Under the pieces are notes generated by a model. The model did no database searches, had not been told where the DNA came from, and saw only the letters and a list, made by a program, of their open reading frames with translations. A program made the translations under genes and the position numbers. A stretch of 64,000 nt of DNA from Raillietiella orientalis (Eukaryota): NCBI GenBank assembly GCA_036172245.1, contig JAYWIR010000039.1, positions 1,054,001-1,118,000 of the forward strand. The letters are read 5' to 3'. Below are positions 1 through 64,000 of the stretch, piece by piece (the first letter of the stretch is position 1; every line of letters begins with the position of its first letter).

Positions 1-1070
1 CTATGGTCGACGCCGTGGTGTGATCCCGCGCGCCTGCTACTGTGACGCTGCACCGGCAGCGGAGGACTGCTTTCGTTGCTGCCGCACGCCGAGGGCGCCA
101 CGAGAGGCTTCGGCTTCCTGCTGAGGCTGCTTAACAAGTTCCTGGAAGCCCATTCTTGGATCTCCTGCCGCCAACGAACTTTAACGCCTGGCGGCAGGAA
201 GCGTTATCGTCCTGGGCAAGGCATCCGGAAGTGCCTCTAACCGAACTTCGGTGCGTGCACCTTTCCCCTTACCTTCCGTTGGAGGATGTGATGCGAGACC
301 AAGGCCAGTGAACCAGCCTCGCCGCCACGCCACTTGCCGCAGCGCCCTCTGCCCTCAGGGAAAGAGATGATAGTTGCCTACCGGCGGGGTGGGAGGTCGC
401 CTGCACGATCGCAGGAGCAACCCGACCCATGGGCGTCTGGAGAATCAGCGAACTGGCAGACGCCGTCACGCCTCGCCACATCCCCAAGGGACTCCTTCGG
501 TGGAGCGAACTGTGCCCCCCGAAGAACTTGTGGTCCCTCCCTCGTGCGTGGACACTTCTGTGTTTCCTTTTCAACGGAAGCAGGACCTGCTCTTGCGGGT
601 GCATTGGGGCTTCCATTGCAGCCAGCTCAGCAACAGTGTTTCCGGGGGAGTTGCCTCCCCGAACTGTAGAAGCAGCGGAAATGCTCGCGCACCTTGCTCT
701 TCGACTGCGGTGTCCTTCAAGGACTGTGGCAGAGGTGGCTTCAGCTCTCCTGCACCACTGCAAGGACTTCTATGCGCCGCTTCTTCACACCAGGAGGCCT
801 CTCATTGGGTGCGGCCATCGCAACGACTGTTGCATCCACGCCATCGTCACGGCCCACCGCCAGTTGGAGACGCAGGCGATCCCTCGATAGACCACCGCAA
901 TCGCCGACGACAACATGAGGACAGCTGCCAGATGGCCTCATCTTCCAGAAGAAGTTACAAAGATCTCCGGCATCCAACTGTGGTTCTGAAAGGAAGGAGC
1001 AGCCGAAGCCAAAGGACTTCTGTCCTCAACCCTCCCCTTATCTTTTTTGTATTTTTTATGTATCTGTTTG
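1..1070 (+). mobile_element. Decayed L1/Tx1-like LINE ORF2 3' end (CCHC zf-RVT region and T-rich 3' UTR), copy A
   Basis: Frameshifted QDLLLRVHWG..SPNCRS..EMLAHL-LFDCGVLQGLW matches the C-x2-C..H-x4-C..LW motif of L1/Tx1 ORF2. Homologous to ~2720-2830(-), ~5960-6070 and ~6640-6720(-). Confidence 0.7.
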
Positions 1071-1299
1071 CGGTGCCCTCCCTCCCGTTTCGGACTTTCG
1101 AAGTGCCTGACCTGCGTATCAGGGAGCCCTTCCCTCGAACTTCTCTTCCCTTTGTCTGGGAACTTTGTTCTCGGGTAGTTTTTAAAGAAGCGCCCCGGCG
1201 GATTCGGGTGAACAGAGCTGGGCTTCGAAATGCGAAGCAGCCAGAGAAGCCTCAGCTGTGCAGAGAATGGATGCAGACCTCCCCTTCTCTCTGAGTTGT

Positions 1300-1990
1300 C
1301 CCTCTGCAAGAAAAGCTCTCCCCTAAATGAGGGAGATCTTCGGGCACGTTGCTCGCCACTGCCTCTTTTAGCCGCCACCTCTTCTGCATGGAGAGGTATG
1401 GCTCGGATTCCGGGAGGGTCAGGGTCTCCGAGGGTCCCTCTTTTCGAATCCGCAGAGTCGCAACGCCTTGTCTGAAACGTAAACCGAGTCGCATCTCCGA
1501 TGAGGCAGGAGACGCGCGTCCCGCCTCCATTCGGTGGAGGAGCTTTCCCGACTTCGGGATTTTGCGGAAATCGTCTCTGAGGGCTGGACCTCGGATAGGA
1601 GATCTCTTGCTCCCTGTGTTTCCCCGGCGAGTCCTCGAAATCTCAAGGAAGTCGTTCCCGCGCTCTCCATCCACCATGCCACCGCGAGCAAGGCACCTGC
1701 GCTCCGCACGGGTCGCCACCTCGCCGCTTTCCTGTCGCTGCGCTTGGACGAGGCGGAGCTCCGCGAAGGGCATGCATTTTCGCTCCGGATGAAGATCGGC
1801 AGCGCCAGGATTCCACAGTGATCGACGAGGCCTTCGGTGCCTGTGGGGCTCTCTCAGTTCGGGAAACCTCTCCTTGGCGACTCCCGACCCGCTGGCCATC
1901 CCAGGTGCAAATTTGCCTGGCGAGCCAAGCAGGGATCGCTGGCCAGGATTCGAATTTCTTCTCCTTGAAAACAACCACATTTTCCTCCTT
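1300..1990 (-). mobile_element. Decayed LINE ORF2 endonuclease-RT linker fragment
   Basis: RAERRCLARGGMVDGERGNDFLEISRTRR resembles the R..W...GE....F linker motif of L1/Tx1 ORF2. Confidence 0.4.
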
Positions 1991-2024
1991 CAGGCTCCGC
2001 ATCTCCTATCTGAGATACCCGTGC

Positions 2025-2189
2025 GCTGGAGGCTGAGCGGACCTCCGCGCGCGTGGCACCACGCGTCGCGGGTTCGAATCCCCTCGTGGAGGATCGACGC
2101 CGAGAACGAGGGGTGTGTCGTAGGTTTCTATTTCCTCCTATAGGATGACGCTGGTTGTTGGCCTTATTGACTTCAGGCGCAGCACTGGT
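2025..2189 (+). mobile_element. tRNA-headed SINE-like element, copy 1, 5' part (interrupted by a LINE)
   Basis: A-box-like GGCTGAGCGG (2031-2040) and B-box GGTTCGAATCC (2071-2081), then conserved GATCGACGCCGAGAAC..GTCGTAGGTTTC shared with the copies at ~14850, ~34185 and ~45480. Confidence 0.75.
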
Positions 2190-3705
2190 TGACACCCGGT
2201 CACGCCGGGGCGTTTATTTATAAAAAATCAAATAATCTTGACCCATAGTCCCTACACATTATTCTGCTGCCTAAGTATACACGTCTTTGGCAGGACGTTT
2301 GATCCTGTCACGTTACTTATAACTACGAGAAGGAATCTGCCGGGAACTGGCACGCAGGCCAGCGGGGTTTACTTCGGAAGCACAGGGGAAGGAGAGACAA
2401 AAAAAGTTTGGGAAGGGATCACTGTGGGTTGAAGGGAGTCCTCTGCATCCTTGTAAGAATGCCGGCAAGTTCCTGTTTCAAGACTTTCAGATGGGGCCAT
2501 CTTGACGCTGTCCTCATGAAGAGGACAGCAAAATAGATGGCGTCCTGGTCATTTTGGCCTCCTCTAGAGCTGCTCCATGCAGCCACGGTTCCGCCGCGTA
2601 GGCAGCAAAGTGCTCCTAAGGCCGGCGTAAGGACGTCGCACAGGAAAAGGCTCTTTACAGCGTCTCTGGCATGGCTGCCGGGGGTTCCAAGGGTCGCAGA
2701 TTAGCGTCCCCAGGGGGATCGGAGATCAATACAGTCCACTAGGAGGTGCGGGAGGGATTCTTGCTCCCCACACCTTGCACAGTTTGGGTTCACACATACC
2801 CGTGTCCAATGATGACGGAGGGCGTTGCATGGTGGGTCCCAGTGCAGCAGCATCAACGCCGACCCCTGCTACTTTAAGGGGAGGGTGCGGGAATTCATGA
2901 GCACCGGAGGCCACTGCAAGTGTTCCTCCGGAATACCCAGTAACATGCCCTAGTGCAAAATTCCACGAGGTCGAGCAATCGTAGTCGCAGAGTTGGTGAG
3001 CTAGCCCGTTGTCCACTCGTCCAGTCCTTTTCTCCTTCCGGATATTTCCACAGTAACCTCCCATCTAGCGATAAGGCTGCTGTCCATGTGTTCCCTAAGG
3101 GAGGGCAGCTCGACGGCGAGGGAGGTTCTGCTTGTCCACGCACTCTTCGCGGGATCTTCCAGGATCTCCCGGAGCGTGCAGTTGCGGTTGCTCACGTAGT
3201 TGAAACGTCGCACCTGTTCTTCGCTTGGCTCCTGGATTCTCAAACGGTTTCCTGCAACCGGGCACCACCGTTTGCGGGGCGGCACGAGATGCATCCGTTG
3301 TTCCTGGCCAGTATGGCCACCTGCCGAAGGTGCAGTCCTCAGTGGATAAGACTACGTGGAGGGCACGCAAGGAATGATGCGAGTCTCACGCTTCCGGTGC
3401 CTTTCTGGACGAGAAAACTTGCAGGCTGGCACCAGGTGGTGCTCCACAGATTTGCCACGAGGGAAAGGGTTCGAAACTGGAGCTGCAGCTCCATTCTCTT
3501 CAGCGTCAGGAGGCCTAGGCCGCTGTCCTGGCGCGGATCACACAAGTCCTTTGGGTAGACTCGGAGCCTCCCTTTGCCCCAGAGGGCGATCCGGAGGAGG
3601 TCCTCTGTCCGCTTCGTAATGCTGCATGGCAGGGGGCAAGCAAAAAGCAGGGGACAGAGGAGGGGACCACGAAGGCGTTCCACACTGCGGCCCGTTCAGG
3701 ATGTG
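2190..3705 (-). mobile_element. 5'-truncated L1/Tx1-like LINE (thumb to 3' UTR), copy B, nested in SINE-like copy 1
   Basis: ERAAVWNAFV..IALWGKGRLRVYPKDLCDPRQDSGLGLLTL (thumb/GGLG motif) and RHHW..NPNCARCGEQESLPHLLVDC (CCHC). AATAAA near 2213-2218(-). Flanked by GCACTGGT at 2182-2189 and 3706-3713. Confidence 0.75.
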
Positions 3706-4350
3706 GCACTGGTGGGAGCCGGGTGCCCCCACTGACTAGCCGGGATTGGAAGTCGACTCTTCGGGGTCCTTCCAGGACATCAAGGAGCGCCGATTTCCTT
3801 CCGTGTTCGCCTCCGGTTACGAAAATGCAGCCGTCCTTCTCCTGAGTGGGCGACCCTCCATCAAGCACCATGGAGCTGGTTGATTCACACTTCTCCAGAG
3901 TGCAAAAAAGACTCTGCTCCCATCGAGGAGCAGACCTTCAGGGTTCTCTTCAGAAGTGTAGAACAAGGAGCGGATTCTTTCCGGGTTCCCTTCGGCGAAG
4001 AGAATGGCGAATGGCCCCCTTGAGAGAATAAGGAAAGAGATTTCCTTCGGGTCCCTTTCGAAGACAACCAGGATGGAAGGTCTCCTTCAGGGTTTTCTTA
4101 CGAGAGTAAGAGGACTCTTCCCTCCGGAGTCTTACTGGGTTTATAGAGTGGTCTCCCCCCGGAGTACCTTTTAAATTGAGGAGCTGCACGCACCCTCGGG
4201 TTGCCTGGAACAATGTGAAAGAACTTTGTGAGCACCCAAGCGAATGGTTCTTAGAAAAACACACACACAAAAAAAAGAAAACACGAAAAAAAAAAAAAAA
4301 GGGAAAAAGCTGGAAGGGACGCAGCGGGAACAGAAGAAACCCAAAGGATT
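3706..4350 (+). mobile_element. tRNA-headed SINE-like element, copy 1, 3' part
   Basis: Collinear similarity to 34320-34880 and 45590-46530 (GGATTGGAAGT, ATGGAGCTG, TTCAGAAGTGT.GAACAAGGAGC, CACGCACCCT, A-rich tract). Resumes exactly where 2025-2189 stops. Confidence 0.72.
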
Positions 4351-4619
4351 CTCGAAGTTTATGTTTCCTAAATGTAGAACTCTTATGCGAGAAGCAGGTA
4401 GAAGGTGAACCGACAAGGACAGGGAAGGCATTCAAAGTCCTGTGATGTATGATCGCTCTCTCAGCTCACTCTGTTCTGGAAACAGCAGACTGCGCGTCAC
4501 CAGTAGGAGTTTCTTCTTACGAGGAACGATGATAACGCTCGTGTGGGATAAAATGCGTGAACAGAGACCACCTTTGCTGTGTGGTTCCATTCACAGGGTA
4601 AGGTTCGTACCCACCGGGA

Positions 4620-5010
4620 TGTTTATTATGCAAACTACAAAACAAACTACAAGTTAGAGGGGAAAAGAACCCCTCAAGAATAAGAAATACCCTCCCCCTA
4701 CACACAAAAGAAGTTCTTTCGGGTTAACCACCGGCCCGCAAGCCGCCTTCCAAAAAGTAGGGAACCAGGGGTGGGGACAATGAACAAATAACAAAAGACG
4801 GGAGGGTGGGGACAGGAATCTTTGGTTTGAGACGTTTCTTTACTTCTAAAAGCCTCTCTGGATGGTGGCGATCCCCCTGGCGACTTCTGGCACTTGCTGC
4901 TGTCATCATGAGGGCTGCTGCCATACTGGTGGCCTCTCTCCGCCTCGAACTTGATTCTAACACATGGCGGTCTGCCACTATGGAGCGGATGCAATCGAGT
5001 GTTGCGATCA
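4620..5010 (-). mobile_element. 3' terminal fragment of the same LINE family, copy E
   Basis: Reverse complement ATCGCAACACTCGATTGCATCCGCTCCATAGTG matches 817-848(+) of copy A, followed by a T-rich UTR. Confidence 0.55.
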
Positions 5011-5019
5011 CAAAGCCGA

Positions 5020-6430
5020 CTGCCTCCAGAAGGCAGAGTCGTTGCTCAGCCCGTTCCAAGGAGGCAACTTCTTGTTGCCGGAGCGGGCCGTCATTTGGAA
5101 CACCTTTGTGGCCCCTGTCCCCCGACCCATGCTTTTTGTTTGCCCCCCCCCCTCCGGCATGGTGAAGTGGACGAAGGACTTCCTTCAAAAAGCCCTCTGG
5201 GGCAGTGGGAGGTCCCGAGTCCTATTAAAAGACTTGTGTGCTCCTTGTCGCGACGGAGGACTTGGACTCCTGACGTTGGAGCGCAAGGAAGTTCAGTTGA
5301 ACTTTTGAAGACTGGCCCTCGTGGTACAGAACTGGGCCACTCATTGGTGAGCCCCTGCACGTTTGCTCTTCCGGCTGGCGGTCGGTGGACTCGCAAACCT
5401 GTTTGCGTGTCACCACCGCCGCCCTCCATCTTGCAACTTCCCTCCCCGGTGTGTCGCTGCTCCGGTGAGAGCAAACACGTGGATTTGCTGTCGCCTTGAG
5501 AACACTTTGGCCTGGAGGCAGGAGAAAATAAGGACGTGGATCCAGCTCATCCGGGACCCGTCAAAAGTTACCCTCTGCCGAGAGTTTTAGAAGAACAGCG
5601 GAAGAACATTGGAGGCGGTGGGTAGTGAGCAGACTATGTTGGCCTATCCTCCAGCTACCCCCTTTGCCGCAGCGGTGTCCTCCGCTATCGAAGTACATGG
5701 CACCTGTCTACCGTAGAAGTGGGAGGTTCCCTGAGAAATGTCGGCCCGCAGGAAGCTATCGGTGGCTGGACTCCGCGTGAGCTGGCTGACGCGGCAACAG
5801 CAAGAACCGTCTCCAAAGGACTGGAACGTTGGGGCAAACTCTTCTCCATTCAGCTCGAGGAGTTGGAAGTGCCCCCTGTTTATGGATGGAAAGCTGTTTC
5901 CCCTCCAGTGGCAGCAATCGGCGCTGCTGGTACAGCACTGGGGTCTTCCGTACAATGCACGCCGGCACCACTGGACGAAGGGGTCACGCATCGCCGAACT
6001 GTGCCAGGTGTGAAGAGAAGGGGACCTTTTCCCACCTCATAGTGCAGTGCGTTGCCCTCCGGGACTTGTGGGAACTTCCGCACCCCATGAACAATCCCAG
6101 AGACTCTTTGAGGAGCCTCTTCGTGCGGGACGCCATGACGCCCGCAGCCGCAATCGCAGCGCCGTGCTGCGTGCGCGGTGTCGTCGCGGCGAAGTGCGAC
6201 GCCGAGGGAGGCCGAAGCGACGGGGGGACTGTCCTGCATGCCATTGGCTTCCTGCGGATAGCTTCGAGGTGGCCCCACCTGGAAAGGGAGAAGGAGGAGC
6301 TCGCCGGTATCCTTCCACGAATGGTGAGACCTCACCCACCACGAAATGTGATCCCTTTCCTTCCTCCCAACTGATTGTTTTTGTTCGTTTTATTGTTTTT
6401 TAAAGTTTGTTTCCTTTTTTTTCTATTTTT
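5020..6430 (+). mobile_element. 5'-truncated L1/Tx1-like LINE, copy C
   Basis: KAESLLSPFQ..ERAVIWNTFVAP..KALWGSGRSRVLLKDLCAPCRDGGLGLLTL and SPNCARCEEKGTFSHLIVQCVALRDLW; T-rich 3' UTR 6372-6435; multiple frameshifts. Confidence 0.78.
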
Positions 6431-6469
6431 GTTTCATCCCCCTTCCCTTTCGTGGTCGTGATGGACCTC

Positions 6470-7590
6470 GCCGGCCTCCTTCTATTTTTAGTGTAAAAAT
6501 TGGAATCGGTGAGCCTTTTGGCTCCATCGATCGCTCTGAGTGTAATAAAAGCCCCGACGCACCTGGGTGTAAAATCACTACGCCTTCCTTCAGTCCAAGC
6601 GTCGCAGTAAAAGTCCAAGGCGGTGTCCTGCGTCCGAAGTCTCCGCCACAAGTCCTCGAGGACACTGCAGTCCAACAAGTGCGGAAGTGATTCCATCAGC
6701 CCGCACCTAAGACTCCCCCAGAAACCAGGTGTCTGAGCTGATTGCACTGGAATCCCCAGTGCAGGAACAGCAGAACATCCTGTTTCCAGAGTAGCGGGAA
6801 CACAGAGGTGTCGGCGTAGAGGAAAAGGACCATGAGTTCTTCGGAGGGCACCCCAAGAAGCCCACTCCCACAGAAGCACTCCCTTTGCTCGGAAACGAGG
6901 AGTGGTGGCGTTCGCCAACTCGCCCGTTTTCCAGCCGTTTAGGAGTTCTTCCATTCCTGCAATGTTGCAGAACTTCTACTCTGTCGGTTGGCTCCTGTCG
7001 TTGTTTGCCCTGAGGGCGTACAGAGCTACAGCAAGGTGTGAGACGGCTAACCGGGACTATTGCGACCAATGCTGCAAGAGATCTCCCAGCAATTTGCGTA
7101 AGAGACCCTGCAACTGTCGCAGTTCCCCTAGGCCCAATACCTAGCCGAATCCAGTCCTCCGGTGTAGGTTGCGCGGCAGCAGCGAAAGAAGTCCTGCACT
7201 GTTCACGCATCCCTGGAGAATATGGGCGTGTCAGAACACACTAATGGAAGGGCCACAATTTCCCACACAAGGAGAGAAGTCGGACTTGCAACTGCAGTCC
7301 GATCTTCTGAGTGATCAGGATGACCAAGCCAAGTCCTGGCGCGGCGCCACCAAGCCTTTCAAGCGGATCTGGAACCTTGCACAGCGTGAGGGAGCTGATG
7401 ACGTTTCACACAAGCATCCGTGGTCTCGGCAACTCTGAACTCTCGAGTGTACGACGAAGTATTCAGCCTTTCGTCGCTTTCGTGCAAAATCAGACTTCCT
7501 CGAAGTCTGAGGGAACCTGTCTCAGAATTAGCTGCGACATGGTTCGTCCGACGGTCACTTCGGACCTCAAGCGGTCGCGATGACGGAACT
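6470..7590 (-). mobile_element. 5'-truncated L1/Tx1-like LINE, copy D (tail-to-tail with copy C)
   Basis: RCGLMESLPHLLDCSVLEDLWRR (CCHC), a GLGL-like motif near 7325-7350, and LILHESDERLNT corresponding to FLLPERAVIWNT of copy C. Confidence 0.68.
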
Positions 7591-10500
7591 GGATGCAAGA
7601 TACTTTTTTGTTTTTGTTTTCACCGTTTCCCTTAGTCGATTTTTCGTCATGCTGGACCCAGCAATTTTGGGTAAATAATCGTACGGATGGTATGGGACAG
7701 TTGGAGAGCCGTTCGGGGCTCAGAACGCTGTTTGCGGGTCAGTCCATTCTGCGGGTGTCTCCAGGCACTTCTGCCCATCTGATTTTCCCTTCGTTCCGTT
7801 TCTAGTTCACCACTTTCTCTCCTGGAGGTGGTACATTCTGCTCCCCCTAGCTCGTAAAGGGAGCAGGAATCACAATCGGGAAATTTATGGCTCGCAACTA
7901 AGAAGGGAACTACCAAATTCTCGTTATGAAGACGAGTCCACTTCACAAAGATTTTCTGGAAAACCATGGTCTCCTACTTCCGTTTCCTAGCAACTTCCAA
8001 AGGCCCCTAAATGAGGCGGGGAATCCGAAGTCTGTGGCAACTGCTAAATTCCGTGGATGAAGATTGGAAGGATCGATTCCGATCCAGGATGCGGCTTCAC
8101 TGTGGCTCAGAAGCTCGACATTTGAAGCGTCAAGTCGTGTCTCCTGCCTGTCTGAGCTACGGCCTTGGGGAACAGAGTCCGTTGAGTGCGCGGAAGGCAT
8201 AAAGAGTCCTCATGTCCTCAACGACGACACCTGCAACCACCAGACGATGGTCATCGAATACCACAGCAAAGCAGCGCAACAGATCAAGAGAACTAGCACC
8301 CTCAAACAAGGGAACTGGCGGCTTTCAATCAGTCTTCCCCAGAAAAGGACTCCAGGGATAAGAGCGCTCCAAGGGAAAAGATCCGTCATCACCCTAAACG
8401 TGGTAAGGTCGCAAAAGCATTCCGTTCCACGGCTCTAAAAGAAGCTTTAAAAGAAACAGAAGGAGAGCATCTTCCTAGTCACGGAGTGCTGAGGGCACAG
8501 AATAACAAGGCTCTGAAAACAGACAGACAGCACGAAGAAGGAGGTGGTCTGTAGGTGCTTTTAGTGTTTCAGGGAGACGTGCTGGAGTAGAATGGGCGAC
8601 TGACTAGTCTAAGTGAATCCTTTTTTATCGATGCGTCTTGAGGTGAGCAAGCTCTTGGTCACACGGGACATGGAAGGCGCTGCAGGTCAGAGTAGCCGTT
8701 CATTGGATGCATCTCGCACCTCAGAGGGCGGAAGCGTCGTTCTCCTCACCAAACACACTGCGCAGTTCCGTCCATGTCCAGATGGAGGAAAAAGTCAACT
8801 CCCTATTTGGCAGAGGTGCTCAACGTCCCTGCGATCCGTTATGTCCGGCAAGGAGCTGAATCTTTTTTTTGATTTTTGCGGAAGCACTGCAGAACGACCT
8901 CAAGGTCGGCTAAGCTGTGCGCGCCTCCGCGGCGGTCACATCGGAGAACGGCCCCTCTCTCCGCGATGAGGCGAAGATGAGCAAAAGCATTTGCTTCGCT
9001 CTTTTATTCCTTGGTGGGAAGAGAAGACCCACCGCAACTCTTCAGATTACCCTTGCTTTGAAGAATGACTGAGCGAGGCGCTTGGCATCTTCTCTCAACT
9101 TATGATGTACGCTTTGCCTGGGTGTTTCTGACCCCCGGAAAAGCGAAGGTTTCTGCTGGGAGAGGGCCACGACCTGAAATCCTTCTCTCCGTTTCTGAGC
9201 CAGCGGAGCCAAGTTCCACTTTTCTGCAAGGCCATCTTACCTGAGGACGCAGTCCGACTCTCCAGGAGTGCGTCTTTCTGTTGGTGTTTTCGTGATTTGC
9301 TTCACCAGCCACTCGATTTTGGAATGATTTTCCTCCTACCACCGAGACGCGGAGTCTTGGACACTCTGCAAACGTCATCCCTCTGCCTGACTCAGTACCC
9401 TCCTCCTCCGTGGTCCCGTTTCCAGGAACCAATTCCCGCCTGCCCACTCCCAGATAGTTTCGTTGCTACGGGAGGGAAGGAAGCGCTTCGAGATTGAGAT
9501 CGGATCGTCCGACTTTGCCGCCTCTGCAGGGCGGAAGACTCTCAGCTCTTCCTCGGCAGGGACGCCCTCGGGAAAACCCTCAAGTGAAGGATGGTCTTCC
9601 TCCTCTTTCTGATGCAGCCCTTCCGAGATGGAAAGAGTGGTCCTTGCTCTTGTATGGAGCTCGCTTCAAGGCAAGTCCGTTCGTCGAACGATGGTAGTTC
9701 AGACGCGTGCAAGAGGGAAATATCTGAAGATGTCGAAGGTGTGCACACAGCACCGTAGACGACCGGCGAAAGCCTCAAAGTGGTGACTGCTCTTCTGGGC
9801 TGTATAACTTGCCGTTGTGGACACCTCCTCAGCGGTCTTTCCTGGGTTGCCAAACTCGAGTCCCGCCTGCCAGACACGGGATTTCTTGGCTTCTCTTCCC
9901 AGACTTATTCTTCTCCCTGCGAGCGTTACTTGTCTCCTTTATCCAGGTGAAGACAGGATGGAAAGGATCTTATCGAAACATACCGCTGAATGGTTTGCTC
10001 CTCGGGCAGCTCCCAAGCTGCTTTCTCGTTTACCTCTGAAAAAGGCAGACAATGGGAAGTCTCCTCCTCCCAAGGAGGCTGCAAACAAACGAATCCCATC
10101 ACTGCAGGAAAGTTCCATCCTGCACGAGTAGAAAGGTGGACCCTTCTCGCCTCCAACAACAACAACAAAAAAGGCTGATTACAGGCTTCCGCATCTGTTC
10201 ACTTGAGATCGGTCGACTCAAGTTTTTGGATTTTGTAGCGTTCTGCCATCTATCTCTTTGATGCGAGATTCCCGTTCGTTTGCGTCACTCCTCGCATCTT
10301 CCGCGACTCCTGGATTCCGAAGGGCCAACGAGCTCGACACGCCTCGGGCGTTTTGGCATAAAAGAATACTCTCGACGACTATTCAATGAGCTCTGTCGGT
10401 CTACATCCGGCGCTTAAAGGGGAAAGAGAGGTCAGCATAGCCAGACTAACAGTTTGCTTCCATCTGCTTTCGTTTTTTCCCACAAAAATTAGAAACCATC

Positions 10501-13229
10501 CATCCATTTCGTGAGATGTATGTGGTACCCATGCCTATCTCATGAGATCACTGGGCTGGGACCAAAAGGTGTCTGTTCTAATGGATGATTTGCAAGTCGA
10601 CCCGGCAGCTTGCAGAGAAGCTCTAGCTCCTCACCGGTGGCGACCCCCTTCGGCTCCCGTTCGATGATGGCAGCCTTCGACTGCGCGAGCCAGAAACTCC
10701 TCTTAAATCTCCGGGACCACCTAGGCTTACCGGCGTCCTTGCTGCCTACCTGTGCTCTGCGTAGCGCAATGCGCTCATTCCTTTCAGCGGCTGCCACGCA
10801 TACGGCGTGCGGATCCGTCAGGGAGACAACATAGGAGTCCTGGTCCTACAGCATCCACCTTGAGCTGGCAGCTGAATGGGTGCAGAAAACTTCCGAGGAC
10901 CGCCATCCAGTATCCCTTGTCTGTGCCCCGTGGTAGCCCACGAGGACGGGCTTCCTCTTCTCCCCATGTCCACTTAGACGGCGTCTCTGGAGGTATTCTT
11001 CGGGCGGATCCTCCTGGAAGCGAGCACGAGCGCCGACAAGACGGGGTCAGTGGTCGTGTCTATCGGAACATCTCGTTGCGGACCGCTGAATCGCACCAGC
11101 TCGAGAAGCTTCGTCTTCTCAGTGCCTCTGCGATGCAGAAGTCTGGTTTGGCTGCCCCCGGAAGGTGTTGAACCCTCCCCCAGGTGGCAGGTCTGTCTTA
11201 ATCTACCTTTCCCAGACGATCCTGCAGATCGCGAGTCTTTGTTCCTCCTGTTCATCGACCACTGCTTCTTGTTTGCCATCCCACCTTACGGGGCTGAAGA
11301 ACGAGCAGAAGGCCTTGTGTGCAAGGCTCTGTGAGGATTGCAACGAGGTCAAGAGTCTGAACCGAAGTCTTGCTGACTTCCACTTCGAGATGCTGGACGT
11401 GGCATTTTCGCCCCTGAAGAGAGGACAAGTCCGTCTCCTCAGGACGCCGCTCACAGTCCGGGAGTGGACAAGCTGTGCAAACAACACCCTCCGGCATGCG
11501 GTCCACTGCATAAGGGCAGCAGCACCTCTTCTCAGAAGCCGCAACAGGCTGAAGCTTTGGGGATTCCCTCTGAAGAGCTTGGATTCCCTACTGCGAAAGC
11601 ACGCGTAAGGTCTTCTGGTGACTAAAGAATTGCAGCACACAGTAGTAGGGACACATGAATGCCTGGGGACCAGCCCGAAGTGCTTCGTCCCATCCCACAT
11701 CTCGGAGCAGCTCTCCTGCAGGATGGGCAACCGGGCTTCGTGGAGTGGGTGGACGCACAACTGTCCTCCCTATGGGAGCGCTACGACAGTGATCGATGAG
11801 CTGGGTTGGGGTGGGATCCCCTACCACATGGTAGAAATCAGCGAACCCACCGAAAGTTCCCGATTTGGACCGGGAACTTTCGGACGTACGGAGCCAAACT
11901 TTCGCGCCCAAGGACTGCTTTGGAAGGCCGGCAGCCTCGGCATCTCGCTAGATCCGAGAGTCGAGCGCGGGTCGAAATCTTCCGCTCGAAAGCAACTGCG
12001 ATTGGTGGTTCAAGACTCTGTCATCATGGTCACTTTGCCATCTCGAAGATCTGCCTAGTCTATGGCCACTGTCCCGGCATGCCCCTTCCCCCCCGAAAGC
12101 GTGCCTCTTGAGCGGACATGGGTCTCTTAGTGGGAAGGCAACACGAAGCAGACCCCAGTCTGATGTCTGCAGGGTCGTCCCCGACGCGAACCCAATTCCG
12201 TGATGCCCTCCGAGCGACCAGCTTTCAGAACGGCTGAACCGTTCGAACTGGAGGCAGTTACAGCACGGAAAGCAGTTGCAGTTGAAGCAGCCCCTCGAGG
12301 AAGTGCATCTTCCACTTCCTCCCTTCTGGCATCCTGAGACTTCGTTTGCTCCCGTTCTGCGACCGGAAGTCGATTTCTTCTCTCTGCAGCCGAGACGCCC
12401 ACCCACTGAAAAACAGGAAGGGATGGAATTTCGTAAGGTCAGTCGCGGTTCAACCGGTTCCTCCTGCTGCAGGGCAGACGAAAGCAGGCGCTTCCCTCGT
12501 GGCCTTCGTGGGACACATGCAGAACGCCCACTCTGCCGAGGTGAGCCACTTTCCTTTTTGTCAAGTTCTCGAGGAGCCGCCCTTCTAGTCGAGTTAGTCT
12601 GTGTTGGATGCACCGAGGTGAAGGCGTAAGAGTTCTCATCCAAGTTTCATCCTGCATCAGCCCGAATGCCAACATTCCCGAGAACGGGTAAACTGGATGG
12701 CGGGATCTTAGGAAACGCAGGAAAAAGGCTGTGTTGTGTAAGGACCAAGGAGGCCAATGAGCAAGCTGATCGGGAAGAGAAGGAGGTGGGCATGGGCAAC
12801 AAACGAAGCCTGGAACAAGGCGAACTCGCCGCCAGCAGCAGGGAGGCCGGGAACCGTTTCCCTGGTTGTGGAAATCCGTTTGATGCTCAGTCGGTGCTTC
12901 CTCGCAGCTCGAGAGGGGTCAACGGGTTCGTGGACTGCGTCGGCAGCGCGCCGTTCTTGACTCTATGGTCGTCCTCCCCCCACCTGCCCCCTCCCCTCGA
13001 ACGCCACTTGCTGACGCGGCTCGATCGGTCTGAGCCACGCAACCTGACCCCCTTCCTCTTCCTCTTCTTGGAGCGTTCCGCACGCCAGGTCCCGTTCCGC
13101 TGCGTGCCCTTCCGGACGAGTCCGTCCTTCAGAACTCAAGAAAAGAGGTTGCAAGTCACCTGGTAGCCGGGGGCAACCCGTCCACTCAGGAATGAGCACT
13201 TACTAGCCAAGGAACGCGCGTACCCGGAT

Positions 13230-14600
13230 TGTGGAGAGGGAACCTGACATCGGAGCGACCTCTTCCGGTTCTACCATGGGGAGCAAAGAGCGCGGACAAA
13301 GATGAGGACCCAGCGCCAGAACTCAGGAGTTGAGTTCTGCACGGCTTGCGGCGGAGCGAATTTTTCACGAGTCCCTAACACTAGACAAAGACTGGAATGG
13401 CTAAGGAACAAATCACAGGAGGATTATTTGAAGCAGAAGGCGGCGTTGCAAAAGGCCGTCCTTCGCTGCGGCCGTATCGATAAGAGGGTCATCAAGGGAA
13501 ACATGGGAGACCTCGGAAGCGAAGTGAAAGCCAAAAGAAAACAAGGAAACCCATCAGGGAAGAAGATGCAAATTGCAGGCAAGGTGGCTCACCTTAAGTT
13601 GTTAGCAGTGCCACCAATCTATTGAGAACTTTGTGAGCGTTCATGCAGAAGAAACCAGCCCTGAAGTTTATGCATAGGGGACCAAGAAGCTCTCTTGTGG
13701 TGACCTTCTACACACCGTTCGTCGAACTCGAAGAATGCAAGAAGGAACATCCTGCTCCGGTGTACGACCATGAGGAACTGAGACGGTGGTTAGCAGCACA
13801 ACCAGGCGTGCAACGGTCCTCGTTCGTCTCGTCACCCGTGTGTTTGCCGAAGAAGGCCGAAGTCTTGTCACTCGAGAGACAAGCTAGAGAGCCAAAGGTC
13901 CTCCGAACCAGGTTTCTTGGAGAAAGTTCCTCTTGATGACAGCGACTGCGTGGCTGAAAATCTCGGAGGAAAGCAGCAGCAGCAGAGTAGGCCCGTTGCG
14001 CCATGGTAAGGAAGAATCGGGAGGCTGGCGGGAATTTTCTCCAGGTGAAAAACAGACCCTCCGGGCGACCGCTGCCATCACACGTGGACCTCGAAGCCCC
14101 AACCGGTTCCAGGAGTGCCTGAGACCGTCGGTGGAGTGCTGCCGGCGGCAGCGGAAGAGGACGAACGGCTAGCGAACCAGGGAAAACAATGAAACCGGGC
14201 TCAAGGGGGTCAGGGATTCCCACCCTTTCTCCTCCCTGGAACCCAATGCTTCGCGTGGGAGAGGAGAACTTTGGGCGTCAGTTGACTCCTCAGGGACTCC
14301 CAACGATTTGTTCCAGGAGATTCTTCCCAATAGGTGAATCACGGTGGGTGCTGCCCTGATCTGCTTTTCCTCGGCCCTGAAGTGGCCCGGAGAACATCAG
14401 ATTCCGGAGCAGGAGCGTTGCTTGTCTTTTCCTTGCCGAAGGGCAGGGGGGGAGCGTTTCAGCATTCATGGTGAAGGTGACCCACGGAAGGTGGATCAGT
14501 CGCCTACTGCAGTTCGTGAATCCCTGGCGACACGTTGGCGATTTTCGAGGGCGCCCGATCCACTTTTAATGGATCCGATGTCGTTCCTCCTGACCCGACT
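13230..14600 (+). mobile_element. Possible decayed LINE ORF1 (RRM/zinc-knuckle-like) and start of endonuclease
   Basis: Broken ORFs: PVYDHEELRRWLAAQPGV; FSPGEKQT followed by a degenerate C/H knuckle; PEQER..GEGD resembling APE motifs. Weak motif recognition only. Confidence 0.35.
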
Positions 14601-14804
14601 ACTGCTCAAAGCGATCCGTTAAGGAGAACGAAATGCCACTCTGAGCACCTCCCAGAAGGGGCTGGAGAAGGGGCGGTGCTCCGGTGTTCCAAGATGGAGG
14701 CGGACAACTGACGTCACTAGCGGGCGCATTGAGCGGCGGCCGGACTTCATGATGGCGGGACTCCTGGCGTGACCAGCGTGTGACGAAAGAGAACCGCTCG
14801 AAAA

Positions 14805-15070
14805 GCGCTCGCCCGCGCGGCTGCGGCCTCCGCGCACGCAGCTCCAAGCGTCGCGGGTTCGAATCCTGTTCGGGGGAGGGGGGAAAAGATCGACGCTGAG
14901 AACGGAGGTGCGTCGTAAGTTTCGAGTTTCCCCGCAAGGTGGCGCTGGCTGGCCTATTCGGACGCGGCATTGGTGGAAACCGGATGCCCCCGGATGCCCT
15001 CGATGAGTGGAGCCGTCACCTCCCTCCCCTTCCCCCTCGAGAACAAGGAAGGGGTTCCTTTCGGGGCTCC
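14805..15070 (+). mobile_element. tRNA-headed SINE-like element, copy 2 (truncated/internally deleted)
   Basis: B-box GGTTCGAATCC 14856-14866; GATCGACGCTGAGAAC..GCGTCGTAAGTTTCGAG; GGCATTGGTGGAAACCGGATGC; GAACAAGGA. Lies ~400 bp beyond the poly(A) signal of the Tyr/Gly gene. Confidence 0.7.
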
Positions 15071-15581
15071 CTAACGAGCGCAAGAGGAACGGACGCTTCT
15101 GCTTGCGTCTCATGGGTGTGCCGGGAGCAGAACTTCCTCGAGGACTCGTTCCGCCAACCCACATGCCAATCCTTTGAACCTGGCAGCCACCTGAGCTCGG
15201 GCCCGCGCCAGGGTGGTGCACGCGGGGGAGGAGGACGGGGAGGAGAGAGGAAGGGATCCTCGAAGGAGCGGAACGCTGGGCCATGACACGAACGGCCTCT
15301 GCCGGACCTTCGAAACTCCCCCGAGGGCTCTTGGACCTTCTGCAGCAGCCGACGGGGTGGGGCAGGGGAAATTCGGCTGTCGGCTCCCCCTCCCCCTTCT
15401 TCCGGGAGATGACAGCCAGTTTCTTCCCCTCCCCGGGAAAGAAAATCCTTGGGTGGCTCTCAGTGATCCCCATCTTTTTTTTATTTCTGAAGCGGCGTCG
15501 AGAGACTTCGCCGGGCGGGCAAGAGCGTCGTGCCGGAAGGGGCGTTCCTGTGCTGGGGGCAGTCGGGGAAACGCATCTTCT

Positions 15582-16894
15582 TCAACCTTTCTTGGAGGGC
15601 TGCTTCCCCGAGGAGGCCTTAGCGTACTGATTCTCCGCGTTGGAGTATCCTCCCACGTAGTCTGCCTGCCCTCCGGCATATCCACTGTAGCCTCCATAGC
15701 CGCCTCCATAGCCGCCTCCATAGCCGCCTCCATAGCCGCCTCCGTAGCCACCGTAGCCACCTGAGTAGCCGCCGTATCCACCTGCGTAGCCTCCGTATCC
15801 ACCAGATCCACCCGTGTATCCGCCATATCCACCGTATCCACCTGCGTATCCACCATAGCCAGCGTAGTTGTTTTCGGTGTCGTAGTACGTCCCTTGGTAC
15901 TTAGGGGGGTACGTGTAGGAATTTTGGTACTTGGGATAGCTGTAGTAATTGGAGATGACGGGATGGTAGAAGTCGTTGTAGATCGTAGGGTACTTGTATC
16001 GGTTGATATAGGAATTGTAGTAGTGGTTATTGTAGGTGCTTGGGTAAATGAAGTCGTTGATGTGCTGCTTGTAAAAATAGGAGTCGTAGACGCTGGGATA
16101 AACGTAGGAATTGTAAGTGGTAGGGTGCGTGAAATAGCGCATGTAGTAGGCAGTAGGGAACACTTGGGAATTATACTGGGGTTGTCCGTAGTATGCAGAA
16201 TAATAGGGCCTGTAAACTGACACGGAAATAGAAAAAAAAAAAAAAAAAAGGGAAGGGCGTTATTACGAACACCACTGAGGGGAGTACGCTTCCCTGCCCC
16301 AACGGCGGTGGTCATGGGCGCACGCAACCCCACGAAGATTCGGTGTAGCGAGGCGACGACCCCTTGCTGCCAGACCGGCTGGGGAGCGCCGTGCGGAGGG
16401 CACGCGCGGCGAAGATTCGGACTGAACGCAGGCGACGGCCCCACGAAAGTCCCGAGCAACCCGACCCACCCGCCAACCTCCTTCAAGGTCCCAAGGGTAG
16501 ACTTCTTTCGGGCAAGCCTTCCCCTCCCCCCCTCCCGCGCGCGCGAGCTGTTGTGGAAGGAGGAGCGTGTGGCAGCCGGGGCCGCGCTCGCGTCCCCACG
16601 GCGATGGCGAAGGAAGGGCGGATAGGAAGAGACGTCCGGAGGTCATCCTTGTAGGGCAATGATCTTCGCTCCAGAGTCCGCAGTGGTACGCAGGCGAGGC
16701 GGCCGCCGGAGGCGCTCGCGCAGCGAAGGCGGAGGAGAGCCGGTGGGCGGGCTTGGCGCGCTTTCGAGCTCCTCACCTTGCCGTTTGGGCAGGAACTTCT
16801 TCCAGAACTTCTTGAACAGATCTTCCGAGGTGTCCAGGTCGCCGTCCTGCGCCTTGCTCCAGGCAAGCGAGAGAGCCGCGGCGAAGGTCACCAG
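15582..16894 (-). CDS. Secreted Tyr-rich / GGY-repeat (Gly-Tyr) structural protein; first coding exon uncertain
   Basis: Exon 16894..16777 (after TTCCAG acceptor): LVTFAAALSLAWSKAQDGDLDTSEDLFKKFWKKFLPKRQ, donor G|GTGAGG. Exon 16216..15582 (after a poly-T tract and TCAG) joins in phase 1 and encodes a Y/N/P-rich region followed by GGYG repeats. AATAAA at 15480-15485. Candidate ATG micro-exon 17777..17733 (ACCATGG, MEKVEVKQTKKTISK|GTGACG) is phase-compatible but unproven. Confidence 0.82.
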
Positions 16895-19620
16895 CTGGAA
16901 TGGCAACAAAGGTCGCTGACCCGTGGGAGACCACCTGTGCTGCGGCTCAGCGCGGCCCGCGGGAGAGTAGCCGACGGGAGCGACTCCCGCAGGGGTGCCC
17001 CCCTAGAGGGCGAGAACCGAATCGGGAAGAGCTGCCTCGAAAATCCCGGCTGCTCCCTGCCACAAAACCCGGAAGCGAAAATCCCGGCCGCCCCGTGTTT
17101 TTTCGTTTGTTTTTTTCCCGGTCGCGAGAGGCGGTGCGCTGGCGCTCCAGGCGAGACGGCGTGGACGCACTTCCGGAGCGCCTGAGGGGGAATAGGAAGG
17201 GGACGAGCGTGAGAGGGTGCAGTGGGCAGCCCGGCGCGTGGGCGGGAAGGCCTCTGCTGCATCCAGTCGAGCTTGCGCCTGGCGAGATGGTCGTCGAGGT
17301 CAACGGCTGCCAGGTGAAAACCACAGCTGCCGGGAGCGTTTTGTTCCAGCCCGTCCGAAGAGGTCCTCGGCTTCGTCCTCTAGCCCGTGACGACCGAGAC
17401 GGGAATTCACTGACCCTTCCAGGTACGGAGCCCTGGAGATGGATCGCTCCGGGGAGAGACCCAGTGGAGCTGTATTGTTCGCGGCAACAGGGACACGGGG
17501 TAGCACGCGCGCTCCCTCTGCTGGAAAGAGGAGCGGAGAGGTCGAACGCCCTTCCAGGGGGGCTTAAGGAGGCCGCAACCGAGGCTCTGCCCTCCTTTCC
17601 CTGCCGTCCTTGTGGTTTCACTTCGTTCGCGTGCCATCTGCGCCTGGCACCTTCTACGATCCGGAAGAGGCGCCGAGCTTCGGATGAGGATTCTCATTAC
17701 TCGACCACGGAGCCACAGCTGGCCGCCGTCACCTTTGAGATCGTCTTCTTCGTTTGTTTTACTTCCACTTTTTCCATGGTCAGCTCGTTTTTACGTCGGC
17801 TACCTCCCTATCTCTTCTCTTCCTCCTCGCGGAAAGCGGACCTTGTAGTTTCGAGACTGACCGCTGGATGGCACTCGGCGCCAACAGAGCTGCGTCCGCC
17901 GGGGCTGCGTAGCGCTGACCGAGGGGCACTGCACGCGCTTCCAGCAAGCGGCTGGACGTCTCCGACGCGCTGGCTGGCCATCCATAGCTGCTCCGAATGG
18001 TTCCCCCTCGAGGCTTGTGGCTCGCCAAGATCATCCTCCCGTGGAGCATGCCAGGCTTCCTCACTGCGCGACGCTGCGAGACCGAGAGGAGGACCAGGAG
18101 GAAGAAAGGGATGAACCTCTCGAGGCTCTGGTTCCTCTCTTCTGATGCCTTCACGCGAAGCGCAGGTCCACTGGCTAGTCAAGAAATCAGGTAGGCACCC
18201 CTGCACGGGAGCGGATCGATATCTCCGCCAAGGTCAAGCAATCTGGCGGCGAACGGGCGCGAGCAGCACGCACCCACGCGACATCTCCCCATCCTTTCCC
18301 GCCTGAGGGTAGAGAGAAGAGCTGCGCCAGACCAGGCGGTATGTGGTATGCTGCCGGGCTTCCCCAAGGATCCTCGAAGCGGCGGCGAACGTTTTCGCGT
18401 CGTGTTCGGAGCGGGCCTTCATCGCCCGTGCCTCGCCGCTCCAGCGAGCGAGCAGCCTTGGGATTTTCCAGGGAAGGTCGGAGAGGAGATTCTGGTTTGC
18501 GGACGAATGCTGGCAGAGAGTGGCAGGAAGAGGAAACGAAAGGGAAGGCGTGCACGCGCGCGCCATCTTCGTCCCTCCGGAACGCGACGTTGTTCGCTTA
18601 TTCGCGAGATGGCGAGTCGAGCACGCGCGTTTTCTCGGACCTCAGGCAGGGAAGATTCGGAGCCAATGGCCGAAAAGAAAGAATTTGGTGCCTTCCCCTT
18701 CCCGCTCTTCTGACTGGCCTGACCTGTATACCCCCTTCCCCATCGCACTTGAGGTGACGTGACCAGCGCGAGCGCGTATCCGACGCCTCCGCTTCCGAAC
18801 TCGTGCGGCCGATCCCCCTTTCGAGATAGCGAGAGAAGACCCGAGGTAGGTCGAGGAAGGGAGAGTCGTCCTTGGACCTCACGGAGCATGATGGCTTGGA
18901 GAGTTCACCTTCCCGTTCGCAGCGGTTCTGCTCGCAAGGGGCAGGCGAGTTTTATTGCTTCATGCGGTGGTCTGAGGTCTCTAGTCCTCGGGAAGGCCCG
19001 CCAGATGGGAAGGGGGAAGGGGGGTGAGTTCTCCCGGATGTGCTCAGGGGAAGGCCGGACCTCGCCTGCTCCTCAGGAGACAACAAAGGTTTCAGCTGGG
19101 GCACGGGGAGCACTCGCTCGGGGACAGAGGAAAGGGGGAGGAGAAAGCGGAGGCGGCAAGGGAAGCGGCGGGAGAAAGCAGCCACCCCTACGGCGGCAAC
19201 CGGAAGTTTCCAGAACCTGCGCACAAGACCGCTCAGCTCAGCGCCTCTGGGGGAAAGGGACGCTCCACATTGCCGTCCGCAGATTTCCCGCCCTACGCAC
19301 CGCCTGCCTGCGGTGCGCCTGGAGTTCGCTCGGCGCACTGCAGGCAGGCAATTCGTCGGGAGGCCCCGAGAGATTTCCGAGACTCGCTTCTCCCACTTGC
19401 CTCCCCCCTTTCTCAGCTCCAGAACGCCTTCCCTGCCCATCCTTTCCCGGTCTTCTCTCGGATTCCCCCACTGCCGTCGGAATGAGCGTCCTACGGGACG
19501 AACCCTTCCCTCCCCCTTTTTCAGGAAGGGCAGGAAGTTCTCCCCTCTCCTTCTGCTGCTGCCGTCGGCAAGACATCCTGGGGAAGAGGATGCTTCAAGG
19601 TGGACGCTTCTCGGAGAGCT

Positions 19621-19800
19621 AAGGAGGAGGAGGAATCGATGACGATGACGGTGATGCTTGTGAGAAAGAGGTGGAGGAGGAGTAAATCGATGTCGATGAC
19701 CGTGGTAATGGCGATGCTGGTGAGGAAGAGGCGGAGGAGGAATACATGACGATGATCACCGCAGTGACGACGAAGATGAAGATGATGAAGAAAATGATGG
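19621..19800 (+). repeat. Degenerate (GAT/GAG)n trinucleotide repeat
   Basis: Alternating GGAGGA and GATGAC/GATGAA tracts. Confidence 0.8.
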
Positions 19801-22469
19801 GAAAGCGGAGAAGAGTTCACTCTTCATCACTGGCTAGGATCACCAACCAGACGACGTCGTCATCCAGGAGCTCCCGTGGTGCGCGAGGGGAAGCGATCGT
19901 CGACAGCCATCCACGCGCACGAACTGGCTCTTCCGGGTAGGCAAGGGGCCGCAGCCCTCATGACCCTGGGGAGGAGGGGTCCCACGCTCCGCTTCTTCTC
20001 GCTCCGCTCGGAACGCCAGGCGCCAGGGAGGAGGGCCTTGGGCTCTCCCCGTCCTCCTCGACGGCCAGCGGGGGTTCTCGTCCCCACCCGCAGGGGCCCG
20101 GGGACCGCTTGTCGCCCCCCGTGGGGCTGGAATGGACGAAACCGACGAATGTTCCCTTGCCAAGTTTCCCCTTCCCCTTGCAACTGCTCCCACGGCTGCG
20201 GTCGTTCTCTCTGTGGCGCGGGGCTCGCCACAAAGTGAACCAAAGAAAGGTCGGAGGGACTCATGGTCGGAGCTTGGCACCTTCCTTCTCTCCTTATGCT
20301 GCCTCTCCCCACTCTTCGGGAGCGATTTCCTATCGCCTGCCTGCAGAGACGCTTCCAGACCCCGGTTTCTCCCTGTTGGGGGTGAGGTCGTCCCTCGGCG
20401 GAGACGCACGACCATCCCGGCTGCGCGCTTCGAGCGTGCGCACACCCTGGCGGGGGGAACGGAAGACGAGGCCGCCCTCTCACGATGGCGTTCGCACCTC
20501 GAGGGGCTCTCCCAGCAATGCCGGACCCTCTGGCACGGCGTGCGGCGGCTTAGCGGCAGCTGGGAGGGACCGCACCCTCGCTCGCGCTTCCGGGATCATC
20601 CGGAAGGTTCCGTGTGCAACCTCCCGGGGTCCCGGCAGCCGAGACGTTCCTGCCCGTTGCCTGGGGACGCGAGGGGTCTCGCCGGGTGCGCGGTCAAAGC
20701 AGTACTCACTGTTAGCAGCCTCATGGCGAGAGGCGGCGCGGCGGAGCCGAAGCGACTCGTAGCTGCTGCTGCTGCTGTTGGCGAGACTATGGCTTCCCTC
20801 ACAGAGTCCTCGCGTGGCACCCGGGAAGTAATACTGTCCCAACAATTGGGATTTCACTATTTATGTTTGGGGTCCGCGCCGAAGAGGTTATCTGGATAGA
20901 AATCCGTCATCGCAATGATGATGATGAAACGTTCCCCAGCCACTCGCGAACCTGTTTCAGTGAGAACGGAACCACTCATTCCCTGTTTTAGCAGTTCCCG
21001 ACTCCTTATTTTTCCCTCGGAAGACCATCTTGTCGATCTCACCGTCCAGGTGCCTTTCTAATATAACCAGTGAAAGTGTACTTTCTCTGAAGAATGATCT
21101 TTTATTCCGCGAAGGTATGTCCTTAGTTTAAGGATCTTATCAAATGAAAGGAAATAGTGGTCCACTTTATCCAAATCTCCGTTCTGATCTGCTCAGGTAC
21201 TTACACAATTTTTCTCCTGGAAAACGCTCGATCCTCTAATGCTAAATAGCAAGGCAAAGCCGATCTCCTGGAGATTATGTGCTGCTGATTTAATCTGAGG
21301 TTTTCCATCCTCCTCGCTGATGGAGAAACCAAGGTCAAAGCTATGATGATAAATTATTTGAAAGGGATTAGCAAATATTCATATCAGAGATGCCTGATCT
21401 CACATTATTGCAGCGAGGAGGAGGTGGGCTGGAAATCCAGCGTTTCCTTTTTGGATGCAGAAACTCTTCCTTCTTCGCCCTTTATCCGCCTGCTGGACGA
21501 ACTTGAGCGGTAGGCGAGTCGCTTTCGGTCCATCAGGGCCAGTCGGCCGCTGCTGCGGCAACGCCCTCAGAGGGAGTGGGGCAGAGTCGCGTAAGAAAAG
21601 ACGGGCATCCCTCGGAAATGATTTCCACCTCAGACGTGCATTTTGGCACGGCGTTTTCCTTAAGTTTGCACGCTTTTGAGACCGCAACAGGCATAGGGGT
21701 TTCACACATCCTTTCCTTTTTTTATCTTCCGTTTTCTGCTGTCGCCGCATTTTTGCCGTTTGATCGTTCCCTATCCTTTGTTGTTGTCTGATCCCTCTCC
21801 ATTGTTGTCGTCTTACTGTTGACGTCTCATCGTTGTTGCTGCTCATTCCCGGAACAGCATTCCTGGCGGGTTGAACCCAGGAGTGGGAAAGCTGTCCAGT
21901 CCGCCACTGCAGGTCGTGTTCACAACGGCTCCGGGAAGAGGCGGGATGCTGGAAGGGAGGGTCCCGTCAGGCGACCGGAAGTCACCTGAAAGGGATGAGG
22001 GCGGCATGGGAAGGAGGAGGGTCGACAGGAAGGACTGGCTGCCTGACGCTCGCGGCCACTCGGTCGGGGGGCGCCGGGGTAATCTGCCCCTCCCTAATTG
22101 GGATCCTGCCGTGGATCCCCGAACGATGGTCCCCCATCCTCCTCCGGAGGAACTGCGCCTCGACGGGAGCATCCGGTCGCAACGGGATTCAACCCTCCTG
22201 CCTCAGAGAATCCTCAGAGGATCGCAGGAACCCCTGAGAGCTCGCGTGAGCCGTCTTCGGCGAAAGACCTGCGGCATCCGGCTGGCACGCCCGGGTCTTT
22301 CCGCCGCTACGTGAGCGACCGAATGGATCCGGAAAAAGCACTGAAGATCTGCTGGCACCCACATTGGGGCCCCCGGGCAAATCGTCCATGCTGCGCTTCC
22401 GGGTCACGTGGTCGGCTCTTTGGCTGCAGACTGGCCGCTTGACACATTCCGGTGTTTACCGCCAACAGC

Positions 22470-23410
22470 AGCAGCAAGAACAATGATAATAATAACCAGG
22501 AGCACAATGATAGCAGTGACAACGGCAACAATAGCACCCGTAATAATAGCAACAGTGATAGTAAAGTGGTAATAATAGTCATAAAAGCAATGGTGGTAAT
22601 GGTGAAAATCGTAACAATGAAACGAATGCCAATAATGGTAACAATGAAAATAGCAGCAGTGTTAACCGTTACAGATAACAACAATAACGGTAATAATAAT
22701 AGTTATAGTTATAAAAGTTGCAGTAGCAGTAATGGTGAAAATAGTAATGATGGCAGCAACAACAATAACAGTGTTGTGTATAACGGCAACAACAATAACA
22801 GTGACAAGCATTGACAATGATGCTTGTAGAAATAGGGAAATAAAAGTAGTGACTATTGTATTAATGTGAGCATTAATGATCACAATGACATTGATGAGAG
22901 CAGCAGCGGCAGCGATGACGGCGCCCCGCGAAAAACAAAACAATAAGAATAGCAGTAATAACAAGAGAAATAACAATAGTAGAAGGAAAAGCAGGGACAA
23001 CAATCACTGCAATGTCAAGAACAATAGTAGTAATAATAGCTGTGGAAGTAAAAGTTAGAATCGTGATGGTAATAAAAATAGTCCTATTATTGATGGAGCA
23101 GTAATGATGATCATGGCAATAGTGGAACTAGTAGTAATCATAATGGTAAAAATAATAATAATATGGTACTGTGCTATCCTAATAGTCTACCTTGATTATC
23201 ACACTAATCAATTACTATTACCTTATGCTACTTACCATTGCCACCAATTATGATGACGATATTAATACCATGGAACGATAGTTAGATGAACCATACTGAT
23301 GTTACTGACGACAATAAAGGCAACAGCAACGAGAATACCAAGAATAGCAACACCGTCAGCAGCCACAACTTCAAGAACAGTGACGGCAATGACTATAATT
23401 CATAATGACA
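22470..23410 (+). repeat. Degenerate (AAT/AAC/AGT)n trinucleotide microsatellite, ~0.9 kb
   Basis: Continuous imperfect AAY/AGY/GAT triplets, AT-rich. The Asn/Ser-rich ORFs over it are artefacts of the repeat. Confidence 0.9.
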
Positions 23411-24559
23411 GCAGTGGCCATCAGCAATCTGCTTTGCAGGGTCAGCGGAGCGTCGAGTCGCGGAGCACCAGGGACAGCCGGGACGGGCGCGCTGCCGCCC
23501 ACTGGCCCGGATGGACGAGCCCTTCGCCTCCGACATCTCCTCCGCTCGGCTGTCAGTTCCATAGGTCACCTGGAGGCGCTGTGGGTTCTTCTGATTGGCG
23601 ACGGCCCCACCCAGTTCCTCTACCCGCTAGCCTCCGGAGCACGCTTCCGCGCTCCCCCGTTCGAGAGTTTGGGATTCACCAGAGCTCCAAGAGGATCCGG
23701 AAGCGTCGAACGCGAGCCCCGCTCCCCCTGGGCAGACTCCAGAAGCCGGCGCGGAAGAGCAACTCTCCGCTGCGCACGTCGGAGGTCTTCCTTCCCCGCC
23801 CGCTCCGATCCTGACATGGTCGCATTCTTCGCGGAAGTCTCTGCCGTACGGGCTCACCTTCTCCTGGACCTGCCTGAGGGCCCTCGCGTGAAATCTCCTC
23901 GAAAGTCTGACGACAACTCCTTCCGCGCACTGCAGCTCACGGGAGGCCAAGGGATGCGTGCTTTCCGCTCACGCTGACTTCGCACCGACTCGCACTGGCC
24001 GTCGAGAGAAACCCATCCTCCGCAGATTAAAGGACGAACAATGAATATTCAGTCGTTGCAGCCTCTTTTTTGTGCGGTCGTGAGATCGGAGACAAAGAGG
24101 TTGCCAGGGTGCGCATCAAGGAAACGGAACGCGTGACATCCAAGGGCAACAAATCCATTCGGAATTGGCGAGGCGTATTCCGGACTGTCCTCTTCATCTC
24201 CAAGAAGCGAAATCTTCACACAAGTAGCGCGTGACTGCGTTCCGAAAAGGGGAGCAGGAAGGATTCTCCTTTGAAGGGGAGGAGCACTTCTGCTGGGAGA
24301 GGTCTGGCGAAATGCGCACGGCGTACGGGGTCCAGTTGGCCACCCTACGGTGTAACAAGTACGCTGGAACGGGTGGTCCTGAACAGTTGCATCGAATTTC
24401 GCCGCGAAAGACACGAAGTGAGAATGGCAACGTGGCACAGCAGCCCAATTTTATCCGGTCGAACAGTGAGGACTTTTCCCCCACAACGTGACAGGTTCCC
24501 CCTTTCCCCTCCCCCCCTTTTTGCTGTCCTCCGGAGCCAATACAGCAAGCAGCTGACGA

Positions 24560-24940
24560 GAATCACTTGCTGCGCTGCCATCGTGTAATTGTGCTCTTCG
24601 CTGGACCCCAATCACCCGCATCATGGAATCCTCTCAATCCCTTCGAACCCAATGGAGTGCCATTCGATAGCCGGCTCTTTCTTGGAGGCATGCGAAGAAA
24701 CTTCTCAGTGCTCCAGCTGCACCCTCAAATTCCATCTACTCTTTCATGCTTGCATAAAGGATGCAACTGTGTTCTGGGTGCGCCCTGGTGTTTCCCGATC
24801 CAAGGTGCGCCCCTGTAATAGCCCTTGCTTTTCTCCAGAGCGGATAGGGGCTCGAGCAGCCAATAATCCCTGGAAGCAGCTCAGGACACAGCGAGTGCCT
24901 GCCTCTTTCTACAATATCTTCATCGGCGAGGGTCCTTCGT
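24560..24940 (+). mobile_element. Decayed RT fragment (CR1/jockey-type domain 4-like)
   Basis: ..FYNIFIGE resembles PQGSxLxPxLFNIFIxD; frameshifted. Confidence 0.3.
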
Positions 24941-25879
24941 AAACACTGCTGGAAAGCAAGCCGTCTTCTTGTGTAGCAACAGTACGGCAAAGGGCTGCTC
25001 CTCAATCTAGGAAACCATCCTCCAGTTTTCAGCCTTTTTCAGAGCAGATCCTGTCGCAAGGTAAGATCAGGATTTCTGGGAGCTCCAGGAGTGCTCAAGA
25101 GCACGAGACAGTCGCTCGCAGTGCGTTCTTCCGCAAGCGGAAGCAAAAACCGTCTTCTGGACGCTTGTGGAAGCGCCTCCGATCCCACCAAAGACACGCT
25201 CATCCCTGGACTCGCGTTCTTGGGGTGAAAACTCCGTGACTTAGTTGCGTCTGCTAAATCCTCAGTTTGGGAAGAACAAAAAAGAAAAAGTGGAGCGAAC
25301 AAGGAGAGATGCTGGAAGTATGGATCAAAAATTTTCTTCAGAATCCTTCGCTCCATTTTGCAAGGATTTCCCAAGGTTTCTGTGACAGGTCTCCTATTGG
25401 CTGCTGCGAGAACGCGAGGACAAAAAGTGGCCTCCCTGCAAAGCTTCCTTAAGCAAGAAGTACTGCTGTCAAGAACAAAGAGCTCTTGGGGGTTTAAACT
25501 GACGCTTAGAAGTAGGAAATGGAGCCTTCCGGTCTTCTTTTGGTCGCCCTTCTGTTCGTGGATAAATGAGATTATGTAGGTCGATGGTGGACACAGACAA
25601 ATGAGAGGTCTCACTGTTCCTGTTCTCCCACTTCCTTTGTGTTTCTCTTCTACAGGATCCCTCAAAAAGGGATGTGGCTCATCCCGTGCTTCCAATATGA
25701 ATCCCGAGAAACAAACACCATGTGCTCCTCCCGTTCCTCGGGCAAACTACGAAGTGTTGAGAGAGTTGAAATTCCCTCAACACCTCATAGCTTGCCCGGT
25801 TCCACCATCTCGAAGGTTTGACTGTCAATTCTTCTTACTGTGGCGTGCAAGCGAAGTAGCGCTCCATGCTCGCTCTTCT

Positions 25880-26350
25880 TCGCCTGTCTGGACTCTTCCA
25901 TTGCTGCTGATGGGTACTCATGAGTGGGGCAAGGGACGTCCGGAATCCACCTCTCAAGACCTCCTCGAGATCACCGAGCCCGGACTTGGTCTTGAAGTTT
26001 GCTCCTGGATTGCTTGGTTGGCGCCTACCAACTCCCAGCGTTTCGGTGCACGTCCTTGATTTGGCACCGGCTCTTCGTGCCCCTCCGCTCTCTTTGTCGG
26101 GGATGAGACCTGCGGATTCTTTCCATCTTCCACACCGCCTCCTGTTTAGGAACTGAGGGTCTACTAGGTCTCTGCGGGCAGGTCGGTTCTTCTCCTTCTT
26201 CAATGCTGTCCAGCGTTCTTCTTGATAGGATGGAAAGGATACCCACACCTCTTGCTGGACTGCGGTGCCCTTCTCTCCGGGTGAGAGGCTAACTGCAGCC
26301 GTCTTGACTTGGCAAGGAGTTTCTGCCCTCTCCAAAGGCTGCCCATGGCA
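25880..26350 (-). mobile_element. Decayed LINE ORF2 linker fragment
   Basis: SRRTLDSIEEGEEPT resembles the R..W.EEGE.PT linker motif. Confidence 0.35.
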
Positions 26351-27249
26351 GCGGTAGCAGCAAAACCACGCCCACGTTCGCGGTATGCTGACAGAAACCT
26401 GAAAAAAGAGAGTGAGGCCACACTTCTAGAGATTACCACGGTGTATCGCGCTAGCAGGCAGCCTCGTCTCACAGAGGCTGACGGGGAAGACATCGACTGT
26501 ACGGAGAGTGGAAGACCTAGGTTTTGCGTATTTTGTTGACTCTCGCTGATACCCCCTGTAAAGATGCACATTTTTATTTATTAATTTATTTATCTTCGCT
26601 TCGTGCTACCAGCTTTTCTAAGTGAAAGCCAGCATGGAAGCTTCCGTGATCATGGTAGGAGGAAGGTTGTTTCCTTCTTTGCATGTATGTGTGTGTGTGT
26701 TTTCGATAAACGTCAAGGATTAATCAGACTACGATTTATCACTTTCCGCACAGATGATTTGCGCCGTTCCTGGAGAGCGGTTCCTTCTCAGGAGGGGTGC
26801 TGGGGAGTTATCTCGACCATTATGTGCCAATTTGAGAAGAGTGTTGGAAGGAGTCCACCTGGGTGGAAGAGGATCCATCCCTCATTTGTTTCCACCCTCT
26901 CCGGCTGACTTCCAAACTGCGCAGGAGGTGCACCTCTGGAGACGGCTCATCGATGGCAAGAGCGGTCAGCTGGGACGAGGTGCTTGCTTTGGCATCCTCT
27001 CGCCTTCAAGACAAGAAGAAGCTGTGGGAAGTTGGAGCGCTGAGATCTTCCGAGACCCGCCTGCTAGATTGCAAGAGGACTTGCTCTGGGTGTAGGCGCA
27101 GATAGACCTGCAGTCCTGTGTCCTGAGATCCGTTCTGGAAATGGCGTCGCAACAGCCCCTGGTGCCTATCCCGGAATGGACCCTACCATCGCGAGACTAC
27201 AGCGCCGAAATTCACCTCAGGGAGAGCAAGGTGTGGGTGATTTAAGCTT

Positions 27250-28790
27250 CTTTTATTTCAAGGCACGAGCCGAGTTACATAAAAATGATAAGACGAGACC
27301 GCGAGTGTTTTCATCGGAGGAAGAAGGGGAATAAGTTGTACGGCAAGGGCAACCTCTCACGGGAAAACAGGAGCTCAGCATTCCTGTAGGTGTAAGGGAA
27401 AGATGGCTGCCAAAGAGAAGATCCACTTCCTTGAAGGATAGGTCTCCTGTAATAAAAGGCCGGAATGTAAGAGAAAAGGTCAACATTGGGGATTGAGGGT
27501 GTCAGCAAACCCCTTTCGTCGTTGTACTGCCCTCCAGACTCCAGCACTGAAATCAAAAGGCATTGAAGGGAAGGCAAAGGGAGGAACAGGTATGGGATCT
27601 CACGAGCATGCTGACTTACCTGGAATGTTTCCTGTGTAATCGAGGTCATCATAAAAGTTTGCCCTAGATCTCAAGAAGACCGTACTGGGGTAGCTGGGGT
27701 AGTCTCTGTAGCTGGCGGATCTTTTCTGTATGGTTTGCTTGCATATGATCACACAAAAGGAGAAGACAACGACAAACAGTTCGATCTGAATAGGGAGTCA
27801 AGAGGCAGCCAAGCACACCAGCTTACCTTTGCTCCCATTCTAACGAGCACTTTTGTTCATCAGAGAGCACGGTGGTGCAGTTTCCTCCATCACCACAGCT
27901 GACCGAATGAACTCCATGCAGAATAAGATAAAATCCAGCTCATTTCCCGTGAAAGTTGGAACCGAGAAACGGCTTTTATCTGATCTTCAGAGTCCTTCAT
28001 CAAATAAAAGAATCGATTACGATTACGTAGGGAATGGTAAGGGGATTTTACTGGTTTCAGGAAAACTTGTAAAAGCATTCCAGAGGAAGTGTACCAATTT
28101 CTCTCTGGAAACGAAAGTCTGCTTTAATTACAAACAAATGCTTTTGCTCCACAAGACCTTTTGTGAGTCCAGGAGGCTTCCAAACACGAAGCTCTTGGAT
28201 GTTCGCTGAGAGATCCCCATTGCCCTAGGGAAACCCAGGCGAGATCCGCGTCCAATGTGGATGCTGCACGTTACAAGGTTCTGAAGCATGGAAACGCTCA
28301 GTTGACCCTGGGCTGCTGCGGCTGTTCCACTGGTCCACTCTTTCATTAATGCGGAAGCACGGAGCTTTCCATTCAAAGGCCCGTGTTTTCCTTAAATAAC
28401 GGTTTTCGCGGTGAGCCCTGTCCATGTTGCATAATCAGATTCTTTCACTTAAGGCCTGCATCCATTCCTTTGGCCTGCGAGCTCAGAGCTTTGCATTTAA
28501 CCAATTTCTCAACTTTTCTCTGGAAAGCAGCGAGCCGCTTTCGGTTCCTCAGAAAGGGTTTCAAAACCGAATCTTTTGTCCCGGGATGCTTCCCGTTGCT
28601 TGTAAGCGCCTGTGGGCTCCATGTGAATTTTTCCACCGATCGCTCCCTTAAGCTCCAAGAGTTTGGAATTCTTTTCCGGTCAGGCAGCGCTGTTTTCTCA
28701 TTTGTTTGATCCAAGCAAAGTCCACATTTGCTCTTATCTGCCTCAATTTGCCGAATTCTAAGAGGAAAATTGCAAGGATGGAAATGAAAG
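27250..28790 (-). mobile_element. Decayed L1/Tx1-like ORF2 (endonuclease end plus RT domains, with deletions)
   Basis: In order on the minus strand: SW..EKFTWS (EN), FEWK, SYR.., DYTGNIPGKS (cf. DQxGFIPGR), GMLSSCFPVRGCP (cf. NG.LS..F..RG.RQGCP). Confidence 0.55.
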
Positions 28791-29653
28791 AAAGAAAAAA
28801 AAAAACCTCTCAACGTCGTGGACCAAGCAATGAGGGGGTGGGTGGGGAGGAATGATCATTAAGGATCCTATTGAAAACTAAGAACCAACTTATCCCAATT
28901 TCTCGTGTTTAATTTTTAAATTTCAACAAATTGCACTTCCGCTTTTCAATTTCGCCTACCAAATCATAGCATATGATAAACTTATTGATGTTCTACACAT
29001 TTACGGTATTCATAAGTCGAAGCATATTTTAAATTCTCTCTCAAAAATATTATCAATATGATATATTCCATGCGAGGTGGAACACAAAGCTGAACTGATG
29101 ATCAGTTAACAGAATGTCTTCATGCTACGTAATAACTAGTAATAGCGATCATTATTAGAATTAAATATTCACATTATTCCAGAGACACTAATTAAAGAGT
29201 GCAAAGCAACACAAAAAAAAATTGCCGCTCAGGTGAGGCGGTACAAATGGGTTTATGAGAAAAATGCCACAACGATGCTGTTGGATTCGAGAATTCTCAT
29301 ATTTCCATGGCAACGGGAAGAAACCAGGATTCTGGAACTTACGCAGTGATCAGGATCCCAACATTCTAGACAACATTTCCTCAAGAAACCAGGGAGCAGG
29401 AACATATAATGTGAGGCCGTTGAGCTCACTGCGGTGACAACCGGAAGTTCTGTAATTATTTCCTGCCATAACAAGCATCCTCCTCCGTTTTTCTTCTGCT
29501 TTTTCTTTAGCTATTTTCAAGTGCCTATTGCTATACAGAGTGGATCTGGAATCCAGACGTGGAAGTAAATTTTGTTTTTGGCACAGCAACATAAATGGAT
29601 CTGGTGGAACTTATTTTTCGATTAGGAAAGATCTAGGTGATCTTCCGCAGCAC

Positions 29654-29691
29654 ACTGGGATACGCGTGGCTATAGCGACGCGTATCCCAGT
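29654..29691. repeat. 38-bp near-perfect palindrome
   Basis: ACTGGGATACGCGT-G-GCTATAGC-G-ACGCGTATCCCAGT (one G/G mismatch). Confidence 0.9.
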
Positions 29692-29832
29692 TTCAGTTGC
29701 CGTCGCTGGGATCTTCTCTGAACTACGGAGATATGCAAATCCTCGCACTTGGCTTGTGTACTCCATTTCTACTTTGCACTTGGCTTTGTTTAAATAAGTA
29801 GCAAAATTTTAGTTGCAGCCCTCGATTCATCC

Positions 29833-29852
29833 AGAGCTCTTCGAAGAGCTCT
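29833..29852. repeat. 20-bp perfect palindrome
   Basis: AGAGCTCTTCGAAGAGCTCT is its own reverse complement. Confidence 0.9.
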
Positions 29853-30509
29853 TTGTTTTGTTATTCGTTTTCCAAGGAAGCTTAGGTCCGTTCCTTTGAA
29901 CGAGGGAAGGAAAAAGAGAAAATGGACTGTGACTGTTAGATCTGCACCAGAAGGAATCTTTCTCAAGCAGCCCGACGAAGCAGCTTCAAGCTACGAGGGA
30001 TTCGCTGTCGGACCTCCAAAAGGAAGGACTGCGTTTCCTCCAAGCGGCGTGGCTTTCGAAAGGGGGTTTTCATGGAGAGGAACGGTGAGTAGCATCATGG
30101 AAGGGGGAGAACCGATGCCCATCAGTGGATGCTAGAGATGAAACGACAACCAATCTTCTAAGCAGCAAGCATTTCGGAGCCAGTCGTAACAGTGAGATGA
30201 AAGAAAAATGGGAATGAGAGTCTTGCAGCGATCTCTATGGGAAAATGTTTCTTTTACAAAATGCGGGCAGTAGAAGGAGCAAAGATGTGAAATGGTCTCG
30301 GAATTCTAGCTGTGTGACGTAAGCATCACTGCCACTATGGTTCACGTTTCCGCTAAAGGAAATAGAAGCACATAAAAGTGAGGAGCTGAGGTCTCCGCCT
30401 CCTCTGCACATTGGTTCTGCTCGAAACGATGTCGCTTGGCTGCCGAGCCACTGGGACTGTCCTCTCTAAGCAGCACGTTGATGGGACCGGTTGACTGACA
30501 CTTCGTTGA

Positions 30510-30582
30510 TGCCGCTGGGGAGGGGGGAGGTTCCAATTAATCTGCCGCTGGGGAGGGGGGAGGTTCCAATTAATCTGCCGCT
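30510..30582 (+). repeat. 33-bp tandem duplication (2.2 units)
   Basis: TGCCGCTGGG(G)AGGGGGG(G)AGGTTCCAATTAATC at 30510 and 30543, with a partial third unit at 30576. Confidence 0.9.
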
Positions 30583-30789
30583 TTCTATTGACGCATCCGA
30601 GGTCTCGTAAAGAGGAGCTTGGGAAAAACTTTCCGTAGCTTCCACCGGTTCCTCGACCTTCCCAGCCCCGTCATCATCGACGAAGGGATGGTTCACGATG
30701 GGATAGGAAGACCCCTCAAAAGAGCGGAGGGTGTTCCTAACTGAGGCGGACGATGTTCTAGGAGTGGCCGCAGCCGGCATTCGACCCCG

Positions 30790-31520
30790 CAACCGCCGTG
30801 CGCTCAGCAGCTGAAGTTTTTTCGCTGCTGCGCCGAGTCTACTGGCTCGAATCTTGGCGTTACGGTGGTCTTGTGTTCTCTCGACTATGTAGGTCGCTGG
30901 GAGGGTGCCCTAGACTAGAAGACGTCCTGGACATGTTGGGTGCCGGACGACGTCATCATCTTGACCAAGATAGTGGAGATGGAGGAGAGGCTAAAATCTC
31001 AGCTCCGTCTCCATTCCGTTCAGCCCCCCACTTCAGTTAATAAAAGAGCTAGTGGTTCTCGAACGTTCTTGGAATTTTTCCAACTCTTGCAAGGCACAGT
31101 CTTCGTCCCGGAGCCCCACATTCGACGGCGGTAGTCGCGCGACCTGACGTGCGGGTTCCTGAAAGTGCGTAGTCCCCAAATTCCTCCTCGTTCCGCTCGC
31201 GCGCCTTCCTAAGTCGTAACCTCTAGCCTGCTCTGGCGTGATTTCGATCCCGCGGCACGCGCAAGGATCATCACATTTTCTTCCTTTGAAGGACACAGTC
31301 AATTGGTAGCAAAGACTGTCCATGCCGGGAGCGCCTTGGCTGCTGACCACGATCTCCCAGGCATTGTCCTATTTGGGCGATCTTCCAAACGAAGACCACG
31401 GCTTTCGTGCTTGCTCCTCGGCAATCAGGTTCGCCTTTCCGAGCTTCTGCCTTGCTGGAGGATTCCCACGAAGAAGTTTACTTTCTGGAAGGCGTCCCGG
31501 AGCTCTGCGGGAGAGATCGT
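30790..31520 (+). mobile_element. Decayed LINE RT catalytic region
   Basis: AAEVFSLLRR, xDDVIILTK..VNK (YADD region) and LSYLG (KYLG) motifs in the expected order, frameshifted. Confidence 0.55.
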
Positions 31521-32499
31521 GCCTTCAGCAGCGTAGAGACAAGACTCGCCCGAGGAAGGGAAACCAGCGGGAAGTCACAGGCGAAAGGGGCGCTCAGATG
31601 CGCCTCCTCACAGGTTTCTTCGTGCCATCCACTGGCTCTGCTCTGCTTTTCTGCAGCTAGACCACCTCACCTCGTCGTTCACCTGCTTCGCTGTTCATCT
31701 GCCTCTCCTCGCAGACCGCGGATGAAAAGAGAGGACAAATAGGACTGCTGTGCTTCCTCAACACCATTGGCGGGAACGCAGTCGGGTGTCCCTGATGTCT
31801 CCGGAACGAGATCTTCTACAGCTGCCTGCGCCAAGCCGCCATCGACAGTTTTGTCTCGAGAAAGGGTGCCATCCTTGCTCGAGATGAACGGTGCCCTGGA
31901 CTGATGTCTTCGGCTCCTTCCGTGATCGGCCGGGTGCTGCACTCCATGGAGACGCTCCCCAGCAAGGGACGGCCCGCACCTTCAGATTCCCAGCGGGGTA
32001 TAGAAACAAGACCTCTGTGATCTCTCTGAAAAGCGCTCGAACTCTGCACTTTCGGAGAATCCAACCAGGACATGGTGACTCGGGCGGGTCAAAAGCGACT
32101 TGCGCCCCGCAGGGGCGCTCCTTTTCAAAACAAGCCGCAAGGAAGGGACGACGGAAACGATTGAACCTTACCCTCCCCCTAATCTTTCTTTCTTTTTGCC
32201 CCCGAACATTCCGAAGTTCATTGGCTAACCCATTATGGAGGGATGACGCCGGAGTTGGAGATTTCTCCGGGCACTCGGGATCGGCTGACCTCAAAGGTTC
32301 AAAGGCGGATTCCATGGAGTTCTCTAAGATCCACCAGAGGGGTTGCTGCCCCCAACACCAAGACGCGCGGACACCTGAAACCCTTCTGCGCGCACCATGG
32401 AGACCCTCCTGCATTTCGGCATCCATCAGGGAACGTGTTGGCTTGCAAAGACGCAACGCCCGAGGACAGGAAGGGCTCTGTCCCGGCCAAGGTCTGACG

Positions 32500-33110
32500 C
32501 TCTCGACGCCGGGAGCGCCACCCATCTGCAAGGCCGGTCGCTTCCTTGCCAATACTTATTAGCGGAGTCTGACTTCCACGATTGTCACCATGGCAACCGA
32601 CGCTTTTTATGGGGTCGCGTCAGGAGCTCTGCAATCCACCGTCCGGTTCATCCCATGGCGCCAGTTCTGCTTACCAAAATGGGCCCACCGGTGGCGTTCA
32701 CGAATTCGACGTTCCGACCCTCAGGAAGCTCCCATTTGAAGTCTGAGAATAGGTCGAGGTCATTTTGGCCTCAAGGACTCCAATCACCCGCTTTACCGAA
32801 TGAGGCCTTTCGCTTCGACGAGACCCAGCCATCCGTTGGGACCTCTGGAGGGAAGCTGTAGCTCTACTGGATGATGCTATTCGTCTTTTGCTTCTACGCC
32901 CAGCTCCTAGGACCAGTTTGTACTTCTGGACCACTGCGAACCTCCCAAGAGTTTCCTCTGGCTTCATCCTGGTCAGACGGGGTTCCTGGCCGTTTTCCAA
33001 GGTCTGACTGAGTTTTGATTGGTTCTTGGGATTGCTGTGAAGCTTGGGGTGGAGCAGCTCTTCTGGGACGGTGGCCAAGAGATGTAGGCCACGGTGTATC
33101 CCCGATGGCA
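32500..33110 (-). mobile_element. Possible decayed LINE RT N-terminal fragment
   Basis: Weak matches to the DG....W, YK.L and Q..F..GR motif series. Confidence 0.3.
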
Positions 33111-34144
33111 TTTAAGAATTACTTCTCTTTGACTCCCCACAAAGTCATCTCTTGCTTGCTTGGCTATGGGCTCTTATCGGAATGGAAGGAAAATGAAGCA
33201 CTTCTTCGCATAGATGCTGCGGGAGATAGTGCTGCGTGTATATGATTTTAGAGATGTTTCAAATTTTTATGTGCTATTGATCATCCCTGTAGACAAACCG
33301 TGTACCTATTTGTCACTTACTTGCCCCCGTTCCTAGATAACTCGCTAACAGTTCACCCCTTCCCATTCCGCCTGCAAAGAGAACTGGTATTTGCTCATCT
33401 CTAAAGGGAGGCATCTAAACATCTCGTGAGCAAGAAAAAAAGTGCTGGCTGGACCCATGCACTCCCACGCTCCCATTTCTTCTATCATGAACCCACTTCC
33501 ATTTTCGCTGATCTTTTCTCAAGGCCTAACGGCGGTGCAAAGCATGTGACTCCAGCACCCACATCGCTTCGTCGGTAGTGCAGCCGCAAAGGCTACGTGG
33601 CTCGCCTATGTCCCGAGGCACGCGTGAGCCAACTCACTCAAGCCTGGATGCACAGCAATCGAACGCAGACGCCAAACAGCTTGTTAGCTGCATCCTGCAC
33701 CTCTGTGGCTTCCCCTTTCAGTGAATCCGGAAGCATGGCTCCACATGCAATCTCCGCCAAGACAACCTCTGACCACACCTCCAGTTGCTTTGCACCGATT
33801 CCCACTGTACGGAGAAGAGGTAGGTAGGTGGTGGGTAGGTGGTAGTGCAAGGGGACCGTGCTGAAATAGCGAGGTGCAAATTGGCATCGAGATCGAAGTT
33901 TCTGGACGGAGAAGTGGCCGAACTAGAAAGAGAGGCGTCGAAAAGAGTAGGAAAGAGAACCGGGTGGTTGATGAAAGAAGGCACAGAAGAACAACCATTG
34001 AAGAAATCTGCTGCATCCAGGAACCCCTCCGACTGCATAGGTCGCGCATCTAAAATTTGGAAGGGAAGAGAAATGACCTGAACCCCTTAGATGGCCTAGA
34101 AGAATGAATCAATATAGCCAGACTTAAACACGCGCCTGTCGATG

Positions 34145-34880
34145 CGAGCAGCCGTGAGGATAAGGTCACCGCGAGTGGTGCCGAGCGTTGCGGGTTCGAA
34201 TCCCCCACGACGCCGAGAATGGAGGGTGCATCGTGGGTTTCGAGTTCCCCCTCTCCAGGATGTTGCCGGTTAGTCTCGGTTGGCTTTGGGGTGCGGTACT
34301 CGTGAAAGCTAGAAATCGCATGCTCCCCTTGACTGACCTGGATTGGAAGTTGGCCTTGCACGGAACCGGTTACCTTCTGGATTCCCTACTGGTTGTGGAA
34401 ATGGAAACCCTCTATCACGCCCTATGGAGCTGATGGATACACCTCTCGGGGGTCACCGCCTCTCCAGAGCATCAAGAGCGTTGCTTCCTTCGGGAGTGGC
34501 CCTTCAGAGAAATTGGGGAGCATCCCTTCGGGGTTCTTTTCAGAAGTGTGGAACAAGGAGCAGCTCCCTTGCAAATGCCCTCCGGAGAAGAAATGAGTGG
34601 TGGTCCCCTCGGGGATCGCTCCGGGAGGGAATCTGGAAGAGGTTGCCTTCGGGATTCCCTCCCAGGAGTGAGAGAGGAACGGACTCTGGAGCCTTCCAGG
34701 ATTCATAGGGTGGTCCCGTAACTTGAAGAGTCACACGCACCCTCGGATGGCATGGGCGGTGCTTTAGGAGCTTCGTGAGCTCCTAGGCGAACGGTCCTCG
34801 AGCACGAACCGGAAAAGAGAAAACCCGGAAAAAAAAGGAAAAAGAAAAGCGCAACAGAAGAACGAATCCAAGCCAACGTG
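34145..34880 (+). mobile_element. tRNA-headed SINE-like element, copy 3 (uninterrupted, ~0.73 kb)
   Basis: GCCGTGAGGATAAGGTC A-box region, B-box 34193-34203, body with several CCTTCGGG hairpins, A-rich tract ~34812-34860. Confidence 0.75.
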
Positions 34881-35655
34881 GACAAGCTGAGGTGGATGCG
34901 CGAAGTCCACGGAGGGACTGATGCCGTTTCAGGAGCCTCGCCCTAGCTCCTGGTTCCGCAGCCACTCCTGCATCGTCCGCAGGTGTCCAGGCGCAAGCGG
35001 AAGAGGCCCTAGCGGACCGGACTTGAGCCGCGCCCTCTGCGCCGGGAGGACATCGTAGGCGCTCCGAGACGGCAGGGTGGTCGTCAGACTGGCGCCTGCC
35101 CGTGGGGAGTAGCTCCGGAGGGGGTAAGGAGAAAGAAATCGGCCCCTGGGATACCCTCCGTCCTTTCTGGAAGGATTCGAAGCTGGGAAGCCGCTTGACC
35201 CAACGCGGCCGTCGAAGCGAATAGGGTTCTTCGAGGAGATTTTTCCACCCTCGCGCGGCTAGCAAAGGTAAGGTGGGTCTCCCCTTTTCCTTGAGGCTTC
35301 CTCCCGCTTCCTCTCGCTTTGAAAGGGGGAAGAGAGAGGGGGATCAAAAGAAAAAAAAAAAACTCGATCTTTATTGGGCTGTAAATCCATGCCGGTAGGG
35401 GACGTTAGGGAATGTTCCTCCTCTTCGGGACCCTCAGCGCGTCCGTGCACGTGACACGTCTGCTGCGGCGGGAGGGAGGACGAGGGTGGACTTTGGGGAC
35501 CGGCACAAGTCTCCCTGTTCCCTCCTCCACTGTCCAAGGGTGCGCGTCCCGAGCTTCCAGAGCAGGACCGGGGGCTCTCTATACAAGAGAGTTGCGCCGG
35601 TGCTGGACAGAGCGGCTGCCATGGCTACCCCGCTCCGCCTCTGGGTCCAGCCTCC

Positions 35656-38600
35656 TCACTTGCCGTACACGGAGTACCTGTTGTTGAAGAACACCGGGTA
35701 CGTGTAGCTGTGGTGGAGGGAGAACGGGTGGGATGGGCCCAGGTGCGGCATGAACATGGAGCGCAGGTAATTGACGCTCTCCAGGAATATCCTCATATCT
35801 CTGGACGAGGCTTCCGGCTTGTGCAAAAGTCCATTGTGGCCAACGCTCCGGTGATTGGCGGGCGGTCCCTGCGCCCTGATCAGCGGCGGATAACCGCCGA
35901 TTAGCGGCGTCCGGTACTCGGCGAGCTCCCTGGCTTGGCCTTCCGGGCCACTGGGATGGGGAAAGCCCGCGACTTGGAGGTCGCGAGCGAGGAATAGAGG
36001 CCGATGGTATCTCGGAGGCAGAAGGTGCACGTATTTGGGGTGGTGGCTCAGGTCTTGGGGCAGGGGTAGCCCGAGGCTACCGACGCCGTCCACGTACTGG
36101 GGAAGGATCCCTCCTTGGATGTGCGCCTGCGCCGAATCCAACCTCCTCGAGAGGTCGACGCGCGCCTCCTTCCCGAAGGGTCCCAGCAGGTTGGCAGGAC
36201 TGCCACCCGAGGAGAACCTGCTGCGGTTTCCCTGGATACCTGTCCCCAAGGAAAGTTGCTTCCCTCTACCTCTTCCTCTTCGTCCTGACAGGGGAGTGAG
36301 GTCGCCACCGCTGCTGTTCCTCCTCCTTCCCCTCCTGCTCATGCGTCTGGCTATCCTCGGAGGTTGGCACATCTGCAACCCAACGGATTACTGGAACTCT
36401 CATTCAAGCATCCGCGCGCGCTGGATCCTCGAGGCGGAAATGGACATCTTCATCTTCGCGCCCTGGAGCCAAGGAGACCGCGAGTCGGAAGCCATGCCGG
36501 CGACCCCTGCTCGAGGGAGCAGCAACTCCCAGTGTCTGCGAAAACGCGAGAGCTTCCCGAGGATCGACCGTGCTCCGCACTGACCGCCTCTGCACTGTCA
36601 GGCCCTTCCGTTCCCGTGGGAACGGGAGGACCGATGAGGAGCGAAGCGGCGGGCAAGGTTACGGGAAGAGCGAGGGAACACTGAGCGCGCACGCGCGGGG
36701 GGGGGGGGAGGTCAGGACCAAGCGAAGGAGGAGGAACTCAGAGAAGACTGCCTGGTAGTCACCGAAAGCCGCAGGGTGGCGCGGAGGACTCCCTGCTGCT
36801 GCAGGCTGCGCGCCCTGCCGTGCATCGGGCGCGGGCATCGGCGACCTAGCTTTTCCTTCGGGGTCGAAAGTCTCGACCTCCTTCGGAGAAGGTCACGCGT
36901 GCGACTTGTGTGTTCGACGGCACGCCGTGAGGAGTCCCGCGGTGAGTCAAGAGAGTGATCAGGTCCCGTGGAAGAAACGCGCAGCCTCCGCACCCTCCCC
37001 ATCCTCTCCTCCCCTTCGTCGCTGACCGTCCAGATGAGCGCGACGCGGCCGAAGGTCCGACGCCATCCAGAAGCAGCGGAGTGGAGGCGGAACCCAGAGA
37101 AGAGCGCAGCCAGCGTTCTTCCGATTCTGGGAGGGCACCGGGAAGAGGTCACGCTAAGGGGGTGGTGGGGTGACTTTAACGAAAGTGTCGCGTAGGCAGA
37201 TGTGTCACGCGGTGCTCTTTGAAAGGTCTGTTCCCGGCAGTGACTCGCCTCCCGCTCTCCCGGCGACCTGCTCGAGGACAGGTCACTCCATTCTCCGGCG
37301 AGCGGCTCTTAAGCAAAGAGCTGTCGCCAAGAGTTTTGGGGGAATGGCTGCCCCTACTGAACTCGAAGAGGACTGCGCTTAGGGGAAACTGCTACAAGAA
37401 GAAGCTTGGACGGGATGACATCCACCCTCCAGCTCATGGACTACGAAGCCGGGGATTCCTACTTGGCGGAGTGCATCCATGGGTTGCATTGGTAGGCGTG
37501 CTGATGCCTAAGTGCACCGAAAAGCACGGTTGCTCCTCCCTTGCAACTGTGCCCAAAGGTGAACTGGTGACTTTTTTCCGGGTAACCTCTCCTTTTGGAA
37601 GAGGCACTGGGAAGCAAGAGTAGGGAGAACTGTCTCGAAACCCGAGAGCTGCCTCGTGGACCTTTTCCTTGTCCATTCCTAGAGGTTACGCCGCGGCTTC
37701 CCTGGGCTGGAATGCAGGAGCTGCCTTCTGTCTATGCTTCGGGATGGGGGGGGGGGGGAAGGGGAGGAAGCAGAGGTATCCGTGATCTTCCGTTCTTCGT
37801 CCTCTCCCAGGGCAAGGAGGCCGCCGCGCTCTCTCAGACTGGTTCCCAGATGGACTGCTGCGCGCCCGGTCCGGTTGCTAAGCGAGCAGGCGCGATCCTT
37901 TCCAGGGGAGTGCACGTCCTCACAGAGGGGTCGGTCGGTCCCCATGCTTCTCCTGATCTCGGGAGAGACGGAGACCCCTTGGAAGCCGGAAAGCTGCGGG
38001 AAGTTTTGGGAGGAAATGGGGAAGAGGGAGGGAACGAGCGGAAGCATCGGTGGAGTTCACCTCCGTCCTCCCTCTGCACTTCAGATGTCCCTCCCCACCG
38101 AGGCCCGAGGGAGAAGGGGAGAAGGAAGGGGAAAAGGAGGCCCGCCATCTCTTTTCTGTAGCGAGGATTGCGCCTCCCGGAGATCTAGCTCTCGAGGTCG
38201 CCCCTGCATCCTCGGACCTCCTGCTCTCCTGGAAGGATCGAGCGGACGCACTTTTCGCTCGTCCTTTGTTCGCGCAGACGAAGCCCCAGTCCCAGTGGAG
38301 AAGACGCCCTGGGGCAAGGTGGGATTACCTTTCATGCCGCTGGAGTTCCTGATGATCCCTGAGGTGGTGGGAGTCCCAGCTGAGGCGGCGGCAGTGCTGG
38401 TGGGGGGACCCGAGTTTATGGCTGGGCGCGGATCCACCGTCGAGCCTCCCGCGTAGGACAGGGCAAGGAGGAAGCCGAAGATCAGCAGTGTCCGCACCCC
38501 TATTTGGCGCTGAAAGTCACAGAGGTCAGTGGGGAGAGGTAGGTGGACGGAGCGCATCCTCAGCTGCTCCTCGGAAAGGGTGGGCCGCACAGCCCACCGG

Positions 38601-40949
38601 CGGAGGGAGCGTGCTGAGTAAGTGGCGCGAGCGCCCGTCGCCTGGGCTCCCGCTTGCCGCCCACGCCCTGATCACCCCAGGGTCGGATGTTCACGTGTCA
38701 GCTCCTTGGGAAGCTGCACGCATGTGGGCCATCCGGGAGGAAAGGGGAAGGAGAGGGATCAAAGGGTGAAGCGGAGACGGGTATGTGCCCCAGACCCTTC
38801 TTGCAGCCAAACTGAAAGTCGGCCCTCCTCCGTTCCGGTCCGCTCCTCCTGGCGAAGGATGGAGAGAAACCAAGGAGGATGAGAGAGCACATGCCCTCGA
38901 CCCCAGAGCTTTACCCCAGAGGGCGGAGTCACAAGAACGCACTTTCACCACCGTCCTCGCTCGGGTGGCCTTCACCCTACCGCCGCCGTCCCCGAGCGAC
39001 CTTCCCGGCGTCGCGGGCATTCCTGCGGCGGGAAGTGGTCAGCCCTCCGACTCCGGGAGCCGGAGGAGAAACGCAGGAACACGCAGAGGAGGAGAGGAGC
39101 TGACCTTGACCCGCACCGGTGTCCTCCTTGAGGATCCGTCCTCCCCTTTACACCCTCTGGATCTTCCAGGAGCGCATCTATCAGGCGGTTTGTGGTCAAC
39201 TAGCGAGAGGAGCACAAGGCGAGGCGAGGAAGAACCGGAGCTCTAGGAAGACCTCCTGGTGGTCACCGAAAGCCGCAGGGAGTCGCAGAGGGCTTCCTGC
39301 TACTGCGAGCTACGCGCCCTGCCGCGCTCCGGAAGGGAGTTGGCAACCCAACTTTTCTCCGGGTGGCTTTCCTACTTCTGGGTGATCCCCTAACTTCCTC
39401 TCTGCTTAGCGAAAGCCTTCCTCGTACTTTCAGGAGGTCACAAGTCTACCCAGTGGTCACTGCTGTCCTCCAAATGGAGGTTCTCGAGGGAGCCCTATAT
39501 CAATTGAGAGTCGCGATTCCTATCAACCACAGGACGGCTGGCAATTGTGAGCGCCATCACGAGCCAAAAAGCGAGGAGGAAGAGTGGTGGAGTGAAAGAA
39601 GAGTGGAAGAGGAATGGAGGAGAACTGGAGCGGTGGGAGATGAATGGAGGAGCAGTGGTGGAGTGGAGGCGGAGCGGAAGAGGAATGGAGAGTGGAAAAG
39701 GAATGGAAGAGGAATGAAGGAGTGATGGAGTGAAGGAGGAATGGGGGAGGAGTGGTGAAATGGAGGAGGATTCGTAACATCGCGGTGCTGCGAGCGGCCC
39801 TGGTCCTCAGAGTCCCCAGGGTCGCCTTCCCCTTCCCCCCTCTTCTTTGTTGTCCCTCTGCCCCCTGTGACGGCAACAGTGCGCCGGCGGGGAGATGCGC
39901 CGAGAAACCTCCGCGGTTTTGCGCCTGGGGCTGCGGCTGCGAGACTTCAACTCCGGGGCCCAAAAGTCCTTTCTCCTTCGCCCCGCCACTTCTTGCCGGC
40001 GGCTCCCGTGTGCGCGCCTGCGCGTGACCCGCAACGGCACCCCTCGGCAGGTGTGATCCCGAGCTAAAGAACAGCAGCAAGGAGGCGTGAGGGAGATGTG
40101 CAGGGTTGTAAAGGTGGCGTCCCTCTTCCAGAAATAAACCGGAGAGGAAGGCCGGGAGAAGGAGGGGGGGAGAGAAAGAAGGGAGAAAAAGGAAAATGCT
40201 TCCCCTGATCAAGGTGAACCGGAGCCATCAGCTGCATTCGCCTCTGGGCGGAGCTGCCACAAGGAGTGGCAGCGGCTTGGCAACGTGGGGAGGGGGGAGA
40301 AGCAGATGATTCCGCGCGCATCTTCCTTTCTATCGTAACCTACCCCGGAGCCCCTGGATCTAGTCCCGAAGGTCACTCTCCTTGCGTGAGGCGACCTTTT
40401 GGGGGAGGGTCGCCCCACGCAAGGGGTGAAGGAAACTTAATTGCGTCCCGGGAAGTTCTTGGGTGATGCGAGCAAAACGGGGTGAGTAGAACGAGATGGG
40501 AGGATCGGAAAGGAGATGAGGTTCCTCCGCAGCTGCTGCATCCTTGGGGGGAACGGGGACGAGTTTCTCGGGACGAATGAGCCGTAAGCACCGGCGCGGG
40601 GGAGACGGGCGGCCTCAGAGAGAGAAGGGGAAGGAGAAGCAGCCGGCTCCCCCTCGATTCCCCCCCCCCCCTCTTTTTCTAGCGCGTCCCTTCCGCTCTT
40701 CTCGGTAAGCCAAGCCAAGCAGGGAGAGGAAGGGGGTAGGGAAAAGACCAGAACGATTCCTTCCCATACCCCTTTCGTTCCGATTTCGCGCTCCGGCGAG
40801 AGAAGTGAGGGCGGATGGGGGGCAAGTGAGAGCTACCCCCCGAGCAATCTCGCTCGCCCCGTGGGGTTCCCGCAGGAGCGCCCCTTGCGCAGCAGCGGCC
40901 GACCCAGAGGCACCCAGCGACTTACCCTGGTGCGTGCCGTGCTGTCCAT
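35656..40949 (-). CDS. Secreted low-complexity (Pro/His/Ser) precursor protein with RTKRKR basic cleavage site, ~289 aa
   Basis: Model complement(join(35656..36217,36270..36372,38329..38509,40926..40949)) = 870 nt, in frame. Micro-exon MDSTARTR|GTAAGT; exon 2 RQIGVRTLLIFGFLLALSYAGG (signal peptide) plus a Ser/Thr stretch, donor G|GTAATC; exon 3 acidic DVPTSEDSQTHEQEGKEEEQQ..RTKRK; 52-nt intron; exon 4 FSSGGSPANLL..SYTYPVFFNNRYSVYGK. AATAAA at 35370-35375. Additional internal exons or a final exon near 35434-35460 are possible. Confidence 0.62.
36740..37500 (+). mobile_element. Decayed APE-type LINE endonuclease fragment (intronic)
   Basis: EDCLVVTES (cf. D..xLQET), EER..FF and WGDFN (37165-37182) in order; the 5' ~130 bp is repeated at 39247-39385. 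Confidence 0.6.
39240..39400 (+). mobile_element. Second copy of the endonuclease 5' fragment (intronic)
   Basis: GAAGAC..CCTGGT.GTCACCGAAAGCCGCAGGG..GCGCCCTGCCG shared with 36743-36870. Confidence 0.55.
39570..39770 (+). repeat. Degenerate purine-rich GGAGT/GGAAT simple repeat (intronic)
   Basis: Repeated GAGTGGAG/GAATGGAG units. Confidence 0.8.
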
Positions 40950-41749
40950 GGGTGACCTCTCGTGCTCATCGAACGTTCCGAGTCCTTCTCGGAGGCTCTC
41001 TGCGGGGCCTTTCGTGTCCCGCCGCCGCGCCTCTCTCCACAAAAACAAGTTTTTCCCGGTGGCAAGGCGTTGCCGTTGGTTACGAGATGAAAGGCCGCTG
41101 CTGCTGCCGCCGCTGGAACGAGGAAAGGCTCGGGCATCGCAGCAGGCGCGATAAGGCGCGGGCGAACCTTATCTGGAGGGCGGAGGGCGTGGGGACGGGG
41201 GCTGAGTAGAGTTCCTTCCCGGCCCGCGAGGAGGTGGGTTCTCCGGGAGCGCCCAGTCTTTCCATCGGGGAGAGCGCGCTGCCCAGGGCAACCGCTCGCG
41301 CCGGCCGGCCGACTGCGTGGATCTCAAGGCCGTGGCCGCCGCATGGGGTTGCGGCGACCGGGAGAGGGGGAGGAGGTACGAGGTGGTCTTGTCGGGTCAC
41401 CGGCGACTATCCCGGATCCCGGCTCGCTGCGGACGGGTGGGCAGGGAGCGCAACTTCGGTCGGCGCAGGACGGCAGTGCTACAGCCTCCGCCGATGGTCC
41501 GGAAGATTCTGAGGCTGCTCACTTTCCTCCTCGAAGGGCCCCGGATTTCGCTTTCGTGGACGCCTGCCTTTTGTCCGCGGGGGTGATGGGGCAATCACCC
41601 CTGGAGCTCCGCGCGCCCTTTCACCGGGCTCTTGAAGCCCCGGGGGTCTCGCCACTCAAGGGTCGCCATCTTGGATGGAAAGAAAGAAGTGGGGAGGGGG
41701 GGGGGGAGAAGCGCGCGTGAACTGGCAAAAAAGGAAAAGAAAGGAAGCG

Positions 41750-43800
41750 GATCGACGCGTGGGGGAGGATGCCAGGTGACCTCTGCCGTGGGACGCGGGA
41801 GACAGGAGGATGGCATCTTCTTTCGAAAGAGTTGCTCCCGCCCCTGTTCCTTCGTAAGGGAAAGGGCTGAGGGTGGCAGGGCGCATATGCTGTCCGGCTT
41901 GGCGGTTTCGAGAGATCTTTCGTGGAATTTCCACCGGGAAACATAACGGGAAGAAACCGTTGCGCCTCCGAAGCCGCTGTCACTTTCACTTTCGGCCATG
42001 TGGAGCGTCCGCGGAAAGGAAGGAAACTTAATTGCGGCCCGGGCAGCCCTGAGGCGATGCGGGCAGCTGCTGCCCCGCGCCGCGTAGCCTTTCCCTCCTC
42101 TCTCCCTTTGTGCGCCCAGCCCGGGCTGCTGGAGCGTCCTTCCTGCGGTGCTCGACCCGCTTCAGGCCTTCCCGCGACCCCCAGGTCGATTCCCAGGATG
42201 GTGCCCCGCGGCGAGGAGAGGGCCGAGGAAGGGCTCGCTTCCCGAGACCCTCGGGAGCGCAGGTCACAGCGGGCGAGAGGGCGGTGCTCTGTCCCGCTCC
42301 GACGCCGTGAGAGTGTCGTACCGCCCTCTTAAGTTGGTCAGCGTGCCAGGCGCACGTCGAAAGTGACAGCGGTTCCTGCCCTCCCCGGCGGCAGAACGGG
42401 AAGGCCCCATCCCTCGCTCCGGTATTCGGAGAGCGGGCAGCACTGGGGGATGAAATGCGACCAACGACCGAAGTGCATGCAAGGAGGCTCGAAACGGAAG
42501 CGGCGCTCCAGATCACTAATGCGCGGTCCTCGGCAGCTGCCGGCACCTCCTCTCCAACGAGCGGTGCATCGCAACGACTGTCCGAGCCTCCCGCTCCCTG
42601 AATGCCAAGGCAGCTGACCGAAGGATCCTCAACTTTGCCGCAAAAGGAGGAAGAGAGGAAGATGAAGTGGAGGAGGATATCTACAAGAAATTCTCCCTGC
42701 TCTCCCCAGAAACGGCTCTCTGCTTCCGTCTCCCCGGAAGACGCTTCGTGCTGACTGCTTTTCAGCGAGTGACTTCCCGAAAACCAGAGAAGTCGACCGG
42801 CTCTGGTTTTCTTTGTGGAATCAAATGACCCGTGGGGCATTTCAAGCGGGTCCCTGGGCCCGGAAACTGCACGCCAGCAACAGGTAGGAGAAGGGCATGC
42901 CCACTCCGGGCAATCGGGACTGCTGCCAGACCTTTTTGGTTTTGTTGGCGAAGAGAGCCTTTGCGCGATCACTTCGACCACTCTGAAGATTCCTCCTGAT
43001 CTTTCCGCCCTCTGCATCTGCATCCTCGCAAAACTCTGTCCAACTCTTCCGTTCCTATTCTATGTCTCAGAAGATCCCTAGAAGACGGGTGGACCACCAT
43101 GAGATGCGAGTCTTCCAGAAGAGCGCGCATGGTGTCTGGAGAACTCATGAGTCCATTTCCGAATGTAGCTGCCTGAGGACCGGTTGCCGAGCTTCCATCT
43201 CGTCCGTGCTCGGGCAGCAGTTCGGTCTGCAGCCTTCAGGGCGGCACGAGTGCCGCAAAATCTTTCCCGTGCTACTGCGGCAGGGTGCCCTCGAGGACCT
43301 CCATCCCTCGAGGAAGCTGCCAGCGGCCTGCCTCGTGCTTCCCCTGCTGAGGATGTGGGAGGATGTTGTTCTTCGGCAGTAACTGATCCACCGATAGACT
43401 TCGGGTCCGTAGGGATTGCTTCTATCTCCCACCGAGGTTGTCCTCTAGGTGGCATCTGCATCCTCTTCCTCCCCAGGCCGTAGCACGTCGCGACTGCGCA
43501 AGGTTTCCACAATCGAAGGACTGAAGGGAAGCTGTTGAGATAGAGGACCTTCGCGCTCGCCTACAGCGGTCTCCGACACTGCCGCGCCAACGAGGGGAAT
43601 TCGAGTGGAGTGTCAAGTGGGGTGTCTCTCGTCTCGAGAAAGACTCCTCTACCGTGAGAGCCAAATCTCTGGCCCGCACCTCTTCCTTGCTTCCGAGATC
43701 GCAATGGAGGACCTTGAAGGACAGAGAAATCAGTTTCCTTCGTTTTTCGAACCCCAGTTCGAATTCGCGAGGAACATCCACACCGACTAACGCCACCCAG
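41750..43800 (+). mobile_element. Decayed LINE endonuclease/linker fragments
   Basis: GGAAACTTAATTGCG (GDFNC-like; also at ~40432) and HWGMK (cf. xWKxN). No intact frame; boundaries approximate. Confidence 0.35.
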
Positions 43801-45438
43801 CATTAGCAGCGCTCTTGCGTCTCCTTTTAAAGCTCCAAAGAAACATCTTCAGGAGATACTCAGTTACATCACGCAAGCCAATCACCAGGGATTGCTGCAA
43901 ATGGAAATGTTTTTGACCCTTGCAAGAAGTTCATTCGCAGCAATCCGTAGGGATTGGTGTTCGTGGTATTATTACATATACATACATACATGTATATAAA
44001 CGGACATACGCACACATAAAACTCAAGATTTCTTGCTACCATTTTGCCTGTCTGAAAGGATCTCCCGGACGAAAGAACACTGGATAGTTTTTCTGAAAGT
44101 CCAATGTAGTTCCGTACAAAGCCAACAGATACTGCTGCTATGCCAACCAACTCACGTTCGAGAACCGAGAAGGAAGATCGGTTTGCGAGGCTGTTTTCTT
44201 GCTTACGGACACATCCCCTGTTCGCCAAAAGCAACCAGTGTTTTCTCTGCATCCAAACACAAGGGAATCAAGTGTTAAGAATCAGTGAAGAAATAAAAGG
44301 AAGCCACGCTTAGCTTGAGCCTTCCGACCACGTGATTCATGTTTGTGCCGCGCGAGTTTCTGGCACGTCTCGGCGCCGTGTTTCTCGAGAATCAACCCTT
44401 CTCATGGGGATGTAAACGTGGGAAGTTAAAGTTTTTAGCTAGCAACAGTCCCATCTCAGCTTGAGTCCTCGGTTCGAATGCTGCCCGCACGCTAAGCCTC
44501 TACATCGGCAGAGACATAAACACCGGTCTTCCAAGTCTTTCTTCTACGAAGCCGTGTGCAGAGAACGCTGCAGCAACTTGTTCGGGAATGCACGCTTCAA
44601 TCGTTCAATGGCTGTAGGACCCTTCTGGGAAGACAGTCTTCGCAGCAGCCGATTGCGACTCAGAGTCGGAGACTCCGGTGTGCAGCTCACTCATCCATCG
44701 AAATGGAATACCATGTAAGAAAATCGCAAGCAGACGCTCTCGGGACAAAGGAAACGAAGACTGCAAACAAGGATGGAAATGAGGGAATGCTGCAGTCCAG
44801 CCAGGAATGGCACTTGGAGTGTTACGTCATCCGAACCGGGCTCTGCAGGCGCATCATGGAGATCCTCCTTTTACGATCATTTTCGGGAACAAACGGATCC
44901 GAATGGTGATTACACGTGGCGCCGCATCATCCTCTGAAGAAAACTTCATCTTGAAAATGGTGGAAACAGCTCTTTTTCTGTTCATTCTGAAGGAAGCAGC
45001 AGGTACTTGTCTGGATGTGCGGATGTCATGGAAACCCGCGGTCTCAACGCCGACGAAAAGTGGAGCATTCGGAGCTGCCATCTGTTTGCTCATCAGGACA
45101 AGTTGCAAAGCATCAATCCAAGTTGGCTCGCTGCAGAATCTGTTCCCAGCTCATTCGTCCGGAGCATTCTCTTAGATCCGGACGCGTACAGAGGATGGGG
45201 GTCTCTCTTAGCAGACCACTTGATTTCCGCAGAGCTCCCACAGAGGGGACACCCAATTCCGGAGTTCTCCCGTGGCTCCAGAAAAGCGAAAACCCTTCTC
45301 TCCCTGTCTCAGGAAAATACGTCTGCACGACCGCCGCTGCAGCGAATCTCTCGCTTCGTGCAGGGATACCACTCCAGTGTTGTCTTTCTGTGAGAGATGC
45401 TCACGCCAGCTTGCGCCTGCAATAGTCTGCAGCGCGCG

Positions 45439-46530
45439 CGTTGGGCCGAATGGATGCGGTCCCGGGCGTGGTGCAAAGCGTTGCGGGTTCGAATCCCCAC
45501 GTGGAGGATCGATTCCGAGAACGGGGGTGCTTCGTGAGTTCAGAGTCCCCCTCCCGCGCGACGACGCTTGTTGGCCTCTGGACTTAGGGTAAGGCACTGG
45601 TGGAGCCGGATGCTCCGTTGGCGGGCCGGGATTGAAAGCTGACCCTCCGGGGTCATTCCAGGGATCAAGGAGCCATTCGGGGTTACCCTCCGGTTGTGCA
45701 AATGGATCCCTCCATCGCGTACTATGGAGCTGGTTGATATCTCTCCATAGTGGGAAGAAGTGCTCTGCTCCCTTCGGGGAGAGACCTTCAGAGATATCGG
45801 GAAGCGTTCCTTCGGGGTTCCTTCACAGGAGGAAACAGGAAGCAGCTCCCTTGAGGGAAATGCCTCCGGAGAGAGCGAGGAAGAGGTTCAGAGGATGATC
45901 TCGTGTCTTGATCAGGTCTCTCGAAGATGCGCAGAGACTGCAGGCCGACAAACGAACGTTCAGGGAACTTCCGTCACGTCGAATCACGCAGGAATGGCCG
46001 ACGACCAGCAATCGACGCTCTTGAGTACCGGCTATTCCTCCCTGGATACCAGTGGTCGATGCTGAACAGATGCACTGGTGCCTGGCGTCCACCCGTGTAG
46101 CTGGCCTACGCGACCAAGCAACGCCTTGGATTTGCCGAGTTAAGGTGAGCCACAAGAAATTCCTGATCAGTGGTGGACTGTCCGGAAAGAGTGTCTCCCG
46201 GGTTTCCTTCGGGGCCAACCAAGTTAAGGGTTCCTTCTCTTCGGGGCTCCATCTCAAGCGTGAGAAGAACGGACTCCTTCCTCCGGAGCCCTTCCTAAAT
46301 TCGTGGGGCTCTCCCTATCTTGAAGGGTTACTACACGCACCCTATAATGGTGTGGACAGCGTTAAAGAGCTTCAATCCCCCCCCCCCCCTCCCGCTTAAA
46401 GAGCGGTTCTTCAGCACTTGTCGTCTCCCCTGCCTTCCTCAAAAAAAAAAAAAGAAACCCGAAAAAACACAAAAAAAAAGAGCTAGAAGGAAAGCAGCGA
46501 AAGCAGAACCCAAAAAGATTTCCCGTCATA
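45439..46530 (+). mobile_element. tRNA-headed SINE-like element, copy 4 (with ~300 bp insertion)
   Basis: A-box TGGGCCGAATGG 45442-45453, B-box 45486-45496. Body is collinear with copies 1 and 3 except for extra sequence at 45878-46180. A-rich tract 46440-46480. Confidence 0.75.
45878..46180 (+). mobile_element. Internal RT fragment inserted in SINE-like copy 4
   Basis: EEEVQRMISCLDQV..G..N..T resembles post-YADD RT domain 6. Flanked by TCCGGAGAGAGCG (45865-45877) and TCCGGAAAGAGTG (46181-46193). Confidence 0.45.
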
Positions 46531-47183
46531 GCAACGATCGCCCCGTAAGGTTGCTACTGGCCTTTTTTTTAAAAGAAAAATAGACTGCAGAGTGGCTGGA
46601 TGCGTCTCTACCCTACTGCAAACTCCGGCTCTTTAGCTGGAAACTGCGTCGGAGCCAGCAAGCGTGGATTTTCGTTCCAGCGCCATTCTGGAACCTATTC
46701 GTGCAAGGGTGCCACTCCAGTGTTGTGTTTCCATGAGAGATGCTCATGCCAGCTTACGTCTGCAATGGTCTGCAGCGCGCTTCAGAGCACATTCTGTGTG
46801 ATGCATTGAAAACGAATGCCACACCAGGAAGGATAAGAGAGAGAAGGGGAAAAAGGGGGCAAAATGGGAATAAAGTCGAGGGCCCCACCCCGAAAGCTGC
46901 GGACGGGACCGAAAGTGGGGAACCGTCCGTAAAAGACTCCGGTGTGCCACGTCGTGACAGGCTTGGCTCGGTTCCCAGTCCGGCGATCACCGTGGGCGAA
47001 CCCCGTGGTTCGGGTGGCCGCTGGCGTCGGTGCGGGCGCTTCGGCCACCGCGGGACGCGCACTCGAGAAAGAAATGCGAAAGACTGATCGCTGCCTATTC
47101 AATGTAACAACGTTTTTGTATTTCAAAGCCTCGAATTTTCATAAAAACAGAGGAGCGAAAGCGTCCTAAGACGGAAAGTCGAT

Positions 47184-49158
47184 TCAGCTCTCGAATATTC
47201 TTTCGTACTCCACGGCAGGAGCATCATCTCGATAATCACTGAGAACCCTCATCAAAGAGGGCTTCTCACCACGGCTGGAACCCTTGGAAAAGAATGCTCC
47301 GTCTTTCGATACAACTCCGCCCTTACGATTGCTCGGTTCCGATGCGTCCACGTCTCTTTCAGCTTCCCTGGCTCCTTGAGCTTCCCGGTCTTCCATGGGA
47401 AGCCGTTTGTTAAAACCGTAGGGCTGTTGATACTTGTCGTGGTAGGCATAGAAGTCCGGGGAGTCGTCTTCTGGGTACGAAGGGAGCTCGCCGTAGGGAA
47501 AGCGGTCGCGCTGGTACTTCGGCACGTGCGGGTAAGGCTCGCTCTTCTCCGGGTACGCGTCCAGGGGCTTCCCGAAGGCGTAATCATGTTGGCCCGTTGC
47601 TCCCGGGTAGGGGCTCGAGTAGGCGGAGTACTCTTCCGGGAATTCGAGGTCCCTCGAGTCCCTGGCTGCAGACGGCTTGGGGTACCTTGCGGATGGCTTG
47701 CTAGGGTGCACGATGCGCGGCCGATGTTCCCTGGAAGCCGCGCGATAACCCGGCAGGTCGTAGTCGCGCTCCGGTCCGTCCGCGTGAGGGTACGCGCGTT
47801 CCGGGTAACCTGGCTTGGTGGCATGGAACTTCTGGGATGCAGGGTAGGCTTCGGGATACGGGATGCCCCGGAATTCCTCGTCCGGATATTCCTGTCTGCC
47901 GGCGTCCCCGAACGAATGCTTTCTCGGCGCGAACGGCTTGAGGGCCGAGGAAGGCCCAGCGGGGTAAGCTTCGGGGTACTTTTCGCTCTCGGCGCGGTGG
48001 GCCGGGTAGGCCTCCGGGCGGGGGTGAGCTCGGTGCTTGACGTATTCCGGGTAGGAAGGCTGGTACTTCGAAGCAGGGCGAGGGCGAGAGTATCCGGGCT
48101 GGTCCCGCGAGTAGGCAGCCTGCGGACCTTTGTCCGGATTCCTCTGGCCGGGGTAACTGGGGTAATTCCTGTACGCCCTGGGACGCTGGTAGTAGGCCTT
48201 GTACGCCGCTCCCAGCTTCCTCTGCTGGTACGGCTCCGCTGCGGTGGGAAGGGCAGGAAACTGTCGCCGGAAGCGACCCGCGAACTCACCATCATATCGG
48301 TCCACCTTCTTGGACTCGGCTTCCATCAGGTCGGTGCCATTGGTGGAGCTGTTCTTCTCGGACGCTGCTGCGAAGGTGACCCAGAGGGCCAGGAGACACA
48401 TCTGGAACGTTCCTCGGGCTGCATTTTGCCAGGTAACGTGCGGGCACCCCACCCTTGGAGCCGGGGGCTGCCCCGCGCGATCCGGCAAAGCATCGCACGG
48501 GGATCAAAAACGGGGGCAGCGAGAAACGGGGCAGCAGAATCCTTCGGGCTGGTCAGTGGCGTCACGGAGGGAGGGAAGGCGCGGTCACCACCTGACGGAG
48601 CGTGAGGAGTCGCGCAGCCATGCAGAGGGGAGCGAGGCGGGAAGGAAATCCTGCGGTTGTCGGGACGCGGAGGTCTCCGGAGCAGTCGAGGTTCTTTCCG
48701 CCTCGGGAGCAACCAGAGCGGGACGTCCTCCCGCAGCTGAAGGAAATTGGGGTGGGCTGGTCGGGAGTGATTCTTCTCGCTCGGGATTTTCCCGCGCTTT
48801 CCTCGCGCCGCCACCGGTGGCGGCAGTGGCTTCCGCGGGCCGAACCCGACCTCTGACCAGCGAGCTGCCACGCCAGAGCACTCCTTTCTTCAGCGCGGGA
48901 AAACTTCCATCTGTCCCCCTTCGCCCCCGTCTAGAAGGATGCGAAAGGAAGCGTACCCCCATCTGTATTGCGGGGGCGAAAGGGGTCCGCGGATCGGCAT
49001 CTCGGTAGGCTTGGAGCCGGGGACCAGCATCTCGAGAACGGAACCGAAGAACGGGTTTGCCAGCTTTCCCCTTCCTCCCTCCCTGCCGCCCGCGCGTCTC
49101 CGCGGGGCCTTCTCCAGGTTCTCGAAACACCCCTTACCTGCACCATCTTGGGTTCCAT
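47184..49158 (-). CDS. Secreted Tyr/Pro-rich repetitive protein (cuticle/egg-shell/adhesive-like structural protein), ~395 aa
   Basis: Model complement(join(47184..48238,48290..48401,49138..49158)) = 1188 nt. Micro-exon MEPKMVQ ends at CAG|GTAAGG. Exon 2 follows a TTCCAG acceptor and gives signal peptide MCLLALWVTFAAA. A 51-nt in-frame GTGAGT..CGCAG intron precedes a long exon with repeated YPEAYP(A)-like motifs. TATA-like TTTATAAG lies ~80 nt upstream of the ATG. Confidence 0.8.
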
Positions 49159-49232
49159 CTCTTCCTCCAAGATGAGGGAAGCGGAAGGCTGGGCTCCTGG
49201 AGTGCACTGGTGCCGATGTTGTGTTTTTCGCT

Positions 49233-49241
49233 ACTTATAAA
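49233..49241 (-). promoter_or_regulatory. Putative TATA box of the Tyr/Pro-rich gene
   Basis: Minus strand reads CTTTATAAGTAG, ~30 nt upstream of an Inr-like CCAGTG and ~80 nt upstream of the ATG at 49158. Confidence 0.5.
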
Positions 49242-51449
49242 GGAAGAAGAGGTTGTGCAAGACGATGCTTGATGCTGCGTTGGTGAAACATACACGCGCG
49301 CGCGAGCGCGTGCGAGTGCGCGCCAAGTGAAAACAAAAAAAAAAAAAAAAAAAAAAAGGAAGGGGAAGGCGGGGGGGAAGAGGAGGAGGAAGAGGAGGGA
49401 AATCTCGCACATTCGAGCTCGTAATTATTGAATTTGCCAATTCTCTGTGATCCGGGAGACATTCGATACAGGGAAGCACGCCCGCCTATTGAAAACGCTG
49501 GGTCTTGCATCACGGACGCCTGAATAGGTCGTTATGTCAGCTCCTAGCGAAGAGATTTGCCCGTTTTTTTTTGTTTTTCTTTCTTTCTTTCTTTCGTGTG
49601 TTCCAACTCGCCCCTTTCCTGCTCTCTCGGCTCCGCTCTTTTGCCGTCTCCGACACTGAGCTCTCCGGCAGAAATTCGTGGCTGCGCCGGGTGTCATTAC
49701 AGGAGGAAAATCCATTAAGAGAAGCCGAGGAGTGGGGCGGGATGGAAGTCGTGAAGCCCTCCGCGGATGGCGCACGCGCCCCGGCGGGGCAGGAACAGCG
49801 GAAGGGAGAGGAAGGGGGAAGCCGACCGAGGGGGTGTCCTTAGGGATTCTCCGTGGAACGGGAGCGACAGCTCCGGCCGCGAGCTTTTCTTTGCGCTTCC
49901 CTCTTTCGCGGTTCCCGTCTTCGCTCCACTCCCCCCCCTTCCCGCTCCCCTCCCCCCTTGCGCAACCCTTTGCGCGCGCAAGTGCCTCGCAATTCGTGCC
50001 CTGCCCTGTGAACCCGTTGGAAAACCTTCCCCTCCCCCTCCTGCCCTGCCCTGCTAATGGTCACCACAACGAGCGCTCTCCCCGCATCCGAACGCGACCG
50101 AGGCGGCAGCAGCGAACGAGTCTCTCGCACGCCCGCGCTCTCTACTCCTCCTCCTCCGCGAAGCAGCAGCGGAGGGGCTCCCGTTAGGGAAGAGCCCGGT
50201 TTCCTCGCCTGCCCTCCCGCTCCCCACTGGGGATCGCAGGAGACCGAAGTACGTCGTCCGTCGGCGCGCTCCGCAGGCTCATCGGCGCCTGCGCCTTCCT
50301 CACGCTGAAGAGGCGGCCTCGTGGAAAAGCTGCAAGAAAGGCATCGGAGAGGAAGGCAGTTGAGTAAGAACGAAAGACGACAAAAAAAGCGCGCTCACAC
50401 ACACACACACACACAGGAGAGAAGAAGAAGACGAAGAAGAAGAAGAAAAGAAAAGGAAAGGAGGAAAGGAAAGAAGGAGCCAAGCATGATGCGGAGGCGT
50501 GGAGCTGTTCCCATTTCGTCACATACACCCATTCACACCTTTTACGAAACACCCCAAGCAATCATTCTGACGATCGTGTTCCTTTCCATATGTTGGGTGG
50601 TCCTGAACCAACCTCAATACCATGGCCATGATGAAAACAAGATCATGTCTCAAAGTGATGCAGTGTGTTCTCTGGACCACCCTATAATCTGCATACATAT
50701 TGCCTGTCTGGAGGGCTATCTGTGTACGTACATACACGCATGCGTGTGTTGCGTACCGGATGTCCTGCTTTCTCACCTCTTGTGCATGGTGCCTACTTGG
50801 ATGGCCTTCGAGCTCTCGCGGAAGGGAGGTGACGCGTATGGTGCACCTCACGTGCACCCAAAAACACCTCCAAGTAAGCCCTGGACTAGACAGGTGCGCG
50901 CTCCCGGGCCGAAGCAGTAGGGCGAAAACCTTCTCGGAAGCTGTCCGGGTGGCGCCCCGTGGCTCATGTCAGGGGCAGGTCGGCTTCCAGCCGGCACCTC
51001 AGAAGCGTCAGCAATTCCCCCCCCCCCCCCTTCCACCCCGAAGAAGCGCGAGCGGTCCAATAGGGGTCGAGGCACCCACACTCGTGCGGCAGCAGAGGGA
51101 GTCGTGTTGCACCTGGTGGGCAGTGGCCGGTCGGGTGCCTTCCGCGCATGCGCGCCGCCGCTGTGAGGGAGCCGCGTGCTGTCACCTAGGCGACGGGAGC
51201 TGTGAAACAAGAGTTTCCGCGCGCGGCCGAAGCGTTTAGTCAAGGTTAATTAATGCAGATTCTTCATTGAGACAATCAGCAAAGCGACTCATAAAGCGCT
51301 TTTACGCGTCCCACCAAGGTTTTTTCTAATTGCAAGGCCGCTGGCCATGTTCGTTTGCCCACGCCTGACCACTGCTCTAGCAGCGAAGAGTAGATCCAAG
51401 CGTGTAAACATACAGTTTGAGGTCACTCGTCTTTTACAGGCTCTTCTTA

Positions 51450-52590
51450 TTGTTAAAGCGCGCGCTGCGGACGGTGGGACCTGGAGGCTCGCCCATGGCA
51501 ACCGGGAGGGTCCGTTGCGGTACGAACGTTTCGCGGTGCCGCCTGCAGGGAAGCCTGGAGTCTTCCGAGCTCGCCTAGTTGCTTGGAATCAACCCCTGGG
51601 TCTTTGCCATCCGTCTGCATGGGGGTGCTCGCTGCAACGCATGACGGGCCAAGTGGACCACCAGTCTTCCCATTACGGGCAATGATGTGCGGGTTTTCGT
51701 GTGTTTTCGAACTCAGAAAGCCTCTCCCGACTTCGTTTCTTGAGCGCCTGAGAGCCTGGAAGGAACTGCGAGTCTGACAGTGACCGATGGTAAAAGGGGA
51801 AGGTGAAAGAGCGTACGAATGGAAGCCTAAGCGAGACCTCCGCGCCAGTCTCTGGCCCGCCTCGAAACACAAGGCGACTTGGAAGGGAGCTCTCAAGTGA
51901 CCAACCATAACACCGAAGTGGAATGGTCGTTGATGCAATTTCCCGGCTCAGATAATTCCAAAAACCCCTGGAAGTTCGAGATTCTCTTCGGAGTTCTTCG
52001 TTCTGCTCTGGAGCTGCCTCATCATTCCGCCGAAGCAGAGAGCCTCAACGCATCAGGAAGGCGACCGAGGGTGGTGCAGCCAGGTCCCCGAAGACGACCA
52101 AAAAGCGACTATCAAGGCGTGAGGAGGCAAGAGCAGGCGAGAAAGGGAGCACTTTGTTTTCAACAAGGAGCTGCCTGGCGCTCGACTGCTGGCGCTGCTG
52201 CCGCGAAACTTCGGACAGGAGGGTGGTCCCTTTTCCAAGCACGCTTGGCCAAGCAATCCTTTCAGAAGGGGGAGACTGCTGCGAGTTGCATGCGGGCGCT
52301 GGACTTCGGCGGCTCCCCGTCCCTCCACCCTGGACCTCCTCGGAGTCAAACGAAGACGCTGCTGCTTTCGGGAACGAGTGGCTCGGGTGGGTCTCGCAGG
52401 TGGCCGACTCGCTTGCCTGCCGTCGATTGGAGGCTCTGAAGTACAGCGTAGGGGAAATTCGGAAGTCGAATGAAATGGTCCTTGAAGTTCATCGGTTTCT
52501 CGGACTACATCCATATCAGCTCAGCAGATTTATGAAGATCACGAAACATATTGAGAAAACGAATTTCGTCACGGGCCGAGAAGAGATGTA
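51450..52590 (+). mobile_element. Decayed LINE endonuclease end/linker fragment
   Basis: NPWKF followed by ..FQKGET.. at linker-like spacing; broken frames. Confidence 0.35.
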
Positions 52591-54545
52591 ACAGCAAAGA
52601 GAGAGAGGGAGAAGGTAAAAAAAAAAAAAAAAAAAAAGCATAAATTAAGGGAGACAGCTGTGAAAATGGTTCCTCCGAAGAAGAGGAAAGAGACGGTGCT
52701 GCATTATTTATTGGAGCCACACCACCAAATGTTTATCGAAGGCGCGCGCTCTTTTCCAATAGACGGGGTGTCGGGACGTCGGATAGGGATAGCAAGGACG
52801 TCTCGCAAGCACCTCCGTCCCATGCTGGGGAGGAAGAGTAGGGAATTCACAGAATGGGAGGTACTCAACTCGGGCATCCTGCCGGACGTCTATAGCAAAC
52901 GCTTTTGCGGAGAGACAAACCAACTGGAAGTCAGGTGGAACTGGAATCCAGAAGCCCATGGAGACGAAGAGGGAAAGCAGGAGAAGAAAGAAATAAACAC
53001 CGAGACGGGTGGACTTCGGGCAACACAGGAGGGCAACAAAAGGCCCATTGCTCACGGTTCCGACCGTGGTCTTCGGCGGGGATGGACCCTGTTTGCTTCC
53101 GCGGCGACGCTCGCGCCCTTCGGCTTGCAAATCTACAATTCCGTTTGCTCTCGCGAGCACGGCGCCTCCTCCAGAAACGTCCCGTGCTACAGAGGGATCG
53201 AAACGCTCGGTTCACTTCGCATTAAGGTTGCTCTTCCTCGACAGAGTGCCTCTCAGAAGTGGTGAGCGTTTTTTTTTTTTTTTTCCCTCCCTTCCCTTTT
53301 TTCTTTTTGGTCGATGTCCTTCCACCCATTCTATACGGCAAAATCCCTCCGTTCTCTGCTATGCGTTTCCTCGTGGCAGGCGTTCTTGCGCTCTTCCCTC
53401 CTTGTGAGTTTGAGCATCTTCAAAAAGCTGCTGCAGGTCTCGAAACCGGTGCTCCAGAGGACAACCAACTTTAAGCCGAACAATCCGGCTGTTGGGGCCA
53501 TGGGATTTCTCCCAGTAGTCAGGACAGGGAGAGGGAGCAACACAGAGCTCCGTGGTATCTCATGACCAAACTGTGGCGACCAGATCCAGCTCCCTTTCGC
53601 CGAAGACCCTAGAAACTCCTGGAAGAAGTGCTTCCGGCAGAGGAATGGCGCTCGTCCACATGCTTCAGCTGGGTGGAAAGGGATGCTTGCCGTTGCTTCT
53701 GCAAAGGGCACCATGGACCGAACTCGAGTCCTTGTGGACAACAGAATGGAGGCTATCCTTGGACCTTGCTGACGGAGCAGTCGCTTTCCATCTTTCGGAA
53801 GCTGAGTACCCATTCTTGAATGATGGGCGCACAGAGATCTCCCTAGAACGGTTCTTGCGTGCTTTCCTGTCCTGAGTCCCGCGACGGAACGAAGCACTGC
53901 CAACCCATACCTGGCCGCGTTCTCACCCGAAACAAGTGACCTTTGAATCCTTGAATCCAGAGGACCTCCGAGAGACGGTGGACTTCGATTAGCATCGTGT
54001 GGGCGTTAGATACAGCAGCCACGTTCCGCAGTGGCTGGACAGATGCAGGAGATCCTCTTCCGATCAGCCGGAGGAGCGAAGGTGAGAAGGGGATCTCGGT
54101 GCTTCCAGGAGGCATCGAAAAGAGACGGGGAAAGCGCTAAGGCGTGGTCGTCCTTTCCCACGTTCTTGGGGAAAGTGCTGCAATGAGGCTTCCGGAGACG
54201 TTCCGCCTTTGGTCCGCGCGCTGACAGGCTGAAAAGCACCCCCTTTTCCTCCCCTGCCTTCTTCGCCCCGCCGAAGGCGCGTCTCCATCACTACCACGCA
54301 TCTGGAGGAAGGAGAGGAGATGCAAGGCCTCTGGAGAGGCATTCCCAGAGGCATCGTCTCGGCGTCCTACTCGTGCGCCAAAGGCCCTCGAAGGCAGGTC
54401 GCCAGCTGCCTTTCCCGACAGAGAGAAAAGGAGAAGCAATTTGCCTGGAGGCTTCGTTTATTGTCCCCCCGCGTCGCTCGAGGACACTCCGGAGCTGCGC
54501 TGCTCCGCAAGCCTTCCGGGACGGCAGGGAAAGCTGCTGCCCTCC

Positions 54546-57500
54546 TCAGGCGTCCTCCTCCCAGTCCGGGTCGAAGAAGTCGAATATGGGGTGGTACTCG
54601 AAGTTGACCTTGGTGCCATCCGATCTGTGGGTAGTGAACCTGGAGGCCCCGAGGGACGTGTGGACCTCTCCTCCAGATTCCCCCGTCTCCGTGCCTACCG
54701 CTCTTCGGAACTTCCCACGTGGACTTTGGACTCGCTGGGGTCGGTGTCGTGCCGGTGCTTCCTCTCTTTCGGAGGCCACCTACCTCCTCTCTTGCTCTCC
54801 CTCAGGTGGCAGGCGCATCCTACCGGGAACTGGAAGGGAAAGACGTGCTTGAAATGGCCCGAGGCACCGCATCCTTGGAAGGATGCTCTCAAGGGAGGAG
54901 GAAGGGAGGAGGAGGTAGAAAGCAAATCTCTATCCCCTGCCTCTCTCCCTAGGTGCCCACGCGAGAGTTCGCCTCCCTTTGCCCTTCAGGCCTCGGGAGA
55001 CCTGGAGGACGTGGTCTCAGGCCCGGTAACCTCCGGATCTCGGAATCGACCAGCGGAGTGCGTGATCTGCTAAAACACCGGATCCAGGGAGGGACAGAAG
55101 AGTCGTCCGGCTGGTGAACCAGGATCGCCCTGCGAAAGAATTTGCTGGAGGCAAATTCCTTGCCCACGACTACGGGAGGCGAGCATTCGACTCTTCCTGT
55201 CCCTGGGGCGGACGGATGCTCCTCGGGAGCACCTCAAGGGGGACAGAAGAAAGGGGGAAAATGGATACGGAGAGTGTGGGGAAGGATGCCAACGGATCTC
55301 TCGAAAACGTTGTTAGGACAGGTCTACCAGAGGGAGGGAGGGATAGACGAAAGAAGAGGGAGAAAATGGACCTGCTGCCTGCTCACCTTGAAGATGTCGA
55401 TGTGCAGTCCCTCCTCCTGGCTCCAGCAGAGAACTCGGTGGAAGTTATAGATCTGCGCACAGTGGGTCTTCGAGTAGGGTACCAGCACGGAGCACGGTCT
55501 GTCGGAGTGCCTGCAAGGGATGGCCTGAGACGTCACCGGCGGCGAAGGGGCTGTGAGCCCTCCAGCAGCTGTGGAGAGTCTCCGACAGCAGCCCTTAGGA
55601 GACTTCCGGAAACTAAGGCAACCGCCTCGCGGCCCACGGAGATGCCTTGCGTACGTGTTCGCCCCCGGTGCCACCTCCCTACCCTTCTCCTCACCCCCTA
55701 TCGGAACCGCGCGCCGGTCCAGAACCGGCTGCTGGACGAGATCTGCCTGGTCCCGGATTCGCCGAAAGAGGAAGAGCGGTCCGGAGTCAGTCGGAAGCTG
55801 CACGCGCGTTCCCCCTTAGCCCGTGGCTCCCATCCTTCATCCACACCTTCATGCAGCGAGCTGGGGACACGTGTTAGTTGCCTAGCAACGACAGGGGGAG
55901 GTCCAGAGCATTCTCTCTGGTGGTGGGCCGCGCGCTTGTCCCAGAACGAAAGCTCCGCCTCCTTACGGCTCGAGCGATACACCCCGTGGTCCTTCTTTTC
56001 CCCTTCCCACTTCACCCTACTCCGCCTCCATTGCCGCCTCTTCCAGGTCTCTTCGGCAGCGCGCTCCTCCGCCCTAACGACAATCCCACCCCCTGTCGGC
56101 GCAGGCGGCGGCAGCCGAGGGCGGGAAATCCACTGGTCGGGTGTCGTCTGACTTGGAAAGCGTCGGGACCGAGTCCGGCATGCGACTTGCGTGCTGAGAT
56201 TCAGAGAAAGGAAGGGGAACGGAGGAAAAGGAGAAAGGAAAGAGGAAGAGGAGAAGGGGCAAGAGGAGGAGAAAGGGAGGAGGAGGAGGAAGGAAGCAGT
56301 CAAGTGCCTCGCAACCCGCGTCCACCCCGCACCCTTTTCCCTTCTTCCTCCATCTCCAGAGACTTGTCGGAGAGGAAGCGGAAGCCTCCGTGCTGCGCTC
56401 CCACGGGAGTGCGAGTGGGTGGAGAAGGGAAAGCAGGGGGGGAAGGCCTAGGTCGCTCGGAGGGCGTCAGCGGCAGGGTCAGCCTGGAACGATGGCGACG
56501 TACTCACAGGCACTTCTCCAGCCTCACCGTCTGCGTGAAGGGGTGCAGGTTGACGATGAACTTCCACTTGCCGTCGAGGTTTCTGCCCCTCAGAGGGTAC
56601 CCGTAGTTGACCTCAGAGGGGCACAGGTAGCCCCCGTGCTGGTCGCGCTCTCGGTCCGGCTTCTGGTTGCGAGGCTGCTCCCTGGAAAACCGACCGGATT
56701 GGGGTTATCTCCGTGGGAGCGGCGAGAGCCGGAAGGAGCAGGAGGAGGGATCCCCCCTTCTCCCTTCGGTGGAAAGTGACGGTAGGGACGCGCCTCTGGG
56801 CATAGAAGGCGTAGTTGTATCTCCCCTCCTCGGAGGAGCTGACGCCCTCCACCATGGTGTCCGCGTTCTGGTTCTTCACCTCAGCGTACGCAATCTCCAG
56901 GGTCGGGAGGTTCTTCAGGATGGCGTCTGAGATCTCCCTTCTGGAAGAGGAAGAGGAAGGTCAGTTCGGGCGTCGGGTGGCTGCCAAGGGGAGGGAGGGG
57001 CTCTCCGCGCCCGCCGTAGCCGGTGCTGTCCCCTGATCGCGGTCGCGAGCGCAGGCGCGAAGCCCACCAGGAAGAAAGACGCGAGCGCGTCCCCCTCCAC
57101 CTTTTCCTTCCATGCCTTTCTGCTGCTGTGTCTACGCGTGGCCTGCGGAGGAAGAGGCTCCCGGTCCGGCGAACAAACGCTGCGACAGAGAGGAAAGCAG
57201 CTCTTCCGCTTCCCTCCCATCCCTCCTTCCTTCCCGCTCCCCTGCGCTTTCCTTTTTTCTTTTCTTTTTTTTCCCTTTCTGGTCCGATTTTTTGCTTCCC
57301 CTCGTCCGCTTGGGAGGGCGAGGGAAGAGGAGACGGCGAGCCACAGAGAGGTCGATGGACGCTAGAGGCGGCGGTTCACTAGCCCCGCTGGACTCTGGCG
57401 CCACCGCCGAAGACTTCGCTTGCTCGCGTGCGCGTGCGCGGGCGGACAGACGGGCGGGGAGACAAGAGGGAAACGTCGCCCGCTCCTCGCCGAAGGCGAT

Positions 57501-58476
57501 GCCTCGTTTTTTTTTTTTTTGGGCCTAGCGGAGAGCTGTGGTGGTGGTGGAGGAGGAGGAGGAGGGAGGGAGGAGATGATGAACTCCGACAGGTCACTCA
57601 CATAGGGTAATAAGAAACGGTCAGACATACGTCTTCGGTGAAGTAGTCGCAGAGGACTTCGGCGGTCGACGGGTGCTCCCTGCGAGCAGGCTCCCAAAGC
57701 AACGACTTGGGAGGGAGCGGACGGAAGCCGCCAACGTCCTGCACCTCGGAGGGAGCCTTCGGCTCCCCGACCCACAGGGGCGTCTGCCTCGTGTTTGTCG
57801 GGAAGCTGGGTCCCGCCCAAGCCGGGGCTAGCGGCGGCAGGTGCTGCCCTTCTAGCGCAGCCTTCTGACCAATCCTGTAGACGTCCTCCGTGGCGAGAGA
57901 AGGGTTGAAAAGTACTGGCGGGCGCAGAGACAGGAACAGGGGGGCGTTGGTAACCTCGTTAGTCCAGAGGAGCTCGTTTTTGGATCTCTTTGGAGGCGGC
58001 ACTTCCACCTTCCGGGAGCTGCGGGTTCCGCCTAGCAGCGAGGGAGTGCCACTTACCGTCGGCGGAGCGTCCTGGATGCCACTGTGCAGCTTCCTCATGG
58101 CCTCCTGCTTCAGCTCGCTCAGCCTCCTCATGAGCATCTCCTTCAAGATCTTCATGCCGCGCACGGTGCTTTCTATGGGCTGCTTCAGGGACGACGCCGT
58201 GCCGTAGGGCAGCGCGAAGTTCGTTTGCTCTTTGCGTCTCAGATGGACCAGTAGCTCTGGGGTCACAATACGGTCCAGAAACTCCTCGGTCACCTCCTCG
58301 TTCCTCAGGTAGAGATCTCGGGAGAAGACCTCCAGAGCCATCGGGTCGATCTCCGTCGAGAGGTAACCGTCCTCTCCTGTTGGGCCCACGGGGATACTGC
58401 TCCTCTCATCCCTTGAAGTGTCCTCAGAGGCAGACGTTTGGAGCAGCGACAGGCAGATGATCCTCCAAGCCAGCAT
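54546..58476 (-). CDS. NT1: Spaetzle-family cystine-knot protein, Neurotrophin-1 (spz2/NT1)-like; 6 exons, ~514 aa
   Basis: Model complement(join(54546..54639,54699..54829,55387..55510,56508..56681,56794..56940,57602..58476)) = 1545 nt, in frame across all junctions. Signal peptide MLAWRIICLSLLQTSA; prodomain motif CDYFTEDVCLTVSYYP, then AYAEVKNQNADTMVEG. Cystine knot GGYLCPSEVNYGYPLRGRNLDGKWKFIVNLHPFTQTVRLEKCL-HSDRPCSVLVPYSKTHCAQIYNFHRVLCWSQEEGLHIDIFK-FPVGCACH. The C-terminal VNFEYHPIFDFF resembles the NT1 tail motif (from recall). Donors GTGAGT/GTGAGT/GTGAGC/GTAGGC plus one putative GC donor; AATAAA at 54457-54462. Family call strong, NT1 orthology moderate. Confidence 0.9.
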
Positions 58477-58619
58477 TCTCTCTTCAGTTTTCCCTTCGGG
58501 GTCCCGGAAAGGGAAAGCGGACCTTTATTGCGCGCAAAGGGTCAGCGTCCTCTGCCCTCGCCAAAGGCGACGACTTTGCGCGGCTGATGCTGTCTCCCTC
58601 GGCACGTCGCGCAGGTGCG

Positions 58620-58960
58620 CGCGCGCGCGCGCGCGACCGAGAGCTTCCTGCCCACGGGACCGGCGGCTAGCCCGGCGACCAGATCGACTCCGCCCCCGGC
58701 GAGCTGCGCAGGAAGCGCCACGTGGCACCATCCCCACCTTCTGAGAAATGGATGCATTGCCGATCAATAAATTTCTCGGAGAATGGGGAAATTCTTGTGG
58801 CTCGCGCGAGCAAGGCCAAGCTCTTCTTCCTGCACACGGGACCGGCGGCTACCCCAGTGACCGGATCGACTCCGCTTTCGGCGAGCCGTCTAGGAAGGGC
58901 CACACGTGGCACTGTCCCCACATCTGGAGACGGGAAAATTCCCGTGGTTCGAGGGCGCCG
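58620..58960 (+). repeat. Diverged ~183-bp tandem duplication upstream of the NT1-like gene
   Basis: CTTCCTGC.CACGGG(G)ACCGGCGGCTA..GACC.GATCGACTCCGC..GGAAG..CACGTGGCAC..TCCCCAC at ~58644 and ~58827. Confidence 0.8.
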
Positions 58961-61900
58961 CCGGAGGCGACAAATCGCTCCGCAGGAGGTAACAGTTCCC
59001 TTGGGAAAGCTCTCACGAAAGTTCTCTGCTTCGATGCAAAGCTAAAGTTCCGTTGGTCCATCGTCCCTCCGCCGGAAATTCGCGGTCGCTTGCCCGCTTG
59101 CCCCCGTTGCGGGTCCGGCGAAGCACTCCCTATTGTAGGTGCTTTCTTTTGACTTCCCTTGTTTTTTTGTTTTTCCTTTTTGCTCCCTCCCGGAAGGATC
59201 TGTGTCTCAGGGTGGGTGGAGCCCTGAGGATCTAAGAAATGAAGCAGCGGAAGCGTCGGGAGCTCATGGCAACCCTGCATCTTTTGGCCTGTCACACCGC
59301 TGGTTTCATTTCGGCTGCCGCCACTCTTCTTAGCCCGGTTCCGAGTTCGTCGCGCAGGACCATTTCGGCGACCATCTTTGAACTCGCGAGGACACGTGAC
59401 CCGAAAGTCTTTTGCTTTTAGTCCTTTCGGGGGGAAGCGGCTCGTCGAGAGGCGGAGCGAACGGCGCGACAGCTCGAGCGGAGGAAATCCCAGATGCTCC
59501 TTCACAAGGGAAGAAAAAAAGGGATGAAAGGTTCGATCTGCTGGTGTGCGGAATTCCAGTTCAAGTGCCCCCTGCGTCATCGGGCTAGACCTGCGTAGTT
59601 GGTACCGCCCCTGCTTAATCTCCGCCCTGCAGCAGCGATGACGCGGATGGCATCGGTCTCGGCAGCAGCAACAGAGTGCCCCCAGTCGGGAAGAGCAGGG
59701 AAGAAAGAAGTGAGCGGGAGACGCTGACCTCCACCCGGTGCACCGTGGTTACCGGCGGGGAAGACGAGATGAGAGTGACGAGCGCTCTGGAGACCCGATC
59801 CCCATAGATACCTTGCGGAAGAACTCACAGAAGGTGCGTGGTTCCCGAAGGCTGCAGAGCCTGCGTCCGAAGAACAGGTGTCTCGCTTCCGGTAGCCGAA
59901 GGTCAAGTAGGGGATCCTGAGGAGAGGCCCCGCGGACTCCAGAGAGCCACTGAGTCCAGGCGGGGAGGTTCAAGGTCTGCTCCCCTTGAGCGGAACATCT
60001 TGAACTTGGGAGCTCCCTGCTGCAGACCCGTTAGGTGGGGGCTGAGCCCCACGAGTGTGCCGAGATGAGCGGGGGTCCAGGAATGGCCCGAGGCACCTGC
60101 TAGGCAACGAGACGCTTCCAGCGCCAGTGCGCGCTAGCGGTCGCGGCGGGGAGGGCGCAGCGAGGTAGCTCGACTTCGGCCACGGAGTGACTTGCTCAGA
60201 GCGCTGTGAGACTTGGAAAGAGGGTCGGAATGTGCCCCTGTGAAGACCTCCTTGAAGGCCAGCCAGCCTCATCACTTCCACCCTCTCTCGGAAGAAGGTA
60301 AAAGATGGACTCCCCGACCCGGATCAGGAGGAGAGACAGCCCTCTGGTGAGGTGCCACATCGCTGGCGTTTGCAATGTCGCGCTGGAAGGAAGAGGAGTC
60401 CGCTCTGGCTGGCTCGGAGGAATTCCCCGAGCTCGTGGGCCTCAAGGTCACTGGGCACCTTCAAGGTCGTCAGAGATCGAGACTTCGGGGCAGCGAAGTG
60501 CGAGCGGGCGTCCTTACGAATCGGTCCAGAGGAGGGCGCCAGTCCTGATGACGATGGGCCGGGTGCTCAAAAACGAAGAGAAAAGGGCGAGGCAGGGTCG
60601 GGCGGGCTGGCTCTGGGCACGGGAGAAATCCTGATCCCGGAGGAGACCCGCCGGGCAAGAAGCGAAAAAGAAAAAACGGGCGGAAAAAACGGAAAAATCT
60701 CCGAACAAGAAAAAACTCGGTTAACCGGGTGAGGCGGCAGAGCAACAGTGTCGGCAGATCGGAAGAATTCATCTCTGTTAGGAACGTCCGGCCCGGATGC
60801 TCTGCTGAGAGCGTCGCTCGCGGAGGAACCACGTGATCTGCAGGGCGCACCCTGGTGCTCGAGTCACGAAAAATTCCCGAAAATTATCTTCCTTGGGGAC
60901 TCGCCCAAAGGGCGCCCTTCAGGAGTTCCTGGAGGAGGATCGTTCCTGCCCGGCCAGGTCGCGCACGGGGCCGCTTCGAGCGCGTGAGGGGTGATCGCTC
61001 GAAAGAAAACCCGCACCAGCACACATGGCGCTGCCATCCCCGCGGACGTGCAGAGCACTCGGAGGTGTGTGCCGCGGGACTCCGTGGGGAGGGTGGCCGG
61101 GGGGTGGGCGTTCCTTCTGCCACCGCGCTTCCGCCCCGAGAGGAACACCTGCCTTCGTAGCTCGAAGCACATGCAGCCAGCGCGGACCGCCAGATCGGGA
61201 TGAGAAAGCGAAGACAGACCGCTCGTTCGCTTGGCCGGCAGCGTGCATTCTACCTCGGTGTTACGGAGGACCTCCGAGACTGCCTTCTCTACTTTATCTT
61301 CCGGTGTTAGAGCTAGAAGCAAGCTGCCATCGGACAGAGCCTCTGGAATCTTCCGCGGGCGTGAAGCCTCTCGAACGGCATGCGAGTTGCAGAGCATTGG
61401 ACCGTTGGTTTAGGGTTTCAAGTGAAGCGCACAGATTCCCGCAGGATCCGGCAGAAGTGGGAGTCTGCAGACGGATGGTGCCCCAGTGACGGCATCGGAT
61501 GAACTCTCTGACCGAAATGAAATGATCTGCGTAGCTGCACTAGCACTCGATCCTAGGAGGCAGCATCAGAATTTCTTCCTCACAAAGATCGGACACAGCA
61601 CCCTCGTGAGAACACAGGCTCTTTCTGGGATACGGATTTTCGCCGGAAATCAGCGAACGCTTCCGAAAGGACGGATATCTGTGGGACGCTCTTCCTTAAG
61701 GACGGAATCATCTTCGCCCATCTGTGTAGGGACTGCGAACCCGGCACGGCTTCCGAGCTGCTGACTTGTTCCTCTTCGATTTCGCCTCAGTGCCGCGAAG
61801 TATCGGCCCAAGCCCAGTTTTCTTTGCCATCGAATTCCTCCCCAGCTGAGAATGCAACAGAGTTCCCGGAAGCAGGAGGATGCCTCCTCCCTGCCGTCAA

Positions 61901-64000
61901 CGATTTGGATAGCTCTGTGAAAGATCATCTGAACCCGGAGACTAGAAAACACGAAGAGCAGCCGGAAGCGCAGGCGATTCGAGTGCTTGGGTGGCCCACG
62001 CTGTTTACTCTCGCAATCGGCGGATGATCGGTAGTCATGCTTGCAGCTCATTTGACTGTTTTTTTTGCACTTGAATCATCCCTTTGGAAATGGCTCACCT
62101 CTCATCGCGCGCATGTCGATCGTAACTTAAAACCCTTCAATGGTTGCCTCGAACCTTTTGCTTCACTAACTGGTTCTTTCGAGAGGTACCGTCACCTTGG
62201 AAGCACCTAGATCTTCCCTAATGATTTTTTCTGCGAGTTGACTATGCAAAGGACTTCTTTCGAAACGCAAGAGGTACACAACGGGCAGCCTCAAACCGGC
62301 CCGCCTAAAGACCGGCTTCGCGTCGTGACGTCATCTCACGCGATCAGCGTGGCGCGCGACAGCCAAAAACGATCCAAAAACACGAGGTGAGCGATTGAGA
62401 GCCGACCGGCCTCGAGTCTGGCTTCCTGAGAAGCTTCTAGCGTGCATCACCGTGGAAACTTGCGAGCCTCGTCTTCTGTAGAAACCACCAACTTCCGCGA
62501 ACTGTGCAAACGCAGAAAAATGAAAGCTGCGTGGCGATGACTGATTCTGCGCTTTTCCTCCTAAACTTCATTCTTGTCCACCTCTCTTTATGGAATTCGC
62601 TGAGAACTGGGTCAGCCATGAGTGAAGACAGACGAAAACAAAATCTCACGAAAGTACGGTAAACTTCTCCGTATCTAATGTCTCCACGGAGCCAATCCCA
62701 AGGGGCCAGGAGGATTGACCAGCCTCTCTGAATCAAGGGTCTATTTGCCAGAGGTAAGAGACATTGCATTGCTTTAAACTTCACCTCCCAAACACTTGCC
62801 TAAGAATGAGAAGATGGCTTCGTCCTAATTAAAGTCCTCTATCCTTCTTTTTTTGGGGGGAGGGAAGCAACATGGATGTCTCTGACTTCTCTCGAGATGC
62901 TCGACTCTGACAATGACGTGTTCGTACACCAGGGTGGTTCTGCACACGAAATTGAGGTTTCTGGTCGCTTCAATTTGAGCCACTCAAATTGCATTCTATT
63001 AGCCGCTCACAGCTTTGGCTTTTGCTTAGATCACTCTAGTGCTGCAGCGTGAATTTCTTGTTCTGCAGCACTACCGAGAGACGAGACGGACACGTACAGG
63101 ATCCGGGAACGGAACTGGGTGTGGTGGCAGCTGTGTGCGGGTCGCCTAGCAGCTGTTTCGTGGTTTCCTTTTCACTTGAGCTCTCGGGATACGAGCGCAA
63201 GATGCCCGGACCGCACGGTCCTTCCGGGTTTTCTTCTGCTGCCGAACTCCGAGAAAAGGAGGAAACCCTCAAGATTTGCCCGACGGCTAAAAAGGCAGCA
63301 AAAGCACCGCCACAGGGGAGCCTCCCTTCCTTTCCGTGCCTTCGTCTTCCCATTCCCAGGCGCTCCTTTGGGTCGGGTCCTCGATGCTCGGAGTGGTCTC
63401 CTCCAGAAGTGGGAACAGGCGAGCGTCCAAACCAATCTTCAAGATCGTGTGCCTCTACGGATTAGGAATCTCGGGGCAGGGGACGAGCGGAGTGACCCAC
63501 CCTTCCTTGGTCGTCGATTGGCGAGGACGAACCGTTCGCCTGCAGCGTTTTCCGGGGCAAGCGCATCCCCCTGCAAGCGTTCCTCGATCCCTTACTCGAT
63601 GCCCTTCCAACCGGCTTGTGCGCCCCGCTCAGGGACCTGACCTTTCCGGGGACGGCCTGGGTGGAGCGGGAAGGCGATCCCTTCGGTCCGCAGATTCCGA
63701 GTCCGTGGAGCGAAGGGAGAGGATGGAGCAGAAGCCGTCCAGCGGACCTGGATCACGCTGCTTCCATTCGTTGCTGCTCGTTCCGCCGCGCTGCTGCCGC
63801 GCGTTCGGTGCCCCCGAGCAAGCCTGGAGAAAGAGACGCGCTGTACCGCGACCCGCACGGCCTCCCTTCCCGAAGAGCGAATCCCCGGGAGCCCGGAAGA
63901 CATGCGCCTTCTCGCCGGAAAGCAGCCTGGGATCGAACGCAAGCGAATTCGTGCGTGGTGCACGCCGTGTTGCTCCGAAGGGCGGCACGGAGATGCACTG

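What the first reader, a model, noticed from the sequence alone, without database searches (positions are those of the whole stretch)
34145..34880. Four-copy tRNA-headed element whose body is a series of cUUCGg-tetraloop hairpins
Seen: four diverged copies (2025-2189 + 3706-4350; 14805-15070; 34145-34880; 45439-46530), all on the + strand, begin with Pol III A/B boxes (GGTTCGAATCC). The ~600-nt body repeatedly has short stems closed by C(TTCG)G or one-base variants. Examples: GACTC-TTCG-GGGTC 3755-3768, whose counterpart in copy 4 is GACCC-TCCG-GGGTC 45641-45654 (T.G vs C-G, pairing kept); TTCC-TTCG-GGAG ~34485-34496; CCC-TTCG-GGG 34524-34533; GTGGTCCC-CTCG-GGGATCGC 34600-34619; CTCCC-TTCG-GGGAG 45768-45781; more near 3990, 4045, 34648, 45810, 46207 and 46240. 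A TGGAG/CTCCA stem is present in the three long copies (9 bp at 45721-45751). Established: cUUCGg is an exceptionally stable RNA tetraloop, and typical tRNA-SINEs are shorter. Inference: this is a long, highly folded Pol III RNA mobilised as a retroelement (a new SINE family, or retrocopies of an unknown structured ncRNA). By recall, the head looks closest to tRNA-Arg.
Basis: partly seen in the sequence, partly recalled or inferred. Interest (0 to 1): 0.8.

Follow-up and report, generated by a model that had tools for sequence, protein, structure and literature searches.

The report
Old SINE-like repeat with UUCG-hairpin modules
Four decayed copies of a roughly 0.75-kb non-coding repeat look like an old SINE-type retroposon in an unidentified GC-rich eukaryote, and its many small CTTCGG hairpins are real but come from a repeated internal module, with no sign of an unusually well-folded RNA.

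Summary
Four diverged copies (62-73% identity) lie on the + strand. Each carries an exact GGTTCGAATCC box about 50 nt from its 5' end, and these are the only four exact matches in the window.

CTTCGG is strongly and strand-specifically enriched in the element bodies. There are 10 against 0.86 expected from dinucleotide shuffles, and no CCGAAG.

The SINE reading is the best one but is only partly proven:
- One copy is flanked by an 83-100-bp direct repeat that ends exactly where family homology begins.
- One copy is split by a 5'-truncated LINE.
- 5' ends are constant, flanks are unrelated, and there are no conserved ORFs or terminal inverted repeats.
- ARAGORN, Rfam and a four-copy consensus do not recognise the head as a tRNA.
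- Genome copy number could not be measured.
- The A-rich "tail" is followed by about 50 conserved nt.

"Highly folded RNA" is not supported. Folding z-scores are -0.6 to -1.3, similar on the opposite strand, and covariation equals shuffled controls with only three sequences.

The hairpins recur because the body is a degenerate array of roughly 40-50-nt modules, each holding one CCTTCGGGG.

Organism, expression and Repbase/Dfam status could not be checked. Interest is modest.

The parts
2037..2199 (+). Copy 1, 5' part (head with B box at 2071-2081), cut off by a LINE insertion
   Evidence: BLASTN to copies 2, 3 and 4 at 70-73%; nhmmer E=4e-49; exact B box
2200..3697 (-). 5'-truncated LINE fragment inserted into copy 1. 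ORF2 C-terminal zinc-knuckle motif C-x2-C-x7-H-x4-C at 2731-2781. About 30-35 nt of the repeat is duplicated on both sides (about 2165-2199 and 3698-3732).
   Evidence: 60% identity over 1,323 nt to 6360-5078 in reverse orientation; motif read in translations; both junction pieces align to the same columns of copies 2-4
3698..4350 (+). Copy 1, body, A-rich region (4255-4308) and conserved 3' terminus (about 4300-4350)
   Evidence: BLASTN to copy 3 (62% over 386) and copy 4 (67% over 252; 78% over the last 82); nhmmer E=3e-177
14805..15134 (+). Copy 2: head (B box 14856-14866) plus one body module (15039-15090). Internally deleted, with no A-rich end found.
   Evidence: BLASTN to copy 4 45438-45616 and 46220-46274; nhmmer E=1e-75
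34141..34880 (+). Copy 3, the reported interval: head (B box 34193-34203), body with about 5 modules, A-rich region 34815-34845, short 3' terminus
34622..34662 (+). Best-kept hairpin (11-bp stem GGGAGGGAATC/GATTCCCTCCC around a CTTCGG-bearing loop). In the three-copy alignment 8 of 11 pairs vary and 97% of cells stay paired.
   Evidence: helix 1; I2
45355..45437 (.). Left arm of the direct repeat flanking copy 4. Weaker similarity may extend it back to about 45335. It ends exactly where family homology starts.
   Evidence: 88% identity over 83 nt to 46698-46780; alignment
45438..46525 (+). Copy 4: head (B box 45486-45496), body with about 7 modules, a copy-specific insert of about 300 nt (about 45885-46185), A-rich region 46441-46480, conserved 3' terminus to about 46525
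46526..46697 (+). Unexplained 150-170 nt between the end of copy 4 and the right repeat arm. Holds a hairpin followed by T8 (46563-46570). Not shared with other copies.
   Evidence: (3' flanks unrelated)
46698..46780 (.). Right arm of the direct repeat flanking copy 4 (may start at about 46675; ends at 46782)
5078..6371 (+). Second LINE fragment of the same family. Zinc-knuckle motif at 6000-6050. ORF 5790-6371 resembles zf-RVT clusters.
   Evidence: (Atlas score 0.95, zf-RVT on 25-55% of cluster members)

Best explanation
These are four old, decayed insertions of one family of non-autonomous, SINE-type retroposon. The element is about 680 nt without the A-rich end and about 740-800 nt in all.

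INFERRED LIFE CYCLE. A master copy is transcribed from an internal Pol III type-2 promoter. The exact B box lies about 50 nt from the 5' end, and a degenerate D-arm/A-box-like stretch lies upstream of it. The RNA is then copied into new sites by the reverse transcriptase of a resident LINE through target-primed reverse transcription, leaving a target duplication.

BODY. It is a degenerate tandem array of about 5-7 modules of roughly 40-50 nt. Each module has a purine-rich stretch followed by GGTTYC-CTTCGG-GGNTYC. This is why small C(UUCG)G-type hairpins recur on the + strand only.

SHOWN: the copies, their constant 5' end, the B box, the motif enrichment, the modular recurrence of the motif, one flanking duplication, and LINE fragments nearby.

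INFERRED: Pol III transcription, LINE dependence, tRNA ancestry, and any role of the hairpins (for example RNA stability or recognition by the reverse transcriptase).
For: - There are five homologous pieces, all on the + strand, and their flanks are unrelated.
- All four heads start at the same family position. That argues against 5'-truncated tails of a longer element.
- The exact GGTTCGAATCC box occurs 4 times in the window, only in the heads.
- In copy 4 an 83-100-bp direct repeat (88% identity) ends at 45437. Homology to copy 2 starts at 45438, which puts the B box at +49 to +59.
- Copy 1 is split by a 5'-truncated LINE with duplicated junction sequence. So LINE machinery that makes long duplications has acted at this locus.
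- The LINE identity is backed by the zinc-knuckle motif in two copies and by Atlas hits to zf-RVT clusters.
- An A-rich region lies near the 3' end in the three long copies.
- T runs of 4 or more number 0 in copy 4, 1 in copy 3 and 2 in copy 1, and none is shared between copies.
- No reading frame is shared between copies.
- There are no terminal inverted repeats.
- A profile of 12 module instances finds weak extra instances inside the elements (best E=0.0098), spaced about 37-50 nt apart. It does not match the heads.
- SINEBase describes a SINE (CHRS) whose body is a tandemly repeated degenerate motif, so a modular body has precedent (PMC3531059, passages).
Against: - The head is not recognised as a tRNA. 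ARAGORN at default settings finds 0 tRNAs in the window. At a relaxed threshold it calls only copy 2's head, among 5 weak calls in the window.
- Rfam gives nothing significant for the heads.
- The four-copy consensus is not called a tRNA, and the consensus fold of the heads is not a cloverleaf.
- SINEBase states that A and B boxes are an indication, not a proof.
- Only 1 of 4 copies has a clear flanking duplication. That duplication is unusually long and is separated from the family's 3' end by 150-170 nt of unshared sequence holding a T8 run.
- The A-rich region is not terminal; about 50 conserved nt follow it.
- The 3' end shows no similarity to the 3' ends of the two LINE fragments compared.
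- Copy number outside this window is unknown because no genome is held.
- About 700-800 nt is long for a Pol III transcript and exceeds the 75-662-nt range of SINE consensus lengths given in SINEBase in 2012.
- The module profile is circular for its 12 training instances.
Confidence: 0.6

Rival explanations
1. Retro-pseudogenes, or a dispersed gene family, of a still-unknown structured non-coding RNA made by Pol III. The UUCG hairpins would then be functional architecture, and one intact gene would lie elsewhere in the genome.
For: - The B box, the strand-specific hairpin motif and the scarcity of T runs fit.
- One hairpin (34622-34662) keeps pairing in 97% of cells although 8 of its 11 pairs vary.
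Against: - No Rfam family reaches gathering score on these elements.
- Folding energy is not better than shuffles, and the antisense strand behaves the same.
- Covariation measures equal the shuffled controls.
- Whole modules are deleted or inserted between copies. Site A is missing in copy 3, one module is missing in copy 1, and copy 4 has about 300 extra nt.
- Loops drift to UCCG, UUCA and AUCG.
- All four copies are far apart in sequence, with no well-kept candidate gene among them.
Confidence: 0.12
2. Pieces of a larger composite or autonomous element, such as a long untranslated region of a retrotransposon or an SVA-like composite transcribed by Pol II. The tRNA-like box would then be incidental or an internal module.
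For: - The size (0.75-1.1 kb), the internal A-rich region followed by conserved sequence, and the 150-170 nt of extra sequence inside copy 4's flanking repeat all fit a longer transcript.
- Abundant LINE debris lies nearby.
Against: - All four copies begin at the same position, and in copy 4 this coincides with the flanking repeat.
- No homology extends beyond either end.
- No protein domain is found in any of the 320 stop-to-stop ORFs of at least 100 aa in the window. The only hit is a sub-threshold Spaetzle match far away.
Confidence: 0.12
3. Not mobile at all. These would be local, ancient segmental duplicates of a non-coding or regulatory module inside one large locus, with CTTCGG/GGAA-rich modules acting as protein-binding sites.
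For: - All four copies share one orientation within 45 kb. The chance of that for random orientation is 1 in 8.
- Nothing outside the window could be examined.
- No holder or relative was found in two pattern scans.
Against: - The flanks are unrelated.
- Copy 4 sits between direct repeats like an insertion.
- Spacing between copies is irregular.
- The B box at a fixed offset from the 5' end is the most conserved feature.
Confidence: 0.1

Closest known systems
[quoted passage not shown]
   Same: Non-coding and under 1 kb. Interspersed within the window. B box near the 5' end at the tRNA-like offset. Body with no recognisable source. A-rich 3' region. One flanking duplication. Coexists with LINEs.
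   Different: The head fails tRNA detectors. At about 680 nt without the tail it is above the 75-662-nt range quoted there. The A-rich stretch is followed by about 50 conserved nt. The one clear duplication is 83-100 bp. Copy number is unknown.
CHRS-type 'quasi-oligomeric' SINEs (body made of a ~20-nt degenerate motif repeated in tandem; mentioned in PMC3531059)
   Same: The body is built by repeating a short degenerate unit, and the number of units varies between copies.
   Different: Here the unit is about 40-50 nt and carries a C(UUCG)G-type mini-hairpin. No sequence comparison with CHRS was possible.
SINEs that share their 3' end with a partner LINE ('stringent' recognition; established knowledge, recalled)
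   Same: A conserved, non-poly(A) 3' terminus after the A-rich stretch could be such a recognition site.
   Different: No similarity to the 3' ends of the two LINE fragments in the window that were compared. The partner is unidentified.
tRNA genes and pseudogenes
   Same: T-arm sequence GGGTTCGAATCCC. A D-arm-like 4-bp stem with GG in its loop in 3 of 4 copies.
   Different: No cloverleaf, no anticodon arm and no acceptor pairing. Not called by ARAGORN at default settings or by Rfam.

Membership tests
SINE (SINEBase definition, PMC3531059) | Short (<1 kb), interspersed, non-tandem genomic repeat | tested here: met
   Copies are 740-800 nt. Copy 4 is 1,088 nt with a private insert of about 300 nt. 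They lie at 2, 14.8, 34.1 and 45.4 kb with unrelated flanks. Only one 64-kb window was seen.
SINE (SINEBase definition, PMC3531059) | [quoted passage not shown] | not testable with these tools
   No genome is held. No sequencing run was listed. There are 4 copies in 64 kb.
SINE (SINEBase definition, PMC3531059) | At least 60% identity to a tRNA, 5S or 7SL RNA over at least 60 nt | tested here: inconclusive
   No eukaryotic tRNA bank was available. ARAGORN at default settings finds 0, and at a relaxed threshold calls only copy 2's head. Rfam gives a 13-nt T-arm match (copy 4) and tRNA-Sec at 13.2 bits, E=2.3 (copy 2). The consensus head is not called a tRNA.
SINE (general) | Internal Pol III promoter: A box and B box at tRNA-like positions | tested here: inconclusive
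   The B box is exact in 4 of 4 heads and occurs nowhere else in the window. It is at +49 to +59 in copy 4. The A box is only a degenerate resemblance, judged by reading the sequence. SINEBase treats boxes as an indication only.
SINE (general) | Target-site duplications flanking the copies | tested here: inconclusive
   Clear in 1 of 4 copies (copy 4, 83 nt at 88%). The best candidates for the others have E of 0.2 or worse. In copy 4, 150-170 nt of unshared sequence lies between the family's 3' end and the right arm.
SINE (general) | A-rich or simple-repeat tail at the very 3' end | tested here: not met
   An A-rich stretch is present in 3 of 3 long copies. It is followed by about 50 nt conserved between copies 1 and 4 (78% over 82 nt).
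SINE with LINE-derived 3' end | 3' end similar to the partner LINE's 3' end | tested here: not met
   BLASTN of the 3' ends of the two LINE fragments against the three SINE 3' ends: best E=0.48. Other LINE families in the genome could not be examined.
Structured non-coding RNA family | Folding energy below shuffled controls, covarying base pairs, or a match to a curated family | tested here: not met
   z-scores are -1.26, -0.63 and (antisense) -0.99. Covariation equals the shuffles. There are no Rfam matches on the elements. Power is low with 3 sequences.
5'-truncated LINE tails | Variable 5' ends and a common 3' end continuous with a coding element | tested here: not met
   Four of four copies start at the same family position. 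Copy 2 lacks the 3' part instead.
MITE / DNA transposon | Terminal inverted repeats | tested here: not met
   No inverted repeat joins the two ends of copy 3 or copy 4.

The most novel reading that the evidence does not exclude
This is an undescribed, unusually long Pol III-type SINE, about 0.7 kb before its tail and above the range listed in SINEBase. Its body arose by tandem amplification of a roughly 40-nt module capped by a C(UUCG)G tetraloop, and these hairpins are what its partner reverse transcriptase or an RNA-stabilising factor recognises. If the host turns out to be an apicomplexan, it would be the first SINE in that phylum. That host assignment is my unverified guess from composition and LINE content only. 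A survey of 64 apicomplexan genomes reported no tRNA-derived SINE candidates (PMC9141347, passages).
Probability: 0.15. Interest if true: 0.55.

Novelty: new member of a known kind. Interest (0 to 1): 0.3.

Why it matters
If confirmed genome-wide, this is one more lineage-specific SINE family, useful mainly for repeat annotation and as an insertion marker. Two features are mildly unusual and worth a specialist's look. The first is its length together with a body made of repeated UUCG-type hairpin modules. The second is the very long duplications left both by this element (83-100 bp) and by the LINE that split copy 1 (about 30-35 bp), which hint at an integration machinery with widely staggered nicks. 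It does not bear on any long-standing open question. The claim that would have made it exciting, a large and highly structured Pol III RNA, is not supported by energy or covariation tests.

Tried and rejected
- WHOLE GENOME. None is held.
- SEQUENCING RUNS. None was listed, so expression and copy number are untested.
- EARLIER SCAN NOTES. Nothing on this genome or on look-alikes.
- MORE COPIES ELSEWHERE. A family-specific pattern scan of metagenome contigs gave 2 loci. Both are a bacterial tRNA followed by a chance match and share no similarity with the element. A tighter pattern in prokaryote genome contigs gave 0.
- ORGANISM.
  - Pfam on all 320 stop-to-stop ORFs of at least 100 aa (31+146+143) gave only a sub-threshold Spaetzle match: 23.3 bits against a cut-off of 27.
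  - Three protein searches gave no hit: the LINE ORF, and the likely exon 57601-58524 at near and at longer lengths.
  - The Atlas search on that exon did not complete four times.
  - The organism stays unknown. My coccidian (Sarcocystis-like) guess rests only on GC content, TpA depletion (o/e 0.48) and LINE content, and is not evidence.
- PROTEIN-CODING READING. Rejected, because stops occur in all frames and differ between copies.
- TANDEM-REPEAT FINDER. It reports no array inside the bodies. BLAST self-comparison finds only weak internal repeats. The module array is therefore degenerate and is seen only with a profile.
- tRNA-Arg ORIGIN. Not testable here; my own impression of a tRNA-Arg-like D-loop is recall only.
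- SINE TAIL SHARED WITH THE LOCAL LINE. Rejected.
- LITERATURE. No paper holds both 'tRNA-derived SINE' and 'UUCG'. The S. neurona genome paper has no occurrence of 'SINE'.

Full report
**What is there**

The window is GC-rich (about 57%) eukaryotic DNA. CpG o/e is 0.87 and TpA o/e is 0.48. No whole genome is held for it.

- Copy 1 is 2037-2199 plus 3698-4350.
- Copy 2 is 14805 to about 15134.
- Copy 3 is 34141-34880.
- Copy 4 is 45438 to about 46525.

All are on the + strand. Pairwise identities are 62-73%, and the last 82 nt of copies 1 and 4 are 78% identical. A profile built from the five pieces finds no further copy on either strand at E<0.01. The sequences on either side of the copies are unrelated.

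**Anatomy**

A multiple alignment shows a shared plan.
1. A head of about 170 nt. Its most conserved parts are AGCGTYGCGGGTTCGAATCC and a following GATCGACGCCGAGAACG...GTTTCGAGTTCCCC block.
2. A body of about 500 nt.
3. A conserved block: CACGCACCCTCGG ... GCGAACGGTTCT.
4. An A-rich stretch.
5. After the A-rich stretch, about 50 nt conserved between copies 1 and 4.

So the "tail" is not terminal. Copy 2 keeps the head and one body module. Copy 4 has a private insert of about 300 nt (about 45885-46185).

The exact 11-mer GGTTCGAATCC occurs four times in the window, only in the heads and only on the + strand.

**Boundaries and mobility**

Copy 4 is flanked by a direct repeat. 45355-45437 matches 46698-46780 at 88% over 83 nt, and weaker similarity may extend it to about 100 nt. 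The left arm ends at 45437. Homology with copy 2 begins at 45438, so the B box lies at +49 to +59, as in a tRNA gene.

This is the strongest single argument that the unit is an insertion whose 5' end is a Pol III-type transcription unit. It is weakened in three ways.
- The right arm starts 150-170 nt after the family's 3' end.
- That extra stretch, which contains a hairpin followed by T8, is not shared with other copies.
- The other three copies show no convincing duplication.

Copy 1 is split by a 1.5-kb insert on the minus strand. This insert is 60% identical over 1.3 kb to 5078-6360 on the + strand. Both carry a C-x2-C-x7-H-x4-C motif typical of the C-terminus of LINE ORF2, at 2731-2781 and 6000-6050. 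The ORF 5790-6371 lands on zf-RVT clusters in the protein Atlas, with score 0.95 and the family on 25-55% of cluster members.

About 30-35 nt of the repeat are present on both sides of this LINE fragment. That looks like a long target duplication. A third fragment (317-853) matches the same LINE. LINE machinery has therefore acted here.

The elements have no terminal inverted repeats and no reading frame shared between copies.

**The head**

tRNA ancestry is plausible but unproven.
- ARAGORN finds no tRNA in the window at default settings.
- At a relaxed threshold it calls copy 2's head as one of five weak calls.
- Rfam matches only the 13-nt T-arm in copy 4, and gives a 13.2-bit tRNA-Sec alignment (E=2.3) in copy 2.
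- It gives nothing tRNA-like over copy 3.
- A majority consensus of the four heads is not called a tRNA.
- The consensus fold has a D-arm-like stem in 3 of 4 copies but no cloverleaf and no compensatory change.

SINEBase's own definition asks for at least 60% identity to a tRNA over at least 60 nt, and warns that A and B boxes are only an indication (PMC3531059, passages).

**The hairpins**

The motif enrichment is real.
- CTTCGG occurs 10 times in the 2,953 element bases and its complement never. Outside, the two strands have 43 and 42.
- Dinucleotide shuffles of the bodies give 0.86+-0.95 (0 of 1000 reach 10). For TTCG loops closed by at least 3 pairs they give 0.46 against 7 observed.
- The longer word CTTCRGGG occurs 8 times inside, against 12 on both strands of the other 61 kb. 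Poisson P is about 1e-9.

The stems are short, 1-5 bp around the ten CTTCGG. The sites are homologous between copies, so they reduce to about 6-10 ancestral positions.

Their contexts are alike: a purine-rich stretch, then GGTTYC-CTTCGG-GGNTYC, then YTTCAGAAG. A profile of 12 such contexts picks up further weak instances only inside the elements, for example 34590-34632 at E=0.0098. Instances are spaced about 37-50 nt apart, and the profile does not match the heads.

Copies differ by loss or gain of whole modules. I therefore read the body as a degenerate tandem array of one module, which explains the recurrence of the tetraloop motif without invoking selection on each hairpin. Tandem Repeats Finder does not see this array, and the profile is circular for its training instances, so this step is an inference. 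SINEBase mentions a precedent, the CHRS family, whose body is a repeated ~20-nt motif.

**Is it a highly folded RNA?**

The tests do not show it.
- Copy 3 folds at -280.1 kcal/mol against -271.2+-7.1 for 20 shuffles (z=-1.26).
- Its reverse complement gives z=-0.99.
- The copy 1 body gives z=-0.63 with 100 shuffles.
- Copy 4 was too long for shuffles.

On three-copy alignments, RNAalifold's covariation term is +5.12 for the first half, with 2 of 68 pairs compensatory. It is -1.2 for the second half, with 4 of 40 compensatory.

Counting pairs against controls gives these covariation scores:
- First half: 0.142 vs 0.139 shuffled (235 of 500 shuffles reach it).
- Second half: 0.317 vs 0.277 shuffled (50 of 500).

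The one feature that stands out is the hairpin at 34622-34662. In it 8 of 11 pairs vary, mostly by G-C/G-U/A-U transitions, while 97% of cells stay paired. Because the structure was derived from these same sequences and only three are available, this is a lead and not evidence.

**Comparison and verdict**

The element works like, and most probably is, a SINE. It has a Pol III-type head at a fixed 5' end, a body of unknown origin, an A-rich 3' region, one insertion signature, and LINEs alongside.

Against the formal SINE definition:
- One feature is met: short and interspersed.
- Three are inconclusive: tRNA identity, promoter boxes and duplications.
- One is not testable: copy number.
- The terminal-tail and LINE-tail features are not met.

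At about 680 nt before the A-rich stretch, it is slightly above the 75-662-nt range given for 175 families in 2012.

I could not compare it with Repbase, Dfam or SINEBase, and I could not identify the organism.
- Pfam on all 320 ORFs of at least 100 aa gave only one sub-threshold match.
- Three protein searches were empty.
- Four Atlas attempts on the likely exon did not complete.

If the host were an apicomplexan, a survey of 64 genomes of that phylum reported no tRNA-derived SINE candidates (PMC9141347, passages). The Sarcocystis neurona genome paper, which reports abundant LINEs, never uses the word SINE (PMC4337577, term search). The host assignment is only my guess.

Overall this is a real and probably uncatalogued but ordinary kind of repeat. 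The structural claim that made it look special is not upheld.

Noticed in passing
window 32351-33030 (-): Degenerate fragment of eukaryotic large-subunit rRNA (Rfam LSU_rRNA_eukarya, 129.5 bits, model positions 666-1454). It sits alone in non-ribosomal DNA 1.1 kb upstream of copy 3 and is probably an rRNA pseudogene or retrocopy.
   Followed up: partly
window 317-853 (+), 2200-3697 (-), 5078-6371 (+): Three decayed fragments of one LINE family, 58-60% identical to each other. Two keep the ORF2 C-terminal zinc-knuckle motif. No reverse-transcriptase domain survives in the window.
   Followed up: partly
window 46526-46697: 150-170 nt between the end of copy 4 and its right flanking repeat. It contains a hairpin (AGCAAC...GTTGCT) followed by T8, like a Pol III terminator. 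It is shared with no other copy, and its origin is unexplained.
   Followed up: partly
window 45885-46185: Segment of about 300 nt present only in copy 4, in the middle of the body, with no similarity elsewhere in the window. It may be a subfamily-specific segment or a later insertion.
   Followed up: no
window 57601-58524 (-): 308-codon open frame with coding-like codon-position GC (0.59/0.47/0.75) and normal amino-acid diversity. It has no Pfam family and no homologue in the large protein collection at near or longer lengths. It may be a lineage-specific exon.
   Followed up: partly
window 30510-30582: Perfect 33-bp tandem repeat, 2.2 copies (TGCCGCTGGGGAGGGGGGAGGTTCCAATTAATC).
   Followed up: no
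window 15690-15861: Nested 12-, 21- and 30-nt tandem repeats (GCCTCCATAGCC and relatives) just downstream of copy 2. They read as EAAM/VDT-type low-complexity repeats on the minus strand.
   Followed up: no
whole window: CTTCGG and CCGAAG are about three times more frequent outside the elements (0.70/kb on each strand) than a uniform hexamer expectation (0.24/kb). The genome background is itself rich in this word.
   Followed up: no
window 36707-36862 / 39209-39363 and 58621-58746 / 58800-58930: Two further pairs of direct repeats (73% and 76% identity) unrelated to the element. Not examined.
   Followed up: no
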